From assembly GCA_000146465.1 (NCBI GenBank), contig CP001950.1: a stretch of DNA of 64,000 bases. One strand, 5' to 3'. The notes under the pieces are model-generated. The model ran no database searches. It was given only the letters and a program-made list of their open reading frames with translations, and had not been told where the DNA came from. Position 1 is the first letter of the stretch; each line of letters starts with the position of its first letter. Of this stretch, positions 1 through 64,000 are shown piece after piece. The position numbers were made by a program, and so were the translations under genes.

Positions 1-669
1 AATAAGAAAGTGTTTGTGGACTTTGTGTTCTTGGCAGCCTCCCGATTTTCATCGACTACAAGAAAGGTCGAAATTATAAGCTCCTTGAAGTCTGTAATAG
101 AAGGATACTATGAGATAGTTCCCGAAATGATAGTCAAGATGGGGCTATACGATGTACTTGGGATTGATTCTGGAGCCTGTTTATACCTCGATAAGAAAGT
201 TAACCAGAAAGTTATCGAGATACTGAAAGGAAAGAATGAGAAGAAGAAATTAATCAAGCTCTACTATTTGATTGATGATGAAACACTTGTTGTGGATCTC
301 ATTAACGAAGCGGTTACCGAGGCAATTCTCTCAGATACGGACATTGACGAATATCTTGAGATTATCGAGTACTATGAAAGGGTGGAATGTACAAGACAGA
401 CCCGAATGATGTCTGCATTGAAGAGCTTCTACTTGTTCAAAAGAAATCCCTCTCCCTCTACACTTGGAGAAACCCCATTGCTTGACTCAGACTTTGATCT
501 GACGAACTTCCGATATGTAGTTGAAAAGATTTTTAAGCCAGCATGCGACATTGTGGAGAAGATGGGAGACAACGAGATGGCAAGGACCTTGTTTAAGCTT
601 TGTGGAGTTCTTGGACTTGGAGACGAGATGTCAAGCTATGCAAACAGACATCTTGTACTACTTATATGA
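1..669 (+). CDS. Hypothetical protein, 3' part; the ORF is open to the left edge of the window
   Basis: Reading frame open from nt 1 (aat aag aaa gtg...) to TGA at 667-669; no recognised domain; the GTG 'start' at 10 in the track is an artefact. Confidence 0.4.
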   Translation, partial: NKKVFVDFVFLAASRFSSTTRKVEIISSLKSVIEGYYEIVPEMIVKMGLYDVLGIDSGACLYLDKKVNQKVIEILKGKNEKKKLIKLYYLIDDETLVVDLINEAVTEAILSDTDIDEYLEIIEYYERVECTRQTRMMSALKSFYLFKRNPSPSTLGETPLLDSDFDLTNFRYVVEKIFKPACDIVEKMGDNEMARTLFKLCGVLGLGDEMSSYANRHLVLLI

Positions 670-698
670 AGGAAGTTTAATGGCCAGGTAATTATTCG

Positions 699-1733
699 AT
701 GTTTCCAGTACCCCATATCCTTATGAAGTTCAACTCTGCCGACTTTCCGATTATGAAGAGGATGTTGGTGGCTCGGGAGGAAGGGATATACTATGAGATG
801 GAGAAGAACAGCCTGGCCGATACATGGGATAGGTTGCTGGAGTATTACAGCGAAAAGATCCTAGAGGAGCACAAAGAAGAGATTGAAGAAGAGGAGCTTT
901 ACAGAATACTTTGCAAGGCAAGGGTGGAAGCGGAAACAGGGAGAAGGGTATATGAGCTAATTGATAAAGATGTGCTTGAGACACACAAAGTGAAACCACG
1001 GAGTGTAGACAGGTGTGAATTCAAGACATATATTCTGGACTCGTGCATCAGGATATTAAGAAAGGGGATTTCTGAACTTAAAGATGGGATTGAAAAGGAA
1101 TCAAGAGTCTGGTCAAAAGTGGAAGGAGCTAGCATGCCTGTAAGGCTAGTGAGAGGAAAGGTTCAAGTCTATGTAACAGAGACGGAATATCTAGTAGTGA
1201 ATGAGGAAGGAGACTATGTTTACCCAAGTGATTGGAATGCTCAAGGAGTGACATGCAAGATTAGATATATGGATGTTCATTTGGAATGTTCTGTGCTTCC
1301 AAGGAACAGCATGGATAAGATAGAAATGGTTAAGGAGTACTTTCTTGAAAGATCAATTATTCAGAAATTTATTCGAAATGACATTGAGATCGAGATAACT
1401 CCAATGGAAAATCCTTCGGAAAGGGAAGACATAATCTGCAAGTATGTAGTTTGCCATCTAAAGAGAGGAAAGAGCATCAAAGAGATATTTGAAAAAGTCA
1501 ATCTCTATCTTTCAAGAAAGCTTGTTGATATCATTGTCTCTGGAAGTAAGAAATGCACTGTCTTAAGGTACAGTGGCCATGTTCTTGAGGACGGATTACC
1601 CGAGGTATTTTTTGTACTTACGGATAACAAGGTCGTCAAAGCCATGAGACAACAGCCAGGGAAGTTTGAGATATTTGTAAATGAAGTTCCGATTAGATCC
1701 TTTCGAAATTATATCTCAAGAGAGGAGCCTTGA
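699..1733 (+). CDS. Hypothetical protein (344 aa), no recognised domain
   Basis: Long uninterrupted ORF with ATG start; coding-like composition; typical tight spacing to neighbours. Confidence 0.45.
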   Translation: MFPVPHILMKFNSADFPIMKRMLVAREEGIYYEMEKNSLADTWDRLLEYYSEKILEEHKEEIEEEELYRILCKARVEAETGRRVYELIDKDVLETHKVKPRSVDRCEFKTYILDSCIRILRKGISELKDGIEKESRVWSKVEGASMPVRLVRGKVQVYVTETEYLVVNEEGDYVYPSDWNAQGVTCKIRYMDVHLECSVLPRNSMDKIEMVKEYFLERSIIQKFIRNDIEIEITPMENPSEREDIICKYVVCHLKRGKSIKEIFEKVNLYLSRKLVDIIVSGSKKCTVLRYSGHVLEDGLPEVFFVLTDNKVVKAMRQQPGKFEIFVNEVPIRSFRNYISREEP

Positions 1734-1900
1734 AGCCTTTACTTCCTAAATCTATGGACCATGCAGGGCTTTGAATAAAGACTTTGGTGTTCAATCTTTT
1801 CTACTTTCTTTGCAAACATCCTGGCCTAATAATAAACCATTTCGGTTGGAACTCGCTTCTTAAGTTGGTGGTTATCTAACTTGAAGTTTACAGCCCAGAG

Positions 1901-2248
1901 ATGATAAGATGTGTCTATACAATGCAAAAGCATAAGAAGCTGAAAACATGGATGGACGGCTTTATAGAACAGAAAGGGAAAAGAATACATCTTTACAACA
2001 CCGACATGGTGAAGATAGACAGTTTGGTTGCTTCTTGTCTAGATAACGAGATGGAGACCCCAAAATACCTTTTGTACATCGAGTCTTTTGAGGATCCTGA
2101 GGAAAATGAGATAAAGCATCAGGAAAATCCTCCTTCTACCTCAAGAACATTGAAAGACAGACCAGAAAAAGACATAGAAGGTAATGTGAAATGTTCTTCA
2201 CCACAAGGAAGGTCTGAAGAGGAGATAATAAATTTGTTTCAAGGGTAA
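1901..2248 (+). CDS. DUF2439-like small protein (ZGRF1 N-terminal / Mte1 / Dbl2-type motif)
   Basis: N-terminus VYTMQKHKKLKTWMDGFIE matches the YT.QK.KK.K.W.DG motif of the DUF2439 domain, from memory of ZGRF1/Mte1; ATG start. Confidence 0.4.
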   Translation: MIRCVYTMQKHKKLKTWMDGFIEQKGKRIHLYNTDMVKIDSLVASCLDNEMETPKYLLYIESFEDPEENEIKHQENPPSTSRTLKDRPEKDIEGNVKCSSPQGRSEEEIINLFQG

Positions 2249-2261
2249 CATGGCTTTATTA

Positions 2262-3011
2262 TTACCTAAGAGTCTTTTCAATACTGCTTTCAAATGAAGA
2301 CACAACCTTTCCATCTATTCCATTCAGTTTTAGATTGTTTCTCTTTTCAAGAACGTGTTCCCTCTGTGCATTGATGTTGGATATGACGTTATCCATCACT
2401 TCCTTGAAGACTCCTATCCTTAGCTTCTTCAATTCGCTTACCACAACAGCAGCAAGCTCTGGAAACCCAATACTCTTTGAAAACACAGACATGTGCTGCA
2501 GAAGAAGAGATCCTGCCTCCTCTATAACAAACATCTGATGCTCTTCGCTTTTTGTCCTACTGGGGTCCGGATTAACCATGTCGTAGCTTATTTTTCTTCC
2601 CTCAACTGAAAGATTCTTTACGGATATGGCATTCTTCAATATTCTGATTATATAGAAGGATAAAGGGACATAAAACTTCGACCCAGCTACAGACTTAATA
2701 GCTCGAAGGCAGAATATCGAATACCGATAATCTTTATATGTTTCTATTATTCCTACCAGAAGCTTTATGTAATCTCTGAAATCAGAGTGCTTTTTTAGAC
2801 ACTTACTTAAAACCTCTATCATAAATGTGATCTTTGAAAGATCTGGGTTTTTGGTTCTGGCATATTTCTCTAAGTAAAATATTTCCGCATCGACATCCTT
2901 CGGATTCAATACATAATTTTGAATGTCCTCGGGAAGTGTTAATGCCTGGGATGTGTATATCTTTGAAAGATAGCTTTCCTCCAATTCCACACCATTGTCC
3001 GTTTGTGTCAT
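2262..3011 (-). CDS. NOC2: Nucleolar complex protein 2 (Noc2)-like, reduced
   Basis: Motif GFPELAAVVVSELKKLRIGVFKEV resembles the conserved Noc2/NOC2L FPELVLPVVVQLKSFLRECKV segment; 249 aa ORF. Confidence 0.45.
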   Translation of the reverse strand: MTQTDNGVELEESYLSKIYTSQALTLPEDIQNYVLNPKDVDAEIFYLEKYARTKNPDLSKITFMIEVLSKCLKKHSDFRDYIKLLVGIIETYKDYRYSIFCLRAIKSVAGSKFYVPLSFYIIRILKNAISVKNLSVEGRKISYDMVNPDPSRTKSEEHQMFVIEEAGSLLLQHMSVFSKSIGFPELAAVVVSELKKLRIGVFKEVMDNVISNINAQREHVLEKRNNLKLNGIDGKVVSSFESSIEKTLR

Positions 3012-3165
3012 TTTGGGGATTAGAAAATACCAAATATACTCTTAAAATTCCAGAAATGCTTACGTGTTTTGTAAAATCTCAAGGAAGAGCTGATCTTCTC
3101 AAATGTCCACATCTGTCCCCAGAAGGTCCTTTGAAGTAACTTTAGAACTCTTATATTGTTATTTG

Positions 3166-3513
3166 TCTTTAAGCTGTACTTAATCATCCAACACCCTGAA
3201 TTTGGAACTTCGGAAATATTCCCCCAACCGGTGCCAAATAGAGCAAGAGGTCTTTCTACAAGGAGAGGTGGCAGTCCAGTGGAGGATCTCCTCGAAAACT
3301 ACTTCTGGTTGAGTAGATTCGAGAGTAGCCACTGTTGGTTTGATCCCATCAGACAAAGGGACAGGGTAGATCCTATTTCGTGTGGGCCCTTTGGATGGAA
3401 GGGCCTGGAGAGCAGCGGAGGGCATGTGTTCTCCGGCAATAGAGAGCCCTGGTGAATTCATCGAGTTCCTGAAGCCCCTGATGATCGAAAGTCCTGCAAT
3501 AAAAAAGTTTATT
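3166..3513. repeat. Segmental duplicate (~97% identity, no indels) of 58707-59054; this is the intergenic/promoter region plus the first ~50 codons of the WAC/DDT-like gene
   Basis: Base-by-base alignment with constant offset 55541; about 10 mismatches in 348 nt. Confidence 0.9.
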
Positions 3514-4262
3514 AGATGCATTTGAGACTATGCAGGAAAAGGTAAGTAACTTTGATGACCACATGTGCGATCTGGAAAAGAAGATTAAAGACATCGAAAC
3601 AGCTTTCCAACCCATCCTTCTTTCCAAGGAATCCCACAAAAGATCGTTGCCTGAAGATAGTTTTCTTAAGAACATATATCTTGTGTTGATAATTGTGTTA
3701 TGCATACAGGGTGTTCTCTGGTACACAGACAATGAAAAGTCTTCTGCTGGAACTGTGTGGAACATGGTAGTGTACTCTGTGGCAGTTGTGGGGACGATTC
3801 TGTACATGGCCTGGGTGTGGGGATTTGGCGGAAGGAGATGGACTAGTGTTGCGAGCATGGTACCTATGATGGTTGGATTTCTGAATTTGGGGAAGAGGGT
3901 GAGCTGTGAGTACGGGATGGAGATGGCAGGGCTTGGGTTTATGATGGTTTGTATGGAGAGTCTTGCAAGACACGGGATGTCATCATGGGAGATTTTGGCA
4001 GGATTGATTGGAAATGGAATTGTAGTGATGGGATGGGTCAGTTGGGCTACAATGAGGGATAGATATGGAGAGAGGATGGGCCAGTGGATGTGTGGGGGAC
4101 TTATTGTGTTTGGAATTCTCATGGCTGTGATGATGTATATGAAGGAAGGGAGAAATGTGGAAAGGAGCACTGGAAGTTATATGGTGTTTATTATGACAGT
4201 GGTTGTTGGAACAGCTGTGTCTTATGCATGTGGAGAGGATTACAGACAACTTGCAACTAAGA
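3514..4262. repeat. Segmental duplicate (~98% identity, no indels) of 54803-55551; this is the 3' half (7-TM domain) of the family gene at 54072-55571
   Basis: Alignment with constant offset 51289; about 15 mismatches in 749 nt; homology stops ~50 nt before the stop codons. Confidence 0.9.
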
Positions 4263-4315
4263 GGTTGTTCCAAAGACCTCGGATTGTGGAAAGTAAATGC
4301 CAGAATCCAATTTAA
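3530..4315 (+). pseudogene. Truncated chimeric copy of the coiled-coil/7-TM family gene (TM domain only), fused downstream of the captured Itc1-like promoter/N-terminus; probably a pseudogene or neo-gene
   Basis: The 261 aa ORF begins at an ATG that is internal (FETMQGK) in the full paralogue; no CCC/GGG start context; the captured upstream ATG (~3424) terminates after 33 codons just past the junction. Confidence 0.45.
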
Positions 4316-4360
4316 TACCCAATTTAGATATGTATTTGTTTCTAGATATAGAACTAGGCA

Positions 4361-5281
4361 TCAAACATCAAAATAAACTTCAAAGTATAAATCTTTGTAC
4401 AAAATCTTTAAGTCATCCTGAGAGATATAATGGATGTTCGTGTGATCAATAAGGCCTAGACCTCCCTTTCGACATATCTCAGACGTAAGCTTCTTTGTAG
4501 CCCTTGAACTCGTCTTGGCTAGTTCTGTGAACATCTCCTTGCTAACAAGAATGTTCAATAGAAACGGCCGTTCTTCAACCACCCTCAGCAAAAAAAATAC
4601 CATCTGCTTATAGTTCTTGTCTATGTATTCCTTGACAAGAGAAATAACCTCTTCGTTGTTAAAGTTGAGTATCCAGTCCAATGGCAAGGTGTTGAACACC
4701 TTCATCTTTTCTTCGGGAAACAATGGATTCATGAGAACCATGCCGAAAAATTCCCTGAACACCTCTGCTTTGCAGCTGAACAGTATGTAGAAGTCCAGAA
4801 ACTCTTTGAATCGTGAGATTCTCTTACCCATTTCCCTGATTACAGATGAAGAGTCTAGTTGGCAGAAGTCTGAATAGAAGAAGTCCTTCAGGAATTTGAG
4901 TCTGTTAAACTCAAAAGGAAGTAGGGTGAAGCCTATCCCACAGTTCGACTTCGAAAGCGCCCATTTTATATCGATCCCTGCATTAGCCTTCTGTCTCTTA
5001 AACACCCTCGATTGGTTTTCTCTTATTCGGCTTTCGATCCTAAGAACATCAACCTCCTTCTTTAGCTTTTCCATCCTTTTCAAGCCGTCTAACACCGTTC
5101 GACTTTTTTGCTCCTTCATAGCAAAGTTCTGCGTTTCCAGTGCAATCATGTTCTGCCTCAGTATCATTATTTCCCCTGTAAGTCTCATGTTTTCTTGCCG
5201 AAGTCTTCCCAGTTCCTTCCCCAGCCTTTCGTCATCTTCATCATCACCACTAAGCACTTCTGATCCTCCAAACCCCCTCAT
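4361..5281 (-). CDS. Hypothetical protein with N-terminal coiled coil (306 aa)
   Basis: Long ORF; N-terminal heptad-like region (LRQENMRLTGEIMILRQNMIALETQN); no recognised domain. Confidence 0.4.
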   Translation of the reverse strand: MRGFGGSEVLSGDDEDDERLGKELGRLRQENMRLTGEIMILRQNMIALETQNFAMKEQKSRTVLDGLKRMEKLKKEVDVLRIESRIRENQSRVFKRQKANAGIDIKWALSKSNCGIGFTLLPFEFNRLKFLKDFFYSDFCQLDSSSVIREMGKRISRFKEFLDFYILFSCKAEVFREFFGMVLMNPLFPEEKMKVFNTLPLDWILNFNNEEVISLVKEYIDKNYKQMVFFLLRVVEERPFLLNILVSKEMFTELAKTSSRATKKLTSEICRKGGLGLIDHTNIHYISQDDLKILYKDLYFEVYFDV

Positions 5282-5303
5282 TTCTATCTTCTGTTTGAAA
5301 AGA

Positions 5304-6305
5304 TTATCTGCACTCCCCGCCTATGCTTAAGCTTGCCCTTGGAGAGGCTTTACTTATAGGTAGAACAAAAACAAGGTTATCAAGCTCTATCCTATATGAA
5401 AACTTTACGGAAAACAGCTTACAATCAAAAGTAAAACAATCATGTTCAACCCTGAGAGGAACTGCTTTATAGAGACACATGTCCGAGTTGAATTCTTTCA
5501 GGAGCCTCTCCTCGCCATTTGAAACCTCTCCGCTGATAAATTCAGTTACCTCCAGTATTATTCTTGTTTTCTTGGAATTTCTCTTATACCATATCATCAT
5601 CGTATCCTCTTTAACAAGAAGCTTTCCATATTCAACTGTAGCAACCTCTTCCTCATCGTCCTGAACAGTGACTTTGTATCTGTCCTCCTCAACCTCAGAA
5701 CCCTCCATGGATACATAGAAGTATATGTCTCCCTTACTTTCCAGTTTGTACCTCTCCACAACCTCTCTCATGAATCTAGGGAAGTCTTCAAGAAAATGCA
5801 TCTTTCGTCCTACCATCTCCTCAGTTGTTCCATAGTCTTGTCCAGCCTTGTTTCTTAGAAAGTCAACAATCTCCCCGAATGCAGTATCATCCGTGTTTCC
5901 AACCCTAATCATGTCCGAATGGACTATTATGTTTTCCATCTTCTTCAAAGGCTTGAATCCAAACGGATGGACACTAAACATCTTTGTTCTTACTTCTCTC
6001 GTTACTCCATAATATACCTCGACAATTATCGTGTAAACAACCTCCAGGCTTCTCAGTTTCATCGAAGGAAGAGCATCTCTCGGTATGATACATCTGTAAA
6101 CAGTTTCCGAGTCTTCTTTCATCGAAAGTTCAACGGGCTCAGACTCCAGAAATCTAATCTCCTTCCTGTCCATCCTCACAATTCCTGCAATCCTTGCTGC
6201 CAGGAAATCAGGTCTTTTGGATGTCTCCTTGCACTTCCTCCACTTTATGCATGATTTGAACACTCCTCCTGTATAGGCGTCACAAGGCCATATTTCAAAA
6301 TCCAT
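5304..6305 (-). CDS. Hypothetical protein (333 aa)
   Basis: Long ORF, coding-like, ATG start; no recognised domain. Confidence 0.4.
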   Translation of the reverse strand: MDFEIWPCDAYTGGVFKSCIKWRKCKETSKRPDFLAARIAGIVRMDRKEIRFLESEPVELSMKEDSETVYRCIIPRDALPSMKLRSLEVVYTIIVEVYYGVTREVRTKMFSVHPFGFKPLKKMENIIVHSDMIRVGNTDDTAFGEIVDFLRNKAGQDYGTTEEMVGRKMHFLEDFPRFMREVVERYKLESKGDIYFYVSMEGSEVEEDRYKVTVQDDEEEVATVEYGKLLVKEDTMMIWYKRNSKKTRIILEVTEFISGEVSNGEERLLKEFNSDMCLYKAVPLRVEHDCFTFDCKLFSVKFSYRIELDNLVFVLPISKASPRASLSIGGECR

Positions 6306-6405
6306 GCTCAGAGAACAACAGGGATTCTAAAGTCAGTTTTTACTTCTTCCTGGATAAGATAGGTAAAGAATCAGATCTAAGTCTTTAATTAAGTGCGTCT
6401 TTGGA

Positions 6406-8349
6406 TCATCTTCTTCTGTCCAGTTTACTCCTTTCAAAAGGATCGTCGTCGGCTGCATTGAAGATTCCACCGCCTCCAAAGAGGCCCCCTAGCCCCTTGT
6501 CATTTCTTTCCTCTGAATCCACATATCCTATGCTTGGCTTAGCCGGCTGCTGAGAAGACCCTCCCTCAAACAGACCTCCAAATAGACTTTTTCCATTTCC
6601 AAATATGTTCCCCATAGACCCTGTTAGATCAATCTGCTGCTGCGGCCTAGCTTGTTCTTGTCCTGTGCTTCCGGGTACTGGAAAGCTCTGTAAGCCAGGA
6701 ATTCCACTACTACCCGAAAGAAAGATATTTCCTCCTTCTCCAAAAGAAAAGTTAGCCCCCGAGTCTTGTACGGCTTCTCCATATCCCCCCAACTTTCTCT
6801 TAAGGAGCGAAGATCCCGGTGTTGGTGAATGCAATTCTACCGATTCTTGTCCCATGCCAGACTGGGCCGGGAAAGATCCCCCTCCAAATACAAAAGGCTT
6901 GGTCTCAGGTGCCTTACCATCTGAAGCAAACGGACTGGAGATGTTCTCGTGATTTACAGTAGAAGGTGAATCTTGAGCCGGAGGAAGTGGAGCTCCCGAG
7001 TTGAAGAGAAACATAGATGTATCTCCTTGCACATTTGGTGTCCTTCCATCCCAGAATCCAAACTTCTTCGGCTCCTCCTCCACTGCAGGGCCTTCTTTCT
7101 TTTCATTTTCTAAGGATTCGTTGATTTCCCCTCCAAACACAAATGGCTCTTGCATCTGAACAGCATCCTCAACTTTTTTTGCATCTTCACTCATCTCAAC
7201 AGCCTCCCTATCATCAGATCCATTTTCCTTGGTCTCGGAAATGGGCTCTAAAATAAAATAAGGCTTGGATGGAAGAGATTCAGATTCATTACTGGTTTTT
7301 ATACCAACCTCTTTTCTGTCTTCCTGTCCACTACCATTTAGGACTTGTTCTGGCTCTGCTTCTTTATCATTCTTCTCACCATCATCTTTAATGCCTCCAA
7401 TCTCCGTCACCTCATTTCTACTCTCATCAAAACTAGCCTTTCGGCTCTTAATCTTCTCTATATCAAACAGTTGCTCCTTCCTTGCCTCGCTAAGAACTCT
7501 CGTAAGCTTCTTTCTCTCCTCGTCTTCTAGATCATCCATATCAAACTTGTCATCAGTCACATATCTTGCCACTGCCCTTTCAACTCCAAAGTCCTTCTCA
7601 AGATAGAAATATGACTTAGGAACTCTCGACTCCCATCTGTCTTTTGCCATCTGCCTTCTCTTCTCAGCTCTTTCCCTCTCCTCCTTCCTTCTCTCGTTTT
7701 CCTTTCTTTCATATTCTTTCCTTATTTCATACTCTACACATCTTTTACAGTTATACTCCCCTCCAAAATTACATCGGACTTTCCTTTCTACAACTTCGGA
7801 GTTCAATTTCTTAATATTTCTTTCGCAGAAATATTCTTCTTCCTCATCGGTAGACACCTCCCCTAGTTGAAGGAAAAGATTGTCCTCTGCATCATAGCAG
7901 ATTGCCTTTTCAATCGTCTCCATAGGCGTCTTCCCCTCTACTCTGTATTTCTTTGGAAGAACTCCCCAGCTAACATCATTCTCTTTCTTCAGGGCATACT
8001 TCTTTTGATATCCCCTTTTCCGATGCTTCTTAGGCTTCCCTTCGCCCCCCTTCGTATCCCCAGCCCCCAAGTCTCCTTTCCACTTCGCTCCTGCCTTTCT
8101 TTCCGATCTTTCTATCTCCACTCTCTTCAGCTCCTCAAATCCTTCGTCTAGTTTCTTTCTACATCCTGGCTCCGATATTGCCTTGCACAACTCTTTTATT
8201 CGATCAAGCTCAGAAACCTCAATAGGCTTTTCGCTTTCAAATCTAGAGCACAACTCCTTGTATGAGTTCAGATCCACCTTCTTCCCAGGCTGGAGTGCAT
8301 CTTTAACGCTGTTCCATGCCTCCTTGATTCTCTCGTAAAACCCTGCCAT
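6406..8349 (-). CDS. FG-repeat nucleoporin-like protein
   Basis: C-terminal ~250 aa contain multiple FG/FxFG/GLFG-type repeats (FVFGG, FSFGEGG, LFGGLFEGG, GLFGGGGIFN); E/K-rich charged middle; CCC upstream of ATG. Confidence 0.5.
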   Translation of the reverse strand: MAGFYERIKEAWNSVKDALQPGKKVDLNSYKELCSRFESEKPIEVSELDRIKELCKAISEPGCRKKLDEGFEELKRVEIERSERKAGAKWKGDLGAGDTKGGEGKPKKHRKRGYQKKYALKKENDVSWGVLPKKYRVEGKTPMETIEKAICYDAEDNLFLQLGEVSTDEEEEYFCERNIKKLNSEVVERKVRCNFGGEYNCKRCVEYEIRKEYERKENERRKEERERAEKRRQMAKDRWESRVPKSYFYLEKDFGVERAVARYVTDDKFDMDDLEDEERKKLTRVLSEARKEQLFDIEKIKSRKASFDESRNEVTEIGGIKDDGEKNDKEAEPEQVLNGSGQEDRKEVGIKTSNESESLPSKPYFILEPISETKENGSDDREAVEMSEDAKKVEDAVQMQEPFVFGGEINESLENEKKEGPAVEEEPKKFGFWDGRTPNVQGDTSMFLFNSGAPLPPAQDSPSTVNHENISSPFASDGKAPETKPFVFGGGSFPAQSGMGQESVELHSPTPGSSLLKRKLGGYGEAVQDSGANFSFGEGGNIFLSGSSGIPGLQSFPVPGSTGQEQARPQQQIDLTGSMGNIFGNGKSLFGGLFEGGSSQQPAKPSIGYVDSEERNDKGLGGLFGGGGIFNAADDDPFERSKLDRRR

Positions 8350-8407
8350 CCTCTCTGGGTCAACAATAATTTTTTCTCAAAAAAGTACTCTTGAAGTCAA
8401 CTTTATT

Positions 8408-8671
8408 TCAATCTTTACATTCCTTTGCCTCTTCCTTTATGTATCTCTTCAATCGACAAAGACTATTAAGGATCTCGAGGTCGTTTCCTCCAAATCTTTC
8501 ATTGTCTTCTCTACATCTAAGGACATCTGTCACACAACTCCTTCTTCTGCATCCAGGACATCTGTCATCAGACTTCAAATGCCTTTTGATGCACAGATAG
8601 CAGAAACTCTGCCCACATCGGGTCTCATGTTTAACAGAAATCTTCCAATGGCATATCCCACACAATTCCAT
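8408..8671 (-). CDS. Small RING-finger (C3HC4-type) protein
   Basis: CGIC-x11-C-x-H...C-x2-C-x10-CPGC cysteine/histidine spacing; CCC upstream of ATG. Confidence 0.55.
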   Translation of the reverse strand: MELCGICHWKISVKHETRCGQSFCYLCIKRHLKSDDRCPGCRRRSCVTDVLRCREDNERFGGNDLEILNSLCRLKRYIKEEAKECKD

Positions 8672-8707
8672 AAAGGGCTGTTCTAGATATATTTAAATCT
8701 CATCCCA

Positions 8708-9070
8708 TCACCTCCTTTCCAATTCCTTCTCCATCTTTACATACTTCAGAATCCTCCTCATAGCTCTCTTGAGAATCCCAGATATCCATAAAATCGACAT
8801 AGAACACTTAAGACCAGAAATCTCTCCTATAGTTGCAATCGTAAACAGGACGTATTTGCATGCAGGTGCATCACATCGGATCACTGCTATTTGACTATGC
8901 GGTAAGTATTCAACAACCACCAGATTCCCCACCATTGATGCTCCATAGCTTCCATAATCAATCCCAACCTTCGACTTAACAATTGATCCCAACATCTCCC
9001 CCAGGGCCCTGCTTTGATCTCCCTCGTGCCGAAGTCGGATAACTATATACCTTGCTTTCACACGAATCAT
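8708..9070 (-). CDS. POP5: RNase P/MRP protein subunit Pop5 (Rpp14 family)
   Basis: N-terminus MIRVKARYIVIRL matches the Pop5 MVRFKNRYIL motif; size 120 aa; CCC upstream of ATG. Confidence 0.6.
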   Translation of the reverse strand: MIRVKARYIVIRLRHEGDQSRALGEMLGSIVKSKVGIDYGSYGASMVGNLVVVEYLPHSQIAVIRCDAPACKYVLFTIATIGEISGLKCSMSILWISGILKRAMRRILKYVKMEKELERR

Positions 9071-9093
9071 CTAGGGCTAGAAAATCCATTCTA

Positions 9094-10476
9094 TCAAACA
9101 TTTATCGTCTTCATCTCCTCTTTACAAGCAACCAGAAATGTCCCTTTCAATCCCAGCCCCCGCAGGACGTCATCCACATCCGTTGGTGGCTTTATGTCCA
9201 TGGGAAAAACTCCTCGCCAAATGCTAAACCGTCTGAGAATCCATTTGTCTTCGGAAATTAAGATAATTGGAACACCTGGCCTACCTAGATAGAGTCGCTC
9301 AACATCCTCCATAGAATCTGTACAAACTACAATTCCTTTTACGTAAGGAAACATTTTGTGAAATCCTAAGTCCTTCTTGGTTTCTTGATAATACGTCTCT
9401 GCCTTAATACAAATGTTCCTCATAAACTTGACAGTCTCAATAGGAAACATCCCAACAGCCGACTCTCCGCTCAGCATCACACAGTCGCATCCCTCCAGAA
9501 CTGCATTTCCAACATCAGAAATCTCCGCTCTGCTTGGTGTGTCCCGGGAAGTCATACTTTCCATCATCTGTGTTGCACAGATTGCAGGCTTCTTCCCTCT
9601 TTTGGTCTCCAAGAGTATCTTCTTCTGCGCACTAAATGTGTCTACCAGCCCAACCTCTGCCCCAAGATCCCCCCTTGCAATCATCACCCCGTCCGAGCAC
9701 AAGACTATTTCCTCCAGATTCTTCATTCCTAGGCACGACTCTATCTTCGAAACCACAGGAATCCTATTCCCCACAACCTTTCTTATCTCCTCAACATCCT
9801 TCTTGGAATTCACAAAAGACGCAAAAATCATGTCTATTCCATTCTCCAGACCAAAAACAATGTCACTCCTGTCTTCATCACTCAAAAACTTAATCCCTAC
9901 ATCTATGTTAGGAAAGTTCATGGACTTGTTGCTCCTGATTATCCCACTGCTCAGCACCTCGCATCCAAATCCATCTTCTTCTACATCGACTACTTTTAGA
10001 TCTATTCTTCCATCATCGACCGATATCCTATCCCCCATTCCCAAGGACCTAAAGTCAATCCAAGGTATCCATATGCTCTTTCCAGAGGAGACCGATGAAA
10101 ATCGGAGAATGTCTCCTCCATTAACCTCGATATTCTTATCTCCTGGTGTCCTAATCCTTATCTCAGGACCCCTTGTATCTAATGCTATTGAAACATACCT
10201 CCCCAAGCTACAGATGGCATCCTTTATGTTCCTAATAACCTCCAGATGCTCTTCTCTTGATCCATGGCTGAAGTTGAGTCTCGCAACAGACATACCCGCA
10301 TCAATCAGGTCTTTGATCTTCTCCTTTGAGGACGAAGAAGGCCCAATGGTACATACTATTTTTGTCAATGAAGCCTTCATAGATGAATGGGACAAATCCT
10401 TTCCAAATTTATCAATCTTGTTTTGAGATACATGATAGGTTCTTTGGAGATAGGGGCCGATCCAGAGTATGGACAT
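9094..10476 (-). CDS. Pyruvate kinase
   Basis: KIVCTIGP, RLNFSHG and MVARGDLG motifs; start placed at the second in-frame ATG (MSILW...) to avoid overlap with the divergent neighbour; the exact start is uncertain. Confidence 0.85.
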   Translation of the reverse strand: MSILWIGPYLQRTYHVSQNKIDKFGKDLSHSSMKASLTKIVCTIGPSSSSKEKIKDLIDAGMSVARLNFSHGSREEHLEVIRNIKDAICSLGRYVSIALDTRGPEIRIRTPGDKNIEVNGGDILRFSSVSSGKSIWIPWIDFRSLGMGDRISVDDGRIDLKVVDVEEDGFGCEVLSSGIIRSNKSMNFPNIDVGIKFLSDEDRSDIVFGLENGIDMIFASFVNSKKDVEEIRKVVGNRIPVVSKIESCLGMKNLEEIVLCSDGVMIARGDLGAEVGLVDTFSAQKKILLETKRGKKPAICATQMMESMTSRDTPSRAEISDVGNAVLEGCDCVMLSGESAVGMFPIETVKFMRNICIKAETYYQETKKDLGFHKMFPYVKGIVVCTDSMEDVERLYLGRPGVPIILISEDKWILRRFSIWRGVFPMDIKPPTDVDDVLRGLGLKGTFLVACKEEMKTINV

Positions 10477-10502
10477 AATCCAATGCTTCTCCCTTTGAAG
10501 GA

Positions 10503-10973
10503 ATGAAGACTGTTGCTGTTGTAATGAAATCTTTGGATGAGGAAATCCCATTGTCTAAGAACTCTGTTGGGGATGGATTCCTAGGATCAGCAAAGCATGT
10601 TGTAATGATATTTATAGAGAAGAACAAGATGTTTCTCTTCAATGATCCTCACTTGATGCTTGAGTCGGAAAAGACCCTGAGGATGGAACAGAAGCTCCAT
10701 AGAAAGGCTGTTGTTGAACATCTGGAAAAGGCTGCTCAGGCTGTGAAGAAGTTAAACTTCAAGGCCGAAGTATCGAAGTTGGTGATTAATGGAGATGAGA
10801 AATACAAAATAGAAAAATGCCTGGCATGTCTGGAGGTCCAAGCAGTGATGTTCATCGGTAGACATAAGAAAAAAAGGTTTTATGAATGCTTTGTCCAATC
10901 GTTGGAGGACTATGTGTTTGAGGCTATGAAGATTCCTATTATCAAGATACCAGCTTCTAAGCATCGGTCTTGA
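10503..10973 (+). CDS. Hypothetical small basic protein (156 aa)
   Basis: ATG with CCC context; divergent orientation to pyruvate kinase; no confident domain. Confidence 0.35.
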   Translation: MKTVAVVMKSLDEEIPLSKNSVGDGFLGSAKHVVMIFIEKNKMFLFNDPHLMLESEKTLRMEQKLHRKAVVEHLEKAAQAVKKLNFKAEVSKLVINGDEKYKIEKCLACLEVQAVMFIGRHKKKRFYECFVQSLEDYVFEAMKIPIIKIPASKHRS

Positions 10974-11006
10974 AGCATTTGAACCATAGATTTACTTAAA
11001 AATAAA

Positions 11007-11675
11007 TTACAACCTAATAGATCCAAGGATTCTTTTGCACATCAATGCTGTGATGAGTTTACACCCACAAATGCATCCAACTGCGATTTCATTCCGTACT
11101 AGACATATCTCTGAGATCACAATTGAGTTGGATGCTATGCATAGGAACTCTATTACAAGAAGATATTCTTCCCATTGGTACTTCCACATTATCATGATGA
11201 ATATAAATAGATAGTAGAAGCTTGAAAGAAGGAGTGAACTGGATAACTTTAGAAATCGAACATGCCTATGGAACACAGTGAATGCCAGCACCAGAAGGAG
11301 AACAGTTTCCACAAGACTCTCTAGGGCATCTCTGCAGATGGTGGCTATGGTTGCAATCAAATTCACTTTCCCGGAACTCTCTCCAAAGAAGAGAATCCTA
11401 AGGGCCCCATGGTGGTGAAGTATAGGTCCTGTAAGCACCTTGGCGATTAGCATAAACAAGGCGCTTCTGGTGAGATCCTTTTTGTTATTGAAGAGATAGT
11501 GTCTGAAGATCCTCCTCTTCAGCAAGAGAAGATCTACAAGCTTCATCAAACTATTCAGCTCAAAGTATCTGTCCATCTTCTTGGAACATAGTTGGCACCT
11601 CGAGATCTGCTTGGCAGAGGAGTTCTTGAGAAACAGATGCTTTGCTCTATTTCCACATTCTATGCATACATACAT
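11007..11675 (-). CDS. ARV1: Arv1 (sterol/lipid homeostasis, Arv1 homology domain)
   Basis: N-terminus CIECG...CQLCSKKMDRYFELNSLMKLVDLLLLKRRIFRHYLFN closely parallels the Arv1 zinc-ribbon plus DLLLLKP..YRHL.FN motif; C-terminal TM helices. Confidence 0.7.
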   Translation of the reverse strand: MYVCIECGNRAKHLFLKNSSAKQISRCQLCSKKMDRYFELNSLMKLVDLLLLKRRIFRHYLFNNKKDLTRSALFMLIAKVLTGPILHHHGALRILFFGESSGKVNLIATIATICRDALESLVETVLLLVLAFTVFHRHVRFLKLSSSLLLSSFYYLFIFIMIMWKYQWEEYLLVIEFLCIASNSIVISEICLVRNEIAVGCICGCKLITALMCKRILGSIRL

Positions 11676-11698
11676 TAGAGATTCCTTAGGGCTCTAGA

Positions 11699-12778
11699 AT
11701 GTTTTCAGGACAAGATGAAGTTTTATGGATCCCAAGACCCCTAGGAATGGCTGTTGCATATATATTCGACGAGGAGGTTGGAATGTTCCATTACGGGCCT
11801 AGGCATCCCATGAAGCCGTTTAGAATGGTGGTTACACACTCTCTAGTGAAGTCGTTTGGCCTTGACAAAAAGATGACGATAGTCAAACCGGCACTCTTTC
11901 CTCTGACATATCACCCAAAGGAGTATCTTGAGAATCTCGGGAAGAATGAAACACCGGACTGCCCAAACTTCATTGGCCTTTCTAGATTCTGCGAGCTGTA
12001 TGGAAGTGCCTCTATAAACTCGGCAATGATCCTCTCTGAAGGAAGATATGACACAGTTATTAATTGGAGCGGAGGTCTCCATCATGCACATAAAGCGGTT
12101 CCCAGCGGATTCTGCCATGTAAATGATATTGTGATGGCGATTCTGGAGCTTCTCAAGACATATCAGAGAGTTATGTATATAGATATAGATGTTCACCATG
12201 GAGATGGAGTGGAGGAAGCCTTTTTGGAATGTGATCGAGTGCTGACACTTTCCTTCCACAAGTACGGAGACGGCTTCTTTCCCGAGACAGGAACTCTGGT
12301 CACAACAGGACACAGGGCTGTGAATGTTCCTCTCCTATCAGGAATTGATGATGCAAGTTACAGATACATTTTCGAGCCTATTGTGGAGTCTTGTGTTAAG
12401 AAGTTCTCTCCAGATGCAATTGTCCTGCAGTGCGGAGCAGACTCCTTGGGTGAGGACAGGCTAGGATGTTTTAATCTCTCTATAGAGGGCCATGCATCTT
12501 GTGTCCGGTTTGTGAGTTCTCTCGGAATTCCTCTGCTCTGTCTAGGAGGTGGAGGATACACCCTGACGAATGTTGCCCGATGTTGGGCATATGAGACAGC
12601 TGTTTTGTGTGGAGAGGATCCGATTACGGATATTCCTGCAGACAATCCCTTCTACACGTATTTCAGTCCGTCGTATGTGGTTAATCCTGTGTTCAAAAGG
12701 AAGTATGTCAATAGAAACGATAGGGAGTACTTGGACATGGTTATGAGTTTCATTCTTGACAAAGTAGACAAGTTTTAA
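11699..12778 (+). CDS. Class I histone deacetylase (Rpd3/Hos2 type)
   Basis: GGLHHAHK, DIDVHHGDGVEEAF and FHKYGD catalytic motifs. Confidence 0.9.
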   Translation: MFSGQDEVLWIPRPLGMAVAYIFDEEVGMFHYGPRHPMKPFRMVVTHSLVKSFGLDKKMTIVKPALFPLTYHPKEYLENLGKNETPDCPNFIGLSRFCELYGSASINSAMILSEGRYDTVINWSGGLHHAHKAVPSGFCHVNDIVMAILELLKTYQRVMYIDIDVHHGDGVEEAFLECDRVLTLSFHKYGDGFFPETGTLVTTGHRAVNVPLLSGIDDASYRYIFEPIVESCVKKFSPDAIVLQCGADSLGEDRLGCFNLSIEGHASCVRFVSSLGIPLLCLGGGGYTLTNVARCWAYETAVLCGEDPITDIPADNPFYTYFSPSYVVNPVFKRKYVNRNDREYLDMVMSFILDKVDKF

Positions 12779-12834
12779 GAGGTCCTTGAAATTATAGAAC
12801 AAGCGATTTTGGAGAATAAATTTTTTGCCCATTC

Positions 12835-13725
12835 ATGCCAGTAGAGAAGCTTGAGAAGATCAAGTCGCAGGTTGAGTTTTACTTTAGTGATGCAAACTTC
12901 CGGGTAGACAAGTTCCTCCGGGAGCAATCCCTGGTAAACGACGGCTATATTCCGATCAAAACGATTGTCTCGTTCAACAAGCTTCGGAATCTTGAAGCAA
13001 CGGTTGAAGATGTTAAGAAGGCCCTTGAAGACAGCAAAGTGGTTGAGCTCAAGGACGATATGATAAAGAAGGTTGAGACGGAGGAGTATCTCTCGTATGT
13101 TATGGAGAAGGACATAAACAAGAGGGTAGTGTACATCGATGGGTTTGAGAAGGATGCAACTCTTGAGGACATCAAAGAAATATTATCGCCACATATTATT
13201 CCGGTTCTTATTAGGATGAGGAGAGACAAGGGGAAGAACTTCAGCGGAAGCGTGTTTGCAGAGCTGAAATCTGAGGAAGAGGCCCAAAAGGCCTTGGAGG
13301 AGAAGATTCCAGTTAAGAAGCAAGCGGAGGACGAAGAGAGGTCCAAGAAGCAGAAAAGCGAGGAGAAATATCTTTTAATTATGGCAAAGGACGAATATCT
13401 CAAGGAGAAGGAGAAGATATCTGGAGAGAAGAAGGAGATAGAAGCAAGAAAAGCCCTTGAAAAGGAGTTTGTACCCAAGCTATTTAAATACGAGTGTAGC
13501 GAGGATCTTGACATTAAGACTGTGAAAAGTCTAGTCAAGAACACCGCTTTTGTGGATACAAAGCAGAAGGTGATAAGGATGAAGCATGCAGAGGATTTCA
13601 AGGAAAAGAAGTTTGAGGAGGAAGGAAAAAGCCTGACCCTCGTCAAGATGGAAGAAGATGAAGCCCTTGAGTACTGTAAGAGCATCAAGATTGCACCCAA
13701 GGGATCGAAACCCGGAAAGAAATAA
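12835..13725 (+). CDS. La protein (La motif + RRM)
   Basis: N-terminus KIKSQVEFYFSDANFRVDKFL is the La-motif signature; K/E-rich tail. Confidence 0.8.
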   Translation: MPVEKLEKIKSQVEFYFSDANFRVDKFLREQSLVNDGYIPIKTIVSFNKLRNLEATVEDVKKALEDSKVVELKDDMIKKVETEEYLSYVMEKDINKRVVYIDGFEKDATLEDIKEILSPHIIPVLIRMRRDKGKNFSGSVFAELKSEEEAQKALEEKIPVKKQAEDEERSKKQKSEEKYLLIMAKDEYLKEKEKISGEKKEIEARKALEKEFVPKLFKYECSEDLDIKTVKSLVKNTAFVDTKQKVIRMKHAEDFKEKKFEEEGKSLTLVKMEEDEALEYCKSIKIAPKGSKPGKK

Positions 13726-13774
13726 AGGATTTATTTACATCCGGCTTTTATTGATAATTGTTTAATTGGAACCC

Positions 13775-14227
13775 ATGACGAAGTACAATGTTACATTGAG
13801 AGTCTATCCCCTTGGGGACGAAACACTCAAGAGGTTTGTTGCCTCAGCGTTGAAACGGGAGGAGGTCCATATCTGGCACACATCCATCGAGGTTTATGGA
13901 ATAGAATACTTCTTCCAGAATGGAATAGTGAAGGCGGTTCCGGGATCTACTTCCCATGGAACTCCTTTGAAGACCCATGATCTAGGAACCACAGAGATTC
14001 CAGAGATTGTGTTTGAAGACTTTCTTCTTTCTATAACAGAGGATTTTGCTCCTCACAAATATCATCTACTTAGAAACAACTGCAACAACTTCACAAATAT
14101 AGTGGCTTTGTATCTGGTTGAGAAAAGCATCCCGGAATATATTCTTGAGCTCCAAAATACTGCATTGGAGTCTGAGGCTGTGTCGTCCCTGGTTGATATG
14201 TTTTTTGGATCTCCCGGGAAGATATAA
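13775..14227 (+). CDS. PPPDE/DeSI-type putative deSUMOylating isopeptidase (DUF862)
   Basis: HTSIEVYGIEYFF...Y.LLRNNCNNFTN matches PPPDE His/Cys dyad spacing; ATG with CCC context at 13775. Confidence 0.7.
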   Translation: MTKYNVTLRVYPLGDETLKRFVASALKREEVHIWHTSIEVYGIEYFFQNGIVKAVPGSTSHGTPLKTHDLGTTEIPEIVFEDFLLSITEDFAPHKYHLLRNNCNNFTNIVALYLVEKSIPEYILELQNTALESEAVSSLVDMFFGSPGKI

Positions 14228-14229
14228 GG

Positions 14230-15363
14230 CTAGATCTCTCCTTCCTCCTTCTCCTCCCAAACCACTTCGAAGTACTTATCCACTGCTCTTTTGTCTATTT
14301 GGCTGATCTCCTCTGTCCTTTCCTTCTCGTATCTTTTCAACTTGTTTTCCAGATCGTTGACAAACTCAAAGTATACCTCCTTGGGACTCTCCATACTCCC
14401 CAGAAGATTCCAGAACGGCTCTGAGTTCTTGAATAAATAAAATGCATCCTTGAACTTCATCTTGTAGTAGATCAGCCCTCTACTATACAGACTGTTCAGA
14501 ACTTGCCTAAACTCCTCTCTGTAATGGGGGATTTTCTCGGCCATTGATGTTTTTTTCTTCTCGATATCCAACAGAAACTCTCTTTCAAGTCTACGGAAGT
14601 ACCGAATAAACGAAAATAGAACCACCTTTCTATCAAATCCCTCCATTTCCTTCATCTTAAGGACGTCGCTTGCCGAGCTGTTCAGATCAATTCCACAGGC
14701 TCGGAATATCTCTTCCAACTTCCCTGCTGTCGTACCCCCCATATGCTTCTCAATATACACCTCATAGCATCCAAACTTGTCCTTGATCCTGGAATAGTAT
14801 GGATGTCTCGAAAATACACTGTTGAAACCAAAGAAATCAGACACTCCGACGTCGACCTTGCAAACCTCGTCTACATAATATTTCTGCCTTTGGACTTCCT
14901 CCTCCCTGTTATTTTCCTCCTTATCTTCAAAGTATTTCCTCACCAGGGACTCTCGAACGTCCATTCTTATCGCCCGGAATATAGGCTCTGTAGACAGCTT
15001 ATAAAATACATCTTTCATGTTTTCTACCTTGTACTGCTCCATTAGCCTGTACAGTAGATACTTAGATGTTTCGTGGTCTGTTATCCTCATGTTCATCCCT
15101 ATTCCTTTTATCAGCGTCTTTCCTTTTCTCTTTTCTCCAGGCCTCTCCCATCTGCTTTCCTTCGTGATAGTGTTATGATAAAAGACTTTTCCTTGCCTGC
15201 TTCTACACTCAATCCATGGATCCACGTCGAAGTCTTCGTCCGAATCTTTAAGTACATCGGGTTTGCGAAAACTGCTTTTCCCCGTCTTCTTGTTGTAGTA
15301 GTATGTCTTGCCGTCGGGCGCAACTAGTACTTCATAGTCCACTTTTGCATCTTTGGCCTCCAT
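14230..15363 (-). CDS. PRP40: Pre-mRNA processing factor Prp40-like (2 WW domains + FF domains)
   Basis: Two WW motifs (W..APDGKTYYYN..T..S.F.KP and W.E..S..GKVFYHN.IT.ES.WERP) followed by FF-like repeats; start taken at MEAKD ATG. Confidence 0.65.
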   Translation of the reverse strand: MEAKDAKVDYEVLVAPDGKTYYYNKKTGKSSFRKPDVLKDSDEDFDVDPWIECRSRQGKVFYHNTITKESRWERPGEKRKGKTLIKGIGMNMRITDHETSKYLLYRLMEQYKVENMKDVFYKLSTEPIFRAIRMDVRESLVRKYFEDKEENNREEEVQRQKYYVDEVCKVDVGVSDFFGFNSVFSRHPYYSRIKDKFGCYEVYIEKHMGGTTAGKLEEIFRACGIDLNSSASDVLKMKEMEGFDRKVVLFSFIRYFRRLEREFLLDIEKKKTSMAEKIPHYREEFRQVLNSLYSRGLIYYKMKFKDAFYLFKNSEPFWNLLGSMESPKEVYFEFVNDLENKLKRYEKERTEEISQIDKRAVDKYFEVVWEEKEEGEI

Positions 15364-15436
15364 TTCAGTTAGGGTTCTCTTAAGAAGAAAGCATATTTTG
15401 TTTATACACAGGCATTCTCTCTTCATTAAGAATACA

Positions 15437-16063
15437 TTATTTATTACTGTTCCTATTCTTCGATCTCGCATTCAGCTCATTGCAATTATAGCAATAGAAC
15501 TCGTTGAGATCGTATTCGCTCGGATGAACCAAGCCGTTGTGATGATTGCATCTCTTACAAATCAACGCATACATAGTACTTGGATCGTCCCCCAGTACAA
15601 TGTCCGTGACACTGTCCATCATCCCCCTTCTTCTTTGCTTAATGCTTCCAAAGTAATGCCTTCTCATCGACTCGCTCTCGTACTTGTCAATAACTTTCTT
15701 TGTCGCTTCAAAGGACTCCTCTTTTTTCAAAAGGGCAATTTGCTCCTTCTGTATCTCTTTTAGAGCTTCAACACTAGACTCCAGTCTTTGGATTCGGATC
15801 TCATACAAATAGATCAAAACACACCTCACTATATAGCATCCAAGTGCACTTCCCACTCCAAACAGCACCATGTTCTGATCATCGGCATACGAGTAAGCCA
15901 TAGAAAGAACAATGACCACACATGACGCCAGAAACATCTTTATTCTAAGACTGTTCAGAGCCCCAGAAAGGTCCTTGGCTGCTTTCTCTTTCTTGCTTAT
16001 CTGCTCTTCAAGCCTTACCAAGCTTTCTCGCAGCGGAACGTTTCTTGAGAGCACATTCCCCAT
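15437..16063 (-). CDS. LNP1: Lunapark (Lnp1) ER three-way-junction protein
   Basis: N-terminal TM hairpin, coiled coil, and C-terminal ALICKRCNHHNGLV...YCYNC zinc finger typical of Lunapark. Confidence 0.7.
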   Translation of the reverse strand: MGNVLSRNVPLRESLVRLEEQISKKEKAAKDLSGALNSLRIKMFLASCVVIVLSMAYSYADDQNMVLFGVGSALGCYIVRCVLIYLYEIRIQRLESSVEALKEIQKEQIALLKKEESFEATKKVIDKYESESMRRHYFGSIKQRRRGMMDSVTDIVLGDDPSTMYALICKRCNHHNGLVHPSEYDLNEFYCYNCNELNARSKNRNSNK

Positions 16064-16107
16064 TCAGAGGGGTATCCCGCGAGACTTTGAGTCTAACAAA
16101 CTAAATT

Positions 16108-16863
16108 TTAATATTCCTCAACAACATCAAACACTTCCTCCTTCTTGATTTGGACCGAGTCCAAGGGATAAACCAATGTGTCTGTGTTTTCACACACTCC
16201 AACCCTCTTGTAGTTCCGAAGAAACTCGACTCCAGAGTAGTCGATCACACACACATCGATGTTGGATCCAGAGTACAGATCGTTGAGGATCCCAGCCTGA
16301 ACAGCATCACATGCGAGCTCAATGGCCTCATTCTTATCCATGGCCCTGTACTTGCTTTCGAGAACCCCAATGGCTGCAAGAGACCCAGATCCTAGAGATG
16401 TGAATAATGTAGAGTTTGACGATCCATGGGGATGAATATCCAAAAGATGGCATCCCTCAGAGTCTATCCCTCCAACAATTAGAGCTGCTCCTATTTGCCC
16501 TCCGTATTTATGCAGGTGGTTCACACACACCTTTCGGAAATGAGATACAAGAGGTGCTCGGAAATACTTTCTTTCAAAGAGTCGGAGCTCCCGTGATGCC
16601 ATTCTCGCCACCCTTTCTGCATCTGCTGCAGTCCCTGCTCCACAGCACATAATCTTGTCTGAAATCCTGTGAATCTTTTCACAGTTCTTATCCGAGACCA
16701 CAGGCCCCTGTGTAGATCGTGTGTCTGCTGCAAGTATGACTCCCGTCTTGTACTTCATCCCTACAATTGTTGTTCCTGTTTTTGTTATCATCCGGGGTTG
16801 CCTATACTCAATATTAATCAGGCCTTTGCATCTTCCACTAGCAAATAACAAAGAGGTGCACAA
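16108..16863 (-). CDS. 20S proteasome beta subunit (beta2/Pup1-like, catalytic Thr)
   Basis: TGTTIVGMKY...GVILAADTR after a short propeptide; Ntn-hydrolase pattern. Confidence 0.8.
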   Translation of the reverse strand: MCTSLLFASGRCKGLINIEYRQPRMITKTGTTIVGMKYKTGVILAADTRSTQGPVVSDKNCEKIHRISDKIMCCGAGTAADAERVARMASRELRLFERKYFRAPLVSHFRKVCVNHLHKYGGQIGAALIVGGIDSEGCHLLDIHPHGSSNSTLFTSLGSGSLAAIGVLESKYRAMDKNEAIELACDAVQAGILNDLYSGSNIDVCVIDYSGVEFLRNYKRVGVCENTDTLVYPLDSVQIKKEEVFDVVEEY

Positions 16864-16891
16864 ATATTAAAATCGATTTTCATCCCTGCTT

Positions 16892-17695
16892 ATGGTTTTC
16901 AAGGAGATTACCATATCGCTTGCATATGTGGCCCAGATAACCATTCTTCTTTCTCTGGACGTCTTATTTCTTCTCTTTACGGTCCAAAGATCCCTCTACT
17001 TCTTTGGGAAGGGAATGAAAAGAAAGCCTGACGCCATACGAGTCCGATTGATTCCTAAGAGCCAGAGCGATCTTTATCTTATAGACGGAATTTCTGGAAT
17101 CGATCTCATCTATCTTCCTGGAAACTTTGTAGCTGTGGAGGAGCATATAGAGTTCTGCAAATATCTATCCAAGATCTTCGAGTGCAATGTGATTTCCATG
17201 GTGTATAGAGGAGTGGCAGGGAACGGATATTCTCCATCTGAGAAGGGCATAGTGGAAGATCTATCTCCAGCCTCTAGATGGCTTTCAAGAAGGAGTACTC
17301 GGAAAGTTATCCTGGGGTTTTCTATAGGATCAGCCGTAGGAATCCGTTTGGCAGAAAAATGTCGTGTTGATGCTCTAGTTCTTATAAACCCGTTTATATC
17401 ACTAAGGGAGGTGGTTGGGAATGTCTCCTTTGGTAGGATTCTGAAGCACCTCGTGATTGATGAGTGGAACAACCTAAACCGAATGAAGAACATCAATGTG
17501 CCTGTCTATTTTGTTGTTTCCTCCAATGACGAAATAGTTTCTCCATCCCATACGGACGAGCTTATCAAAAGAACAAAGCATCCAAAGAAGATTGTGATTC
17601 GCAATGCCGATCACAACGAGCCCATGCGGAATTTCACAACACATTTATGCTCTCTAATGGATGAGGTACTAAGAAAAACACCATCGGGTGGATGA
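16892..17695 (+). CDS. Alpha/beta-hydrolase (Bem46/ABHD-like) with N-terminal TM anchor
   Basis: GFSIG (GxSxG nucleophile elbow), downstream Asp/His candidates; N-terminal hydrophobic segment. Confidence 0.55.
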   Translation: MVFKEITISLAYVAQITILLSLDVLFLLFTVQRSLYFFGKGMKRKPDAIRVRLIPKSQSDLYLIDGISGIDLIYLPGNFVAVEEHIEFCKYLSKIFECNVISMVYRGVAGNGYSPSEKGIVEDLSPASRWLSRRSTRKVILGFSIGSAVGIRLAEKCRVDALVLINPFISLREVVGNVSFGRILKHLVIDEWNNLNRMKNINVPVYFVVSSNDEIVSPSHTDELIKRTKHPKKIVIRNADHNEPMRNFTTHLCSLMDEVLRKTPSGG

Positions 17696-17723
17696 GGAAT
17701 ATGGATTTTATTACCTGCTTGCT

Positions 17724-18679
17724 TTAATGGGGATGAGAACAATGAATTACAGCAGCACTGGTTAGATAACCTGCCAGAAGGGTCAGTATCCCATGGATCC
17801 TGTTTACCTTTGGATGGTTGAACATCGGTGGAATCATTTCAATAGACACCATGAACATTATGCTTCCCAGAGCAAGTCCTTTGAAGATACCTCTGATAGT
17901 CTGGTTGAAGAACCCAGGAGCAGAGCCTATCATGATCCCGATGGGTGTGAGGGACGAGTAGAACACAGCGAGAATCAAGCCGCTTGAAAAGTTAAATCCT
18001 GAAGTGAACAAGGGAACTCCAAGGGCAAAGGACTCAAGGATTTTGTGTAGAATGAGCCCCATCTCCATCGAGCCTATCTTGTCAATAGAGTTGAATGCCA
18101 GTCCCTCGAAGAACGAATGGATGGAAATTCCTAGTATGTATATAAATACTTGTGTCTTCGAAGATGTATTCTTTATAGCTTCACTAGGATCGCAACATCC
18201 TAGTCTCTCCCCCTCTTTTTTGGAGTCATGGGCACTCGAGGCTTTTGCAGAAATTTGAGGAGACTTGATGTTTTTTTTCGCATCTACTACGTGATGGATA
18301 TCTTTTCCATGGCACCCGCCCCCATGGGCATGTTCCTTCTTTTCATTTTCCTCACAGTGCTTGTGTTTTAAAACAATAGAGTCAATGGCCAAAAGAAAGA
18401 TAAAGGAAAGGCCGGCAGTGAAGAATCCAAGAATGGGAGACTCATGGGAATGGTGGCCATGGTTGTGGTCATGTTCTTTGCCTCCATGGCAGTCGGAGAC
18501 CATGTGTGGACTCAGCTCCAGAAGCTGAACACCAAGAAGAAATCCTGCTGTTAGAAGAGTCAGAAAAGGGAATATCCTCTTGACTACTTTTAGAGAAGTA
18601 ATGACTTTTGGACTCAAGCAAATAATTAGTGACGACGAGAACACCATTGCTGCAAACAACACTACTTGTGAATTCATTT
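17724..18679 (-). CDS. ZIP family zinc transporter
   Basis: HSFFEGLAFN and HKILESFALG signature helices; His-rich loop (HDHNHGHHSHE); start at the ATG with CCC context (MNSQVV). Confidence 0.8.
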
Positions 18680-18727
18680 TTGAAGGGTGGTAAAATGTTT
18701 GATATTGAATATAGCCTAAAACATAAT

Positions 18728-19108
18728 TCAGCTGCATGTCTTTGCTATCTCCTTTCCTATGGAGTTCTTATCTCTTATTCCCAACTTCACTATCCTCTTC
18801 AGATTCTCAGAAATGCCATTGTTTCCACATAGAACTGCATCTGCTATATATTCATACACATCCCTCCGGGAAATTCCTAGTCCCTCAATATACCCAAGGA
18901 ACATGGAAACCACATCTCTACTATCTCCAAGAAGATCGATAGATAAGCAATATCCCTTGTCCTTCATCTTGAAGTGTCTTTCTCTCATCTTGGCCTTCTT
19001 GATGTCTTTTCTATGCTTTACATATTCTCTCTCGATTAGAGCCCTCTCCTCTCTATCAAAAGGCAGCATCTGGGTAGGAGGGCTTTGGAGCCAGATGATG
19101 CTTGCCAT
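18728..19108 (-). CDS. Hypothetical small protein (start uncertain)
   Basis: ORF divergent to the XRN gene; no recognised domain; several candidate ATGs. Confidence 0.3.
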   Translation of the reverse strand: MASIIWLQSPPTQMLPFDREERALIEREYVKHRKDIKKAKMRERHFKMKDKGYCLSIDLLGDSRDVVSMFLGYIEGLGISRRDVYEYIADAVLCGNNGISENLKRIVKLGIRDKNSIGKEIAKTCS

Positions 19109-19151
19109 TTCCTGCAGATGGATATAAAAATAAAAAAATGATAGAGTTTCC

Positions 19152-21122
19152 ATGGGTGTTCCCTCACTATTTAGGTGGCTACAACTCTCCCATAGGGAGG
19201 CAGTGCACAGCATCATGGAAAAGCCATCTGTAGACTGTCTGTATCTCGACTTTAATGCAATAATCCATACATGCATCAAGCCCGGGTTGGGGTCTGAGGA
19301 AGAGATCGAAAGAGATCTGTATAAGACCGTGGGAGACTTCATTGACTACATCCTCCTCAGAACGCGGCCTAGGAAGCTTCTATACATAGCAATCGATGGG
19401 GTGGCTCCCCGAGCAAAGCTGAGCCACCAACGGGCACGCAGATACAAGTCTGCCCTTGGGAAGAAAGAAGGGAAGGCTCCTGTGTCTACTGGGAAGACAG
19501 ATCCTACAGCGTCGTCAATAAGCGAGAAGACTGAGGAGGCCACCGATGTGGAGTTCACAGGAGAAAGCTCCCTATACGACAAATTCATTGCAGAAGATCT
19601 TTCTGAGTCCTCCTCTCTTGCCATGGATGTGGAGGCCGAGAAATTCGATTTGAATTGCATTACTCCCGGAACACCTTTTATGGAAAGACTCCATAATGTT
19701 CTGATTTCCTATATCCAATACAAGCTCAGCAAAGACCCAGAGGTTTCCCATCTGAGAATAATATACTCCAGTTACCTGGTTCCTGGAGAAGGGGAGCAGA
19801 AGATCATGAGCTTCATAAGAAACCAAATTCCAGCTGCAAAGAACGATGTTCACATGATTTACTCGCCTGATGGAGATCTGATCTTTCTTGGGCTCTCTCT
19901 TTACAAAAGCAGGGTGTTGATAATGAGGGACTACTTCAGTCCAAGCAAAGCACGCAAGAAAAAGATCTGCACAAAATGCGGGCGGACAGGACATTCAAAT
20001 GATGAATGTGGAGTGTTTGACAACTACCACTTTGTGTATGTTAACATTGCGGAGCTTAGATCAAGACTTATCAGGGAGTTCAGAAAACACACGACACAGA
20101 GATTCAACGAGGAAAGACTTCTAAGCGACTGGATATTCCTTTGCTTTCTGCTTGGAAATGATTTTGTGCCATCGATCCCGTGCCTCGACATAAGATTCCA
20201 TTCCATCGATACTTTAACAGAGATTATGATGAAAAACTTTTCGGAGACGAAGTCATACATCACCTGCAATACATCCATCAACTACCAAGTGCTTCGGAAC
20301 TTCTACACTATTCTTGCTCGCAAGGAAGACGGTCTTTACCACCGGAAGTCACAGTCTCTGGACAGACTTAGAGAGGAGTTGAAGGACATGCCGAACATTA
20401 TCTATGAGAAGATTCCAATTCATACAAAAACAGGAAAAATTCAATATTACACCTCGAAGCTGAATGCCAAAACAGACTCTGACATCAAGAACATATGTTA
20501 TGAATACATCAAGGCACTCTACTGGGTATATTCATACTATATTCTTGGATACACCGGATGGGACTGGTATTATCCACACCATTTTGCACCTCTTGCAGCA
20601 GATCTGTCGAAGCTTTCCATCAGTGAGATCCGAATCAACTCTGGGCTTCCCTTGAGGCCTCTAGAGCAGCTTTTGGTTGTCCTCCCGCCAATGAGTAAGG
20701 GAATGGTTCCCCGAGAGCTTCAACCGATATTCAACAACTACAAGGACTACTATCCAGAAGATGTAGAAACCGACATGTTTGATAAGGTTTATCTGTGGCA
20801 AGAAGTTGTTCTTCTTCCGTTCATGGACTTCCGAAGTATTTTGTCCGAAAATGCTTCAAGATTCAACTCCCTTGGATATGAGGATTTAAGCAGAAACCTA
20901 AGAAGTTTAGATCTGTTCTTCACAGTTGACAAGAAGTCTACAGAGACCATCTTGAACATGTACTCGGAGCTCAAGCCAATGTGTTTTATCAAAGACCCTG
21001 GATACACCGGAAATCTCTCCCCTTATTCATCTGCAAGCTTCCCTGGAGACATGGCTGAGTACAACGGTACTCAATTCGTTAACAGAACCATTGCGGGCTT
21101 GATAGAGCCGAAGAAGAATTAA
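19152..21122 (+). CDS. RAT1: 5'-3' exoribonuclease, XRN2/Rat1 type (reduced, 656 aa)
   Basis: XRN N-terminus MGVPSLFRWL...YLDFNAIIH...IAIDGVAPRAKL.HQRARR; CCHC zinc knuckle CTKCGRTGHSNDEC typical of XRN2. Confidence 0.85.
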   Translation: MGVPSLFRWLQLSHREAVHSIMEKPSVDCLYLDFNAIIHTCIKPGLGSEEEIERDLYKTVGDFIDYILLRTRPRKLLYIAIDGVAPRAKLSHQRARRYKSALGKKEGKAPVSTGKTDPTASSISEKTEEATDVEFTGESSLYDKFIAEDLSESSSLAMDVEAEKFDLNCITPGTPFMERLHNVLISYIQYKLSKDPEVSHLRIIYSSYLVPGEGEQKIMSFIRNQIPAAKNDVHMIYSPDGDLIFLGLSLYKSRVLIMRDYFSPSKARKKKICTKCGRTGHSNDECGVFDNYHFVYVNIAELRSRLIREFRKHTTQRFNEERLLSDWIFLCFLLGNDFVPSIPCLDIRFHSIDTLTEIMMKNFSETKSYITCNTSINYQVLRNFYTILARKEDGLYHRKSQSLDRLREELKDMPNIIYEKIPIHTKTGKIQYYTSKLNAKTDSDIKNICYEYIKALYWVYSYYILGYTGWDWYYPHHFAPLAADLSKLSISEIRINSGLPLRPLEQLLVVLPPMSKGMVPRELQPIFNNYKDYYPEDVETDMFDKVYLWQEVVLLPFMDFRSILSENASRFNSLGYEDLSRNLRSLDLFFTVDKKSTETILNMYSELKPMCFIKDPGYTGNLSPYSSASFPGDMAEYNGTQFVNRTIAGLIEPKKN

Positions 21123-21139
21123 ATACCGCCTCTGAGTTT

Positions 21140-22417
21140 TTAATCGAAATCCTTCATATCAAATCTCACCACTTCCAGCTCTCTTGTTCCTGTGTCCAGA
21201 ACAACCACTTCATGTCTCTTGGAAAACTTTGGGATTGTAAAAAACAATGTGGAGTTATCTTCGGATTGCCCATCAAGAAACTCGTCGGTGCCTCCTACAC
21301 AGAAATAGTCGATTGGATCCGCCACAACAAATAGGTCTTTTCCTGAGAAAGGCACCGATGGCACAGTATCAGGGGCTGTTGGACAGACATGGCCCGCTTT
21401 CATTAGCACTCTCATTGCATTTATAATGTTCCTTTCACTGTTCATACTTTTTGGCCTTATATCTTCTATCTTCTCCATGTCCAGATGCATTTTGTATTCA
21501 AAGGCCTCTCCCTGGACATCCTTCAGGTCCTGGGGGAGATATCTTAGAATATCTTCAATCACAAATCTTGTTGTGGTTAGTACCTTTCTTCCATCTATGT
21601 CCAACCGGCAGGGATTTGCGTGAGAAGCCACAGCAAATGTAAACAGCTTTGGATGGACAGGCATCAAAGGTAGAATTTTCGATCCAAAGTCTCCTGTGTT
21701 TGGAACAAGATTAATCTTTGCCTTGGCATATCCCAGAACATCATCCAGCTCAGAAAGCATCTGTCTACTGACTTCCTTGCTCTCCCCAAAAAAACTTCCA
21801 ATGACAACATATTCGCTCACCCCAACGATTCTCAGGTAGTCGCATAGAACCATCATTCTTTCTTTGTTTTTACTTCCATCGTCTAGAGAAAGTCCGCTTA
21901 TGAAGCAGAGCCTTTTGCCTGGCCTTACTTCGCTAAAACCCAAAGGAAGGCTCCGGGGATTCGAAAACGGGAAAATAATGTCCTCTGCAAGGAATTTTCC
22001 CTTTTTTGCTCTCCTTCCTTGGACTCCGACACACATCCCGGTGCATAACACAAAATGCTTCCGGTATATATCCCCGACATCGAGGAACTCAAGCTCTATT
22101 CTCCCACTCCCGTCTTCTAAGAGATATTTTATGTCCTCTGTGTAGTATGTCTTCGTTTCCACCTCTTTGAGCTTCTTGGATTTTCTGTCGATCTTGTCGA
22201 ATATCGAAGGCTTCAAGTCGCTGGCCACAAAAAGAGTCCCGACAATCACACATGTTGAGGTATCCAACTCCTCCTCAACCCCAAGAATCGTGTCCAATAT
22301 AGGAACCCCGTTCTGGGCCCTTACAGACCTTATAATATAAGGCTTTAACTCTGCAAGCCTTGCATCATATGTTCTGTTGAATTGGTGCTCGTAGCTCACC
22401 GATGCCAGATCATCCAT
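21140..22417 (-). CDS. POL31: DNA polymerase delta subunit 2 (Pol31/POLD2-like B subunit)
   Basis: QFNRTYDARLAELKP motif of the pol delta B-subunit OB fold plus a calcineurin-like phosphoesterase region. Confidence 0.7.
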   Translation of the reverse strand: MDDLASVSYEHQFNRTYDARLAELKPYIIRSVRAQNGVPILDTILGVEEELDTSTCVIVGTLFVASDLKPSIFDKIDRKSKKLKEVETKTYYTEDIKYLLEDGSGRIELEFLDVGDIYRKHFVLCTGMCVGVQGRRAKKGKFLAEDIIFPFSNPRSLPLGFSEVRPGKRLCFISGLSLDDGSKNKERMMVLCDYLRIVGVSEYVVIGSFFGESKEVSRQMLSELDDVLGYAKAKINLVPNTGDFGSKILPLMPVHPKLFTFAVASHANPCRLDIDGRKVLTTTRFVIEDILRYLPQDLKDVQGEAFEYKMHLDMEKIEDIRPKSMNSERNIINAMRVLMKAGHVCPTAPDTVPSVPFSGKDLFVVADPIDYFCVGGTDEFLDGQSEDNSTLFFTIPKFSKRHEVVVLDTGTRELEVVRFDMKDFD

Positions 22418-22508
22418 AAGAGAAACAGGGGTTAAAGAGGTCTCGTCCCATGGAAAGTAAATAGTTTATTGAAGTGTTGAGGCCATGAGGGTTTATAATA
22501 GAGAAGGC

Positions 22509-23381
22509 CTATCTCCGGAAATGTATATAGAACTCATGGATACTCCCGGCAACCTCCTCTAATATCGGCAGGTCAAAGGGAAAAAAGTATAGGCAGTCGT
22601 GGTCGTGGCTGGAAAACTCTTTGCATTCGTAATCAAACAGCTCACAAAACATCTCAACCACATTCTTGTTCATATATCTCGCCATTCCAGAACTGAAGAT
22701 CCGTTCTATGATGTCCTTTGCATCTGCTACAGACTCTCTTCTGAAGCAAGAGATATACAAAAGACATTGATGAGCTGCAACCGATTGGATCGAAAGAGAC
22801 TTTCCATACGATCGGACATAGGCCTGATAGTCTTGGACATACATTGCCTTAAGACCCTCGTCCACTTTGCACCTCACAATTAAAGATGATAGATAGGGAA
22901 GAAACGCAATTGGATTTTTGCGGACTAGTTCGAGCAGAAACCCAAAGACTGCTTGTGGATTTCGATGGCATAGCTTGAAGAGGAGGAACTGGATGTTCCG
23001 TGTCCTTGAGAGCATCGAAGTCTCAAAGGCCTTGAACACCTCGTCGATCTTGAAGTCGTATATAGCATTGTCTAGATTCTCATATGCAAATAGAAACAGC
23101 TTGATCTTCTCTCTGAGCTTTGCATGGCCTCCCTCTATAGGTGTGTCGTAGTCGGAAACCACCTCGTCCCATTCATCCTGCGTCAGTATCCCATGCATCA
23201 CACTGATGTAGGCATCAAGATTCGTAAGTTCCCGTACAAGACTCTGAATGGTAGGTCTCATCAATGTTCTATCATGTGCGTAGAGTACCATTCTGTCTGC
23301 AACAGACAGATCAATAGGCGCCTTCCTCAAGCTCTCCAGGAATTCCAATCTTTCTTTATAAGTTAACGCCATGGGGATCAA
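22509..23381 (-). CDS. RRN3: RNA polymerase I initiation factor Rrn3-like (reduced)
   Basis: C-terminal YFFPFDLP resembles the Rrn3 YFPFDPY motif; helical repeat character; CCCC immediately upstream of ATG. Confidence 0.45.
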   Translation of the reverse strand: MIPMALTYKERLEFLESLRKAPIDLSVADRMVLYAHDRTLMRPTIQSLVRELTNLDAYISVMHGILTQDEWDEVVSDYDTPIEGGHAKLREKIKLFLFAYENLDNAIYDFKIDEVFKAFETSMLSRTRNIQFLLFKLCHRNPQAVFGFLLELVRKNPIAFLPYLSSLIVRCKVDEGLKAMYVQDYQAYVRSYGKSLSIQSVAAHQCLLYISCFRRESVADAKDIIERIFSSGMARYMNKNVVEMFCELFDYECKEFSSHDHDCLYFFPFDLPILEEVAGSIHEFYIHFRR

Positions 23382-23440
23382 TTTTTTTACAGTTTAATGC
23401 AAAAGTTCGAATCTACAAGACTAAAGATATTTATTTGGTA

Positions 23441-24514
23441 TTATTTTAAAGACATCTTATCTCTTCCCGGTGGGGGCCCTGATTTCCACTCCTCCTCAAG
23501 CCTCTTGTAGTACTTCTTGTGTTCCTCCAAGTTCGAGAGGGCTTGATTGTATAGGAATCTGAAGTCTTCAAACACTAGGGAAAACGAGTCTGCCAGAGGA
23601 ATCGATATCTTCTCCAACAGATTGACATCTTCAGATATGTCTTGAAGGGTTCTACGATAATTATCATCGTCGTACATCTCCGACCAGAATGCAATCGAGT
23701 TCTTGTTGAAGATTCTGTAGTCCTTGTAGCACGATCCAAGATCGGCTATCTTCACGATCATTTTGAGCTCGATCTCCGATATTTCTCCAGCCGCCTTGTT
23801 CCTTATCTTTCTCCCTTTCCTTTCCTCAAAGTATTTAGTATTGAACTCCTCGATTATCTCTTTGTTCATCTTCAAGTCCGTTGCAAATATCATTTCTTTG
23901 ATGAAGTTCAATTTTTCCCTCATCTCTTCATCCTCCAGGTCTCCAAACAGTGCATGCCTATACTTGCTGATAATCCTTTTGCATATAGTTGCATGGATCA
24001 GTTCAAAGGACATTGTTTCATCAGAGTTCCCGTACAGGCTCGACAGTCTTTCGATCTTTTCTCGGTTTTTCTCTCCAGGATGCCCTATATCGTGTAGTAC
24101 AAGCGCTATCATCAAGCACATCTTATCCATTATCGGTAAAGAGTATTTCTTCTCCAGTCTTTGAAGAATAAAGTCCCCAAAATATAGTGTGTTTATCAAA
24201 TGATCAAGGTTGTGGTACTTATGGGGAAGCATATGAAAAAATGAAAATGAAAAAAAGGAGTCCAATGTCTCCGGACTCACCCCAAGAAGACTAAACCTAG
24301 AATCTCTCAGAATCGTTTTTATAGCTGCCGATATTCCATCGGCAAGAGATATTTCTTCTAGGTGAAAGAACCTGTAAGAAAATAAATTCATTGGAAGGTC
24401 TTCCATCGACTTGGAGCCAAAGTCCTTTCTATCTTGAACAGTTCTTATTATTACATCGAATGCATCCTTAGATATCTCTTTATCTTGATTCATTCCCGTT
24501 TGGATTTCTACCAA
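23441..24514 (-). CDS. 3',5'-cyclic nucleotide phosphodiesterase (class I PDE catalytic domain)
   Basis: YHNLDH...LVLHDIGHPG...ATDL metal-binding motifs of the PDEase HD domain. Confidence 0.75.
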   Translation of the reverse strand: MVEIQTGMNQDKEISKDAFDVIIRTVQDRKDFGSKSMEDLPMNLFSYRFFHLEEISLADGISAAIKTILRDSRFSLLGVSPETLDSFFSFSFFHMLPHKYHNLDHLINTLYFGDFILQRLEKKYSLPIMDKMCLMIALVLHDIGHPGEKNREKIERLSSLYGNSDETMSFELIHATICKRIISKYRHALFGDLEDEEMREKLNFIKEMIFATDLKMNKEIIEEFNTKYFEERKGRKIRNKAAGEISEIELKMIVKIADLGSCYKDYRIFNKNSIAFWSEMYDDDNYRRTLQDISEDVNLLEKISIPLADSFSLVFEDFRFLYNQALSNLEEHKKYYKRLEEEWKSGPPPGRDKMSLK

Positions 24515-24623
24515 GGGTCGATATACAAAGTATTTCTTTATTCTATGCCTTTTGATACGGTTTTTTCTTTAATTTAATATTAAAAAATTTATTCGTTAAC
24601 AATAACCATATCTTCAGGTAATA

Positions 24624-25193
24624 TCATGTAGCCGAAAAGTTAAAATTTTCTCTTTCATTTTCTATAACAGAAATTCCCAGATTGTTTTTGAATGCCTGGA
24701 CTGCGATGATATAATGAGGTGTCTTGAGATCGACCTTTAGAGAAAGGTTTCCTGTTATGAGGTCGAAGACCTTTTCCTTTGTATCTGGGTGGCACATTCT
24801 TCCCTCATACATGATTTTATAGCTCTTGTTTTCATCAAGCCCTCTAATGCTTTCCAGAACTTTCCCTTCATCAAACCGGAAGAATTCTTCCAGAGGCCTT
24901 ATAGGGAGTACATATTCAAATCTCGTTTCTGATTCCCGAAGCTTGGAAAATAGTGCTGAAGACGACTCACTACTTCGGTTCTCTAGGAACAGAATACATC
25001 TGTATCCATCGTGTTTGCGAAACTTTGTTGAGCTTTTATATTCTTCAATTTCCTCTTCAAGAATCTTTCGAATGCTTTTTCCTGCAGTATCTTTCTTTGG
25101 GGTCTCAATCAGCCCCTCTAGCTTTCCAACCACTTCTTTTAGTCCTTTGGTCTCTTTGTTCAGACGGCAGGAGACAAAGAAGCCAGTTCTCAT
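24624..25193 (-). CDS. THUMP-domain protein (Tan1/THUMPD1-like)
   Basis: C-terminal THUMP-like segment (IIAVQAFKNNLGISV); size 189 aa. Confidence 0.5.
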   Translation of the reverse strand: MRTGFFVSCRLNKETKGLKEVVGKLEGLIETPKKDTAGKSIRKILEEEIEEYKSSTKFRKHDGYRCILFLENRSSESSSALFSKLRESETRFEYVLPIRPLEEFFRFDEGKVLESIRGLDENKSYKIMYEGRMCHPDTKEKVFDLITGNLSLKVDLKTPHYIIAVQAFKNNLGISVIENERENFNFSAT

Positions 25194-25239
25194 GGGGTGA
25201 TGGCGTGATATCTCTTACAGCCTTGCCCCGGAGATCTAA

Positions 25240-27093
25240 ATGGAAGGAAAATCCGACGTGGAAATCATAGAGGAGTACACCGAGCTTCTTGGAAGCCATG
25301 AAAGCCTGTACAGAAGAAAGACATTGCTTGCAGGTGTTGAAGAAAGAGATCTGTCCTACTTCAACTTCATTGGACAGAACAAATGTAGGAAAACAGTTGT
25401 AGGGTTGTTTGGTTTTGGAGGAGCAGGAAAAACATCCTTGGTTAAGCTGCTTGGAAGCAGAAGTACCATCCAGGCCACTCGTGAGTGTCTATCTACAGAG
25501 ACCCCTTATGAGGCCGAGAGAAGATGCACGATCCATGTCCATCCGACCACTGTTTTCTTGCAAAGAAAAAACGGTATTTCACACATAATGACACTTTTAG
25601 ACACACCCGGACATGCGGATCTGATTCCAGAGACCATCAAGACATTAGAACAGGTAGATACAGTTGTTATGGTTCTTGACATCTGTAGAGATTTATCTCT
25701 CCAGTACGAACTACTTTTTGGTGCTATTGAAGCAAGTAAAAAACCTTTGATTGTGGTATTCAACAAGATGGACCTCATTGGAAAAGAAGGCATTGCAGTT
25801 GCAGCTAGCAGGATAAAATATCTTCGAGATATTATTGAAGCATACTTAAATCCCAGATGCTGGTTTGTAAGCTCTTTCAAGGAGTCCAAGCTCAGTAAAC
25901 TGGATACAACCATAGGCAGATTAATTGAAGAGTATGTAGATGACTTCGATTCATTTATAGAAAGAATTATCAGTAAGGAGCCAATAACACATGGCGATAG
26001 AGACAAGATGGAATGTCTAACTGGGTTTCTATGGGTTGGGGGAGTATTATTGTGCAGCCTTGTGCCTAAAACCGACATCGGTGTAGGATTCCAAGTTGAA
26101 GTGTATGGTACTACCCTGACAATTGAAAGACTCTATCTTCCATTTCCAGGATGTCTTGTGAAAACCCAACAAATTCAAAGCAAGATTGGAGTATTGGCAA
26201 AGTTCCCAGAGGACATGCTACAAAAGGTTGTGATCCCGGGATTCCAAAGGGACCCGAGATTGATGAAGGAGGTTCTTAAAAGAAAAGGAGTGGAATATGG
26301 TAATCCAGAGTTTCTTGAAGTAGAAGATCCCCTGGTTCGAGTCCAGGTGAGTCCTGATAATGAAGATCACTTCTCATTGGGGACTTGGAAGTTAAGGTTA
26401 ATGTATCCAAGTCTGAAGATCGACGGAAAGATTCTGTATGGAGACGGGGAGTTGTTTATGGATACAGTGCTGTATGACTTAAGGAATAGCCTAGGCATAA
26501 AGTTTGAGGTTCTAAGTGTTTCTTCAAATCTTAAGGAAATCTTTGGAGTCTCGTTTACAGAGGAAGTGGATACAGGAAGAGGCCTGGTAGTTGTCAAGGG
26601 AGGCCCTACCAGAACTATGGGCAAAATCCATGACTTTGGAGCAGTAGAGAAACGGATACTGGACAGGGGACTTCTGGCCAAAGATCCCTTTGTACATTCA
26701 TATTTAGAAGTATCTCCTGTGAGCGAAGAAGTGGAGTTGGAATGTCTTAAAAGGTTGGAGAATTCTGTGATCGGACATGTCTCACTTCTAGAGCCTCTAT
26801 ATCTAGTCGAAATAGTATATACTTCAGACTCCGAGGATTTGGTCAATGAAGTGATCACCTCTTCCTTTGGAGAAATCATCTCCCGAAAGCCTTCTCCCTT
26901 CAACGAACTCAAAAACATCCTGTGCTACATCCCTGTTCCAGAGTCGTTTGGGTTTGAGACCGACCTTAGGGTCTATTCCTGCTCAAGAGCAGACTGCGTC
27001 AAGATACCCTTTTATTGGCGTCCTGTGGCAGACAAAGACAGGACTCACCGTCTAGCTAGATTCATAAGAAAAGCCAAAAGGCCCGAGCCATAG
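25240..27093 (+). CDS. EF-2 family translational-type GTPase, divergent (Snu114/EFL1-like); P-loop degenerate
   Basis: DTPGHADL (G3) and NKMD (G4); C-terminal EPLYLVEI....PVPESFGFETDLR matches the EF2/Snu114 domain V; G1 reads GFGGAGKTS instead of the canonical AHVDHGKST. Confidence 0.65.
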   Translation: MEGKSDVEIIEEYTELLGSHESLYRRKTLLAGVEERDLSYFNFIGQNKCRKTVVGLFGFGGAGKTSLVKLLGSRSTIQATRECLSTETPYEAERRCTIHVHPTTVFLQRKNGISHIMTLLDTPGHADLIPETIKTLEQVDTVVMVLDICRDLSLQYELLFGAIEASKKPLIVVFNKMDLIGKEGIAVAASRIKYLRDIIEAYLNPRCWFVSSFKESKLSKLDTTIGRLIEEYVDDFDSFIERIISKEPITHGDRDKMECLTGFLWVGGVLLCSLVPKTDIGVGFQVEVYGTTLTIERLYLPFPGCLVKTQQIQSKIGVLAKFPEDMLQKVVIPGFQRDPRLMKEVLKRKGVEYGNPEFLEVEDPLVRVQVSPDNEDHFSLGTWKLRLMYPSLKIDGKILYGDGELFMDTVLYDLRNSLGIKFEVLSVSSNLKEIFGVSFTEEVDTGRGLVVVKGGPTRTMGKIHDFGAVEKRILDRGLLAKDPFVHSYLEVSPVSEEVELECLKRLENSVIGHVSLLEPLYLVEIVYTSDSEDLVNEVITSSFGEIISRKPSPFNELKNILCYIPVPESFGFETDLRVYSCSRADCVKIPFYWRPVADKDRTHRLARFIRKAKRPEP

Positions 27094-27129
27094 AATATTA
27101 GGCCGCAGACATCCTTTATTAATGAAGAG

Positions 27130-27933
27130 TTACTTTTTCATTCCACTTTCCAATACTGCAGCCCTGTAGCTTTCATATATTTCTCCTGCAGTGTGATCAA
27201 TGAGTCCATAGATATGGGTACTGAGAAGCAGCTCCCTCAATGCAGGAAGGTCGCAATGCTCCGGGTTGTCTATACTCACCTTTCCCCACTGATAGTTTCT
27301 AGCCCGTGAGTCGAGGTTTTCTCCATCTGCAGAAATGATCAGAAACGGAACAAGGCTGTTTAGATCATTTCCTGCTGTCGGGGAGGAATAGAGCTCGGGA
27401 TCATCCAGGTTAAATGTAGGGATCTTGTAGTATTTTAGCTGTCTTATGACCTGCTTCTTGATCTCAATTCTCTCAGAAATACTCAGCCCGTCGGCTTTAC
27501 TGATCACAGGGATAATGTTAACCAACCCCGAGATCTTCTTCAGAAACACAATGTCTCTGTTCTTAAGCCCAAAAGATGTTGAAGGTATGAAATACAGGAG
27601 GCAATGGACTCTTGTGTCTTCGTACTTGGGATTTCTCCGGATCTTGGATTCCTCTGTTATGAACATGTCTAGCTGAGCTTTGATAAAGTTACAGATTGTC
27701 TCCTGGATCTCTGTATCGTCAAAGGTTTCTCCAAACCCTGGCGTGTCTATCAGGGTGATTCTTTGCATGATTCCTTCGCAGTCCAGGTTAAGCATATAGA
27801 GATCGATCCCTTCTTGGCCTTTCGATGTGATAATCTCTTTCCCTATCAGAGTGTTGAAGAACGATGACTTTCCAGATCCCTTCGGCCCGGCTGCCATGAT
27901 CGTGAATCTTCTGTTCTGTCTCCGAATAATCAT
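27130..27933 (-). CDS. Septin (reduced, 267 aa)
   Basis: GPKGSGKSS (G1), DTPGFGE (G3) and SKAD (G4) in septin spacing. Confidence 0.75.
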   Translation of the reverse strand: MIIRRQNRRFTIMAAGPKGSGKSSFFNTLIGKEIITSKGQEGIDLYMLNLDCEGIMQRITLIDTPGFGETFDDTEIQETICNFIKAQLDMFITEESKIRRNPKYEDTRVHCLLYFIPSTSFGLKNRDIVFLKKISGLVNIIPVISKADGLSISERIEIKKQVIRQLKYYKIPTFNLDDPELYSSPTAGNDLNSLVPFLIISADGENLDSRARNYQWGKVSIDNPEHCDLPALRELLLSTHIYGLIDHTAGEIYESYRAAVLESGMKK

Positions 27934-27989
27934 TTGTTTGTTTATTAGCCTAAAGATTTAATAACAAAAGCCGGAACTTTTGGTCTCTA

Positions 27990-28646
27990 TCATTCTAGGC
28001 AAGGTGAAAAGAAGTCTTTGAAGCACTTGCTAATAGCATGGCAAGCATCCACTCCTTCAAGAATCGAGGATTGGAGCCTCTCCTGCACAATCCTTCCGTT
28101 CAGAGATAAGTAAGCAATATTCTTTTTGTTCATTAGATATGCAACAGTAACAACAGGAGTCTTCAGGCTTTCCTCAGTAGACGTAAGGTCAATACAACCC
28201 TCCGAAACAGTGGCTGAATAGCACATATCCCTCAGAGGGATTCCAAAGTATGACAAGCACAAAGTTATGCAATTAATCATTGCAGAAAGAAGAGATCCCC
28301 CATCTTCCCGGACAATAACTTTGATGTCTGCCGATCCTTCAGGAAGCAGGACGCTACTGAAGATGTCCAGTAAAAGCCCCTCATATTCCAGTGCTCTTCT
28401 CTCGTTGATAGGCTCTTGTCTTGAGACCACGTAGAACTCAACCCCAATGCTTATCTTCCCAACCTCTCGAGAACCTCTACATGCAGCAGACACCTGGGTA
28501 TTTCCCTGTCTTATCTCCACAATCCCTTCGTCTCCAACCATTCTTCTCCTTGCCTCGACCCTTCTTAACTCCTTGGGCTTTCTTCCATCTTCTCGGAATC
28601 CCTGTTCAGAGACTAGCATGGCACCAGGACCGAAACAATTTTGCAT
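27990..28646 (-). CDS. Exosome RNase PH-like subunit (Rrp41/Rrp46 type)
   Basis: DGRKPKELRRVEA...IRQGNTQVSAACRG parallels the Rrp41 RLDGRR..ELR......GNT.VLA..YGP motif. Confidence 0.7.
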   Translation of the reverse strand: MQNCFGPGAMLVSEQGFREDGRKPKELRRVEARRRMVGDEGIVEIRQGNTQVSAACRGSREVGKISIGVEFYVVSRQEPINERRALEYEGLLLDIFSSVLLPEGSADIKVIVREDGGSLLSAMINCITLCLSYFGIPLRDMCYSATVSEGCIDLTSTEESLKTPVVTVAYLMNKKNIAYLSLNGRIVQERLQSSILEGVDACHAISKCFKDFFSPCLE

Positions 28647-28701
28647 AAAATAGCCTTTTGGAGCTGAAAAAAGATTCGCTGGGGAAATCCTCTAAAACAC
28701 A

Positions 28702-29346
28702 ATGGGCCCTGAGTATGCACAATGTAAGGATTTACTTAATTCCAAGAACGTTCGGGATATTGTAAACATATCGAGGCTGCTTGGAATGCCACAGAAGGCC
28801 ACATACTTTACCCTGGCAATTTATTACAAATATATCTTCATGCTCAAGGACAGAGAGGCCATTCCAATAGGTGCAGCATGCATATTACTATCTGGAAAGG
28901 TAAATGGATCACTGAGAAGCCTTGGGCAGATTCTAAGGACAAGCTACAAATACTATGGAATGGATCCAGAAAGGTTTTTTCAGGAAGACTACAAGGATGC
29001 AATCGACATTGAACTTCATGCTTGTATTGCAATGGACTTTAACTTCGAGATGGAGGATCCTTATGGATTTCTGGAGAAGATGTGCATGGACAACGACATT
29101 GACAGGTCAAGGGCGCAAACTATATGGGTTATGCTGAACGATACAATGTATCTACCCTTCGTACTGTCGTTCAGCATAAAAAGCATTGTTGTAAGCTGTA
29201 TATTTATTTCAGACATTGTCAGGGGCAATGGAGAAGAGGACATCAATGGATTCAAAGACAAGTACAAGCTCGCTGAAATTGATAGTGCAGAAATCGGGTT
29301 TATTTCCAACGAGATTGTATCGTTCTATGAGCGTGTATTGAAATAG
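28702..29346 (+). CDS. Transcription-type cyclin (cyclin C/H family)
   Basis: Cyclin box helices (ATYFTLAIYYKYIFM...AAACILLSGK); size 214 aa. Confidence 0.55.
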   Translation: MGPEYAQCKDLLNSKNVRDIVNISRLLGMPQKATYFTLAIYYKYIFMLKDREAIPIGAACILLSGKVNGSLRSLGQILRTSYKYYGMDPERFFQEDYKDAIDIELHACIAMDFNFEMEDPYGFLEKMCMDNDIDRSRAQTIWVMLNDTMYLPFVLSFSIKSIVVSCIFISDIVRGNGEEDINGFKDKYKLAEIDSAEIGFISNEIVSFYERVLK

Positions 29347-29384
29347 ACAGACATCCACATCGAAAGATTGGCTTCTGAATGATG

Positions 29385-29636
29385 TTATGACATGGTATTT
29401 TTGCAACATTCATCCACCCAGGCTGAATACACATCGATGCCTGTGGTAAGCTTGTTTGCTTCGCAGGTGAAGCTTGCGTCACACACAGAGCAATTTGCAA
29501 ATCCTTTCATCAATGGCCTCTTGACTGTACATTGGACAACGTTTTCATGGTTGCAGACCGGACAGTTGAATCTCTTTTCGAGTTTGGACTGCCTTTTTGG
29601 GGCGTTAATCTTTCTCTTTACCCTTTTCCTACTCAT
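29385..29636 (-). CDS. ELF1: Transcription elongation factor 1 (Elf1) zinc-finger protein
   Basis: KRFNCPVCNHENVVQC......CSVCDASF......IDVYSAWVDEC closely matches Elf1 (FNCLFCNHEKSVSC...CKICGQSF...VDVYSDWFD). Confidence 0.85.
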   Translation of the reverse strand: MSRKRVKRKINAPKRQSKLEKRFNCPVCNHENVVQCTVKRPLMKGFANCSVCDASFTCEANKLTTGIDVYSAWVDECCKNTMS

Positions 29637-29703
29637 AAGGGGATCTTTGAAGCTAAATTAACATATCTCTTGGATACATGAGGGTGGGATTTCCAACCCA
29701 GAA

Positions 29704-29988
29704 ATGGACATACTGGATGCTGAGGAAAGTGATGTTGATTTAATCGAGCTTCAAGGAGAGGTTGAGAATATGGAGGCCTTTGATGGGAGGCTCAACAAGG
29801 AGCTTGTTCAGCTTGAGTTTGGAACATGTGTTCTTCACGGAAGAAAGATTGACAAAGAGTTTAATATCATTGAGACAGACGTCTGCAACGGAAGGCCTTG
29901 TTTAAAAGTCATAAAGAAGGTTAAATGTGTATATTTATTTGATAAGCCTCCTAGGTATAGAAGCTCAGGCCTAGGGCGTGGAAACTAA
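29704..29988 (+). CDS. Hypothetical small protein (94 aa), possible OB/S1-like fold
   Basis: ATG start; acidic N-terminus; no confident match. Confidence 0.3.
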   Translation: MDILDAEESDVDLIELQGEVENMEAFDGRLNKELVQLEFGTCVLHGRKIDKEFNIIETDVCNGRPCLKVIKKVKCVYLFDKPPRYRSSGLGRGN

Positions 29989-30846
29989 GCATCCGTGTTG
30001 CACACAATGCATTTTTCGTCTCTGTCTAAAATCAGCTTTTCCAAAGTAATATTCTTCTCCCCGCTGTAGAATATGAAGTCGTAGTGCAGGTTTGTTGCAT
30101 CTATCAACCCGCATGCCAAGCTTGCACACACAGAGTTAATAAAACACACATTCGGAATTATCTCGTCAAACATCCCAACAACATCAAATGCATTTACTTT
30201 CAGATTCTCCTCTGCAAGAGCATTGAATTCATTGATTATTTTCTTGATCTTTTCCTCCCTACTTCCCGGCTCCTCTCTCCTGAGCTCTACCAAGGACCGG
30301 AGTGTTTTCTCTCTGTTTTCCGGTGTTATCTTCTTTGGCAGAGATCCCAAAGAACATATCTCAGGGCCGTCTTCTCTGTATAACTCCCTGATACAATATA
30401 AACATGAAGAGCCTCTGTAGACTGCCTTTGCATGTGCCCTGTATCCACTTATTCCACAGTCGATAAGAAGTTTACACTCAGATTTTCGGAACATCAGGTT
30501 CAGGTTCATTCTTCCTTCGATGTTGTCAAGAGCCCCAAAGATCACGTCGTACTGATTCAAAACATTGATAGGAACCTCCTCTATCCTTCGTACTAGGAAG
30601 CTTGCTCTACCTCCATACTGCTTGTTTATAAACTCGGCTGCCTTCTCTGACTTGTATTTCCCTTGATCCTCCTTTGTAAACATGAAAAGCCTGTGGAGAT
30701 TTGTCAGATGAATTCGGTCATGGTCAACCACAAGTATCTTGCTCGCCCTTCCACCCAAAAGCTTCAGTAGCTCCATTCCAGTTCCTCCACATCCTGAAAT
30801 TAGTTACTCGCCACTTACCAACTAGAACTATCCTCATAAAGGGCAT
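29985..30846 (-). CDS. Ubiquitin-like activating enzyme E1 catalytic subunit (UBA3/UBA2-like, ThiF fold); two exons (30846-30819 and 30793-29985)
   Basis: After removing a 25-nt GTAAGT..AG intron the N-terminus reads MPFMRIVLVGCGGTGMELLKLL..VDHD.I..TNL.R (Rossmann GxGxxG + NLNRQ-like), restoring the otherwise missing nucleotide-binding motif; C-terminal C..C zinc motif as in UBA3. Confidence 0.7.
30794..30818 (-). other. Spliceosomal intron (25 nt), 5'ss GTAAGT, branch-like TAACTAAT, 3'ss TTTCAG, interrupting codon 10 of the E1 gene
   Basis: Minus-strand sequence gtaagtggcgagtaactaatttcag; removal joins ...RIVLVG to CGGTGMELLK in frame; unspliced read hits TAA. Confidence 0.7.
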
Positions 30847-30909
30847 AGGCAAAAGACATTTCACATTCAAGACATACTCATTTTTATTTGAGACTCTCAT
30901 GTCAATGTG

Positions 30910-32361
30910 CTAAAAGGTCTTGAGCACATCTGGATACATCTTCATTATCTTTTCCTGTACATCAATGAGAATTAAGGCTTGATAAACAAGAAACAGCTCG
31001 TCATAGCTTACCGCACATTTCAGAGCTTCCTCATAAACATGCCTCCCGTCCTTATCGTTTCTCCCAAGGAGAATCCCTCCTAGATACACATAAGGCTTAA
31101 AGAATCTTCTATCGGCCTCAATTGCAAGCCTGAAGTATTTTTCGGCCAATTCGGCTTCGTTCTTTGTCTGTGCAGCTATCCCTTTGAGCAGAAGAAATCG
31201 AGGATCCTTCTGGAAATGCTCCTCAAAGGTTGACATCACCATCTCCAGTCTCGCATCCTTGTTCCTAATGTAGTATTCACAGGCAATAGACAGGATACTG
31301 ATACTAAGTGGATGGGCTTCAAGTGCTCTGTTCAGGAACTCCTGTGCTCTTTCACTTCTTCCATGCCCCACCTCATAGATTATCCTGTCTACATACAGAA
31401 AGTCATGGTTTTCACATTCTAGTGCCATGTCAATGAACTTCTCATACAATTCATGGTTCTTGAGATTGAGATGGATCTTGGATGCATAGAATAGAACGGA
31501 GACGCTTTTGCTGTTCTTGGACACAAAGTCTTCTATGTCCATAGGTGTATCTCCGTGAAGAGTTTTAAGATACTCCCGGAGGCTGATTGAAAAAATCATC
31601 TTTTCGTTCTCTAGTAGAGAAACAGCTTCCATGTCCTTTCCCCTTACATGGACTATTCCTGCAACCACAAACCTTGATATACTGTCATCTCTCTTCTCTG
31701 CCTTCTCAAAGGCCTCATCGTACTTCCCACCTCGAATAAGCCTAACCAACTCGTCATTTACAAAAGACTCGCTTTCAAACAAATCAGGAAAGGTTGCGAA
31801 GAAGTTTTCATATGAAATCTTGGACGGGCATGCCTCCCTTGTACCTGCCATCTTCCTGGCCTCGGCCTCTGCTTCCAACTTCAAAATCTCCTGTGCAAGC
31901 TTTCTATACTTCTCGTCCTTTGTCACAAGCCCGCACAAAAAGGCATCGCAAAGGGTCTCTCTCCTCATCTCCAGAGCCCTGTGGCATTCGTATCTTAGCC
32001 TCAGAGCCTTTTCGTTGTTAAGTATGTTTATTTGGAGGGATCTCCCGGCATATGCTACTGCCTCTTTGTATGCCTTAATCTTTGCAAGACATATCGTAAG
32101 ATTGTTGTATACACTAACAAGCCTCTCATCACACTCCTCCATTAGATTCAGGCACTTTAGGTACAAGACTGCAGCCTCGCTGTACATCTTCTCTTTCAAC
32201 AACAAAAGACCTCTATCCATGTACTCTCTGATACTTTTCTCTCTCCGGTTTCTTCTCCATGCACGAACCCCCTGCCACACAAGTATAGCTCCAGACATCA
32301 CAGTAACAGCTAGAAAAGCAGAAGTCTTCCTCCCTACCATTGGGTCCAAAATATTGCCCAA
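30910..32361 (-). CDS. TOM70: Tom70-like TPR receptor of the mitosomal/mitochondrial outer membrane (N-terminal TM anchor + TPR repeats)
   Basis: N-terminal hydrophobic anchor (SAFLAVTVMSGAILVW) followed by multiple TPR-like helical pairs (..EAAVLYLKCLNL.., ..YKEAVAYAGRSLQI.., ..ERAQEFLNRALEAHP..). Confidence 0.55.
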   Translation of the reverse strand: MGNILDPMVGRKTSAFLAVTVMSGAILVWQGVRAWRRNRREKSIREYMDRGLLLLKEKMYSEAAVLYLKCLNLMEECDERLVSVYNNLTICLAKIKAYKEAVAYAGRSLQINILNNEKALRLRYECHRALEMRRETLCDAFLCGLVTKDEKYRKLAQEILKLEAEAEARKMAGTREACPSKISYENFFATFPDLFESESFVNDELVRLIRGGKYDEAFEKAEKRDDSISRFVVAGIVHVRGKDMEAVSLLENEKMIFSISLREYLKTLHGDTPMDIEDFVSKNSKSVSVLFYASKIHLNLKNHELYEKFIDMALECENHDFLYVDRIIYEVGHGRSERAQEFLNRALEAHPLSISILSIACEYYIRNKDARLEMVMSTFEEHFQKDPRFLLLKGIAAQTKNEAELAEKYFRLAIEADRRFFKPYVYLGGILLGRNDKDGRHVYEEALKCAVSYDELFLVYQALILIDVQEKIMKMYPDVLKTF

Positions 32362-32374
32362 TTTTTACTTCAAC

Positions 32375-34363
32375 CTAAATGCCTGTTCTCTCAGACTTCT
32401 GGTTTCCATAAAGCTCCTTGAACTTGTCTCTAAACCTTGAACACTCCCCTCTAATCAACAACCCCAACTCATGTACCTGTTCTCTATCGGCATCAAGCAG
32501 AAAGTATAACATTGTTTCTTTGATTCTATCGACATACTCCTCGGGAAACCTCCCTTCAATCCATGAGAGACAAGAGATAATAAGCTCATAATACCTTTCC
32601 AAATGAGAGCTTGTCTGTCCAAAGTCCACTGTGGCACCAGACAAAATCATAGCCCTCGATCCAACACACATGTACATGGCCTCCAGATCCTTTGAAGCTT
32701 CTTCTCTCCTCCACTCACATACAGCGCATCCTCTAATGTACAGACAAACCATTCTTGATGTTTCCAGAGACACCCTTTGGACTCCATTAAGAAGTCTATG
32801 CAGAATCCCAATGACACTTGCATTGAAGCAAACAAAATCTTTTTGCAATCTCCCTACAAAGGCATTCAGAAAAATCGACTTCTCCTCTTCAGACCCTAGG
32901 GAACTTATGTAGTCGGATATAATACATCTCAATCTGATAGTCCTTTGGTCCAAGCTCTGAATATTCCTTAGAAACAAGTCTACAAGGATGTTCCACTTCT
33001 TTTCAGTCTCAATATGTCCAAAAATCTTTATCAGCAGATATCCAGAGTACAGCAGAAGATCTGGCTGGCTTCCTATAGATTCCACAAATAGCTCGATATA
33101 TACAAGATGCTCAGGGTTCTTTACGAAGAGACTGTCAAACATAAACGCTAGCCACTCCTCCTGTAGTCCTGGATGGCAAGCAAAGACAATCATGTCGGAC
33201 CATGAAATATCTCTTTTCAGGCTTTCAAGGACTCTAAGTACTTTGGACGGATGTCTTGCACGTTCTATGTCATTGTAGAACATAATGCGATCGAAAGACG
33301 TCTTCCATGGATGCAAGGATTCCAAGCTCCTATATTTTGCCACAAGAAACCTGTTATGGATTCGGTCCCATTCATCCAAGCCCACCTGTTCTACCCTCTG
33401 TAAGGTCAGTCCTTGCAGTGAGGAGTAGGCTGACGAAAAGTTGAACCCGGCCGACCCTTCCAAGAGACGGCATATCGACGGAATTGTCTCCAGAACACAT
33501 ACTACTGCAAAGACTTCTTCATAGAGCGACATACTCCCAGAAGAAAGAGATTCAAGACGGAATATTACCTCTTTGAGTATTCCGGAGGATGTTTTGGAGA
33601 CAGAGGTGGTGAAGTGAAACCTAGATAGAAGATCAATGGTTGAAATGATCTCTCCTGCATCCTTTTCATTGATGAACATAAAGCTTGTGTGACGAGAAAC
33701 TATGTCAACAAGATAAGAGATTAGTGACAGGACATATTCGTCTCTTCCATTCATAGTGTCTGGGATGTACTTGAGCACCGACTGGAGGACGATACAGCAG
33801 GCCACAATGTTCTTATCAAGGAGATTCCGTGTTACATATGTAGTTAGCCTGGAAAACATTGGAAGGAGTCTCTTGAAACACATTGTTTCATTATCTAGCA
33901 GAAGCATGACCAGACCTATTTCCTTATGGCTAAATCCACAACTGAATATTCTTTTTATCATTGACTTGTACAGGCTGTACGTCTGGCTATATCCAAAGTA
34001 TCCTCGATAGTATTCAAGATCGATGTGGGACAATCCTAACTCACTGATGCAGCCAACAAAGTCCTCCATCCCAACAGGGATTATGGCTTTCTTTACGAAT
34101 TCGGACATTTTCTGGTCGAAATCCACTTCCACAATCTTCTCAGCTTCTGCAAACTCCTTAAAAAAGGCCTTGAGCTCCTTCATGATCTGAGAAGTTCCCT
34201 CCTCGGCCGAGATAGGGAGATTTACAAGCAGGAAGTATCTTACATAGATGTCTGGGATGGAAAGGATGTCTGCTATGGATGGAGGCGAAGTCCCCGCTGT
34301 TGTTTCTATAATCTTCTGTCTATCTGTTTCTATGTAGAAGCCTATGTCGCGTACAACTGCCAT
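32375..34363 (-). CDS. Large alpha-helical protein of unknown function (~660 aa)
   Basis: Uninterrupted ORF; start placed at the MAVVRDIG ATG because the upstream track extension overlaps a + strand gene; no recognised domain. Confidence 0.45.
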   Translation of the reverse strand: MAVVRDIGFYIETDRQKIIETTAGTSPPSIADILSIPDIYVRYFLLVNLPISAEEGTSQIMKELKAFFKEFAEAEKIVEVDFDQKMSEFVKKAIIPVGMEDFVGCISELGLSHIDLEYYRGYFGYSQTYSLYKSMIKRIFSCGFSHKEIGLVMLLLDNETMCFKRLLPMFSRLTTYVTRNLLDKNIVACCIVLQSVLKYIPDTMNGRDEYVLSLISYLVDIVSRHTSFMFINEKDAGEIISTIDLLSRFHFTTSVSKTSSGILKEVIFRLESLSSGSMSLYEEVFAVVCVLETIPSICRLLEGSAGFNFSSAYSSLQGLTLQRVEQVGLDEWDRIHNRFLVAKYRSLESLHPWKTSFDRIMFYNDIERARHPSKVLRVLESLKRDISWSDMIVFACHPGLQEEWLAFMFDSLFVKNPEHLVYIELFVESIGSQPDLLLYSGYLLIKIFGHIETEKKWNILVDLFLRNIQSLDQRTIRLRCIISDYISSLGSEEEKSIFLNAFVGRLQKDFVCFNASVIGILHRLLNGVQRVSLETSRMVCLYIRGCAVCEWRREEASKDLEAMYMCVGSRAMILSGATVDFGQTSSHLERYYELIISCLSWIEGRFPEEYVDRIKETMLYFLLDADREQVHELGLLIRGECSRFRDKFKELYGNQKSERTGI

Positions 34364-34488
34364 CCAGGCCTGGTGTGGAATGAGTTTTAAGTGCAGAGCC
34401 ACCAATGAAGTTCCAGGACATGTGTCGTGTGATGGAAAGTGTTTGATCTGAACACACCGATTTGACGAGCCCCAGAGCGTAACCCCGG

Positions 34489-35025
34489 ATGTCAAGGATA
34501 GGGGATAAAAGCCTTGGGCTCGAGAAGAAAATACACAAGGCAGCACTTCTTGAGACAGTTACGGTCTTGAACGATGTTGCCGATGGCAAGAAAAAAAGAA
34601 AGAGCAGAGAGGATACTTCGGTGGCAGAGGTAAGGGAGAAAAAAAATAAGAAGGATACCCGAAAGAAAACCGATAGCCAGGGAATAAGACCCAGTAAGCA
34701 AAAAAGAAATGCAGCTAGAAAGAATGGAGAGATTACAAAGAAGAAAGTGGAGGAAAAGACAAATGAAGACAAAGACTCTACAGAATGCTTGAAAAAGATG
34801 ACAAGGAAAGAAAGAAGACTGGAAAAGCTAAGAAGTAAGGGGAAAGGACTACCTTCGAAAGAATATTTTGAGAAATTTATCAAGAAGTATAAGGATGACT
34901 CTCCACAGGAGAAGGCCACCCGGGGTGTTCTCCCTTCCAAGCGGAAGGAGGACTTCCCCAAAGGAGATGGAAACAAGAGAAAGAAAGGATCCTTCTCCAA
35001 AAAAAGAAAAGGTAGAGATCAGTAA
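34489..35025 (+). CDS. Lysine-rich basic protein (178 aa), nucleolar/ribosome-biogenesis-like composition
   Basis: ATG start; strongly K/R/E-rich; lies between two large minus-strand genes; the antisense frame is an F/L-rich artefact. Confidence 0.4.
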   Translation: MSRIGDKSLGLEKKIHKAALLETVTVLNDVADGKKKRKSREDTSVAEVREKKNKKDTRKKTDSQGIRPSKQKRNAARKNGEITKKKVEEKTNEDKDSTECLKKMTRKERRLEKLRSKGKGLPSKEYFEKFIKKYKDDSPQEKATRGVLPSKRKEDFPKGDGNKRKKGSFSKKRKGRDQ

Positions 35026-36872
35026 AGATCTATCCCTGGAATTAAATCTTTTCTGGGCTTTTTTCTCTCTATTGAAATGGCTTTTGTATGTGACAGCGGT
35101 ATGTCTTGACCGGAATGGAGCTTTACAACAGAGCAGTATATGGACGACACATCTTCGAGTATGCAGACTTCTATTGTTTTTCTTGCTTTGAAATAAATCG
35201 GCGTCTTATCTGAAGACCAGACCTTCAAATGGACGTCTTGGTGATCTTTCTCGAAGAGAAGAGAGGCTGAAAATCTCACAGGCATCCGACCGCAAACCTT
35301 GACTCTTGATGGAACATCCACATCATATTTCAGAAATCTTATGGAGCCAAAGTCCAGGCTTCTTATGTATTCTGCTATGTTTTTAGTGTTGTTAGCCATC
35401 GAGGGATCAAAGCCGGTATTTGCAAAGAGAAACGGGATTCTTTGGAGTATATTGCTTTTCCCTTTACGGAGCAGCTCGGCCATTCCTTTGTAAATATAGT
35501 AGATAAACCAATATCGGTGGTCATTTTCCTTTTTCATACGGCGGAACAGCCTCCTGTAGTTCTTTTCTCTTTGCTCTCCCCCATCCAGCTCCTCAAGAAA
35601 TTGATGAAGGATATCTCTAAAGAAGACATATCCTCCTCCACACCCGTCCGGCTCCGAGCATTCCATGATTTCAAGAAACAGGAAATGGTTCTCAATCACC
35701 TCGCTCATTCTTATTCCTGGGTTGGCTTTCTTCAGCTCCCGGAGAACCACCAGCCTTGCAATATAGAAAGTATCTTCTAGAGAAGACTCGACCTGTGCAA
35801 TGCTTGTATGCTTATAAAATCTATCCATATTTGCAAAGAACAGCTTTCTGTTCCTGGATACAATCTTTCTTATACATCTAAACACATCCCTGGATCTCAC
35901 GTTCACATCCATGTGGGAAACCAGGATGTCGAAGATCTCCACATCCTCGTACTTGAGGTTTGCAAGTAGACTAAGAATGTTTGCCTTGACCTTACTTCTT
36001 CGCTCTTTGAGACTTTCGCAGATCTGTCGGACTATCTCTCGGTCTATGACCAGCGTGTACTTTATGCTCATCTTCTTGAGGCATAGTGTAGAAAGCTCCC
36101 GAAGGTCTCCATCCTCATCGTTTAGTGAATCAACAATGAAGTCGAAGGCTCGGGAAACAATCCCCGGCGTGACCAGAGAGTATACAGAAGAGATTGTATT
36201 CCTACGGACGTCGGAGTATTCATCTTCAACCCCATATATCAGTGCTCCACATAGCTTTTGGTCATCAAGGCTTGTGACTTGCTTGCTCAGGAGTTTTTCG
36301 ACGACCTCATCAGAAAGGTCCTTAAACTCCCCAATTGCCCTGGAGACAAACACCCGTATTGTGAGCTCCCTATCATGTATCCTGTGGCATACAGATCGGA
36401 GAATCTTTATTTTATACTTCTCGTCCTCAGAAAATCTCATTAATTGATGTAAGGCTGCAATCCTAACGTCCGGGTTTTCATCCTCAGCCTGTTTAATCAA
36501 AGAAGAAATCCTTAGGTTCCACCTCTGGCTCAAATAGACTGCCCGGACAGAGTGGTCTGGATCATCTTGGAAAGAAGGCGGAATTATGTCTGGAAAATTT
36601 CTATAATGCAACATCAGTGATATCCTCCTTACCTTGGAATTTCTATGCAAAAGCATTCTGGATATGTCTTCGTATTCAACTTGAGTGCCTCGGCAGAGTG
36701 CATTCTCCAAATACACAATTAGATGATGATCGTTGCACTCGGAGGTGCATTCCGAAGAGTGGTACTTGGATATTGGCTTGGGGCTGCAGTCCTCGAAGTC
36801 TTTGCCAATGGTGTTTAGAATCTTGCACTTCGACGGCTCGTGAAGGTCGAATATCTGCAATCCTGGAAGCAT
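35019..36872 (-). CDS. HEAT-repeat protein (condensin / Integrator-4-like architecture)
   Basis: Repeated D..D..VR.AA/VR.IAL HEAT signatures (DPDHSVRAVY, ENPDVRIAALHQL, SDVRRNTISSVYSL); 617 aa. Confidence 0.45.
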   Translation of the reverse strand: MLPGLQIFDLHEPSKCKILNTIGKDFEDCSPKPISKYHSSECTSECNDHHLIVYLENALCRGTQVEYEDISRMLLHRNSKVRRISLMLHYRNFPDIIPPSFQDDPDHSVRAVYLSQRWNLRISSLIKQAEDENPDVRIAALHQLMRFSEDEKYKIKILRSVCHRIHDRELTIRVFVSRAIGEFKDLSDEVVEKLLSKQVTSLDDQKLCGALIYGVEDEYSDVRRNTISSVYSLVTPGIVSRAFDFIVDSLNDEDGDLRELSTLCLKKMSIKYTLVIDREIVRQICESLKERRSKVKANILSLLANLKYEDVEIFDILVSHMDVNVRSRDVFRCIRKIVSRNRKLFFANMDRFYKHTSIAQVESSLEDTFYIARLVVLRELKKANPGIRMSEVIENHFLFLEIMECSEPDGCGGGYVFFRDILHQFLEELDGGEQREKNYRRLFRRMKKENDHRYWFIYYIYKGMAELLRKGKSNILQRIPFLFANTGFDPSMANNTKNIAEYIRSLDFGSIRFLKYDVDVPSRVKVCGRMPVRFSASLLFEKDHQDVHLKVWSSDKTPIYFKARKTIEVCILEDVSSIYCSVVKLHSGQDIPLSHTKAISIERKKPRKDLIPGIDLY

Positions 36873-36918
36873 ATGGGCGCGGAAGTGGAAGCTTAAAAAA
36901 TACCCCTGCTCTTAGTCC

Positions 36919-37920
36919 ATGGACGGACCAAAAAATGTCAGAGATCTTTGCAGAAAAGTGAAGGACGAGCTTTCGTTCAGAAAAGAGGTGAAGGGTATTG
37001 ACTTCGAGAAGGAATGGGACTTCATGGAAATAATAAAGTCTTTTGAAACGACTGGGTTCCAGGGGACAAATCTATACAAGGCAATTGAGGAGATTGAAAG
37101 GATGAGAGGCTCGAAGATATTTTTTGGATGCACCAGCAACATAATCAGCTCTGGACTCAGAGATATTATTGCCACGCTTGTCAAGAGGAAGTATGTCCAT
37201 GTACTTGTGACTACAGGAGGAGGAATAGAGGAGGACTTGATTAAGACATTCAAGCCGACCTTCTGTGGGGATTTCAACCTTAAGGGAAAGGACCTCCGAG
37301 ACAACGGGTTGAACCGAATAGGAAACCTTGTAATCCCAAGTGAAAACTATGAAGACTTCGAGACGTGGCTGAACGAGGTTGTAAACGACATAACCGAGGG
37401 ATATACAAAGGAACATCCAAGAATACTGACGCCATCGTCATTCATAAAAATCCTTGGAGAAAGAATAAATAACGAGTCTTCGGTGCTCTACTGGGCTGCA
37501 AAGAATAACATACCTGTATACTCTCCAGCAGTTACCGATGGATCAATTGGAGATATACTATCATTCCATCCAAGAAGAAATATGCTGAAGCTGGATATTG
37601 TCGAGGATACATATCGGATGAACTGTGAAGCTGTTTTTAATGGGGAAACAGGGGCCATCATACTTGGATGTGGGATTGTTAAGCATCACATCCTCAATGC
37701 TAATCTATTCAAGAACGGGCTTAATTACTGTGTCCTAATCAACAATGCTCAGGAGTTTGATGGAAGTGATGCAGGAGCCAATATAGATGAGGCAGTTAGC
37801 TGGGGAAAGATTAAATCCGAAGCAAAGGGAGTGAAGGTGTTTGGTGATGCAACAATCTTGTTTCCCCTGGTTGTAGCAGCCACATTTATGAAGCAGGACA
37901 AAGCCTGCCCGGAAAGATAA
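36919..37920 (+). CDS. DYS1: Deoxyhypusine synthase
   Basis: Highly conserved DHS motifs (IFFGCTSNIISSGLRD, TTGGGIEED, NRIGNL, GGGIVKHH). Confidence 0.9.
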   Translation: MDGPKNVRDLCRKVKDELSFRKEVKGIDFEKEWDFMEIIKSFETTGFQGTNLYKAIEEIERMRGSKIFFGCTSNIISSGLRDIIATLVKRKYVHVLVTTGGGIEEDLIKTFKPTFCGDFNLKGKDLRDNGLNRIGNLVIPSENYEDFETWLNEVVNDITEGYTKEHPRILTPSSFIKILGERINNESSVLYWAAKNNIPVYSPAVTDGSIGDILSFHPRRNMLKLDIVEDTYRMNCEAVFNGETGAIILGCGIVKHHILNANLFKNGLNYCVLINNAQEFDGSDAGANIDEAVSWGKIKSEAKGVKVFGDATILFPLVVAATFMKQDKACPER

Positions 37921-37942
37921 TAAAGCCTTTATATCTGTTTGT

Positions 37943-38640
37943 TCAGTCTACTGTGTACTCAAGCCCGAAGCTTTTTCCATATCCACAGAGCTTCATTGAT
38001 GCGTTGTATGCAGCTCCATCAGTTTCGGAGGAATCACCTGTAGATTTCATCCCCACACAATATAGAAAACACTCCATCGACTCTGTCCTGCTTGCTCTTG
38101 GTTTCAGTAGAACCACTCCATTATAGAATCTCCTGAAGTGGTTAATCATCCATTCTGTGTACTTTCCTTGGAGACACTTGCCCACAAATGAAGAGCCTGG
38201 CTTTGAAATCCTCAAGGAAGCGCTAAGTGCAGACATCAGCAACTCTATTTGGAGATACTCATCTATCTCATGGATTCCGGTTATGTCCGGAGCTCCGTCA
38301 CACATTACAAGGTCTGCCAGTACTCCTTCTAGAGCCTCTACTATACTCCGTAAGCACGAGTCTGAAGTTATATCGCCCTTAATGCACACCACACCCTCCA
38401 TCGGGACAATGTCCTGGACATCCACAGACACTATTTTTGGACATCCCTCCTTGGAAAGCAGCCTTTCGGATGCATACTGAGACCAGCTTCCCGGCGCCGC
38501 ACATAGATCAACACACTTTCAACTCCCTCAAACAGATTGTACTCCTCGTCGATATCAATGAGCTTGTACACGCTTCTGGCTCTGTACTTGTTCTTCTTTG
38601 CAAGTCTGTAATAGACGTCTCTTTTTTCTTCTCCATCCAT
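37943..38640 (-). CDS. FtsJ/Trm7-type RNA 2'-O-methyltransferase, interrupted by a 1-nt frameshift (~38513)
   Basis: Piece 1: KRDVYYRLAKKNKYRARSVYKL...LFEGVES. Then only in the -1 frame: CVDLCAAPGSWSQ (SAM-binding motif I) ...IVSVDVQDIV...VCDGAPDITG (piece 2). The two track ORFs 38431-38667 and 37943-38431 are one gene. Confidence 0.6.
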
Positions 38641-38701
38641 TCCCGGGGACAAAAACCACATTGCCATTGCACCTCATACTTTGGGCCAAAAAAGCCCCTA
38701 A

Positions 38702-38941
38702 ATGTTTAGTCTGATGTCTGTTGTGTACGGAGTCCTGTTTCTCTTGAACTCCATAGTTATACTCGACGAAAAGAGATTTCTGTCCAGAGTGGGCCTTCCC
38801 TTATCTCCAGAAGCCAGAGGCATCCTTGGCCCAAGCCGTAAGAAGGTTGTCGACTTGATCAGAGCGATCAAGACCGTAATGAAGATTCCTTTAATAGTGT
38901 TGAATATAATGTGTATAACATACGAGGTATTTCTTGGATAG
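38702..38941 (+). CDS. YOS1: Yos1 / IER3IP1 small ER-Golgi transport membrane protein
   Basis: MFSLMSVVYGVLFLLNSIVILDEKRFLSRVG...KVVDLIRAIKTVMKIPLIVLNIMCITYEVFLG matches Yos1/IER3IP1 along its length; CCCC upstream of ATG. Confidence 0.75.
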   Translation: MFSLMSVVYGVLFLLNSIVILDEKRFLSRVGLPLSPEARGILGPSRKKVVDLIRAIKTVMKIPLIVLNIMCITYEVFLG

Positions 38942-38966
38942 AAAGGAGGAGTGGATTCTGTTTATT

Positions 38967-39582
38967 TCACAGAGTATCGCTCAGATCATGGCAGTCTATC
39001 TCGAACGAAGCGTCGCCGTCCTTGTCGGATTCCTCGGATACCACTGCATTGTTCCTAAATAAATCATTGGAGTCTAAAGCCTTTTCATTTATCTTGTGGA
39101 TTCTTTGTATCTCTTTGATGTAGTTCTTGTCATAACAGCAGTTTCCCAGTGAGTTTCCGAACTGCCTCAGAGCCCTCTTGAGAGCATCCGTTGCTGCTTC
39201 TTTCTTTGCTTTTTCATATGCAATGGCCTTGGATTTCTGGTTTTCCGAACTCCCAAACCCGATGTCTTCTCTGTATGTTCCATCCTTGAGCATGACCCTA
39301 ACTAGGCAAGATACCCCCAGCCCAATCTTCTTGTCCCCTCCCTCTTCATAATCAATCGTCATGCTCCGTATTTCCGACGACCAGCCGTTGAATCCAAAAA
39401 TCCGGTTTGCCAGGCTTATGGCCATCCAGCCCTCGACATATGCTATCTTCGACATGTTAAACCCAGGCCTGTAGCTGATAAACTCCGGCCCAAGCTTTTG
39501 CCTGAGAAGTTTCGATATCTTCTTTGCTTTCTTCTTACTAAAAGTACCGGGTCTCCAGCTCCTTGGTTCTCCTTCTTGCATA
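38967..39582 (-). CDS. RAD52: Rad52 (N-terminal DNA-annealing domain)
   Basis: LGPEFISYRPGFN...YVEGWMAISLANRIFGFNGWSSEI...FGNSLGNCCYDK conserved Rad52 core; start at MQEGE with GGGG context. Confidence 0.8.
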
Positions 39583-39650
39583 ATACCCCTTAAAGGACTG
39601 CATTTCCGAAACAAGAACAAATAAATATTTCCTTGGTAGGGGTAACAAAA

Positions 39651-40166
39651 ATGGATCCTCTCATGAGTGCGTTCAAAGCAAGAGAAAGTAAAACATTTTA
39701 CAGCCCAATTCCACATAAGTATGAACAGATGTTCAAGCCAAAAAAATATGATCTAGAACACTTCGGACTGACTTTCTTCCAACGTGCAGTATGCTTCTCT
39801 GCATGCCTTGGGGCCGGGATTCTTTCGTTCCTCTACAGCATGATCAAGATAGTCCGCCTCTCTCCATCTGGGTTCATTCTTCCATACACAATCTCAAACT
39901 TTCTGTTCTTCATTATGTTTGGGTTTCTGCTTGGCTTCAGATCCTATCTCGAAGGCTTGTTCTCTAAGAAGAAGCGCATCCACAGCTCATGGTTTATTGG
40001 CTGTACACTTCTGACCCTCTATGTTGTCTTGAAATACGACAGATACCTCCTCAACTTAGTATTCTGCTTCGTCCAAGTGACGTCGTTCATCATGTTCTCC
40101 TTGACCTTCATTCCCGGAGGAACCTCGGGTATGTCCTCCATGGTCAATATGTTCTTCAAGAAATAA
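39651..40166 (+). CDS. SFT2/Got1-family vesicle transport membrane protein
   Basis: Four TM helices; SFT2-like topology and size; ATG at MDPLMSAF. Confidence 0.5.
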   Translation: MDPLMSAFKARESKTFYSPIPHKYEQMFKPKKYDLEHFGLTFFQRAVCFSACLGAGILSFLYSMIKIVRLSPSGFILPYTISNFLFFIMFGFLLGFRSYLEGLFSKKKRIHSSWFIGCTLLTLYVVLKYDRYLLNLVFCFVQVTSFIMFSLTFIPGGTSGMSSMVNMFFKK

Positions 40167-40238
40167 ATGCTTTCTATAGCCTTAACACACCGGCTTTGAT
40201 GTTTGTAGCGTTAAAAGAAACTCCTGTAAAGAATTCAA

Positions 40239-40502
40239 TCATTTACTAGATAAGAAGGAAAAGGCAATGGACAACAAGACCACCATCAGGGCTATTGCGG
40301 CCTGTGGTAGTGACGAGCTGGGCACAAGCTTTCCAAGTATGTGTAGGAGAAACACATTTGCAATGAAAATCAGGGATATCACAAGAACCTGCATCGGTGA
40401 TATTAGAAGTCTTGATGGCTGGTTATACAGCAGCTCGTTGAGCTTGCTTTGCCTCTTCTTGTACTGCTGAATCTGGTTCCTATTGCTTATTTGCTTCACC
40501 AT
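40239..40502 (-). CDS. SBH1: Sec61 beta subunit (Sbh1)
   Basis: Basic N-terminus and ISPMQVLVISLIFIANVFLLHILGK resemble the Sbh1 TM motif (..PL.VL..S..FI..V..LHI..K); unusually long hydrophobic tail after the TM. Confidence 0.6.
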   Translation of the reverse strand: MVKQISNRNQIQQYKKRQSKLNELLYNQPSRLLISPMQVLVISLIFIANVFLLHILGKLVPSSSLPQAAIALMVVLLSIAFSFLSSK

Positions 40503-40573
40503 TTTGAGGGCTAAACATACGCAATTTTAAGCATCCGAAATGCCTACATCCATTGATTCTTTGCTGCACAGGT

Positions 40574-41623
40574 CTAAAAGTCCATATCAAACCCAAACTG
40601 CAGCCTCTGGATCTGTTTGTTATTGGTAAGCGGAATGGCAAAGCTTATGCCTACCACCGGCCCGTCCTTTGCCTTCATGACAGGAACACTTGCTCCCAGC
40701 CCAACAGATGCTCCAAGACACTCGCTATCCTTGTAAGAGTGGGACTCCATGATTGACTTGAAGCTCCTCGTTATGTTTCTATCTTCAGACACATAGCCTA
40801 ACGACCAGAAGAAAAATCCTTTTGCATCCCATCTGGACACCCCCATCCGATGCGATACTTCAAAGAAGGAGTTTCCTCCAATCTTCAGTCCAGAGTTGCT
40901 TGGAGATATGCTCATTCCTCTATATCCCCGGATATTCTCTCCAAGGTAATACCTCTCTGCAATGTGTGGCTCTCCAAGTATTGTTCCTGTCGAAAGATGT
41001 ATGTCTGTGAACAGGTTCCTTGGAAAAGCTTTTCTCAGAATCATTTCTGCCTGTGTCTTCAAAAATAGTCTACACGGCCGTGAGTCAAATATTCCTATCT
41101 TGCTTTTGATGTCGATTGCCCCAAGCTTCTTCCTGAGTTCTATGAATGCCTGGTCTAGATATCCAATCCGTTCTCTCCCGACACATATCCTTTGTGTTTC
41201 CCTTTCAACCTCTAGAGAGGCACGGGTATGAGGATACTCTTCATGAGGAGACTTCATTGTGTCTCTAGACCCAAATATCCTAAGAAAACTCAGAGACTTA
41301 GCCAGAACAGGTTTAGAGAACTGGAAGCTCATGTCCTTGGAGGTTGACACAGACACCTCGAGGTTCTCTGCCCTTCCAAAGAGATTCGGAAGTTTCATCT
41401 TGAGATATCCCTTCGGGACTTTCCCTGTCGTGTCCCCGCTGAAGCTAATGCTTCTCTTCTCTTCGGTCACAGACAGTCCGTCGCAAGTCTTGGCAACTGC
41501 AGAAAATATCTTAAGCTTTCGGAGTCTGCCTATAACCTCATCCACTCCGCTTTTCCCCGGAATCCCCTGGATCTCGTCAAGGAAACTTTTGTCTGTTCTT
41601 CTTGTTCCCGTTATCTTGAACAT
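40574..41623 (-). CDS. SAM50: Sam50/Tob55 (Omp85 family) outer-membrane beta-barrel assembly protein
   Basis: N-terminal POTRA-like segment, alternating hydrophobic beta-strand pattern, C-terminal barrel signature ...LQFGFDMDF; CCCC upstream of ATG. Confidence 0.6.
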   Translation of the reverse strand: MFKITGTRRTDKSFLDEIQGIPGKSGVDEVIGRLRKLKIFSAVAKTCDGLSVTEEKRSISFSGDTTGKVPKGYLKMKLPNLFGRAENLEVSVSTSKDMSFQFSKPVLAKSLSFLRIFGSRDTMKSPHEEYPHTRASLEVERETQRICVGRERIGYLDQAFIELRKKLGAIDIKSKIGIFDSRPCRLFLKTQAEMILRKAFPRNLFTDIHLSTGTILGEPHIAERYYLGENIRGYRGMSISPSNSGLKIGGNSFFEVSHRMGVSRWDAKGFFFWSLGYVSEDRNITRSFKSIMESHSYKDSECLGASVGLGASVPVMKAKDGPVVGISFAIPLTNNKQIQRLQFGFDMDF

Positions 41624-41715
41624 AAGATATCCTGGGGAGATTCCAATACATTAAATACTATCGAGCCAATACACTATCCTCCTTACAAACAGACTTAGAA
41701 CAAATCCTTTAATAT

Positions 41716-42171
41716 TTAGATCTCGACAGCTGTCTTGCAGAAGAGAATATCCTTGACCCATCCAACACGAGGGAAGTAGCATCCCCGAAGCTCGAAGCAG
41801 GGCTTGTCGGAAAGATCCCCAGCTATGTCGTATGTGCTTCTAAACACCCCCCTAAGCTTCTGGGGATCGTTCCACCCAACAATTCTACTCCAGATTATCT
41901 CCGACTTGTCTGTTCTCCCTCCATAAATGGCTCTTACATACACAAATACCTGCTTGAGGTTGAAGTGAAATTGGCTCGAGAGGTCGATGCTCGGCTCAAA
42001 AAGAACCACCTGTGTTCTTCCATAGGCCTTGTACTCTCTTATTCGCAGGTCAGACACAGGCGGCGCCTTCGTTACAAAGAACGAAAATAGAAACACAGAC
42101 AAAAGAAGAATGACTGTGGGGTTGAATGTAAACGATACCAATGCGCTGAGTCTCTTACCTGCTGTTTTCAT
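41716..42171 (-). CDS. SPC3: Signal peptidase complex subunit 3 (SPC22/23)
   Basis: N-terminal signal-anchor then the conserved SPC3 luminal domain (LSALVSFTFN...VSDLRIREY...FNLKQVFVYV); start at MKTAGKR. Confidence 0.65.
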   Translation of the reverse strand: MKTAGKRLSALVSFTFNPTVILLLSVFLFSFFVTKAPPVSDLRIREYKAYGRTQVVLFEPSIDLSSQFHFNLKQVFVYVRAIYGGRTDKSEIIWSRIVGWNDPQKLRGVFRSTYDIAGDLSDKPCFELRGCYFPRVGWVKDILFCKTAVEI

Positions 42172-42315
42172 GGGGTAAATAAAATAATTCAAAAAAGCTG
42201 AGCCTGGGCCTTCCATAGACGGCCTTATTGGGAAATACAGGTCTCGGCACTCCTAGATTAATCAATACATTTATTGACTGGGAAACAATTTATCCGAAGA
42301 TTTTGGAATCTGTAA

Positions 42316-42840
42316 TTAATTTCCTATCTGGGGATATGATATATAGCTCAACACCAGCCACAAAATGTACTTGATAGGAACATTCCAGTTACTAACTATC
42401 TTGATCCTTGAAGGTCTTTGTGATTCTTGGTCTTTGCTACTATTGTCCTTCTTCAAATCCTTGGAGACCGACCGGGAGTTTTGGAACCATATCTGTATTG
42501 TTCTCGGAGACATGTTCAGTAAAATAGCTAGATTTTGCCTTGTATCATGCGGGGGATAGGGAGTGATTTCAAAGACTTGCTTCAAAACATAGACTTGAAC
42601 CCGTGTCTTGTACTTGTAGCCCGAAAGACCAAGGTAACTCTTATCCGATAGTCTTCGGAGCTTTATAAGTCCAAGTATTGCCTCACCTTCCATCATCCAT
42701 CTTGAGTCCTTCATCTGAGCAAATCCCTGTCTTTCGTTCATTTTATCTGATGATTTGTTCAGATAAATTAAATCGAAGGTTTTCAACGGGTTAATTACTC
42801 TGCATTGTACGGAATACAATTCCTGCCCATTTCTAATCAT
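42316..42840 (-). CDS. Homeobox transcription factor
   Basis: Homeodomain helix 3 IQIWFQNSRS (WFQNRR consensus) preceded by a helix 1/2 pattern. Confidence 0.7.
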   Translation of the reverse strand: MIRNGQELYSVQCRVINPLKTFDLIYLNKSSDKMNERQGFAQMKDSRWMMEGEAILGLIKLRRLSDKSYLGLSGYKYKTRVQVYVLKQVFEITPYPPHDTRQNLAILLNMSPRTIQIWFQNSRSVSKDLKKDNSSKDQESQRPSRIKIVSNWNVPIKYILWLVLSYISYPQIGN

Positions 42841-43020
42841 AATTCTGTCTTGAATTTAATTATCCTTTCCTCTCCTGCATAAAACCGCTCTAGCTAAATA
42901 CAGGACCTCCATGGCCACCGGCTACTTCCACCCAAGGCCTTCCAAGGCTTTATGTGTCTGAAAACACAATAACAAAGGTAATTGTGTCCAAGATGTATTT
43001 GATTTTTAAGTCCATCCCCA

Positions 43021-43929
43021 ATGAAAGAGCTTGTGTCCAAACTTCTGAATCTCGAGCTTCTTACAGAGATAGAAGTCGAGAATATCTGCAACAAAGTGTC
43101 TGAAATCCTCATCTGCGAGCCAAATATCCCAAACAAAAAGTCTCCAGTTATTGTCTGTGGAGACATCCACGGCCAGTTCTTTGATCTGGTGAGTTTGTTC
43201 AGGATCGACGGAGTTCCCTCGAAAAAAAGATATGTCTTCCTAGGAGATTATGTGGATAGAGGGAGAAACTCCCTTGAATGCATATTGTTTCTCTTTCTTC
43301 TGAAGATCTTGTACCCAGAGAATGTCACTCTCATAAGAGGAAATCATGAGCAGTCTACCATAAACAGGGTCTACGGATTCTACGAAGAGATCATGGAGAA
43401 GTATGGGACGCCAAGAATATGGAGGATGATCAACGAAGTGTTTAATCTTATGTGTATTGGATGTCTGATCGATGGAAGGATACTGTGTGTGCATGGAGGG
43501 ATATCACCCAAGATCACGTCACTGAACCAAATAAAAAGGCTTGACAGACTGCTTCCCATTAGGGAGGAAAGTGAGTTTGCAGACATCCTATGGGGAGATC
43601 CTTACGATGGAAAGGGCTTTCAACCTAGTCCTCGAGGAAGTGGATATCTTTACGGGGAGGACGTGGTAATAAGATTTCTTGAACTGAATGGGCTTACAAG
43701 CATTGTAAGATCACACCAACTGGTCATAGAGGGGTACAAGTTCCATTTTCCTGGGAGAAACGTGATTACTGTGTGGAGTGCTCCGAATTACATGGGAAAG
43801 TGTGGTAATCCTGCAAGTATCCTGAGGATCAACGAGACACTGGACATTTCCGATAAGGATTTCTGCATATTCAAGGCCACACCGCAGAGAAAGGAGTTTC
43901 TCACAAAGCTAGAGGGGCTTGACTTATAG
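43021..43929 (+). CDS. PPP-family Ser/Thr protein phosphatase catalytic subunit (PP2A/PP4/PP6-like)
   Basis: GDIHGQ, GDYVDRG, LIRGNHE, HGG, RG, H motifs in order. Confidence 0.85.
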   Translation: MKELVSKLLNLELLTEIEVENICNKVSEILICEPNIPNKKSPVIVCGDIHGQFFDLVSLFRIDGVPSKKRYVFLGDYVDRGRNSLECILFLFLLKILYPENVTLIRGNHEQSTINRVYGFYEEIMEKYGTPRIWRMINEVFNLMCIGCLIDGRILCVHGGISPKITSLNQIKRLDRLLPIREESEFADILWGDPYDGKGFQPSPRGSGYLYGEDVVIRFLELNGLTSIVRSHQLVIEGYKFHFPGRNVITVWSAPNYMGKCGNPASILRINETLDISDKDFCIFKATPQRKEFLTKLEGLDL

Positions 43930-44755
43930 TAGATTGGAGGATTTCTTTATTCGCTTCATCCCATGGATGTTTAGTAGGCTCAAGAGTCCGGAGGAGGAGC
44001 GGGGAGTCGATGTTCTTAAAGGATATGCAGTGAGGACCTCCAAGCATGAAATAAAAAGGTTTCTCCGCTCCATGGAGTACAGGAGACTTCCTCGGCATCT
44101 GAAGAGAATCAAGACATGGAACGAGGATTTGCTTGTACTTGTTGATATTGTTGAGGAGTGTGATCCGATAGACTCTGTTGCCAATCTGGTTGAAGAAATG
44201 GTCAAAGAAGGGTTTGGATCTAAGCTTTCGGGGCGTAGACAAGAGTCTCTGATTGAGACAGTAAGCATTCCAAAGTATCAGCCGCTAACCGACTCCCAAT
44301 ACGTCGAAAGTGCAAAGCTCTGGCCGTGCATTAGATCGTGCAGATTTGAGGAAGAACTAGATGATGATTATATTGGAAGCATGGTAAGAGTTCTGAAGAC
44401 AAAAAGAAGTATGGCGATTTGTACAGGGGCCTGCATCATAGCAGATGGGAAACAAGAGCTATCGATTCATGAGGACACCGACAATGTCCTAGGACATTCG
44501 ATACTGAAAGCCGTTGAAGAGGTCAGTAAGGCCCAGATTCTCTATCTGTGCACTGGGTTTGATGCATTTATACTCAAGGAGCCCTGTTTGTCGTGTTCGA
44601 TGGCACTTGTGCACGGAAGAATTAAGAGGGTCTTCTGCCTCAAAAGGGATCCTGAAGGTCCTTTCTCGAGAATTAAGATTAACTACAACAAGAACTTGAA
44701 TCACAGATATCCTGTTTATTTTATGGATGAAACATGTGCAGATTGCCCAATGTAA
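43919..44755 (+). CDS. tRNA adenosine deaminase subunit Tad3-like (CDA fold, non-catalytic)
   Basis: HS(I) in place of HAE plus PCLSCSMAL (PCxxC zinc motif) in the C-terminal half; overlaps the upstream gene by 11 nt. Confidence 0.5.
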   Translation: MTYSRLEDFFIRFIPWMFSRLKSPEEERGVDVLKGYAVRTSKHEIKRFLRSMEYRRLPRHLKRIKTWNEDLLVLVDIVEECDPIDSVANLVEEMVKEGFGSKLSGRRQESLIETVSIPKYQPLTDSQYVESAKLWPCIRSCRFEEELDDDYIGSMVRVLKTKRSMAICTGACIIADGKQELSIHEDTDNVLGHSILKAVEEVSKAQILYLCTGFDAFILKEPCLSCSMALVHGRIKRVFCLKRDPEGPFSRIKINYNKNLNHRYPVYFMDETCADCPM

Positions 44756-44840
44756 CAACAGAATTATAATAAAAGTTTAGCTTTTCCTGTTGAAGCCTTT
44801 GCTTGGAGAAAAGACAAGGACATATATAATATTGAAGAGT

Positions 44841-45992
44841 TTAATGGACTTCGGCGACTGTTTCTGCCTTCTTTGCTCCGTAGAATGCCTTCTTCTCTGC
44901 ACTTGTCTGGAACCGCCCATGTCCTATCTTCGACGATGTGTCGACAAACTTGATCACAAGCTCCTCGCTCGGCCTCTGCTGTGTAAGACTCTTTCGAAGC
45001 GTCACAACCCTCTTCCGTGGCCCGACAACCGCCCCCTTCACCATGATGAAGTCGTTCTTCACTTCTCCATAGTGAGGGAATCCTCCCATCGGCGAAATCG
45101 CCTTCTCGGTTAGGTCAAACTCAGTCTTGATCTTGGTGCTTCCATTTCCAATCATGTACACCCTCTTGTTCTTCTCTGTTCTTCTATGGAACCCCATCTG
45201 CCCTGCTCGTGCAACAGAGTACATCACACGGCTCGGATGCCATGCTCCAATGCATGCAACCTTTCGGATCCCCTTTCGAGACTTGCGCGGCTGCTTTCGT
45301 ACTCCAAACCTCTTCACTGTTCCTTGGAATCCCTTTCCCTTCGTCACCCCAATCACATCGATGTTCTCATTCTCTCCAAACACCTCTGCAATCTGGATCT
45401 CCTTCTCAAGCCTCTCCAGAGCCCACTCAACCTTCTCGCAGATGCTTCCTCCATTCAACTGTATCTCCGCGATGTGTGCTTTCTTCAGCCCAAGTGTCTT
45501 CACCATCTCCGGCTGTGTCTGAACAAGTACTCGCACACACTCTGCCCTCTTCTTGATCTCTTCAACCCGGGACTCCGTCACTTCTCCTCGGCAGAACTGG
45601 GCCGCCGCCTCCTTCTCCATGTACTTGTTACCAAACATCCTGCGGAGAACTCCATCGTTCACATAGGATACCGTGACAATCGGGAGTCTGTGCAGTCCAG
45701 TCACAGTCCTCTCATATCCCACAATCCCATACACAACCATCGGCGGTGCTTCAACCACAGTCACTGCATCCATCACCTCCCTAGAAAGTTGCTTGTTCTT
45801 TGCAACCTGGGTCTTAGTCCTTATCACATGTGTCATCCCTGCCTTGTACCCCATAAATCCAGTCAGATGCACAGGCTGGGAGATATCGTCAGCCGGAAAC
45901 GCCCCTACAGACGGCCTGATTGTCTTCGATCTTTTCCTTGGGCAGAACTGCAAAGATCCATGTCTCGGTGCGTTGAACTTCCTGCAGCTCAT
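44841..45992 (-). CDS. RPL3: 60S ribosomal protein L3
   Basis: [22 protein letters not shown]-terminus and conservation throughout (W..GHG..); start at the MSCRKF ATG. Confidence 0.95.
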
Positions 45993-46123
45993 TTGGCAAG
46001 GGCACAAATTTTTCCATTAACCGATCTTCTCTCGAAAAGTATCAAACAATGCTAACAACAGGCCCAAGGGCACAATTGAGTGTACTCCCAACCACTTGAT
46101 GGATAGAATTTCCTACCCTACCG

Positions 46124-46405
46124 ATGAGTTTCCATCCGGAGTACAAGGAGTATTTTAAACAAGGATCAACAGCAAAAATATACAATGGAGTGTTTGAGGA
46201 TGCAGGATTCTACGACGAGGTAGACATAAAGGAGTTCAAGTACAACAAGGAGAACAAGACATTCTATTATCCATGTCCTTGCGGGGACAACTTCGAGATA
46301 TCTCTGGAAGATCTAAAGAATGGAGAGATTGCAGCTAGATGTCCTTCTTGTTCCCTTATCATTTGCACGGTGTACGAAGCAGAGGATCTTAAGATGTATC
46401 TCTAG
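46124..46405 (+). CDS. DPH3: Diphthamide biosynthesis protein 3 (DPH3/Kti11, CSL zinc finger)
   Basis: YDEVDIKEFKYNKENKTFYYPCPCGDNFEISLEDLKNGEIAARCPSCSLII. Confidence 0.8.
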   Translation: MSFHPEYKEYFKQGSTAKIYNGVFEDAGFYDEVDIKEFKYNKENKTFYYPCPCGDNFEISLEDLKNGEIAARCPSCSLIICTVYEAEDLKMYL

Positions 46406-46498
46406 TATCTATGACACAAGGAGATGCCCTGGAAAAAAGACCCCCGACCTCAACATCCCACACCCCAAGACTTAAACCTATTGCTAAGTAAACCCAAA

Positions 46499-47248
46499 AT
46501 GGCGAAGAAACAGCAAGAGACCAAGCAAAAGTCCATCAGAGACATTCGGAAGGAGCTAGAAGAAAAGGCATTTGGGCTGAAGAACAAGAAGCAGAAGGCG
46601 GCGATTCTAAAGCAAATTGAAAGTCTTAATCTTAAGGAACAGCTTGAGAAGAAGGAAAAGATGAAGAAGGAAGAGAAGAATGTGCCTGTGAAGCAGGTGA
46701 TTCCGGTGGGCGTGGATCCCAAGACGATTCAATGCGTCAATTTTCTAAACAAGATTTGCCCGGATGGCGATGCATGTAAGTTTGCACATAAAGAAGTCAA
46801 GAAGGTTGAAAAGCCAAAAGAGGAAAATGCATCCGAAGGCCCCAAGCGCATATGCCAGTTCCTTATTGATGCTTTGAATTCTGGGGAATATGGAGACAAC
46901 TGGAAATGCCCGTTTCCAAAATGTGTTGACATCCATAGGCTTGTGGAAATCAAGGAAAATGCACAGGTGGAGCTGAGTCTTGAAGAATACATAGAACTGT
47001 CCAGGCAGTCTCTTCCGGAGAAGCTTACTCCACTAACCGAGGAAACATTCAAGCAATGGAAGCTCAGGAAGCAGAAGGAGGAGAAAGAGCATGCCAGAAA
47101 GGTCAAGGCCATAGCAACAGGGATGAAGGGAATAGAGCTGTTTGAAGCAAGGAGAGAGCTATTCAAGGATGACGAGGAGGCCGAGGACTTGGACTACACA
47201 GAAAGATGTTATTCGGAGTCTGAGGACGAGGAGGACCATTCCAAATAA
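46499..47248 (+). CDS. TMA46: ZC3H15/Tma46-like CCCH zinc-finger protein (DRG1 partner, DFRP family)
   Basis: Two CCCH fingers (C.NFLNKICPDGDACKFAHK and ICQF.....YGDNWKCPFPKCVDIH) and an acidic tail; start at MAKKQQ with CCC context. Confidence 0.65.
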   Translation: MAKKQQETKQKSIRDIRKELEEKAFGLKNKKQKAAILKQIESLNLKEQLEKKEKMKKEEKNVPVKQVIPVGVDPKTIQCVNFLNKICPDGDACKFAHKEVKKVEKPKEENASEGPKRICQFLIDALNSGEYGDNWKCPFPKCVDIHRLVEIKENAQVELSLEEYIELSRQSLPEKLTPLTEETFKQWKLRKQKEEKEHARKVKAIATGMKGIELFEARRELFKDDEEAEDLDYTERCYSESEDEEDHSK

Positions 47249-47262
47249 ATACTTTATTCTTA

Positions 47263-47649
47263 TTATTCTTCTTTGCATGGCAAAAAGTCGTCTTCGCAGC
47301 ATCCATACTCTTCTATATCGAATCCCCATTTCCTAAGGGAGAATGCTCTGAAAATTTCAACTGGATGTATGTTGTATTGTGTGTGCAATATCGATATGCA
47401 CTCGGAGACACAGTCTTTCCATCTTTCTATCACGCTTTCCAAGTCCCCATGTGTTTCTCGGAATTGCTTCATCATCCTCAACTTCCTATTGGTGTCTTTC
47501 TGAATAAACAACGGATCCTTGAACTGATCGGAATATCTTCTTTTTCTTACCGCCTCCTGCTTCTTTCCCTTGAGCTTATAGAACACTCTTCCATCCACAT
47601 GTAGCTCCCGATAGTCTTCTAAGTGCTCTGGCTTGTCAGTGGTGTACAT
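47263..47649 (-). CDS. Hypothetical small protein (128 aa)
   Basis: ORF with ATG; no confident match. Confidence 0.35.
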   Translation of the reverse strand: MYTTDKPEHLEDYRELHVDGRVFYKLKGKKQEAVRKRRYSDQFKDPLFIQKDTNRKLRMMKQFRETHGDLESVIERWKDCVSECISILHTQYNIHPVEIFRAFSLRKWGFDIEEYGCCEDDFLPCKEE

Positions 47650-47711
47650 CGGGGGAAGATGATTACAGAGATATTTTCTTGAATTCCAAGGATTTAGCTC
47701 TGTTTTGCCAG

Positions 47712-48431
47712 ATGGCCAATGCTCTTGTTCTCTGGGAAGGACCCATTGATGAGTTCTCCCGCCAATATCAAAATGTTTTTATGGGCTGGAGGAAGCCTGA
47801 GAGGATGATGAAAAGGGTATTTCAGGACATCACAAATGTCAGTAGAAAGAACATCAAGCTGACAATCCACCGGTCATCACACAGAAGAAAACTGGTCAAA
47901 TGGCTGTACGAGGTGATGGACGACTTCGGATACTCCCAGGTCACATTCTCAACAGCAGTTTTCATCCTGGACAGATACACAGAAGTAAGAGGACTTGACC
48001 TTGGGAAGTACCAGCTGGTGGGGATCTCATCACTCTTCCTCAGTGCAAAGATAGAAGAGAAGAGGTGTAAGGAAATAGATGACTATGTTCATGTCACAGA
48101 CAACACATACTCTAGAAGAGAGATCCTAGACAAGGAGATCGAGATTCTGGAGGTGTTTGGGTTCAATCTGATGTTCAGGCTCCCTCACTCCTTTCTTAAG
48201 GAGAAGTATCTTGAGAAGATGTCCAGCGAATACACTGTGAAGCAATGCCAGGAAATATTCTTTTGTGCATTTTCGTATGTAATAGAGAAGAACATCTGTG
48301 GATCCAGTATGTATTGGATATACCTGGAAGGAATCAAGGAGGCTGAGAAGGTGCTTTCGGGGCATAAGGCAAGCGAAGACTTCAGGTTCTATCTGGAGAA
48401 CAACAGAAGGATTAAAAACATATTTATGTAG
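47712..48431 (+). CDS. B-type (mitotic) cyclin
   Basis: Cyclin box: KLVKWLYEVMDDFGYSQVTFSTAVFILDRY......YQLVGISSLFLSAKIEE; start at MANAL ATG (track start is TTG). Confidence 0.7.
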   Translation: MANALVLWEGPIDEFSRQYQNVFMGWRKPERMMKRVFQDITNVSRKNIKLTIHRSSHRRKLVKWLYEVMDDFGYSQVTFSTAVFILDRYTEVRGLDLGKYQLVGISSLFLSAKIEEKRCKEIDDYVHVTDNTYSRREILDKEIEILEVFGFNLMFRLPHSFLKEKYLEKMSSEYTVKQCQEIFFCAFSYVIEKNICGSSMYWIYLEGIKEAEKVLSGHKASEDFRFYLENNRRIKNIFM

Positions 48432-48452
48432 ACTTATAAGATAAGGTTGATC

Positions 48453-49535
48453 CTATAAAAAAACATCTTTGAACAATTCACTCTCCTCCGTAGGCTTACT
48501 TTTTTTTGCAGCATCCATGTCTTTCTCAACCTCCTCGAGAACACATCTTTCCAACTCCCCAAGCTCTTCCTCAGAACGGAACTCAAGAAGACGTTTCCTT
48601 ATGTCTTCCATGCAGTCGTTCTTCCTTTCTCTATCCACTTCTTCTTTGCTTCTGTATGTTTCCTTCGAATCAACTGTAGAATGTGTGCAAAGTCTGTATG
48701 TATCGATTTGCACAATAATAGGCCCTTTCTCAGCCGAGTGTTTCCTTGCATATCCAAGTACTGATATCAGCCCAAATATATTGTTGTGTGGAACTCGAAT
48801 TCCCGGAATGCGTCCTCCTCGAAGATAGAAGTTTGTGTCTGCGCTTACACTTTCTGCAGGAGTCCACATTCCATATCTGTTGTTTTCGCACACAAAAACT
48901 ATAGGAAGCTTCCAAACCATTGCCATGTTGAAGCTCTCCCACGCCTGGCCTTGGTTTGCAGCACCGTCCCCATAAAAGACATAGGAAACCTTCCCCTTCT
49001 GACTTTTGCTCCCAAGTACTCTCTCTTTGTATTTAATTGCATATGCTATACCCACTCCAAGAGGAATCTGTGCCCCAACAATTCCATGTCCTCCAAAGAA
49101 GTGACTGTTGTACAGATGCATGGATCCTCCCTTACCTTTGGAAACTCCCCCCTGCCTTCCAAGGACCTCTTGCATTATCTCACGAGTTCTACAACCAGAA
49201 ACATATGCAATTCCATGGCATCGGTATGAAGACACAACTATGTCATCATCCATCATATACTCAAGAGCAGTGTATATCCCTTCCTGCCCAATCGAAAGGT
49301 GGCAGAATCCCCTAATATTTTCTTTTTTGTACTCTATGTCCATTAGTTTGTCTACAAATCGAATCTTCATCATCTGCTTGTAAATGTATATCATCTCCTC
49401 TATTTTGAGCTTGTGTACCATATCTATTTCCTCCTTCCGGACTTCATGAACCCTGATGGTCGCAAGGATTTCCTGAACATTACACTGTATATACTTCTCC
49501 TTCTCCATTCCTCCATAATTCTGAGATGAGTTCAA
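48453..49535 (-). CDS. Pyruvate dehydrogenase E1 component alpha subunit
   Basis: YRCHGIAYVSGC, GKGGSMH, GGHGIVGAQIPLGVGIA, YGDGAANQGQ TPP-binding motifs. Confidence 0.9.
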   Translation of the reverse strand: MNSSQNYGGMEKEKYIQCNVQEILATIRVHEVRKEEIDMVHKLKIEEMIYIYKQMMKIRFVDKLMDIEYKKENIRGFCHLSIGQEGIYTALEYMMDDDIVVSSYRCHGIAYVSGCRTREIMQEVLGRQGGVSKGKGGSMHLYNSHFFGGHGIVGAQIPLGVGIAYAIKYKERVLGSKSQKGKVSYVFYGDGAANQGQAWESFNMAMVWKLPIVFVCENNRYGMWTPAESVSADTNFYLRGGRIPGIRVPHNNIFGLISVLGYARKHSAEKGPIIVQIDTYRLCTHSTVDSKETYRSKEEVDRERKNDCMEDIRKRLLEFRSEEELGELERCVLEEVEKDMDAAKKSKPTEESELFKDVFL

Positions 49536-49595
49536 ACTTTTCTTGTGACAATGTTTTGTCTGATGTCATTGAGATGGCAACTAGGCCCCCAACAA

Positions 49596-50210
49596 ATGGC
49601 CAGTCAAAGAATCCTAAGTGCAGTTGATTCGATCAATAATCTTCTAAAGGCCCTGCCATTCAGGCCGTCTGTTAGAAGATGCCACGATTCATTTGTTCCG
49701 AAAGAAATGGTTGGGCTTCTAAGAAAGAGAGCATTGGAAAGTACTCTTCCTATCCTTAAGGAAATCATAGACGGCATTAAGCTTGGACAGAAGAAGGAGG
49801 ATATCATAGATGACCGAGAAATATGTAGCAGAAGAGAATTTGCAACAGGGCAGCTCCGGCACCTGAGACTTTCCATGGAAAGTGAATTTGAAGAGGGCAG
49901 AATCAACAAGATCAAGGATCTTCTCAACGAAATCGAATATTATGAAAAAATAGGAGTGAAGCCTATCAAGAAAATAAATGTTGGAAAGGAGATGACCTTG
50001 AAGATTTTCCAAATGCTGTCCTGCAGTGGAGAAGCACCAATGGATCCCTACATCGGAGAATACCTAGGGAGGAGGATCTGTTTTTTCCATGAGTCCCCTT
50101 CGGAAATCGAAATTTCGTCTCTGAGGACAATGTTAAGGTTTCTTCAGGAGAGTGGAGGGGAGACAGCTGGAAGGAGAGGAGAGGATCAGGCTTACGAGGA
50201 TCTGGAATAA
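49596..50210 (+). CDS. Hypothetical protein (~200 aa)
   Basis: ORF with in-frame ATG (MASQRIL); no recognised domain. Confidence 0.35.
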   Translation: MASQRILSAVDSINNLLKALPFRPSVRRCHDSFVPKEMVGLLRKRALESTLPILKEIIDGIKLGQKKEDIIDDREICSRREFATGQLRHLRLSMESEFEEGRINKIKDLLNEIEYYEKIGVKPIKKINVGKEMTLKIFQMLSCSGEAPMDPYIGEYLGRRICFFHESPSEIEISSLRTMLRFLQESGGETAGRRGEDQAYEDLE

Positions 50211-50265
50211 AGTTTAATATAGTCTTTCTTTTCGAATAGGCTTAGGATACAAAGCTCTAACTTGT

Positions 50266-50913
50266 TTAGCCAGCCCCGTTGACCACCACACGCTTGTTTC
50301 TTAGAGATGCTGTGTTCATTCCCACCCTTGTCTTCTCGACAAAGTTGGGTCTCTTTGGTGGTGGTGTCTCTATGTTGATTGAGGTGGCAATTCTTATGAG
50401 TATGAGGTTGAGCAGGTTCAAGCATAGCGACGGAATGGCTATGGTGATGTAGTAGTATTTGATCATTGAGATGTTCTTCATGATTATTCTAGTGCATGTC
50501 ATCTGGTTGGTGCACTCCATGAAATACAGGATTATGTTTCTGACAGATGCATTGTTGTAGAGTCTTCCTAACTGCCTGGAAACATCGGACTGGTAGCCTA
50601 TCCTAACATAAAGAAGCATTGTTATCAACATAAAAAGTAAAAGCACGCCGGTCAAAAGATACAGTTTCATGTACAGCCTGGTCTTACTATTGATTCCGCA
50701 GCTTGCAAACAATCCCAGAGTTATGTTTGCCATCGAGGTACTTCTGAATATTGTAGTCACCCCTCTGATCCCCATTCTGAGATGCTCAGACTCCATCCGT
50801 ACAAACATCAGATGAGGAATGAGGAAGAATGGTAGTGGGATGTTGATTACAATCAGTAGGACGGACACAAGTTGGCTGAGAGACCTCACGTTCTTGAATG
50901 CCGTGGTTGTCAT
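50266..50913 (-). CDS. Multi-pass membrane protein of unknown function
   Basis: 4-5 predicted TM helices; ORF divergent to the GPI8 gene. Confidence 0.4.
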   Translation of the reverse strand: MTTTAFKNVRSLSQLVSVLLIVINIPLPFFLIPHLMFVRMESEHLRMGIRGVTTIFRSTSMANITLGLFASCGINSKTRLYMKLYLLTGVLLLFMLITMLLYVRIGYQSDVSRQLGRLYNNASVRNIILYFMECTNQMTCTRIIMKNISMIKYYYITIAIPSLCLNLLNLILIRIATSINIETPPPKRPNFVEKTRVGMNTASLRNKRVVVNGAG

Positions 50914-51045
50914 TGAATGTCAGGCCTCGTTGATTTTTAAGGCCAGGTTCTTCCAATCGGAGCTTTATGCTTTAAGGGGTCACCTTCGATTCGGCCTGGT
51001 AATAAAGGAGAATATGCTTTATCTGCTGTGTTCTTTAAGTTCTCT

Positions 51046-51130
51046 TCTCAAGCCCAACACATGCCCTGAAGCCCAAAATAGATGCCTTCCAGTCCTTAAG
51101 CCCAATATTACGCTATCTCAAGGCCAACCC
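51046..51130. promoter_or_regulatory. Cluster of 4-5 AAG(C/G)CCAA motifs in the divergent intergenic region between the 50913(-) and 51142(+) gene starts
   Basis: caAAGCCCAAcac (51050), tgAAGCCCAAaat (51069), ttAAGCCCAAtat (51098), tcAAGGCCAAccc (51120), plus aAGGCCAGg at ~50940. Confidence 0.3.
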
Positions 51131-51141
51131 CATAGTAGGAA

Positions 51142-51948
51142 ATGTCTCTGGTTTTTCTTTATGCTTTGAGTGTTGCAGCAAAGAACTATGCCATCTTAAT
51201 GAATTCGTCACGGGGATTCCACAACTACAGACATATGGCAAATGTATATATTTTCTACAATGTCCTAAAAGAGAACGGGTTCAAGGACGACCAAATCCTG
51301 ATCATCTCGTACGAGAATCAAATCGAAGACATCCGAAATGTAGACCGGGGTGGAGTTTACATCGATGAGGATCAGAGGATTCCCTACTCTGCATTCACAC
51401 CAAGCAGCAATGCTCTTGCAGATCTTCTTAATGCGCTTGAGGGAAGGAATATCAAGCTGAAGGATGCAGATGAGTCCTCTAATGTCTTTATATATCTCAA
51501 TGGGCATGGAAACGAGACATTCCTGAAGTTTGGAAACATTCACTTTATGACTAAAGATGACTTGATGGCAAGGATATTGAAGTTGGCTGAAAGAGTCAAC
51601 AAGATTCTGCTTGTGCTCGACACGTGCCAGGCCGAAGCTTTAATTGATAGAGAGATTCTGCCTAGTAATGTATTTATAGTGGCCACGAGCAAGACGGGGC
51701 AGCCGGCCATTTCCTCATTTAGCTCATCACTTATATGTGCAAATGTTTCCGATAACTTCCCGTACTTTTTCTTCAAGAGATTTGGAAAGGGGATTGACAG
51801 GAAGATCAGACTTCCCGATCTATTTTCCGAAATTGCCAAAGAGCCTCTTGGATCGGAGCTTGTGTTTGACGAGGAAAAAGACTTCAGGTTTGAGGACTTC
51901 TTTGTGCAAAACAACAGTGCAGAGCTTCTTCCCTTCAAGGAAAGATGA
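51142..51948 (+). CDS. GPI8: GPI-anchor transamidase catalytic subunit Gpi8 (C13 legumain-like peptidase)
   Basis: Signal peptide; NYAILMNSSRGFHNYRHMANV (SRFWFNYRH motif); catalytic-dyad context LNGHG...VLDTCQA. Confidence 0.8.
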   Translation: MSLVFLYALSVAAKNYAILMNSSRGFHNYRHMANVYIFYNVLKENGFKDDQILIISYENQIEDIRNVDRGGVYIDEDQRIPYSAFTPSSNALADLLNALEGRNIKLKDADESSNVFIYLNGHGNETFLKFGNIHFMTKDDLMARILKLAERVNKILLVLDTCQAEALIDREILPSNVFIVATSKTGQPAISSFSSSLICANVSDNFPYFFFKRFGKGIDRKIRLPDLFSEIAKEPLGSELVFDEEKDFRFEDFFVQNNSAELLPFKER

Positions 51949-52009
51949 ATGTGTTCGATTAAAGAATGTAACTTTGTAAGGCTTTTTGAGTTAAAGTATC
52001 GGTCCCCTG

Positions 52010-52846
52010 ATGGAAGAAGAAGGAAACATCTCTGCTTCTAGAGGGAGACCTGACAAGGATAGATGGGACGAGTATAGCATCCTCAACGACAGTTCTTACA
52101 AAGGAGGAGTGACGGATAAAGGAAACTCTCTTGAATGGAAGTCATTTGAAAAAGAAGAATGTGTCTTCTCGGAAGAGTTGCCAGAAAAGATAGAGGGTTT
52201 GCAGGAAGAGGAGGGATCTAGGGAGAAGAAAAAAGACTGGGATGGAGAGATCAGGAAGGGGAATGATAATCCCATAAGGCCAAGGAAATATGTTGCAAGT
52301 AATACCGAGTATGATAGGGGAGAAAAAGGAAGCCCAACTTCGGAGGAAGCCAAAAAGGAGATCCTCTTGGAGAATCTGGGGGTTCATCAAAACATTTCAA
52401 AGCAGAGATATGAAGAGCATATAAGGAAGTTAAGGGCGGCAAGCGATAAGTACACGGGGGAAGGAGAAGAAGTAGAGGATTTGGTAGGGGCTCGGAAAGC
52501 ACAGACAGAAAAAGAAGAGAATATGAGAAGGGCCCTCAAGATACAAGAGAACGATCTTTGGATCAAGGACCAAGAGATTGTCTTACTTCGAGAAAAGGTG
52601 GCAAGACTTGAAATGAAGATGGAAATTGAAGGGAAGGAGTATATAGAGAAGTGTATCCAAAGGGGAGAGGCAGCCGTGAAGATTCTAGAGGAAGAAATGA
52701 AGAAGGAACGAAGGGAGCTTCTGGAGAGGATTGGGCAGGAGACAGAAAAATCAAGGGTGCTATCCCGGAGGGTCGAGGGTCTTAAGAAGATCATCAACGA
52801 GCTGGTTCGCAAGATAAAAAGAATGAAGCAGAGATCGGAGGGGTGA
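52010..52846 (+). CDS. Charged coiled-coil protein of unknown function
   Basis: E/K-rich; long heptad stretches in the C-terminal half. Confidence 0.4.
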   Translation: MEEEGNISASRGRPDKDRWDEYSILNDSSYKGGVTDKGNSLEWKSFEKEECVFSEELPEKIEGLQEEEGSREKKKDWDGEIRKGNDNPIRPRKYVASNTEYDRGEKGSPTSEEAKKEILLENLGVHQNISKQRYEEHIRKLRAASDKYTGEGEEVEDLVGARKAQTEKEENMRRALKIQENDLWIKDQEIVLLREKVARLEMKMEIEGKEYIEKCIQRGEAAVKILEEEMKKERRELLERIGQETEKSRVLSRRVEGLKKIINELVRKIKRMKQRSEG

Positions 52847-52887
52847 GAAGATGGAATGAAGAGATAGAGGAGGATGGATAACCCCAA

Positions 52888-53409
52888 ATGTTTGAATCGG
52901 AATACTTCAAGAATCTTCTGAATGAAACTACGGCGTTGATAGCCAACAAAGTGGAGGAGGGAAACAACAGAGAAGAGATGGAGGCCCGGATCGAGAGCAA
53001 CGTGGCAACATTGAAGTATCTTGCAAGGGAAATAACAGACAGAGATCTGCAAAGCAAAACACTGAAGAGAATAGACATGCTGTGTCTCGAGCCCGAGGAG
53101 TTTGAAATGAGTGATGTTAGAAACAGGACAGTGGGAGCTAGAGGTAGTGAGCATTCGGACAGAATGGAAAGAGATATCCTCAAGTACACAAAAAGACTAC
53201 GTGGGAAGGTCAAGGAATTTATGGAAAGCGTTGATATGGACAGTAGGGTGCTGGAAGAGGTGACCGACAAAATGTCCAAGAATCTGGCAGGGACATCTTC
53301 TACACTGAAGTCCTTGAAGATAGAGGGATGTAGGATTCCAATTCTGGGCCTTCTTACCTCTGTTACAGCAGTCTTTGTTGTGATGTACTTTGTCATAAGA
53401 TTTCTGTAG
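52888..53409 (+). CDS. Tail-anchored SNARE-like protein (Use1/Sec20/Bos1-type topology)
   Basis: Cytosolic coiled-coil followed by a single C-terminal TM (ILGLLTSVTAVFVVMYFVIRFL) and a 1-residue tail. Confidence 0.4.
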   Translation: MFESEYFKNLLNETTALIANKVEEGNNREEMEARIESNVATLKYLAREITDRDLQSKTLKRIDMLCLEPEEFEMSDVRNRTVGARGSEHSDRMERDILKYTKRLRGKVKEFMESVDMDSRVLEEVTDKMSKNLAGTSSTLKSLKIEGCRIPILGLLTSVTAVFVVMYFVIRFL

Positions 53410-53450
53410 AAGATAATGTTTAATGGAAGTCTGCTACTAAATTTGTTGTT

Positions 53451-53909
53451 TTATATGTCGTCTTGGAAGTCTTCTTTACTTCTTCTTCGCTCCAGGAATA
53501 TCTCTTTTCCTGTTTTCCCTGTCCTCGGCTTTTCTGCTCTGGGAGTTCCCTTCTTCCAGTTCATAAAGTCCTCCTCGGTTATCTTCTGCTTATCGTCTAT
53601 GTTGTAGCTGATTGATATTCTCTTTACATCACTCACTATGTTGCTTCCTTCCAGCTTCCTGACAACTATTCTAACCATATCGAAGATCATAGGTGTCGAG
53701 ATGTACTTCTTTGTCTCCTCTCTTACTTCTGCTAATATGTTGTCTTCCACATCCGATGACATCTCTGGAATGGTGTTGGGGTAGCCTTCTGAGCATCGGA
53801 ACTCAAAGGAGTTCCCCTCAGCAGATATCTTGTAGACATGCTCTGTGTCCCTTGTGTAGTGTTCCAAATCGCCTCCAAAAATATATCTCAAAGCATCGCA
53901 CTCATCCAT
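53451..53909 (-). CDS. RWD-domain / DFRP-domain protein (Gir2/RWDD1-like, DRG2 partner)
   Basis: RWD-like start MDECDALRYIFGGD...FEFRCSEGYPNTIPE and C-terminal DFRP-like FMNWKK...GKTGKEIFLE; the upstream 270 nt of the track ORF are likely untranslated. Confidence 0.5.
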   Translation of the reverse strand: MDECDALRYIFGGDLEHYTRDTEHVYKISAEGNSFEFRCSEGYPNTIPEMSSDVEDNILAEVREETKKYISTPMIFDMVRIVVRKLEGSNIVSDVKRISISYNIDDKQKITEEDFMNWKKGTPRAEKPRTGKTGKEIFLERRRSKEDFQDDI

Positions 53910-54071
53910 GGGGTATTCCCATCGAGCCTTCTTCTCCAGACACTGATATTTAGTCTGTCTGTCTTTTCTATCTAATAAAGTGTTTTTATTAAACTCTATA
54001 GCTGTTCTCGCCAAGCATATTCTATTTATAGAAACCAATTCTTTATATAATCTAAGCCGTTGTTTGTACAG

Positions 54072-55571
54072 ATGGAAAACACAAGATGGATAAAAGCTGA
54101 AATTAAAAATGTAAACGATGGCTCTGTAGCCAGAGAAGTCTTGGCCAACGAGACAAATTCCTTTGTCAGAGAACTCAATCACTATGAAAAAAATCTTAAG
54201 GATATTCTTGAAGAACTAGAGAATCAAAACATAACTAACAAGGAAGAAGGAATTTCGTCCGTTAAGAAAGCCTTGGAGGTGTTAGAAACTCTTGAAAAAG
54301 ATGTCAGCTCAGCAGTTCCTGAAGAGACATCTATTTGGACGAAAGACTTTTTCAAAGCTGTTGATAGACTAAGAGATAGTTGTAATCTATCACTCAAGTC
54401 ACTTGAGGAGGCTCTTGAAAAATTTCTGGCCTATATTGATAATAACTCGGATCTAAAGGGAGATCTTTTGCAGAAGGCCAAGCTCATTCCCCTTCTGTGT
54501 GCATCTAGCAAGCTTAAAGAATTTTCTTCGGGTATAAGGAAGTCGGGGACCAATGCCTTTACGTGGTTTTTTAAGTTTGTTAGAAGGATTCCCGTCGAGA
54601 ATTTCAAGAAGAACATTAACTCGAGCTTAAATGGCCTAAAGGAAAAGATTTGCCGTGTATCTGGATCCCAAAGAGCAACAGGGAAGCAAGAAATCCGGGA
54701 GGCACAGAAGATTGTGGATTCTTTTTTACGCGATGTAACCGAACTTCAGGATGAATATGAGAAAACTCTTGGCCTTCTTATAAGATCGGAGATATCCTTT
54801 TCAGATGCATTTGAGACTATGCAGGGAAAGATAAGTAACTTTGATGGCCACATGAGTGATCTGGAAAAGAAGATTAAAGACATCGAAACAGCTTTCCAAC
54901 CCATCCTTCTTTCCAAGGAATCCCACGAAAGATCGTTGCCTGAAGATAGTTTTCTTAAGAACATATATCTTGTGTTGATAATTGTGTTATGCATACAGGG
55001 TGTTCTCTGGTACACAGACAATGAAAAGTCTTCTGCTGGAACTGTGTGGAACATGGTAGTGTACTCTGTGGCAGTTGTGGGGACGATTCTGTACATGGCC
55101 TGGGTGTGGGGATTTGGCGGAAGGAGATGGACTAGTGCTGCGAGCATGGTACCTATGATGGTTGGGCTTCTGAATTTGGGGAAGAGGGTGAGCTGTGAGT
55201 ACGGGATGGAGATGGCAGGGCTTGGGTTTGTAATGGTTTGTATGGAGAGTCTTGCAAGACACGGGATGTCATCATGGGAGATTTTGGCAGGATTGATCGG
55301 AAATGGAATTGTAGTGATGGGATGGGTCAGTTGGGCTACAATGAGGGATAGATATGGAGAGAGGATGAGCCAGTGGATGTGTGGGGGACTTATTGTGTTT
55401 GGAATTCTCATGGCTGTGATGATGTATATGAAGGAAGGGAGAAATGTGGAAAGGAGCACTGGAAGTTATATGGTGTTTATTATGACAGTGGTTGTTGGAA
55501 CAGCTGTGTCTTATGCATGTGGAAAGGATTACAGACAACTTGCATCTAAGAGAATGTCTCTGAAATCTTGA
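54072..55571 (+). CDS. Lineage-specific coiled-coil + 7-TM membrane protein (full-length member of the duplicated family)
   Basis: ~250 aa heptad-rich N-domain then 7 predicted TM helices; paralogous to 63410-> (N-domain) and 3530-4315 (TM domain, 98% nt identity). Confidence 0.6.
   Translation: MENTRWIKAEIKNVNDGSVAREVLANETNSFVRELNHYEKNLKDILEELENQNITNKEEGISSVKKALEVLETLEKDVSSAVPEETSIWTKDFFKAVDRLRDSCNLSLKSLEEALEKFLAYIDNNSDLKGDLLQKAKLIPLLCASSKLKEFSSGIRKSGTNAFTWFFKFVRRIPVENFKKNINSSLNGLKEKICRVSGSQRATGKQEIREAQKIVDSFLRDVTELQDEYEKTLGLLIRSEISFSDAFETMQGKISNFDGHMSDLEKKIKDIETAFQPILLSKESHERSLPEDSFLKNIYLVLIIVLCIQGVLWYTDNEKSSAGTVWNMVVYSVAVVGTILYMAWVWGFGGRRWTSAASMVPMMVGLLNLGKRVSCEYGMEMAGLGFVMVCMESLARHGMSSWEILAGLIGNGIVVMGWVSWATMRDRYGERMSQWMCGGLIVFGILMAVMMYMKEGRNVERSTGSYMVFIMTVVVGTAVSYACGKDYRQLASKRMSLKS
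54803..55551. repeat. Source/partner copy of the 3514-4262 duplication
   Basis: 98% identity, colinear. Confidence 0.9.
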
Positions 55572-55834
55572 ATGCAAGATGTCAAATCTTTAAAGTAATC
55601 AAAAACACAAAACAGAAAACCTCTAAAAGCTAGCTATCCTTTTTTTCTTGGATGTTTAGTAGTCTAGGTGTATTGGGCAATTGCATCAAGGATGAACCAA
55701 ACGGACACCAACTTCCAATCACTTCATGGAATACTATATTTCCAAAAAAGGCACATTCCTCAGTGAACCTGTTAAGTTTTTTTCTAATCATCTTTTTAAC
55801 CCGTTGTATAAACCAGGGACTCTAGGAAACCCTT

Positions 55835-56620
55835 ATGATTAGCATTTTATTCCTTGGCCATGCAGAAGCCGCAACGGGTATCCCTTCAGATCTCTGGGAT
55901 TCAGTAAACTACTATAGCCTCCTTTTGCCAAAGAGGCCTGAAGTGGCCTTGATCTTGTTTGTTGCGGGCCTCTTTGTGAATTTTCTGGGGATTCGTGCAA
56001 AAAGATGCTCTCTGTCTATGATCTCGTTCCCTTTACTTCGTCTGAGCATTGGAAGCATAATGAATGTGCTAAAGGAAATAGTTATAGATAAATATGGAAG
56101 CATATCCGAGGCTCCCCAGATGGTTAGGAATGGGCTTGAGATACTAAAGAAGGTGGACGAGAACAGATTCTTCATGATCTTTCTGTCTGTTGTTCTTGGG
56201 CTTGTGATGGTTTTCTTTGCCAAGGCTGTAATATACATCTTGATGGTATATCTTGCATTCCATCTGTGGGGAATACTGGAATCATCTGCCCAGGGGACAA
56301 TGGAAGGGAAACTGTATTACATTTACCAAACAATAATGTTATGCATTGGGATCTTGGTTCTGGTTCTTGTAAAGCCAATCACCTTCTTAATCTACATCCT
56401 CATCTTCTCTGTGTTTGGATCTCTCTTCATCATAGTCGGAGCCAATTTTGGATCTGGATTGAACCTCCATCTAAATCAATACATCGATATGCTTCGAAAA
56501 GGAGACTTCTATCAAGATCTGGTTGAGAATAAGATCTCTGTAGGATATATCTCCCTCGTGACGATGGGGACTATTTGCCAGATACTTCTTAGGAAGAAGC
56601 CCACGGCGAAGGCAAACTAA
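55835..56620 (+). CDS. Membrane protein with two long hydrophobic hairpins (reticulon-homology-like; tentative)
   Basis: Two ~35-45 aa hydrophobic segments separated by a hydrophilic loop; no motif-level confirmation. Confidence 0.35.
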   Translation: MISILFLGHAEAATGIPSDLWDSVNYYSLLLPKRPEVALILFVAGLFVNFLGIRAKRCSLSMISFPLLRLSIGSIMNVLKEIVIDKYGSISEAPQMVRNGLEILKKVDENRFFMIFLSVVLGLVMVFFAKAVIYILMVYLAFHLWGILESSAQGTMEGKLYYIYQTIMLCIGILVLVLVKPITFLIYILIFSVFGSLFIIVGANFGSGLNLHLNQYIDMLRKGDFYQDLVENKISVGYISLVTMGTICQILLRKKPTAKAN

Positions 56621-56682
56621 ATGCCTCTGGGAAAGGAATTCATTTCTATATTAAAAGTTTTGGTATAATTTAATTGCCTTCC

Positions 56683-57795
56683 TCAGCACGGTGGATAAAA
56701 GCATCCAAAAAGAATTGCATATGCTATTCCAAATCCAAAGTAGAACCTGAACAGAACTTTTTTCCAGAGTCCGTTATTCATTGTGTAGTATTTTTCTGCC
56801 AGAATCCAATATATTAGAGGATTGAACGAGACAAATCTAAAGTACATGTTCCAATGAATCAAGAATACTGTGATAAGAGTTTGAGCCAGAAGGACAACCG
56901 CACACATGTCTGTGTTGAAGTGCTGAAGGATGCCAATGGCCTTGGAACTCCCTGCACATCTTTTGTTCCAGTACTCTCTGAGAATAAACAAAGAAATCAG
57001 GATGAATGGAAGCCCAACCAATACATTGGGGATGTTCTTGTATGTGAAGAATCGGAATAGTCCTTGTTCCCACAGGGTCCTCTGTATGAAAGAATAAGGA
57101 ATGAAGATTTTGTAGGTATTGTTAGCTCTGTTGATCATAAGCAGGGTGTAGTATTGAAATGCAGCAAGTGGAAGTAGAAATACAGCGATTTTTGTGAATG
57201 TATATCTACTTAAAGGACACATGAGAAATGGAGCAAATAAAACCGCATTCGATCTGCACAGGCCGCACAAAGACAAAAACAACACTCCGCGAACAGTGTC
57301 TCTGTTTTCTATGAAATACATTCCCAAGAGAAAGAGAAGCATGAACAAGGATTCCGAATACATGGCTGTGTACACTATAGATGCCGGGTTGAAAATGAAG
57401 AGGATACAGCTCATCGCTGCTATTTTGTTTCCGTACCTTTTTTGGGTGATCCTGTAGAGCAATGCAGAACTAAAGACAAAGGCTGTACACGAGACAAGAA
57501 CTCCCACTGTGTATGGATCTAGTGGAAGAACCTTGTGGATACAGCGGGATAGATACGGAAGAAGGGGAAAGAATGCAGCCTCATGGGTTTTCCTGTATCC
57601 TCTCTCCATGATCTCTAGGAAGTGAATGGAGTCCCACGAAAGGAGAAATTTCATACATGAGTTGCTGGGAATAAGTTCTGTGGATTTGTCAAAGCGAGGA
57701 AGAAGGAGATATGCAACATATGAGATACCTATGTAGAAGGCACGAGAGGCTGCTGCCAACCTGATTACTCCTTGAATGTTCGTGGCGAATGGCAT
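56683..57795 (-). CDS. GPI18: GPI mannosyltransferase 2 (PIG-V / Gpi18)
   Basis: FLLSWDSIHFLEIMERGY....EAAFFPLLPYLSR matches the PIG-V F.WD..YF..IA..GY...AFFPL.P motif block; multi-TM. Confidence 0.7.
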   Translation of the reverse strand: MPFATNIQGVIRLAAASRAFYIGISYVAYLLLPRFDKSTELIPSNSCMKFLLSWDSIHFLEIMERGYRKTHEAAFFPLLPYLSRCIHKVLPLDPYTVGVLVSCTAFVFSSALLYRITQKRYGNKIAAMSCILFIFNPASIVYTAMYSESLFMLLFLLGMYFIENRDTVRGVLFLSLCGLCRSNAVLFAPFLMCPLSRYTFTKIAVFLLPLAAFQYYTLLMINRANNTYKIFIPYSFIQRTLWEQGLFRFFTYKNIPNVLVGLPFILISLFILREYWNKRCAGSSKAIGILQHFNTDMCAVVLLAQTLITVFLIHWNMYFRFVSFNPLIYWILAEKYYTMNNGLWKKVLFRFYFGFGIAYAILFGCFYPPC

Positions 57796-57861
57796 TCCAA
57801 TAGGGGAGCATCTTGGAATTTGTTTATCTCAACTTGTAAATTTTACAAGGTTACACACCCC

Positions 57862-58683
57862 ATGTTTGTTTTTCTTCTCCACCTGCTCGGATGTTTGTGC
57901 AGCGAACATGTCTTTATACAAGAGGCGTCGCTACTGTCGCCATATGTAGATGAGATTGGCAGGTTCCTCAACTGGAAGACATTTGGGGAGCAAGTAATAA
58001 AGGTCCATGGAAAGGATATGTTTGTACAGTTAGGATACTCGTCTCCAAATAGCTCTGGGGCTGTTGTGGCATCTCACCCCATAGGTTCTGAGAGGTTTGG
58101 GATGGATCTGATTATTGAGGTGGACTCTGGACAGAAAGGGGACACCAACGAGGGAATGGCCATATGGATATCTGATGAGGAAACGTTTAAGGAGGGGCCT
58201 TGTTTTGGGAGGTCATGTAGTTTCAAAGGCCTTTTGGTTGTCATAAAGCCCTCTGGAAAGTCTTATGTTGGGGTGAAGGCTGGTGATGTTATGATCAACA
58301 CCAGTAATATGGCCAAGAATTTTGACAAGGTTGAATACAGAGACTTTTCCTCTGGAGAGAAATTCGTTCTTAGAATTGAGCAAAAGGATTATGAGCTGTC
58401 TATATATATAGGAGAGGGGGAAGACTTCTCTCTTGTGCATTCTTACAGATACAATCTTGTAAAGGAAGGAGACCTTCTTGGGGTTTCTGCATCAACGGAC
58501 AGATCGTCGACTTCATTCAGGTTGATTGGAATTGAAAGTTACCATCTAAAGAACATGGAGGGCAAGGGATATGCAAAGGAAGATGTACACAGCGGTGGAA
58601 GACTTATTTGGTTTATCCTTGCAGTTGTAGTTTCAATAACCGCATACTACCTCTACAACATCCAAGTAAAAAAGGATAATTAA
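57862..58683 (+). CDS. L-type (legume-like) lectin cargo receptor (ERGIC-53/Emp46-like), type I membrane protein
   Basis: Signal peptide (MFVFLLHLLGCLC), lectin core (GMAIWISDEE...FKGLLVVIKP) and a C-terminal TM + short tail; CCCC upstream of ATG. Confidence 0.6.
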   Translation: MFVFLLHLLGCLCSEHVFIQEASLLSPYVDEIGRFLNWKTFGEQVIKVHGKDMFVQLGYSSPNSSGAVVASHPIGSERFGMDLIIEVDSGQKGDTNEGMAIWISDEETFKEGPCFGRSCSFKGLLVVIKPSGKSYVGVKAGDVMINTSNMAKNFDKVEYRDFSSGEKFVLRIEQKDYELSIYIGEGEDFSLVHSYRYNLVKEGDLLGVSASTDRSSTSFRLIGIESYHLKNMEGKGYAKEDVHSGGRLIWFILAVVVSITAYYLYNIQVKKDN

Positions 58684-58706
58684 CTTCTAGTCCTTCTATT
58701 CTATAG

Positions 58707-59054
58707 TCTTTAAGCTGTACTTAATCATCCAACACCCCGAATTTGGAACTTCGGAAATATTCTCCCAACCGGTGCCAAATAGAACAAGAGGTCTTTCTAC
58801 AAGGAGAGGTGGCAGTCCAGTGGAGGATCTCCTCGAAAACTACTTCTAGTTGGGTAGATTCGAGAGTAGCCATTGTTGGCTTGATCCCACCAGACAAAGG
58901 GGCAGGGTAGATCCTATTTCGTGTGGGCCCTTTGGATGGAAGGGCCTGGAGAGCAGCGGAGGGCATGTGTTCTCCGGCAATAGAGGGCCCTGGTGAATTC
59001 ATCGAGTTCCTGAAGCCCCTGATGATTGAAAGTCCTGCAATAAAAAAGTTTATT
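58707..59054. repeat. Source/partner copy of the 3166-3513 duplication (promoter + 5' end of the Itc1-like gene)
   Basis: 97% identity, colinear. Confidence 0.9.
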
Positions 59055-60545
59055 GTTAATTACTTTATTGAACACAGCCAAGAGAACATTGATGATATAG
59101 CAGCCAGGATCGACGGATGTCTTCGGAAGAGGTTTGTGGAGAACGAGGTGGTGTCTGTTGTAAGGTCTGGGGAGTGGGGAAGGATTTCTCGAGTGGCTGG
59201 AGACAGGTATGTTGTAAGCATCCTGTCTCTAGATGGAGGGCGAGAGGAAAGGCTCCACTTTTCGGAGCTTGCAAGGAAGGACATGGCGGGGCGGACGGAG
59301 GTCAAGGGATATCTGCTTGGGATAACAATGGAAACTCCTTTTGGACGGGTGCTGAAGGAGAATGCATTCCGAAGCATAAGAGACTCTGGGGAAGTGATGA
59401 AATGCAAGGTTCCACAGAGCCAGTGCTATGAAGGGAGTTTTGTGTCTCGGAGGGGTGTTGGGGGGACGGAGAGAAGGAAATGGAAGACGGAGAAGGAAGG
59501 GCAAGGCTCGAGAGAGAAGAACGAGGAAAGGGAGACAGAGGGCAGTAGGGCGAAGCGGGCCTCCGTGCGAAAGGAGGGGACGAAGGAGACGAGTGTGAGT
59601 TCGATCCTCTTGGTGGGGCCTTCGCAGGCTCTGGAGATCCCGGGGCTTAGGAAGGAAGATATCGAGCTAGTGATGAAGATCTTTGGAGTGGTAGCAAACT
59701 TCGGGGGGTTTTTTGGGATCCAAGAGATTGATGTTTTGTCGCTAGGGAGGGCTATTGTTGATCCTTGGTATGAGGATGATACGATATGCAAGATCCATTT
59801 GAAGCTGATCTCTGGACTTCGGACAGAAATGGATTCTGTGGGGATGGAGGAGTTTGTGGAGAACAGCAAGGCATGCATTGAATGGGCCAAGGAGCAAGGA
59901 AGGGAGGAGGATTTGGCTGGAGATGGGGGGGAGATGGAGGAGTGTCTTGAACAGTCTCTGGGCTGTGGGGAAGAGGGCTGGAAGAAAGACCTAAGGAAGC
60001 TTATTGAGAGTATTTGCGATGATGGGGACACAGACATTTTTGGTATTGTGAGGAGCATCTCTGGAAGGAGCAGGGCTCTTGGGAGGGGAGAGATAAGAAA
60101 GAGGCTTGTTGTGATTGAGCTGCTGATGAACATGTTCTTTACAACAGAACAGTTCCGAGAGATTATATGGGAGAAGATGGAGGAGTCGAAGGATCTTGAG
60201 AAGAAGAAGAGGGAGCTCCAGACAAGGCTTAAGAGGAGTGTGGGATGGGATGGAGAGAGCAAGGAGGCAGGAGAAGGCTCTCGAGCCGAGATGGAGAAGG
60301 AGCTTGGGGACACAAGAGAGAAGATATTCCAGCTTCCTGTGAATACTGGGGTTGGAACTGTGGATGGGGTTGGGCTTCTTCATCTTGGGAGGAAGATCTA
60401 TGCAGCCTGGGAAGGAGACTACTATTTGGTGGGGAGAGACAGGCTGGCAGATCTATGTAAGAAATATAAGGCAAAGAACAAAGAGGAGAGACATGTGCTG
60501 GAAAGCATAGGACAGAACATAGAAGGGTTGAAAGGCCATCTTTGA
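58965..60545 (+). CDS. WAC/DDT-domain protein (Itc1/ACF1-like ISWI accessory subunit; tentative)
   Basis: N-terminus resembles a WAC domain (..DDIAARIDGCLRKRFVENEVVSV..RISRV..YVVSI..) and DIELVMKIFGVVANFGGFFGI....LGRAIVDPW a DDT/WHIM-like helix block; GGG before the ATG at 58965 (track start 58923 is GTG). Confidence 0.45.
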   Translation: MCSPAIEGPGEFIEFLKPLMIESPAIKKFIVNYFIEHSQENIDDIAARIDGCLRKRFVENEVVSVVRSGEWGRISRVAGDRYVVSILSLDGGREERLHFSELARKDMAGRTEVKGYLLGITMETPFGRVLKENAFRSIRDSGEVMKCKVPQSQCYEGSFVSRRGVGGTERRKWKTEKEGQGSREKNEERETEGSRAKRASVRKEGTKETSVSSILLVGPSQALEIPGLRKEDIELVMKIFGVVANFGGFFGIQEIDVLSLGRAIVDPWYEDDTICKIHLKLISGLRTEMDSVGMEEFVENSKACIEWAKEQGREEDLAGDGGEMEECLEQSLGCGEEGWKKDLRKLIESICDDGDTDIFGIVRSISGRSRALGRGEIRKRLVVIELLMNMFFTTEQFREIIWEKMEESKDLEKKKRELQTRLKRSVGWDGESKEAGEGSRAEMEKELGDTREKIFQLPVNTGVGTVDGVGLLHLGRKIYAAWEGDYYLVGRDRLADLCKKYKAKNKEERHVLESIGQNIEGLKGHL

Positions 60546-60567
60546 CTGTCTGTTTGTTTATGATGTA

Positions 60568-62010
60568 TTGGAAGGGGTTTTATCTGTGAGTAAACAACCA
60601 ATACAAATGGAAAGGCAGAGATTTACAAACCTGCTGAAGGATGGAGAGAGAGGGATTCCTCCGGAGTACAGCATGAGCTTGGGGAAACACTCTGTGACTG
60701 TGCGGAACCTAAAGAAAAAGTATCTTATAAACAAGATTACATTGCTAGACATCTACAACTACTACAGAACCCCGTTATCGGTATACACATCACAGAAGAT
60801 CAGGAACATGTTCGTAACGGCATCTCTGTGTCTTACTGTGTATCTGGCATCGAACATAGATTCAATCAGAAGCAACAAGATTCCGAGGCTTGGAGTAAAC
60901 TTCTCGTCTGCAGCCCTGGTTATTGGCGGGGTGTTTGTTGGCAGGGAGGCGATTTCGTATGCGATCAACTTCAGGAAGATGGTGTCTATATTCTACATGT
61001 ACAGATACATTCTGGAGAGAGACATGGAGGAGATCCGGTTCAAGGATGTTGTGTCGGGGATGATCAAGCTGGAAAGAGAGGTGCACAACAGAGACCTGGA
61101 GGAGAAGGATGTGCGGGACATTGTGAACCATAACAGGCTACTCCTTCTGTTGATGATGAGGAAGTTTCCTTCGATATTCCGGCCGGCATGTTCCAGGTTC
61201 CTGCTGCACATCCTCCATGGCTACATCCACAGAATAGAAGAGGGCCCTGTGGAAGAGCTGGGAGACGAGATCCGGGTGGTTTCGATTGGAATCTTCATAT
61301 TGTCCCCGGCGATTTCGATCTTCTTTATTCTGTACTACATTGCAAAGATCATAGAAAAGTCCCAGAGCAATATGTTCTATGTGTTCAAGAAGTCCCACAG
61401 GCCGTGGTTCAAGTACATGATGGCCAAAAGAAACGAGTATCCACACGAAACACACAGGAAGATACAGAAGGGAGCTGGATATCTAAACGGATTTTTTCTT
61501 TCAAGAAAGAGAGACTGCATCCCAAGGGTCTGCTCTGGGATCTCGTTTCTTCTGAGCTGTCTTGTGTTTCTGGTTGGATATCTTATTCTGAGCATCTTGG
61601 TTGCATCCAAGCCAAACCTGAGCCAGAGCCTTTCCCAGGATATAACTGTCTTTGGGAGGACAACAAACATAGTGTATCTCTCGTACCTCATGGGGGGAAT
61701 ATCCTGCTGCCTGAGATGTCTCAGCATCGAGTATGGGGTTTCGAACCGTCGAAAGATGTTTGCCAAGTGGTGTGTGCTGATGGAGCAGACGGAGGTGCTG
61801 AAGTACTGTGGAAGGCGGGGATCCCTTGAGGCGATTATGTCGAAGATCTTTGTTCCGCGTATATATTTATTTCTTGTAGAGATAGTGTCTCCATTTATTG
61901 TTCCTTTCCAGTTGGAAGGAATGAGAAGGAGGTTGGAGAGGATCCGGCAGGAGTTTGAATCTGTGGGGGAGGGGGAGTACGACAGGCGGGTCTCGATCCT
62001 TGATCTATGA
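60568..62010 (+). CDS. Multi-pass membrane protein of unknown function (faint, unverified similarity to the Atg9 core)
   Basis: 480 aa; ≥6 hydrophobic segments; DLEEKDVRDIVNHNRLLLLLMMRKF loosely recalls the Atg9 TELDIYHRILRFKNYMVA segment. Confidence 0.45.
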   Translation: MEGVLSVSKQPIQMERQRFTNLLKDGERGIPPEYSMSLGKHSVTVRNLKKKYLINKITLLDIYNYYRTPLSVYTSQKIRNMFVTASLCLTVYLASNIDSIRSNKIPRLGVNFSSAALVIGGVFVGREAISYAINFRKMVSIFYMYRYILERDMEEIRFKDVVSGMIKLEREVHNRDLEEKDVRDIVNHNRLLLLLMMRKFPSIFRPACSRFLLHILHGYIHRIEEGPVEELGDEIRVVSIGIFILSPAISIFFILYYIAKIIEKSQSNMFYVFKKSHRPWFKYMMAKRNEYPHETHRKIQKGAGYLNGFFLSRKRDCIPRVCSGISFLLSCLVFLVGYLILSILVASKPNLSQSLSQDITVFGRTTNIVYLSYLMGGISCCLRCLSIEYGVSNRRKMFAKWCVLMEQTEVLKYCGRRGSLEAIMSKIFVPRIYLFLVEIVSPFIVPFQLEGMRRRLERIRQEFESVGEGEYDRRVSILDL

Positions 62011-62037
62011 CGGGAGGAAACACGGCATGGATCATAT

Positions 62038-63102
62038 TCACAGATTGATTTCTTTGTGGGGTTCCAGAACACCCAGGTCTCGGAGCTTGTCGCTCACCAC
62101 AGATGCCTTGACAACATACTTACTTCCAAATCTTCTTACAAGCTCTCCGAGATCTTTACAGCGAAGAAGCTCTTTTTCAAGTTCCCCCAAAAGCTCTTCG
62201 GGAAATACTTCGCGCTCTACTAGTGGAAGAGAAATCCAGGAGGAGCAGAATGACGGAAATATAGTAAACTTACAGGAAGGAAATCCAAGACATGGCTTCC
62301 GACATGTTCTAGATGGCTCCATCCTTTCCGAATCCAACTCTATCCATTCACAACTACTTTCTTCCTCCGAAGATTCCTCTTCTGTGCTTTCAATAACTTC
62401 TGCATCCTCGCAATCTTCCCAATCAGAATCTTCCTCGTAGTCTAAAACTTGTGGAAGCCTTGTAAGGCTGTTTTTCACATAATGTTTCTGTCCTCCAAAT
62501 CCATAGAGAGGTGGCCTAAGCTGGTTGGAAAATTTGATGAAGGATAATCTTCTTGGATCTTGAATGTCTTTTCTTATGCGTATTGTGGAACTGAGAGGAC
62601 TCGAAGGCATGCTGACTGCTGTCTCCTTGTCGAAGCATATTGGGGAAAATAGTCCAAGCATATCCGCCGAAGGCTTCTTTATGCCTTCTACCTGAATAAA
62701 TCTCAGCATACCAGAAGTGTTTGCTTCTTCTTTTTCTGTATCTCTCTCCAAGCCAGAAATCCCTTTATCTTTAGCTTTTTTCTTTCTCGCTCTCTTCAAT
62801 AGGCTTCGAACACCTTTAGAGATTCCATCAAGGCTCTTAAGAAAGTATATATTTCCCTCTCCACTTACTTCCACATCGAAATTGGACTCAACAGCCTTCT
62901 TCAGACTATTTACTCTGTCTTTTCTCCTCTTCGACGTTTTTTTATACGAATATAGGATTTTGTCCATCCAATAGTAGTCCACCTTCTGCTTCCCTTCTAC
63001 TAGGAGAGCTATAAGATCTAGAGGAACCTCTTCTTCTCGTCCTCTCTTCCACTCATGCAGAATCTTTAGCACTTCCGGATGGAATAAAACATCCGTAATC
63101 AT
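62038..63102 (-). CDS. Acidic (D/E/S-rich) protein of unknown function
   Basis: Start at the MITDVLFHPEV ATG (track start is non-ATG); long acidic tract EEDSDWEDCEDAEVIESTEEESSEEESS. Confidence 0.4.
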   Translation of the reverse strand: MITDVLFHPEVLKILHEWKRGREEEVPLDLIALLVEGKQKVDYYWMDKILYSYKKTSKRRKDRVNSLKKAVESNFDVEVSGEGNIYFLKSLDGISKGVRSLLKRARKKKAKDKGISGLERDTEKEEANTSGMLRFIQVEGIKKPSADMLGLFSPICFDKETAVSMPSSPLSSTIRIRKDIQDPRRLSFIKFSNQLRPPLYGFGGQKHYVKNSLTRLPQVLDYEEDSDWEDCEDAEVIESTEEESSEEESSCEWIELDSERMEPSRTCRKPCLGFPSCKFTIFPSFCSSWISLPLVEREVFPEELLGELEKELLRCKDLGELVRRFGSKYVVKASVVSDKLRDLGVLEPHKEINL

Positions 63103-63409
63103 AAAAAGGATAAGAATAAAACAATATAAAGATATTGGGAAGATACAATGGCAATATGTTCTTTCTACCAAATACTTCCCATCATACCCACAGTTTCATG
63201 GGGATTATATGAAGGATACCCTGGCTCTTCCCCTTCTTTAGACAAGAATAAGCATCCAACTAAAAGCCCCTCTTCAAGTTCCGGCCCCTTTAAAGCCAAA
63301 CCGCCAAGGATGTTTTTACTAAACAGTTGTCCACTATTCTTATGATTCCCCTTCTAATTGGCCAATTATAGTGAGGACTCCCACATACGCTCCAATAGCA
63401 GTGCCCTTA

Positions 63410-64000
63410 ATGAATCATATCAACCGTATCCGAGATATACTCATCAACCTTGATTCACAAAGCTCTCTTCATGAAGAAACAGTTGCAGAATGTGCATTGG
63501 TATATTATTATAATGCTGTAAGTAAGTTTCTGAATGGAATCCTCTTCTATGAGGAGAAGTTAAATGAAGTCTTGGAGTCTTTGAACAACAAGCTCAATTC
63601 ACAGAGTGAAAAGGGAATTAACGCGGTCAAAGAAACTCTGGACACACTTCGTAGGCTTAAGGAGACAATACAACCTAAAATCGAATGTCCTTTTAACCAA
63701 CTTTCTCATCCTCCAGAACTAACAAATATTGAAATCCTCGAGTACAACTTCAAAACTTTTGAAGAGTACTTCAAAGCAATCGATAGAATGGTTTCTTCGG
63801 AAGGACAGATTCCATTTGAAGAGTTCAAGGATGCACTCAGGAATGTCTTGCCATATGTCGATTATCCACTGACCCACAGTACAGGATCCCATTCTATTGT
63901 TCTCAAAAACGTATTTCTTCAACTCTTGGGGGAGTATAATGTCTCTGCTGTATTTGAAAATACCTGTCTCAATAAGTATTATGAAAACTTAAGAATAATA
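63410..64000 (+). CDS. Second member of the coiled-coil/7-TM family, 5' part; the ORF runs off the 3' edge of the window (absent from the ORF track because it has no stop in the window)
   Basis: ATG at 63410 with CCC context. YEEKLNEVLESLNNKLNSQSEKGINAVKETLDTLRRLKETI aligns with B1's YEKNLKDILEELENQNITNKEEGISSVKKALEVLETLEKDV. Open frame to nt 64000. Confidence 0.55.
   Translation, partial: MNHINRIRDILINLDSQSSLHEETVAECALVYYYNAVSKFLNGILFYEEKLNEVLESLNNKLNSQSEKGINAVKETLDTLRRLKETIQPKIECPFNQLSHPPELTNIEILEYNFKTFEEYFKAIDRMVSSEGQIPFEEFKDALRNVLPYVDYPLTHSTGSHSIVLKNVFLQLLGEYNVSAVFENTCLNKYYENLRII

What the first reader, a model, noticed from the sequence alone, without database searches (positions are those of the whole stretch)
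30794..30846. 25-nt spliceosomal intron at codon 10 of the E1 (UBA3-like) gene, missed by ORF-based annotation
The ORF track starts the E1 protein at MELLKLLGG, i.e. after the obligatory Rossmann GxGxxG motif. On the minus strand the sequence atg ccc ttt atg agg ata gtt cta gtt g|GTAAGTGGCGAGTAACTAATTTCAG|ga tgt gga gga act gga atg gag... splices to MPFMRIVLVGCGGTGMELLK, which restores the canonical E1 nucleotide-binding motif. The unspliced reading hits TAA inside the intron. GTAAGT, an ACTAAT-like branch sequence a few nt from the AG, and the ~25 nt length match the ultra-short introns described for Encephalitozoon-type microsporidia. Those are mostly reported in ribosomal-protein genes; here the intron is in a ubiquitin-like activation enzyme, and a Prp40 homologue is encoded 15 kb away.
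Basis: partly seen in the sequence, partly recalled or inferred. Interest (0 to 1): 0.6.

Follow-up and report, generated by a model that had tools for sequence, protein, structure and literature searches.

The report
Known 25-nt intron in microsporidian UBA3 gene
The 25-base interruption is a genuine ultra-short spliceosomal intron near the start of the NEDD8-type E1 (UBA3-like) gene of the microsporidian Encephalitozoon intestinalis, but current public annotations of this species and its relatives already include it, so it is correct and ordinary.

Summary
On the minus strand a 25-nt GT..AG element (30818..30794, GTAAGTGGCGAGTAACTAATTTCAG) separates a short first exon from the 263-codon ThiF ORF. 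Removing it restores the Rossmann strand and GxGxxG loop (MRIVLVGCGGTGMELLK...). The element carries both Encephalitozoon intron signals, GTAAGT and CTAAYTT just before the AG. The same intron sits at the same position and phase in E. cuniculi, E. hellem, an E. romaleae-like contig, Ordospora colligata and three uncharacterised relatives (23-28 nt). One relative lacks it and has the two exons fused exactly at the predicted junction.

It is not new. The window is 100% identical over 6,853 bp to an E. intestinalis assembly, where the gene spans 853 bp for a 275-aa product. The spliced 275-aa protein is exactly GenBank ADM12211.2 (E. intestinalis ATCC 50506). The first 2010 annotation probably did miss it; later updates added it.

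Corrections: the annotated, orthologue-supported start is the second ATG (30837), so the intron lies in codon 7, not 10. The intronic TAA closes the exon-2 frame, not the exon-1 frame. Non-ribosomal genes with such introns have been reported since 2010. No RNA data could be examined here.

The parts
30819..30837 (-). Exon 1 as annotated publicly: ATG AGG ATA GTT CTA GTT G (M R I V L V + first base of Gly7). An E. intestinalis-specific in-frame ATG lies 9 nt upstream at 30846..30844.
   Evidence: The NCBI gene range maps to window 30837..29985. The exact 275-aa product is ADM12211.2; the 278-aa version is absent from the collection. Orthologues all begin M-[RK]-[IMV]-[IVL]-[LV]-[VA]-G.
30794..30818 (-). 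Spliceosomal intron, 25 nt, phase 1, inside the Gly7 codon (G|GA): GTAAGTGGCGAGTAACTAATTTCAG.
   Evidence: Orthologous introns of 23-28 nt lie at the same position in seven other genomes. The annotated gene spans 853 bp for a 275-aa product.
30813..30818 (-). 5' splice site GTAAGT, fully complementary to the ACUUAC 5' end of Encephalitozoon U1 snRNA.
   Evidence: Sequence. The U1 motif is reported in PMC5499648. GTAAGT is present in 7 of 8 intron-bearing orthologues; O. colligata has GTATGT.
30797..30803 (-). Branch-point motif CTAATTT (published E. cuniculi consensus CTAAYTT). The inferred branch adenosine is at 30800, 6 nt from the 3' splice-site G.
   Evidence: Sequence. The consensus comes from PMC2483917. 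TAAYTT is present in all 8 intron-bearing orthologues. The identity of the branch A is inferred, not shown.
30794..30795 (-). 3' splice-site AG.
   Evidence: It is conserved in all intron-bearing orthologues.
29985..30793 (-). Exon 2, including the TAG stop at 29987..29985. Features: rest of the GxGxxG loop (G7-C-G-G-T-G12, ending at 30777); CLYC zinc motif 30404..30393; catalytic-Cys motif ICSLGSLP 30359..30336 (Cys153 codon 30356..30354); C-terminal CIVC 30011..30000.
   Evidence: Pfam ThiF, E = 4.7e-24. The best solved-structure matches are UBA3: 1tt5_B at 4.7e-16, with query 2-232 aligned and 'eicslgslp' opposite 'pmctiasmp'. Coordinates.
30841..30843 (-). CCC-like signal directly upstream of the annotated start. 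In this species it lies between the two ATGs.
   Evidence: The alignment places CCC or C-rich runs just 5' of the start in the Encephalitozoon orthologues. CCC-like initiation signals are described in PMC5499648 and PMC10815200. Its function here is inferred.

Best explanation
The window is Encephalitozoon intestinalis DNA, probably chromosome IX. The element at 30818..30794 (minus strand) is a canonical U2-type, ultra-short spliceosomal intron in the gene for the UBA3-like (NEDD8-type) E1 catalytic subunit.

Proposed mechanism:
1. The pre-mRNA starts a few bases upstream of ATG 30837.
2. U1 snRNA (5' ACUUAC) pairs with GUAAGU at the 5' splice site.
3. U2 recognises the CUAAUUU branch motif, whose adenosine lies only 6 nt from the 3' AG.
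4. Excising the 25 nt joins G|GA to re-form the Gly7 codon.
5. The result is a 275-aa protein that begins with the Rossmann beta-1 strand and glycine loop (MRIVLVGCGGTG).

If the intron is retained, the frame shifts and translation ends after 37 codons. Starting at the internal Met (MELLK) would give an E1 without its ATP-binding loop.

What is shown: the sequence anatomy, the positional conservation, the identity with curated gene models and the homology of the spliced product. What is inferred: the splicing itself and the snRNA pairings, which rest on published E. cuniculi work. No RNA data for this gene were examined.
For: Identity with public records:
- The spliced product from ATG 30837 is identical to GenBank ADM12211.2, KAL7345038.1 and others from E. 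intestinalis.
- The window matches NCBI contig JBLUPL010000020.1 with 0 mismatches over 6,853 bp. There the gene is annotated over 853 bp (828 coding + 25) for a 275-aa product. JBLUPL is an E. intestinalis isolate assembly (PMC12697097).

Orthologues:
- Annotated orthologues show the same gene-length excess over the CDS: 25 nt in E. cuniculi, 26 nt in E. hellem, 24 nt in O. colligata.
- In the aligned DNA, GT(A/T)(A/T)GT, TAAYTT and AG are conserved while the intron interior and length vary (23-28 nt, not in steps of three). Exon 1 is conserved as protein and differs by synonymous changes.
- The syntenic orthologue L007 has no intron and reads CTA GCA GGA TGT GGA, the exact predicted junction.
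- The internal Met is not conserved. Other species have GTG, ATT, GTT or ACA at that codon.

Protein homology:
- The spliced protein aligns from residue 2 with UBA3 'KVLVIGAGGLG'.
- Pfam ThiF covers residues 4-221 of the 278-aa ATG1 model, which are residues 1-218 of the 275-aa product.

Published consensus:
- GT-AG boundaries, strict 5' splice site, length 22-76 nt (PMC3629993).
- CTAAYTT branch motif (PMC2483917).
- U1 snRNA ACUUACC (PMC5499648).
Against: Published RNA-seq in E. cuniculi reports that most short introns are removed from under 20-50% of transcripts (PMC3629993), so much of the mRNA may stay unspliced. I could not confirm from the papers held that ECU09_0870 is one of the 37 introns validated there. 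Lee et al. 2010 is not held, and the locus tag appears in no searchable text.
Confidence: 0.96

Rival explanations
1. There is no intron. The gene is the plain 263-codon ORF starting at ATG 30776 (MELLKLLGG), giving an N-terminally reduced E1, and the GT..AG element is ordinary 5' leader.
For: The ORF exists. Automatic gene calls on Logan contigs report exactly this 263-aa product (P0001). Microsporidian proteins are often shortened.
Against: - That start Met is not conserved. E. cuniculi, E. hellem, L005 and L006 have GTG, O. colligata has ATT, L010 has GTT and L007 has ACA.
- The product would lack the beta-1 strand and the GxGxxG loop that align with UBA3 from residue 2.
- The 19-nt exon 1 is conserved as protein across eight genomes.
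- An intronless orthologue encodes the fused sequence.
- Curated annotations use the spliced model.
Confidence: 0.02
2. The 25 nt are an assembly error or a frameshifting insertion in a decaying gene (a pseudogene), not an intron.
For: A 25-nt insertion near the start of a gene disrupts the frame, as a pseudogenising indel would.
Against: - The sequence is identical in an independent E. intestinalis isolate assembly and in a Logan read-set contig (L004).
- An insert of 23-28 nt with GT, a branch motif and AG is kept at the same position across Encephalitozoon and Ordospora.
- The downstream 268 codons remain open and conserved at 52-75% identity.
Confidence: 0.01
3. An alternative upstream donor is used. 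GTATGT at 30877 paired with the same AG would give an 84-nt intron, and ATG 30881 would give M-R|C-G-G-T-G...
For: My relaxed scan found this in-frame combination.
Against: - The product would lack the conserved IVLVG strand.
- The donor lies in the intergenic stretch just after the upstream gene's AATAAA and is not conserved in E. cuniculi or E. hellem.
- No public model uses it.
Confidence: 0.01

Closest known systems
The same gene in the public E. intestinalis annotation (ADM12211.2 'ubiquitin activating enzyme E1-like protein'; UniRef name 'NEDD8-activating enzyme E1 catalytic subunit'; KAL7345038.1 and others in the 2025 isolate assemblies)
   Same: It is the same locus. The DNA has 0 mismatches over 6,853 bp. 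The annotated gene span of 853 bp equals window 30837..29985, and the 275-aa product is identical.
   Different: Nothing biological differs. That 278-aa form is not in the protein collection.
Orthologous introns in E. cuniculi (M970_090870, CP091433.1), E. hellem (CP119070.1), E. romaleae (AFN83742.1, 275 aa) and Ordospora colligata (CWI42_100320)
   Same: Same gene, same neighbours (TPR gene upstream, 94-aa gene and Elf1 downstream), same insertion point and phase in the Gly codon of GxGxxG, same signals.
   Different: Length is 24-26 nt and the interior sequence differs. O. colligata uses GTATGT and ...TTTAAAG. E. intestinalis alone has the extra in-frame upstream ATG.
The set of 36-37 ultra-short (22-76 nt) spliceosomal introns of Encephalitozoon (Lee et al. 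2010; Grisdale et al. 2013, PMC3629993; Pombert et al. 2015 Table 1, PMC4313915)
   Same: GT-AG boundaries, GTAAGT donor, CTAAYTT branch motif next to the acceptor, extreme 5' position in the gene, 25-nt length.
   Different: None in kind. It lies in a non-ribosomal gene, but many of the introns added in 2010 do too.
Human/yeast UBA3 (NEDD8/Rub1 E1 catalytic subunit; PDB 1tt5_B, 1yov_B, 3gzn_B)
   Same: Adenylation (ThiF) domain, GxGxxG loop, CxxC zinc motifs, and a catalytic Cys in an xCS/T(I/L) context aligned with PMCTIASMP.
   Different: Much shorter: 275 aa against 434-463 in the human UBA3 chains. The alignment ends at query residue 232, so there is no room for a full C-terminal ubiquitin-fold domain. 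The margin over SUMO E1 UBA2 is modest (4.7e-16 against 1.7e-12), and the E. hellem record names its orthologue 'sumo-activating enzyme subunit 2'.

Membership tests
Encephalitozoon-type ultra-short U2-dependent spliceosomal intron | GT...AG boundaries | tested here: met
   GT at 30818-30817 and AG at 30795-30794.
Encephalitozoon-type ultra-short U2-dependent spliceosomal intron | Extended donor GTAAGT complementary to U1 snRNA ACUUAC | tested here: met
   GTAAGT at 30818..30813. The U1 motif is reported in PMC5499648. The pairing itself is inferred.
Encephalitozoon-type ultra-short U2-dependent spliceosomal intron | Branch motif TAAYTT / CTAAYTT a few nt from the acceptor | tested here: met
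   CTAATTT at 30803..30797, followed by C and then AG. The consensus is from PMC2483917. The motif is present in all eight intron-bearing orthologues.
Encephalitozoon-type ultra-short U2-dependent spliceosomal intron | Length within the 22-76 nt range; not a multiple of three, or carries a stop, so that retention is non-productive | tested here: met
   The intron is 25 nt. Retention shifts the frame and translation stops at TGA 30726..30724. The length range is from PMC3629993.
Encephalitozoon-type ultra-short U2-dependent spliceosomal intron | Removal restores a conserved protein; position is shared by orthologues | tested here: met
   UBA3 alignment from residue 2. Same position and phase in seven other genomes, and exact exon fusion in the intronless L007.
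Encephalitozoon-type ultra-short U2-dependent spliceosomal intron | Excision demonstrated in RNA | not testable with these tools
   No RNA-seq reads were accessible. PMC3629993 states that all annotated E. cuniculi introns were confirmed by RNA-seq, but the gene list (Figure 2 and Additional file 2) is not held as text.
UBA3 (NEDD8-activating enzyme catalytic subunit) | ThiF/MoeB-type adenylation domain with a GxGxxG ATP-binding loop | tested here: met
   Pfam PF00899, E = 4.7e-24. G7-C-G-G-T-G12 is present only after splicing.
UBA3 (NEDD8-activating enzyme catalytic subunit) | Catalytic cysteine aligned with that of UBA3 | tested here: met
   Cys153 in 'eicslgslp' aligns with 'pmctiasmp' of 1tt5_B. 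Coordinates.
UBA3 (NEDD8-activating enzyme catalytic subunit) | Closer to UBA3 than to the other E1 paralogues (UBA2, UBA1, UBA5) | tested here: inconclusive
   The top eight PDB matches are all UBA3 (4.7e-16, query 2-232 aligned). UBA2 scores 1.7e-12 and aligns only query 2-141. No phylogeny of E1 paralogues was made, and public names disagree: NEDD8 E1, 'E1-like', and SUMO E1 subunit 2.
UBA3 (NEDD8-activating enzyme catalytic subunit) | C-terminal ubiquitin-fold domain for E2 recruitment | tested here: inconclusive
   Only 43 residues follow the aligned region, whereas about 140 follow it in human UBA3. The domain is probably absent or vestigial. No structure was predicted.
UBA3 (NEDD8-activating enzyme catalytic subunit) | Partner subunit (ULA1/APPBP1), NEDD8/Rub1 and Ubc12 encoded in the genome | not tested
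   These lie outside the window and were not searched.

The most novel reading that the evidence does not exclude
The most novel reading still open is that the intron acts as a dosage valve. On this reading the short intron is spliced inefficiently, so that most transcripts encode only a 37-aa dead-end peptide, and the level of the NEDD8-type E1 is set or regulated by intron retention. The E. intestinalis-specific upstream ATG would add a further layer, and the precise intron loss in the uncharacterised relative from run DRR353006 would mark a lineage that has dropped this control. Nothing examined here tests splicing efficiency or regulation.
Probability: 0.08. Interest if true: 0.35.

Novelty: already known. 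Interest (0 to 1): 0.08.

Why it matters
It matters little beyond annotation quality. The case shows why ORF-only gene calling truncates microsporidian proteins. Automatic calls on Logan contigs give the 263-aa form without its ATP-binding loop, and the 2010 E. intestinalis annotation listed only 14 introns, against 36 after the 2014 update. The comparative set assembled here has small value for studies of intron retention and loss in reduced genomes. It contains eight intron-bearing orthologues and one apparently precise loss.

Tried and rejected
- **Other introns in the window.** I ran relaxed scans for GT[AG][ATG]GT...TAA[CT]T...AG, and for any donor plus branch-like tail that restores an ORF of at least 80 codons. 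Every other hit lies inside a continuous ORF, antisense to a gene (39273..39305 +), or in the divergent intergenic region upstream of the Elf1 gene (29713..29653 -), where it overlaps the start codon of the opposite gene. None is credible.
- **Alternative 84-nt intron** from GTATGT 30877. Rejected: it is not conserved and it removes the conserved beta-1 strand.
- **Rfam scan** of the whole window at gathering thresholds. No match, so no snRNA or other known RNA lies nearby.
- **Literature.** I tried to confirm that the E. cuniculi orthologue (presumed ECU09_0870) is in the published intron lists. Lee et al. 2010 is not held under its DOI or PMC id. The locus tag occurs in no searchable full text. 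In Grisdale et al. 2013 it appears only in the expression table, at 94-126 FPKM. A search for Encephalitozoon + intron + 'ubiquitin-activating' found nothing, and PMC8476143 has no relevant text.
- **Spliced transcripts in public assemblies.** The exact spliced protein is held only by NCBI and UniRef sources, not by Logan read-set assemblies. This gives no independent RNA evidence.

Full report
**Observation**

Searches give this reading of the minus strand:

...GCCT ATG CCC TTT ATG AGG ATA GTT CTA GTT G | GTAAGTGGCGAGTAACTAATTTCAG | GA TGT GGA GGA ACT GGA ATG GAG...

- The first ATG is at 30846 and the second at 30837.
- The 25-nt element spans 30818..30794.
- The long ORF that the mechanical ORF list reports (29985..30776, 263 aa, MELLKLLGG...) lies downstream in another frame.
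- Joining 30819 to 30793 gives an open CDS: MPFMRIVLVGCGGTGMELLK..., 278 aa from ATG1 or 275 aa from ATG2.
- Pfam assigns the product to ThiF (E = 4.7e-24), with the match beginning at residue 4 of the 278-aa model, which is residue 1 of the 275-aa product.
- The strict pattern GTAAGT-N(3-33)-ACTAAT-N(1-8)-AG occurs once in the window on either strand, at this site. Shuffles expect 0.10 hits.

One detail of the finding is wrong. In the exon-1 frame the unspliced message reads through the intron and stops at TGA 30726..30724. The TAA in the intron (30806..30804) is in the exon-2 frame, where it blocks upstream extension of the long ORF.

**What the protein is**

Against solved structures, the eight best matches are all the NEDD8-activating enzyme catalytic subunit UBA3 (1tt5_B, E = 4.7e-16).

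- Query residues 2-232 are aligned.
- 'RIVLVGCGGTGMELLK' lies opposite 'KVLVIGAGGLGCELLK'.
- 'SSCLYC' lies opposite 'TACIEC'.
- 'EICSLGSLP' lies opposite 'PMCTIASMP', which places the query's Cys153 opposite the cysteine of that UBA3 motif.

SUMO E1 UBA2 and UBA1 follow at about 1e-12 with shorter alignments. Exon 1 therefore supplies the beta-1 strand of the Rossmann fold. The split Gly7 codon is the first glycine of GxGxxG. 'UBA3-like' is reasonable, although the protein is short (275 aa) and public names disagree.

**Comparative evidence**

A protein search found 15 relatives. I fetched the genomic DNA for ten of them. The gene order is the same in all close relatives: TPR gene, E1, a convergent gene of about 94 aa, Elf1 zinc ribbon, a 214-aa gene, RNase PH.

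| Source | Intron length | Sequence |
|---|---|---|
| E. cuniculi | 25 | GTAAGTGGCACCAGGCTAATTTCAG |
| E. hellem | 26 | GTAAGTGCCATTAGAGTTAATTTTAG |
| L005 (E. romaleae-like contig) | 26 | GTAAGTGCCATCTGAATTAATTTTAG |
| L006 | 26 | GTAAGTGGTACTGAGACTAATTTGAG |
| L008 | 28 | GTAAGTGATGAGCTGTTTCTAACTTCAG |
| L010 | 23 | GTAAGTGACACAATCTAATTTAG |
| Ordospora colligata | 24 | GTATGTGATAACTTTAATTTAAAG |

- The donor, the TAAYTT motif and the AG are conserved.
- The interior and the length vary, and not in steps of three.
- Exon 1 is conserved as M-[RK]-[IMV]-[IVL]-[LV]-[VA]-G and differs by synonymous changes.
- In the NCBI records the annotated gene span exceeds the CDS by 25 nt (E. cuniculi), 26 nt (E. 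hellem) and 24 nt (O. colligata). Curators therefore already model the intron.
- The internal Met used by the ORF call is GTG, ATT, GTT or ACA in other species, so it cannot be the conserved start.
- One syntenic relative (L007, from run DRR353006) has no intron. It reads ...CTA GCA GGA TGT GGA GGG..., which is exactly the predicted exon junction.
- In a rough single-gene neighbour-joining tree without bootstrap, L007 sits among intron-bearing lineages. That suggests a precise loss.
- Two more distant microsporidian homologues (P0014, P0015) also lack the intron.

**Identity of the window and state of knowledge**

- An exact-sequence look-up shows that the 275-aa product from ATG 30837 is GenBank ADM12211.2, 'ubiquitin activating enzyme E1-like protein [Encephalitozoon intestinalis ATCC 50506]'. 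The same sequence is KAL7345038.1, KAL7346984.1 and KAL7348933.1.
- UniRef calls it 'NEDD8-activating enzyme E1 catalytic subunit'.
- The 278-aa version is not in the collection.
- Contig JBLUPL010000020.1 belongs to an E. intestinalis isolate assembly described in PMC12697097. It is identical to the window over all 6,853 bp fetched.
- Its gene spans 853 bp, which equals window 30837..29985, for the 275-aa product.

The publication history fits this.

- The 2010 genome paper listed 14 manually detected spliceosomal introns (PMC4355639).
[quoted passage not shown] RNA-seq later confirmed all annotated introns and brought the total to 37 (PMC3629993).
- The 2014 accession updates give 36 introns for E. 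intestinalis (PMC4313915 Table 1).
- The MicroAnnot supplement lists, among E. intestinalis introns missing from the earlier annotation, a CDS at NC_014423 93985-94837.
- That CDS is 853 bp long and offset by exactly 64,000 from the window coordinates. It is almost certainly this gene, which would make the window NC_014423:64001-128000. This mapping is an inference from the numbers, not a sequence check.

**Mechanism**

Published work gives the Encephalitozoon signals:

- GT-AG boundaries with a strict donor, and lengths of 22-76 nt (PMC3629993).
- A CTAAYTT branch motif (PMC2483917).
- A U1 snRNA with a human-like ACUUACC 5' end (PMC5499648).

The window intron matches all three. The putative branch adenosine (30800) lies 18 nt from the donor G and 6 nt from the acceptor G. 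Splicing re-forms the Gly7 codon. Retention gives a 37-aa (ATG2) or 40-aa (ATG1) dead-end peptide. Short E. cuniculi introns are reported to be removed from only a minority of transcripts (PMC3629993), so substantial retention is plausible here too. No RNA data were examined.

**Start codon**

Four observations favour ATG 30837:

- All orthologues start at the ATG homologous to 30837.
- That ATG is preceded by a C-rich or CCC stretch.
- In E. intestinalis the CCC (30843..30841) lies between the two ATGs.
- The curated model uses 30837.

The intron is therefore in codon 7, not 10. This is favoured but not proven, and 5' RACE would settle it.

**Other checks**

- Relaxed intron scans found no other credible intron in the window.
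- Rfam found nothing at gathering thresholds.
- The 'Prp40 homologue' exists as a 413-aa ORF with two WW domains at 14230..15471 (-). Its distance from this intron has no bearing on splicing.

**Verdict**

It is a rediscovery of an intron already present in the public annotation of this genome and of four related species. Novelty: already known. Interest: low.

Noticed in passing
L007:1501-1560 (Logan contig DRR353006_319235), compared with window 30794-30837: A syntenic orthologue from an unidentified microsporidian (59% protein identity) lacks the intron, and its exons are fused exactly at the junction (CTA GCA GGA TGT GGA). In a rough single-gene tree it nests among intron-bearing lineages, which suggests a precise intron loss.
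   Followed up: partly
window 30838-30846 (-): E. intestinalis has an extra in-frame ATG 9 nt upstream of the orthologous start (ATG CCC TTT ATG). The CCC-like initiation signal sits between the two ATGs. The other species have no ATG there.
   Followed up: partly
window 30855-30905 (-): Between the upstream TPR gene's stop and the E1 start lie two conserved elements: an AATAAA just after the stop, and a TGTGAAATG-like block about 25-30 nt before the E1 start. Both are shared with E. cuniculi, E. hellem and L005. They may be 3'-end and promoter signals packed into a spacer of about 70 nt.
   Followed up: no
window 29985-29988: The E1 gene (-) and the convergent 94-aa ORF (+, 29704..29988) overlap by 4 bp, and their stop codons interlock (TTAG/CTAA). 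The same 4-bp overlap is annotated in E. cuniculi, E. hellem and the E. intestinalis isolate.
   Followed up: partly
No FF domain was detected at E <= 0.01.
   Followed up: partly
P0003 (E. hellem) versus P0016/P0017/P0013: Public names for this orthologue group disagree: 'sumo-activating enzyme subunit 2' (E. hellem), 'ubiquitin activating enzyme E1-like' and 'NEDD8-activating enzyme E1 catalytic subunit' (E. intestinalis, E. romaleae), 'NEDD8-activating protein uba3' (O. colligata). One O. colligata model (P0013, 237 aa) and several Logan calls are N-terminally truncated because the intron was not modelled.
   Followed up: partly
window 29653-29713 (-): A 61-nt GTATGT...TTAATTTAG string lies in the divergent intergenic region just upstream of the Elf1 zinc-ribbon gene (29385..29636 -). 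It overlaps the start codon of the opposite 94-aa ORF. I judged it a chance match, but conservation was not checked.
   Followed up: no

Follow-up and report, generated by a model that had tools for sequence, protein, structure and literature searches.

The locus described here raises the question of whether a conserved RNA methyltransferase gene is truly interrupted in Encephalitozoon intestinalis, or whether the interruption belongs to one record of its genome. The window, that is, the whole 64,000-nucleotide stretch of DNA that was analysed, is part of chromosome IX of E. intestinalis ATCC 50506 (NC_014423:64001-128000; GCA_000146465.1), and in it the coding sequence of a predicted Trm7/FTSJ1-type methyltransferase is spread over two reading frames. 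An earlier note on this DNA had proposed three explanations: an assembly or sequencing indel, a very recent inactivating mutation, or a site of ribosomal or transcriptional slippage. The anomaly itself was already on record. MicroAnnot Table S2 (2024) tags the Trm7 locus, at NC_014423 101943-102640, as 'frameshift, sequence error or pseudogene', one of 11 such entries for the 2010 E. intestinalis assembly (PMC10815200), and adding 64000 to window positions gives its coordinates for Trm7, for the 240-nt gene next to it (102702-102941 = 38702-38941) and for several other genes. The placement of the window rests on these published coordinates and on exact protein matches to ADM12215.1-ADM12217.1 of ATCC 50506. 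That single label spans three categories without choosing among them, and the comparison with other assemblies presented below points to sequence error.

Read on the minus strand, the 0-frame translation from an ATG at either 38667 or 38640 runs to ...YKLIDIDEEYNLFEGVESVLIYVRRREAGLSMHPKGCFPRRDVQK and then meets a TAG codon at 38431-38433 (Table 1). The ORF opened by the ATG at 38640 begins MDGEEKRDVYYRLAKKNKYRARSVYKLIDIDEEYNLFEGVES... and becomes unrelated sequence past ...GVES, and starting instead at the upstream in-frame ATG at 38667 lengthens the 0-frame ORF to 78 aa. In the -1 frame, a TGA at 38519-38521 closes the frame immediately upstream of the second piece, after which the translation reads KCVDLCAAPGSWSQYASERLLSKEGCPKIVSVDVQ... 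(KCVDLCAAPGSWSQYASERLLSKEGCPKIVSVDVQD...) and remains open until the stop at 37943-37945. Against the Pfam FtsJ profile (PF01728), the 0-frame piece matched positions 1-22 only, and the -1-frame piece matched positions 25-180 of 181 (E = 9.7e-40). Since the two pieces match adjacent parts of FtsJ, the break falls exactly between parts of one domain, and a domain match split across two frames in this manner is no chance pattern. Repair of a single base produced a protein that matched positions 1-180 of 181 (E = 1.8e-48; 165.3 bits versus a cut-off of 24.1). This full-length match bears out the Trm7/FtsJ identity given in the earlier note, and the translations and Pfam pieces together confirm what it had described as a single-nucleotide frameshift with motif I present only in the -1 frame. 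The gene measures 698 nt in the window, versus 699 nt (232 aa and a stop) in all other assemblies. The coding sequence annotated in the 2010 record begins at the internal Met of MEGVV... and covers FtsJ positions 65-180 only, without motif I and the first catalytic Lys.

Table 1. Features discussed in the text, in window coordinates.
Feature	Position	Strand	Details
Trm7/FTSJ1-type tRNA (Cm32/Nm34) 2'-O-methyltransferase gene (predicted)	37943..38640	-	Pfam FtsJ and Table S2
0-frame N-terminal piece	38431..38640	-	69 aa from MDGEE; premature TAG 38431-38433
-1-frame piece	37943..38518	-	191 codons; motif I and remaining methyltransferase domain
SAM-binding motif I coding sequence, VDLCAAPGSWSQ	38477..38512	-	-1-frame translation
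1-nt deletion site	38512..38513	-	single gap in pairwise alignments
Truncated 152-aa CDS, 'tRNA methyltransferase'	37943..38401	-	ADM12217.1 / XP_003073577.1; exact-sequence look-up
HEAT/condensin-like protein	35019-36872	-	intact; exact match ADM12215.1 (Eint_090860)
Deoxyhypusine synthase	36919-37920	+	intact; exact match ADM12216.1
Yos1-like gene, 79 aa	38702-38941	+	between Trm7 and Rad52
Rad52	38967-39716	-	intact
RPL3 (ribosomal protein L3)	44841-45992	-	SNPs 45458, 45471, 45670
DUF1686-family paralogue	54060-55571	+	~98% identical to the copy at 3514-4263
DUF1686-family paralogue	3514-4263		~98% identical to the copy at 54060-55571

The start of the gene is annotated in more than one way. 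At 38641-38667 on the minus strand, two in-frame ATGs (MAMWFLSPG...) precede the conserved MDGEE start; the Logan gene call uses the second of these upstream ATGs (239 aa), and curated annotations use MDGEE (232 aa). The MDGEE start agrees with the N-termini of orthologues, and the true start of Trm7 is likely the ATG at 38640.

We located the missing base by aligning the window with other sequences of the locus. The frame changes at 38512/38513, one codon ahead of the motif VDLCAAPGSWSQ, and the base absent between 38513 and 38512 is a coding-strand T of GTT GTT (A on the plus strand). The window allele reads GAAAGTG-TGTTGATC, and every sequence spanning the site reads GAAAGTGTTGTTGATC, one T more, so that the site context is GTGTTGTTG in the intact allele and GTGTGTTG in the deletion allele. 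The alignments thus confirm that one coding-strand T is missing at about 38513, as had been suspected. The restored sequence ESCVDLCAAPG offered with that suggestion is not what the other assemblies encode: the restored codons are GAA AGT GTT GTT GAT (E S V V D), giving ESVVDLCAAPG, and VVDLCAAPG is found in all Encephalitozoon and Ordospora orthologues exactly as in the restored sequence. Because the lesion lies in the Val codon directly before VDLCAAPG, it falls at the start of motif I and not in its middle; the frameshift had therefore been placed correctly at the SAM-binding motif, but it does not lie inside it.

For these comparisons, we used DNA of ATCC 50651 (JBLUPL010000020.1; L001 and L003), the same-strain telomere-to-telomere (T2T) re-assembly of ATCC 50506 (GCA_024399295.1, CP075166.1; L006, L008 and L010) and Logan-assembled contigs from run ERR13302946 (L002 and L005), the last of these solely as an independent read set. 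The DNA fragments of ATCC 50603 and ATCC 50507 (L007 and L009) stop short of the gene, and these two isolates were compared as proteins. A single gap was present at the site in the alignments to L001 and L003 (ATCC 50651), L002 and L004 (ERR13302946) and L008 (T2T). In CP075166.1 the additional T lies at L008 position 19138, within an intact 699-nt FtsJ gene encoding 232 aa, and ATCC 50507 and ATCC 50603 encode exactly the intact 232-aa protein. The repaired protein was 100% identical to this 232-aa protein (P0001), an annotated product of four other E. intestinalis assemblies (UTX46025.1, KAL7345044.1, KAL7346990.1 and KAL7348939.1 by exact-sequence look-up), and 71-74% identical to the orthologues of E. 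romaleae, E. hellem and E. cuniculi.

The remainder of the Trm7 gene was 100% identical to the other sequences, with zero further differences across the gene, in agreement with the earlier view that it is otherwise intact. The missing T was the sole indel in 21,002 bp compared with ATCC 50651 and in 20,387 bp compared with the T2T assembly, and across those 20,387 bp it was also the only difference between window and T2T outside multi-copy genes; the other T2T differences were substitutions in the apparently duplicated RPL3, in the DUF1686 family and in a 3.4-kb DUF5097-ATG9 repeat. Five independent sources (T2T, ATCC 50507, ATCC 50603, ATCC 50651 and ERR13302946) contradict the window, so that the difference is private to one assembly with several data sets against it, as is characteristic of an artefact. 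A pseudogene would be marked by a lesion reproducible in the same strain and by further decay, and neither was found: CP075166.1, from ATCC 50506, is intact, and 0 other differences from the intact alleles were counted in the gene or in its flanks. The earlier note had itself proposed comparison with related isolates and had stated that reads consistently showing an extra T would reduce the case to an ordinary intact gene, which is effectively what this comparison returned.

The intact allele was also compared with known structures. In a PDB search, residues 4-198 aligned with human FTSJ1 (8y2o_B; E = 2e-60, 207 bits) and residues 3-200 with yeast Trm7 (6jp6_B; E = 4.5e-46, 160 bits). Paralogues scored lower, at ~110 bits for FTSJ3/Spb1 and ~96 bits for MRM2, and the encoded protein, as judged from its sequence, is closer to Trm7/FTSJ1 than to the Spb1/FTSJ3 or Mrm2/FTSJ2 paralogues. 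Motif I (V/I-DL-G/C-AAPG-G/S-W) reads VVDLCAAPGSWSQ in the intact allele and occurs in the window only in the -1 frame; it is conserved among the orthologues of our protein alignment (A2), in human FTSJ1 and in yeast Trm7, and is exact across Encephalitozoon and Ordospora. K26, D115, K155 and E190 occupy nearly invariant columns of the same alignment, with identical residues in FTSJ1 and Trm7, and from knowledge of RrmJ/FtsJ enzymes we presume them to be the K-D-K-E catalytic tetrad. At 232 aa the microsporidian Trm7 is shorter than the human and yeast enzymes, whose C-terminal extension is absent from it, and unlike their genes, the gene in the window record is split by a 1-nt deletion. The intact protein is a typical, short Trm7/FTSJ1 orthologue, predicted to act as a tRNA 2'-O-methyltransferase.

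The neighbours of the gene had been described as intact, and deoxyhypusine synthase, Rad52 and the HEAT/condensin-like protein are indeed all whole. Across the 64-kb window, protein-coding genes lie wall to wall on the two strands, separated by very short spacers, and the GC content is 40-46%; ARAGORN found no tRNA genes in it, and an Rfam scan of the full 64 kb gave no family at or above its gathering score. The longest Rad52 ORF encodes 249 aa, newer annotations give 204 aa, and the 249-aa form is absent from the protein collection, a start-site ambiguity that is typical of the E. intestinalis genome. The Yos1-like gene has no 2010 annotation, is called in newer assemblies and is given the label 'unpredicted gene' by MicroAnnot Table S2 (PMC10815200).

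We next considered how the base came to be absent from this record. For the 2010 genome, 31-bp paired reads from half a GAIIx lane were assembled with Velvet (hash 19) at 40x into 137 scaffolds, which were finished by PCR, cloning and Sanger sequencing to validate breaks within scaffolds and to link scaffolds (PMC4355639). The genome produced in 2023 from the same ATCC strain drew on Illumina, Nanopore and PacBio data (PMC10158259), and ATCC 50507, 50603 and 50651 were assembled with SPAdes from 151-bp Illumina reads at 303-361x (PMC12697097). A one-base disagreement that is private to the oldest, shortest-read assembly, and that stands against five data sets, is explained most simply by an error in the consensus or in finishing. 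We therefore consider it very probable that the frameshift is a one-base consensus error of the 2010 short-read assembly, and that the organism possesses an intact, ordinary Trm7 of 232 aa, with no recoding, slippage or inactivation at this site. Of the three explanations offered earlier, the assembly or sequencing indel is thus the one supported, by the presence of the T in the T2T sequence of the same strain, in three isolates and in ERR13302946.

From the disagreement with the other data sets, we infer that the base would have been lost during assembly or finishing. The combination of 31-bp reads, a Velvet k of 19, 40x coverage and patching by PCR, cloning and Sanger sequencing could have led to the T being dropped. 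A GC-rich stretch, GCGGCGCCGGG, lies ~12 nt downstream, in a genome of ~42% GC, and we speculate that this very GC-rich stretch may have caused a local drop in coverage or a contig break that was then patched. There are counterpoints: Illumina consensus at 40x seldom gives indels outside homopolymers, and the site context GTGTTGTTG is only a weak repeat.

Other signs of error in the same stretch of the 2010 assembly count in favour of an artefact. Relative to T2T, the window is without 5,206 bp at 3513|3514 (L010 4843-10048), which comprise part of a DUF1686 gene, a CAF1A-like gene, ATG9 and DUF5097. Corresponding material is found at window 58706-64000, 99.83% identical to L010 5103-10397, where it is joined to sequence flanking the second copy of the repeat; at this locus T2T has the second copy of the 3.4-kb DUF5097-ATG9 repeat with other genes beyond it, and no match to L006 1-5674 of T2T was found in the window. 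At the first repeat copy, contig L011 of ATCC 50651 is arranged as in T2T. This 5.2-kb discrepancy, at 3513|3514 and 58706-64000, probably arose when the short reads of 2010 were mis-joined through the repeat during assembly.

Smaller discrepancies occur in multi-copy genes. RPL3 shows three differences from T2T and two from ATCC 50651 (45471 and 45670), one of which gives A108V relative to the ATCC 50651 copy. The V108 protein is found only in the 2010 record (ADM12226.1), and the A108 protein is common to the other assemblies and to a second 2010 RPL3 entry, ADM11254.1. Since A108 is also present in that second entry, RPL3 appears to be duplicated, and the private SNPs may reflect either confusion between paralogues or genuine differences between copies. 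The DUF1686 gene at 54060-55571 differs from T2T by substitutions at 54855, 55232 and 55298, and at 54855 from ATCC 50507 as well.

The alternative that survives best is that the culture or DNA sequenced in 2010 truly carried a Trm7-inactivating 1-nt deletion that is absent from the later ATCC stock. Such a deletion could have been fixed in the laboratory stock, or could have been carried by one allele only, or by a nuclear sub-population, in a parasite that is diploid or polyploid. The ATCC 50506 DNA sequenced in 2010 was grown separately from that of 2023, and because the two came from different laboratory cultures a stock-specific mutation could account for the difference. Trm7 is not known to be essential in yeast, where its loss causes slow growth only, and a null allele could therefore persist in culture. 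The deletion, moreover, lies outside a homopolymer, the context in which Illumina-type errors are most expected. Against these points, re-sequencing of the same strain on three platforms gave an intact gene, the other isolates and the independent run ERR13302946 likewise have it intact, and the gene is conserved across microsporidia. It shows no other disabling or silent change, and the further private discrepancies of the 2010 assembly resemble assembly problems. The decaying folate-pathway genes of E. romaleae are genuine Encephalitozoon frameshift pseudogenes, and the Trm7 locus resembles them in that a frameshift disrupts the gene of a conserved enzyme within a compact microsporidian genome. 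True pseudogenes, however, are found again in independent sequencing and usually have more lesions, whereas the Trm7 lesion occurs in one assembly and in an otherwise identical gene. With the same-strain re-assembly intact, the very recent inactivating mutation suggested earlier finds no support here, and we regard it as unlikely. Were it true, Trm7, an otherwise universally retained anticodon-loop methyltransferase, would be dispensable for a minimal-genome microsporidian in cell culture.

It is far less probable still that the GT/T-rich site allows Trm7 to be expressed through -1 ribosomal frameshifting or transcriptional slippage, even though both halves are perfectly preserved apart from the break and the shift needed is -1. 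A productive shift would be confined to the ~6 nt AAGTGT (38513-38518) between the -1-frame TGA and the VDLCAAPG codons, and neither a slippery heptamer of the form X XXY YYZ nor a homopolymer is present in AAGTGT or the surrounding GTTGAAAGTGTGTTG, where the longest run is AAA. The 101 nt downstream gave no indication of a stimulatory RNA structure (MFE -26.4 kcal/mol versus a shuffle mean of -28.3; z = +0.59). The frameshift is also not conserved, the gene being in frame in T2T of the same strain, in three isolates and in all orthologues; with the protein in one frame throughout, there is nothing to recode. Programmed frameshifting and slippage, the third of the earlier proposals, were therefore rejected: motif and structure are both missing, and CP075166.1 is in frame.

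Equally hard to credit is the converse, that the window is correct and the other assemblies contain a spurious T from polishing or annotation-guided correction. T2T is based on long reads, which are indel-prone, but three Illumina-only SPAdes isolates and an unrelated Logan assembly independently agree with it and the extra T restores a universally conserved motif; we excluded such an error on the mutual independence of these assemblies and on the restoration of the motif. A spliceosomal intron was rejected because a base is missing rather than sequence added, and the intact allele is collinear.

If the frameshift is, as these comparisons suggest, a consensus error of the 2010 assembly, its significance lies mainly in data quality and it brings no biological novelty. 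For the Trm7 locus, users of NC_014423 would be better served by the T2T sequence CP075166.1 and its protein UTX46025.1. The 2010 RefSeq/GenBank record still holds the truncated 152-aa product without the SAM-binding motif, and this record could mislead comparisons of gene content and essentiality among the smallest eukaryotic genomes.

What the first reader, a model, noticed from the sequence alone, without database searches (positions are those of the whole stretch)
54072..64000. Lineage-specific gene family: coiled-coil N-domain + 7-TM C-domain, ≥3 copies clustered with secretory-pathway genes
The 503-aa protein at 54072-55571 has a ~250-aa heptad-rich N-terminal domain followed by seven predicted TM helices. 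It has no resemblance I can recognise to any characterised family. A second, ~40% identical N-domain starts at 63410 and runs off the window. A third, truncated copy sits at 3530-4315. The two downstream members flank a block containing PIG-V (GPI mannosyltransferase), an L-type lectin cargo receptor, a WAC/DDT-like protein and two further uncharacterised multi-TM proteins; GPI8 lies just upstream (51142). Microsporidian subtelomeric multigene families (InterB, DUF-type membrane families) behave similarly. This family may be an undescribed surface/secretory membrane family undergoing active duplication.
Basis: partly seen in the sequence, partly recalled or inferred. Interest (0 to 1): 0.7.

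Follow-up and report, generated by a model that had tools for sequence, protein, structure and literature searches.

The report
Known InterC membrane family, split gene
The "new" gene family is the already described InterC (Pfam DUF1686) membrane-protein family of the microsporidian Encephalitozoon, and two of the three reported copies are the two halves of one gene, most likely separated by an error in the 2010 short-read genome assembly.

Summary
The window is the core of Encephalitozoon intestinalis ATCC 50506 chromosome IX, from the 2010 assembly. The ORF at 54072-55571 is real. It encodes 499 aa from the ATG and is Eint_091090.

It has a heptad-rich, all-helical N-domain of about 290 aa and a 7-helix membrane domain. 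The membrane domain matches Pfam DUF1686 (81 bits against a cut-off of 25). DUF1686 is the published "InterC" multigene family, so the family is not undescribed. Its function is still unknown.

"Copy 2" (63410 onward, Eint_091160 "partial") and "copy 3" (3530-4315, Eint_090540) are residues 1-276 and 290-550 of a single 550-aa gene. That gene is intact in the 2023 telomere-to-telomere assembly of the same strain and its two junctions are intact in two other assemblies. The window therefore holds two InterC genes, not three or more.

The junction at 3513/3514 lies within one short-read length of the nearest sites that distinguish the paralogous repeats. This points to a repeat-induced misassembly.

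The two real paralogues are about 20-25% identical over their first 210 residues and 96-98% identical over the last 821 bp. E. cuniculi paralogues show the same mosaic, which indicates gene conversion.

The neighbouring secretory genes reflect synteny and rearrangement, not a conserved functional cluster. Novelty is low.

The parts
54072..55571 (+). Complete InterC/DUF1686 gene, 499 aa (Eint_091090, ADM12238.1). It differs by one residue from UTX46047.1 of the T2T assembly.
   Evidence: ORF. Pfam PF07937 81.3 bits, E=1.1e-22, aa 323-486. Exact product found as Eint_091090. S262C against T2T.
54072..54941 (+). N-terminal soluble domain (aa 1-290): nine amphipathic helices, heptad-rich, no signal peptide. 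Poorly conserved between paralogues.
   Evidence: AF2 helices H2-14 to H243-286. Heptad score 0.47 against 0.28+/-0.03 in shuffles, 0 of 300 reach it. 20-25% identity to the paralogue over aa 1-210.
54942..55571 (+). Seven-helix membrane domain (DUF1686) plus a short basic tail.
   Evidence: AF2 of the domain alone: pLDDT 82, pTM 0.80. Hydropathy. Near-invariant Y331, G337, P361, M362, M399 across the family.
54732..55552 (+). 821-bp 3' tract that is 98% identical to the 3' part of the second InterC gene, with a sharp left boundary. Interpreted as a gene-conversion or partial-duplication tract (D2).
   Evidence: BLASTN. Identity profile jumps from about 20% to 96-100% at aa ~221. 13 nt differences in T2T, pN/pS 0.86.
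63410..64000 (+). 5' part (aa 1-197) of the second InterC gene, 550 aa in T2T. Annotated as Eint_091160 'partial', 276 aa, in the 2010 assembly.
   Evidence: Translation. 100% identical to T2T locus 1. P0066 equals aa 1-276 of P0065.
3514..4315 (+). 3' part of that same second InterC gene. The ORF from the internal ATG at 3530 is Eint_090540, 261 aa, equal to aa 290-550 of the 550-aa protein. This is not an independent truncated paralogue.
   Evidence: 591 + 260 + 802 nt = 1653 nt, and the in-frame reconstruction gives the T2T 550-aa protein apart from 3 aa. Exact product = Eint_090540.
3165..3513 (+). 349-bp copy (97%) of 58706-59054: the upstream region plus the first 11 codons of the DUF5097 gene. 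In T2T it continues into a full DUF5097-ATG9-CAF1A block. Here it abuts the InterC 3' part at 3513/3514.
3486..3537 (.). Chimeric junction 3513|3514. It lies 27 nt after the last site that distinguishes A1 from A2 and 23 nt before the first site that distinguishes D1 from D2. The fusion is out of frame and has no counterpart in any other assembly fetched.
   Evidence: SNP map, junction sequences. (T2T and two other assemblies carry 5,206 bp here).
58706..62121 (+). 3.4-kb segment holding DUF5097, ATG9 and the last 84 bp of the CAF1A-like gene. T2T has two copies that differ at 9 sites in the first 349 bp and 5 sites in the remaining 3,067 bp. The window has one hybrid copy, with locus-2 alleles up to 59054 and locus-1 alleles after.
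55835..58683 (.). Conserved three-gene block: a 261-aa multi-pass protein (+), PIG-V mannosyltransferase (56683-57795, -) and an L-type lectin (57862-58683, +). The same block is flanked by InterC genes in E. cuniculi.
   Evidence: Pfam. E. cuniculi locus L005.
62038..63102 (-). CAF1A-dimerisation-domain protein, 354 aa. In T2T it lies only at locus 1, between ATG9 and the 550-aa InterC gene.
   Evidence: Pfam. Loci L002-L004.
51142..51948 (+). GPI8-like Peptidase_C13. A neighbour only.
   Evidence: Pfam E=6e-20. No such gene within 10 kb of the E. cuniculi locus.

Best explanation
The region holds two members of the known Encephalitozoon InterC (Pfam DUF1686) multigene family, in the core of E. 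intestinalis chromosome IX.

Protein architecture. Each protein has no signal peptide. It has a fast-diverging, heptad-rich helical N-domain of about 290 aa, followed by a conserved 7-helix membrane domain. I infer that the first membrane helix acts as a signal-anchor for ER insertion, that the N-domain stays in the parasite cytosol, and that the conserved helix bundle is the functional core. What that core does is not known.

Gene evolution. The two genes lie about 50 kb apart. They share an 821-bp 3' tract at 98% identity, while their 5' halves are unalignable at the DNA level. Linked paralogues in E. cuniculi show the same mosaic. This indicates repeated ectopic gene conversion of the membrane-domain part while the N-domains diverge.

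The apparent third copy. The ORF at 3530-4315 is the 3' end of the second gene, whose 5' end is at 63410. In the 2010 assembly two near-identical repeats caused a 5.2-kb piece to be placed at the wrong locus. The repeats are the InterC 3' tract and a 3.4-kb DUF5097-ATG9 duplication. The misplaced piece carries DUF5097, ATG9, the CAF1A-like gene and the InterC 5' part. This left an artificial junction at 3513/3514.

Shown here: family membership, architecture, the split of one gene, and the mosaic identity. Inferred: topology, gene conversion as the cause of the mosaic, and misassembly rather than a real rearrangement.
For: Family:
- PF07937 scores 81 bits against a cut-off of 25. 21 of 22 homologues match it.
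- NCBI names the T2T protein, which differs at one residue, "DUF1686 domain-containing protein".
- DUF1686 = InterC, with 5-8 C-terminal TM helices, no signal peptide, an N-terminus predicted cytosolic, and 8 of 19 genes on the chromosome IX core (PMC4704409).

Architecture.

Split gene:
- T2T locus 1 equals window 1-3513 + window 59055-64000 (100% identical) + 260 bp + window 3514 onward.
- The reconstruction is in frame and gives 550 aa.
- Eint_091160 'partial' is aa 1-276 and Eint_090540 is aa 290-550 of UTX45990.1.
- Two further assemblies carry the same two junctions as T2T.

Misassembly:
- Both assemblies come from strain ATCC 50506.
- The 2010 data were 31-bp reads assembled with Velvet at k=19, giving 137 scaffolds that were then joined by PCR.
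- The junction lies 27 nt and 23 nt from the nearest paralogue-distinguishing sites.
- In the repeats, 8 of the 13 differences between the window and T2T are allele swaps at paralogue-distinguishing sites in the 349-bp A and 750-bp D repeats. The other 5, in the DUF5097-ATG9 block, arise because the window carries the locus-1 copy at locus 2.
- The 2010 proteome has a single ATG9.

Gene conversion. In one search, four E. cuniculi chromosome IX genes share 3' tracts of 560-850 bp at 99% identity while their 5' parts diverge.
Against: - I could not read the 2010 record beyond base 64000, nor any raw reads. A genuine rearrangement in the 2010 culture stock is therefore not excluded.
- The 2010 authors state that scaffold breaks were validated by PCR.
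- Topology is unresolved. Counts of positive charges in the loops do not favour either orientation (my count on the sequence printed).
- Two of the seven helices are only weakly hydrophobic.
- pN/pS in the shared tract is 0.7-0.9, based on only 13-16 substitutions. This does not show constraint.
- No experimental localisation or expression data were found for any InterC protein.
Confidence: 0.85

Rival explanations
1. The window shows a real structural variant of the sequenced isolate. A 5.2-kb piece moved from the Noc2 locus to the lectin locus. This left a genuinely truncated InterC gene at 3530-4315 and a 3'-truncated one at 63410.
For: The junction is clean and sits in a finished, "gap-free" assembly whose breaks were reportedly checked by PCR. 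InterC genes are associated with recombination sites in E. cuniculi. The cassettes they flank do move between species.
Against: Both assemblies are from the same ATCC strain. Three other assemblies agree with each other against the window. It would need two precise breakpoints that partition one gene with at most 23 nt lost, both inside stretches identical between repeats. The segment lands exactly where the second repeat copy lies. Allele swaps at paralogous sites are typical of short-read mis-phasing.
Confidence: 0.1
2. One reading: a previously undescribed surface or secretory membrane family, undergoing active duplication, in a functional cluster with GPI-anchor and cargo-receptor genes.
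For: The family is lineage-restricted and multi-copy. It has no fold match in the PDB. PIG-V, the lectin and the 261-aa membrane protein sit beside InterC genes in both E. intestinalis and E. cuniculi.
Against: The family has had a Pfam entry (DUF1686, cited in a 2010 paper) and was named InterC in 2016. The "duplicated fragment" is half of an existing gene. GPI8 is not a neighbour in E. cuniculi. ATG9, DUF5097 and CAF1A lie on another chromosome there. Encephalitozoon chromosome cores are broadly collinear, so shared neighbours are expected without any functional link (PMC4704409). The published table, as I read its column order, lists only 2 subtelomeric DUF1686 ORFs for E. intestinalis.
Confidence: 0.04
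3. The near-identical 3' tract reflects a recent partial duplication that created a chimeric gene once, rather than ongoing gene conversion.
For: There is a single sharp boundary at 54732, and the tract ends 19 nt before the stop codon.
Against: The same 5'-divergent, 3'-identical mosaic occurs independently among four E. cuniculi genes, with tract boundaries that differ between gene pairs. Membrane-domain identity between species is only about 30%, against 96-99% within a species. This is the signature of concerted evolution.
Confidence: 0.2

Closest known systems
InterC multigene family / Pfam PF07937 (DUF1686) of Encephalitozoon (Dia et al. 2016, PMC4704409; Mascarenhas dos Santos et al. 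2023, PMC10158259)
   Same: It is a member. The Pfam match is well above threshold. It has no signal peptide, a long N-terminal soluble region and 5-8 C-terminal TM helices. It is restricted to the genus, lies in the chromosome IX core, and shows truncated forms and links to recombination.
   Different: In E. intestinalis the two chromosome IX genes studied here lie about 50 kb apart in direct orientation. They are not an adjacent inverted pair as described for the E. cuniculi core loci. The papers I read do not mention the 3'-tract homogenisation.
InterD (DUF2463), InterB and InterAE (DUF3654/DUF1609) subtelomeric families of Encephalitozoon
   Same: Genus-restricted multigene families with unknown function. 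InterD is also a ~7-TM protein. All are associated with recombination sites.
   Different: There is no Pfam match to DUF2463, DUF1609 or DUF3654. InterD lacks the long N-domain. InterB and InterAE are described as having a signal peptide and a single TM helix in 2016, and as globular in 2023. Those families are confined to subtelomeres, whereas InterC also occurs in chromosome cores.
Variant multigene families of protozoan parasites (var, vesa, vsg), the analogy drawn by Dia et al.
   Same: Multi-copy and lineage-specific. A variable domain is joined to a conserved part, ectopic recombination occurs among copies, and some copies are chromosome-internal.
   Different: There is no evidence of surface exposure, of switching, or of mutually exclusive expression. 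The variable N-domain is predicted to face the cytosol, which fits poorly with antigenic variation.
[not shown]
   Different: Rmsd is about 6 A and identity 6-9%. Scores fall in the same range as ROP, talin rods and designed bundles. There is no sequence similarity. The helix count and the predicted side of the bundle differ. I treat this as generic helix packing, not homology.

Membership tests
InterC / Pfam DUF1686 (PF07937) | Match to the PF07937 profile above the gathering score | tested here: met
   81.3 bits against a cut-off of 25, E=1.1e-22, covering profile positions 3-182 of 182. 21 of 22 homologues also match.
InterC / Pfam DUF1686 (PF07937) | Architecture: no signal peptide, long N-terminal soluble region, 5-8 C-terminal TM helices carrying the DUF1686 domain (PMC4704409) | tested here: met
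   The N-terminus is hydrophilic. Five strong and two weaker hydrophobic segments lie in aa 292-485. AF2 predicts seven helices.
InterC / Pfam DUF1686 (PF07937) | Restriction to the genus Encephalitozoon | tested here: met
   HMMER against 1.84 billion representatives gave 22 hits. 19 of the 20 family clusters looked up carry E. cuniculi, E. hellem, E. romaleae or E. intestinalis names. One family cluster from run assemblies is unnamed, one more is unnamed and was left out, and the hit P0021 is probably spurious.
InterC / Pfam DUF1686 (PF07937) | Core-chromosome loci on chromosome IX, X or XI, organised as pairs in inverted orientation (described for E. cuniculi) | tested here: inconclusive
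   Chromosome IX core location is met: T2T positions about 88 kb and 139 kb of 268,753 bp. The two genes are both on the + strand and about 50 kb apart, so the inverted-pair feature is not seen in E. intestinalis. It is seen in E. cuniculi chromosome XI.
InterC / Pfam DUF1686 (PF07937) | N-terminus cytosolic (a prediction in PMC4704409) | not testable with these tools
   My count of positive charges in the loops is about 9 on one side and 11 on the other, which is not decisive. Protease-protection or tagging experiments are needed.
InterD (DUF2463), InterB/InterAE (DUF3654, DUF1609) | Match to the corresponding Pfam profiles | tested here: not met
   None of these appears among the Pfam hits down to E=0.1.
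Canonical dimeric or trimeric coiled-coil protein | Long uninterrupted heptad register that forms an intermolecular coiled coil | tested here: inconclusive
   Heptad periodicity is significant. PDB profile hits are all coiled-coil or bundle proteins. AF2 breaks the region into nine helices of 5-44 residues, which suggests an intramolecular bundle. Oligomerisation was not modelled.
Known 7-TM folds (GPCR, microbial rhodopsin, other solved multi-pass families) | Significant structural match of the membrane domain | tested here: not met
   [not shown]
TM7S3/TMEM198 (weak hit of the neighbouring 261-aa protein) | Profile similarity between the DUF1686 domain and the neighbouring 7-TM protein | tested here: not met
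   hhalign probability 0.9%, E=0.06.

The most novel reading that the evidence does not exclude
InterC genes may be more than passive family members. They may act as recombination substrates that duplicate and relocate the housekeeping cassettes they flank. The cassettes are 261aa-PIG-V-lectin and DUF5097-ATG9-CAF1A. The second sits on chromosome XI between an inverted InterC pair in E. cuniculi. In E. intestinalis it sits on chromosome IX next to an InterC gene, with an extra 3.4-kb copy. Meanwhile the membrane domain is kept uniform within a species by gene conversion and the N-domain is left free to diversify. That would make InterC loci the main hotspots of structural change in otherwise collinear Encephalitozoon chromosome cores.
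Probability: 0.3. Interest if true: 0.45.

Novelty: already known. Interest (0 to 1): 0.2.

Why it matters
As a discovery it matters little. The family, its architecture and its chromosome IX core loci are published, and its function is as unknown after this work as before.

The result has practical value.
- Two entries of the 2010 reference proteome, Eint_090540 and Eint_091160, should be read as one 550-aa gene.
- The 2010 chromosome IX lacks one copy of the DUF5097-ATG9 duplication.
- Paralogue counts or "truncated copy" and "pseudogene" calls made on that assembly are unreliable at repeats.

The concerted evolution of the membrane domain, together with the movement of InterC-flanked cassettes between species, gives a concrete and testable handle on how these very compact genomes rearrange.

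Tried and rejected
The exhaustive HMMER scan replaced them.
It was rebuilt without that row.
- The afdb50 fold library was unavailable, so I made no comparison with predicted structures of other organisms.
- A PDB sequence-profile search gave only coiled-coil compositional hits such as noelin, SMC and apolipoproteins.
- NCBIfam gave only sub-threshold hits.
- hhalign of the DUF1686 domain against the neighbouring 261-aa 7-TM protein was negative.
- A literature search for six E. cuniculi InterC locus tags found nothing.
- I could not fetch the 2010 record itself, so what follows base 64000 in the source is unknown.
- No tRNA genes lie in the window, and self-BLAST found no repeats other than the two described.
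- I considered a real deletion at 3513/3514 and a functional secretory-gene cluster. Both are kept as low-probability rivals.
Full report
**Source of the window.** The window is a gene-dense eukaryotic sequence of about 43% GC.
- The exact 499-aa product of 54072-55568 is on record as Eint_091090 (ADM12238.1).
- The exact 261-aa product of 3530-4312 is on record as Eint_090540 (ADM12183.1).
- Both belong to Encephalitozoon intestinalis ATCC 50506 and lie on a 233,397-bp contig. This is chromosome IX of the 2010 assembly. Accessions CP001942-CP001952 are listed in PMC4355639.
- The window aligns at 99.9% or better to the 2023 telomere-to-telomere (T2T) assembly of the same strain. The record is CP075166.1, 268,753 bp, positions about 80-147 kb, which is the chromosome core.

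**The observation.** The ORF at 54072-55571 is real.
- AlphaFold2 with a 22-sequence family alignment gives an all-helical model (pLDDT 78, pTM 0.49). It has nine helices in residues 2-286 and seven in residues 292-498.
- The C-terminal domain modelled alone is confident (pLDDT 82, pTM 0.80).
- Hydropathy gives five strongly and two weakly hydrophobic segments.
- The N-domain shows significant heptad periodicity. Its mean score is 0.47 against 0.28+/-0.03 in shuffles, and 0 of 300 shuffles reach it.
- "Coiled-coil-like N-domain plus seven membrane helices" therefore stands. AlphaFold2 suggests an intramolecular bundle rather than one long coiled coil.
- The N-terminal fragment at 63410 is related, but at 27% identity over 117 residues, not about 40%.
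- The ORF at 3530-4315 is 95% identical to the C-terminal half of the 499-aa protein.

**What the family is.**
- Pfam DUF1686 (PF07937) matches residues 323-486 at 81 bits against a cut-off of 25. 21 of 22 homologues match it too.
- NCBI names the T2T protein, which differs at one residue (S262C), "DUF1686 domain-containing protein".
- DUF1686 is the InterC family of Dia et al. 2016 (PMC4704409).
  - That paper reports 19 genes in E. cuniculi. Eight lie on the chromosome IX core, and two each on X and XI.
  - It describes 5-8 C-terminal TM helices, no signal peptide, a predicted cytosolic N-terminus and an unknown function.
- The family was already cited in the 2010 E. intestinalis genome paper. 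Predicted folds were shown in the 2023 T2T paper.
- An exhaustive HMMER scan of 1.84 billion representative proteins found 22 hits. 19 of the 20 family clusters looked up carry Encephalitozoon names. One further looked-up hit is probably spurious.

**How many copies.**
- Self-BLAST shows that 3165-3513 copies 58706-59054 at 97%. The adjacent 3514-4263 copies 54803-55552 at 98%. This is a chimeric junction of two unrelated segments.
- In T2T, the locus after the Noc2 gene reads as window 1-3513, then window 59055-64000 (100% identical), then 260 bp that fall beyond the window, then window 3514 onward.
- Joining 63410-64000, those 260 bp and 3514-4315 gives 1653 nt in frame. It encodes the T2T 550-aa protein UTX45990.1 apart from three residues.
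- In the 2010 annotation the N-terminal piece is Eint_091160, flagged "partial", 276 aa, equal to residues 1-276. Eint_090540 equals residues 290-550.
- Two further E. intestinalis assemblies carry the same two junctions as T2T.
- "Copy 2" and "copy 3" are thus one gene, and the window holds two InterC genes.

**Why I read this as a misassembly.**
- Both assemblies come from ATCC 50506.
- The 2010 genome was built from 31-bp paired reads with Velvet at k=19, giving 137 scaffolds. These were then linked by PCR.
- T2T has two copies of a 3.4-kb DUF5097-ATG9 segment (window 58706-62121). The copies differ at only 5 sites after the first 349 bp.
- The two InterC genes share an 821-bp tract whose first 94 nt are identical.
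- The junction 3513|3514 lies 27 nt after the last site that separates the two 349-bp copies. It lies 23 nt before the first site that separates the two InterC tracts. That is within one read length of where the repeats become indistinguishable.
- The window's single DUF5097-ATG9 copy carries locus-2 alleles up to 59054 and locus-1 alleles after.
- In the 349-bp and 750-bp repeats, all 8 differences between the window and T2T are allele swaps at paralogue-distinguishing sites.
- I could not inspect reads or the record beyond base 64000, so I keep a real rearrangement as a rival at 10%.

**The two real paralogues.**
- The two real paralogues are 20-25% identical over residues 1-210 and 96-100% identical from about residue 221 onward. 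The boundary is sharp, at nt 54732. No DNA similarity is detectable upstream of it.
- Four linked InterC genes on E. cuniculi chromosome IX show the same pattern. Their 3' tracts of 560-850 bp are 99% identical and their 5' parts diverge.
- Between species, membrane-domain identity is only about 30%.
- This is concerted evolution of the DUF1686 part, most simply by ectopic gene conversion. The N-domain escapes it.
- pN/pS in the shared tract is 0.7-0.9, from only 13-16 changes, and is uninformative.

**The neighbourhood.** Pfam confirms GPI8, PIG-V and the L-type lectin. It also identifies ATG9, a DUF5097 protein and a CAF1A-like protein.
- In E. cuniculi the block lectin-PIG-V-262aa sits among four InterC genes next to Noc2.
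- There, DUF5097-ATG9-CAF1A sits on chromosome XI between an inverted InterC pair.
- In E. intestinalis both blocks are on chromosome IX, in new positions, each next to an InterC gene.
- GPI8 is not a neighbour in E. cuniculi.
- The "secretory cluster" is therefore a product of synteny and rearrangement at InterC loci. It is not a conserved functional cluster.

**Function.**
- No solved structure matches convincingly. Foldseek found nothing at E<=1e-3.
- Near-invariant Tyr, Gly, Pro and Met residues inside the helices suggest that the membrane bundle is the functional core.
- My working model is inferred, not shown. The protein is inserted in the ER by its first helix. The N-domain faces the parasite cytosol as a variable interaction module.

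**Verdict.** This is a correct sighting of a real, lineage-specific membrane family. The family is already known, the copy count is inflated by an assembly artefact, and the functional clustering is unsupported.

Noticed in passing
window 58706-62121; L001 14635-18050 and L002 10982-14397: The T2T assembly has two copies of a 3.4-kb segment carrying the DUF5097 gene, ATG9 and the last 84 bp of the CAF1A-like gene. The copies differ at 9 + 5 sites. The 84-bp CAF1A stub at the lectin locus marks that copy as the derived one. The 2010 assembly, and so the window, has only one hybrid copy.
   Followed up: yes
window 60607-62010 (+): A clear ATG9 homologue (PF04109, E=2e-13; UniRef names it 'Autophagy-related protein 9'). 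It is conserved across Encephalitozoon and duplicated in E. intestinalis T2T. From memory, microsporidia are thought to have lost most of the autophagy machinery, so a retained and duplicated ATG9 lipid scramblase may deserve a look.
   Followed up: partly
L006 6253-14664 (E. cuniculi chromosome XI) against window 59022-64000: In E. cuniculi the DUF5097-ATG9-CAF1A cassette is flanked by an inverted pair of InterC genes on chromosome XI. In E. intestinalis it is on chromosome IX next to one InterC gene. By locus tag it is also on chromosome IX in E. romaleae.
   Followed up: partly
L005 6257-16329 (E. cuniculi chromosome IX): Four InterC genes share 99% identical 3' tracts of 560-850 bp, while their 5' parts are 66-72% identical or undetectable. 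The tract boundaries differ between gene pairs. One of the four is a 265-aa C-terminal-only ORF next to Noc2.
   Followed up: partly
window 45458, 45471, 45670 (ribosomal protein L3 gene, 44841-45992, - strand): Three of the four window-versus-T2T differences that lie outside the repeats fall within 213 bp of the RPL3 gene. One changes V108 to A. This could be another paralogue mis-phasing or a sequencing error in one assembly.
   Followed up: partly
window 3373-4170 (-), 54746-55459 (-), 3180-3521 (-), 58721-59002 (-): Long antisense ORFs run across the InterC membrane-domain coding region and across the 349-bp repeat. They are duplicated only because the underlying DNA is duplicated. They are probably not genes.
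   Followed up: no
window 55835-56620 (+): A 261-aa multi-pass membrane protein with only a sub-threshold TM7S3/TMEM198-like hit (E=0.002, 18 bits against a cut-off of 29). It is conserved next to PIG-V in E. cuniculi (262 aa) and has no Pfam annotation in either genome.
   Followed up: partly
window 53451-54182 (-): The mechanical ORF for the RWD-domain gene is 243 aa from a GTG start. It would overlap the start of the InterC gene. The T2T annotation uses a 152-aa product that ends well short of it.
   Followed up: no
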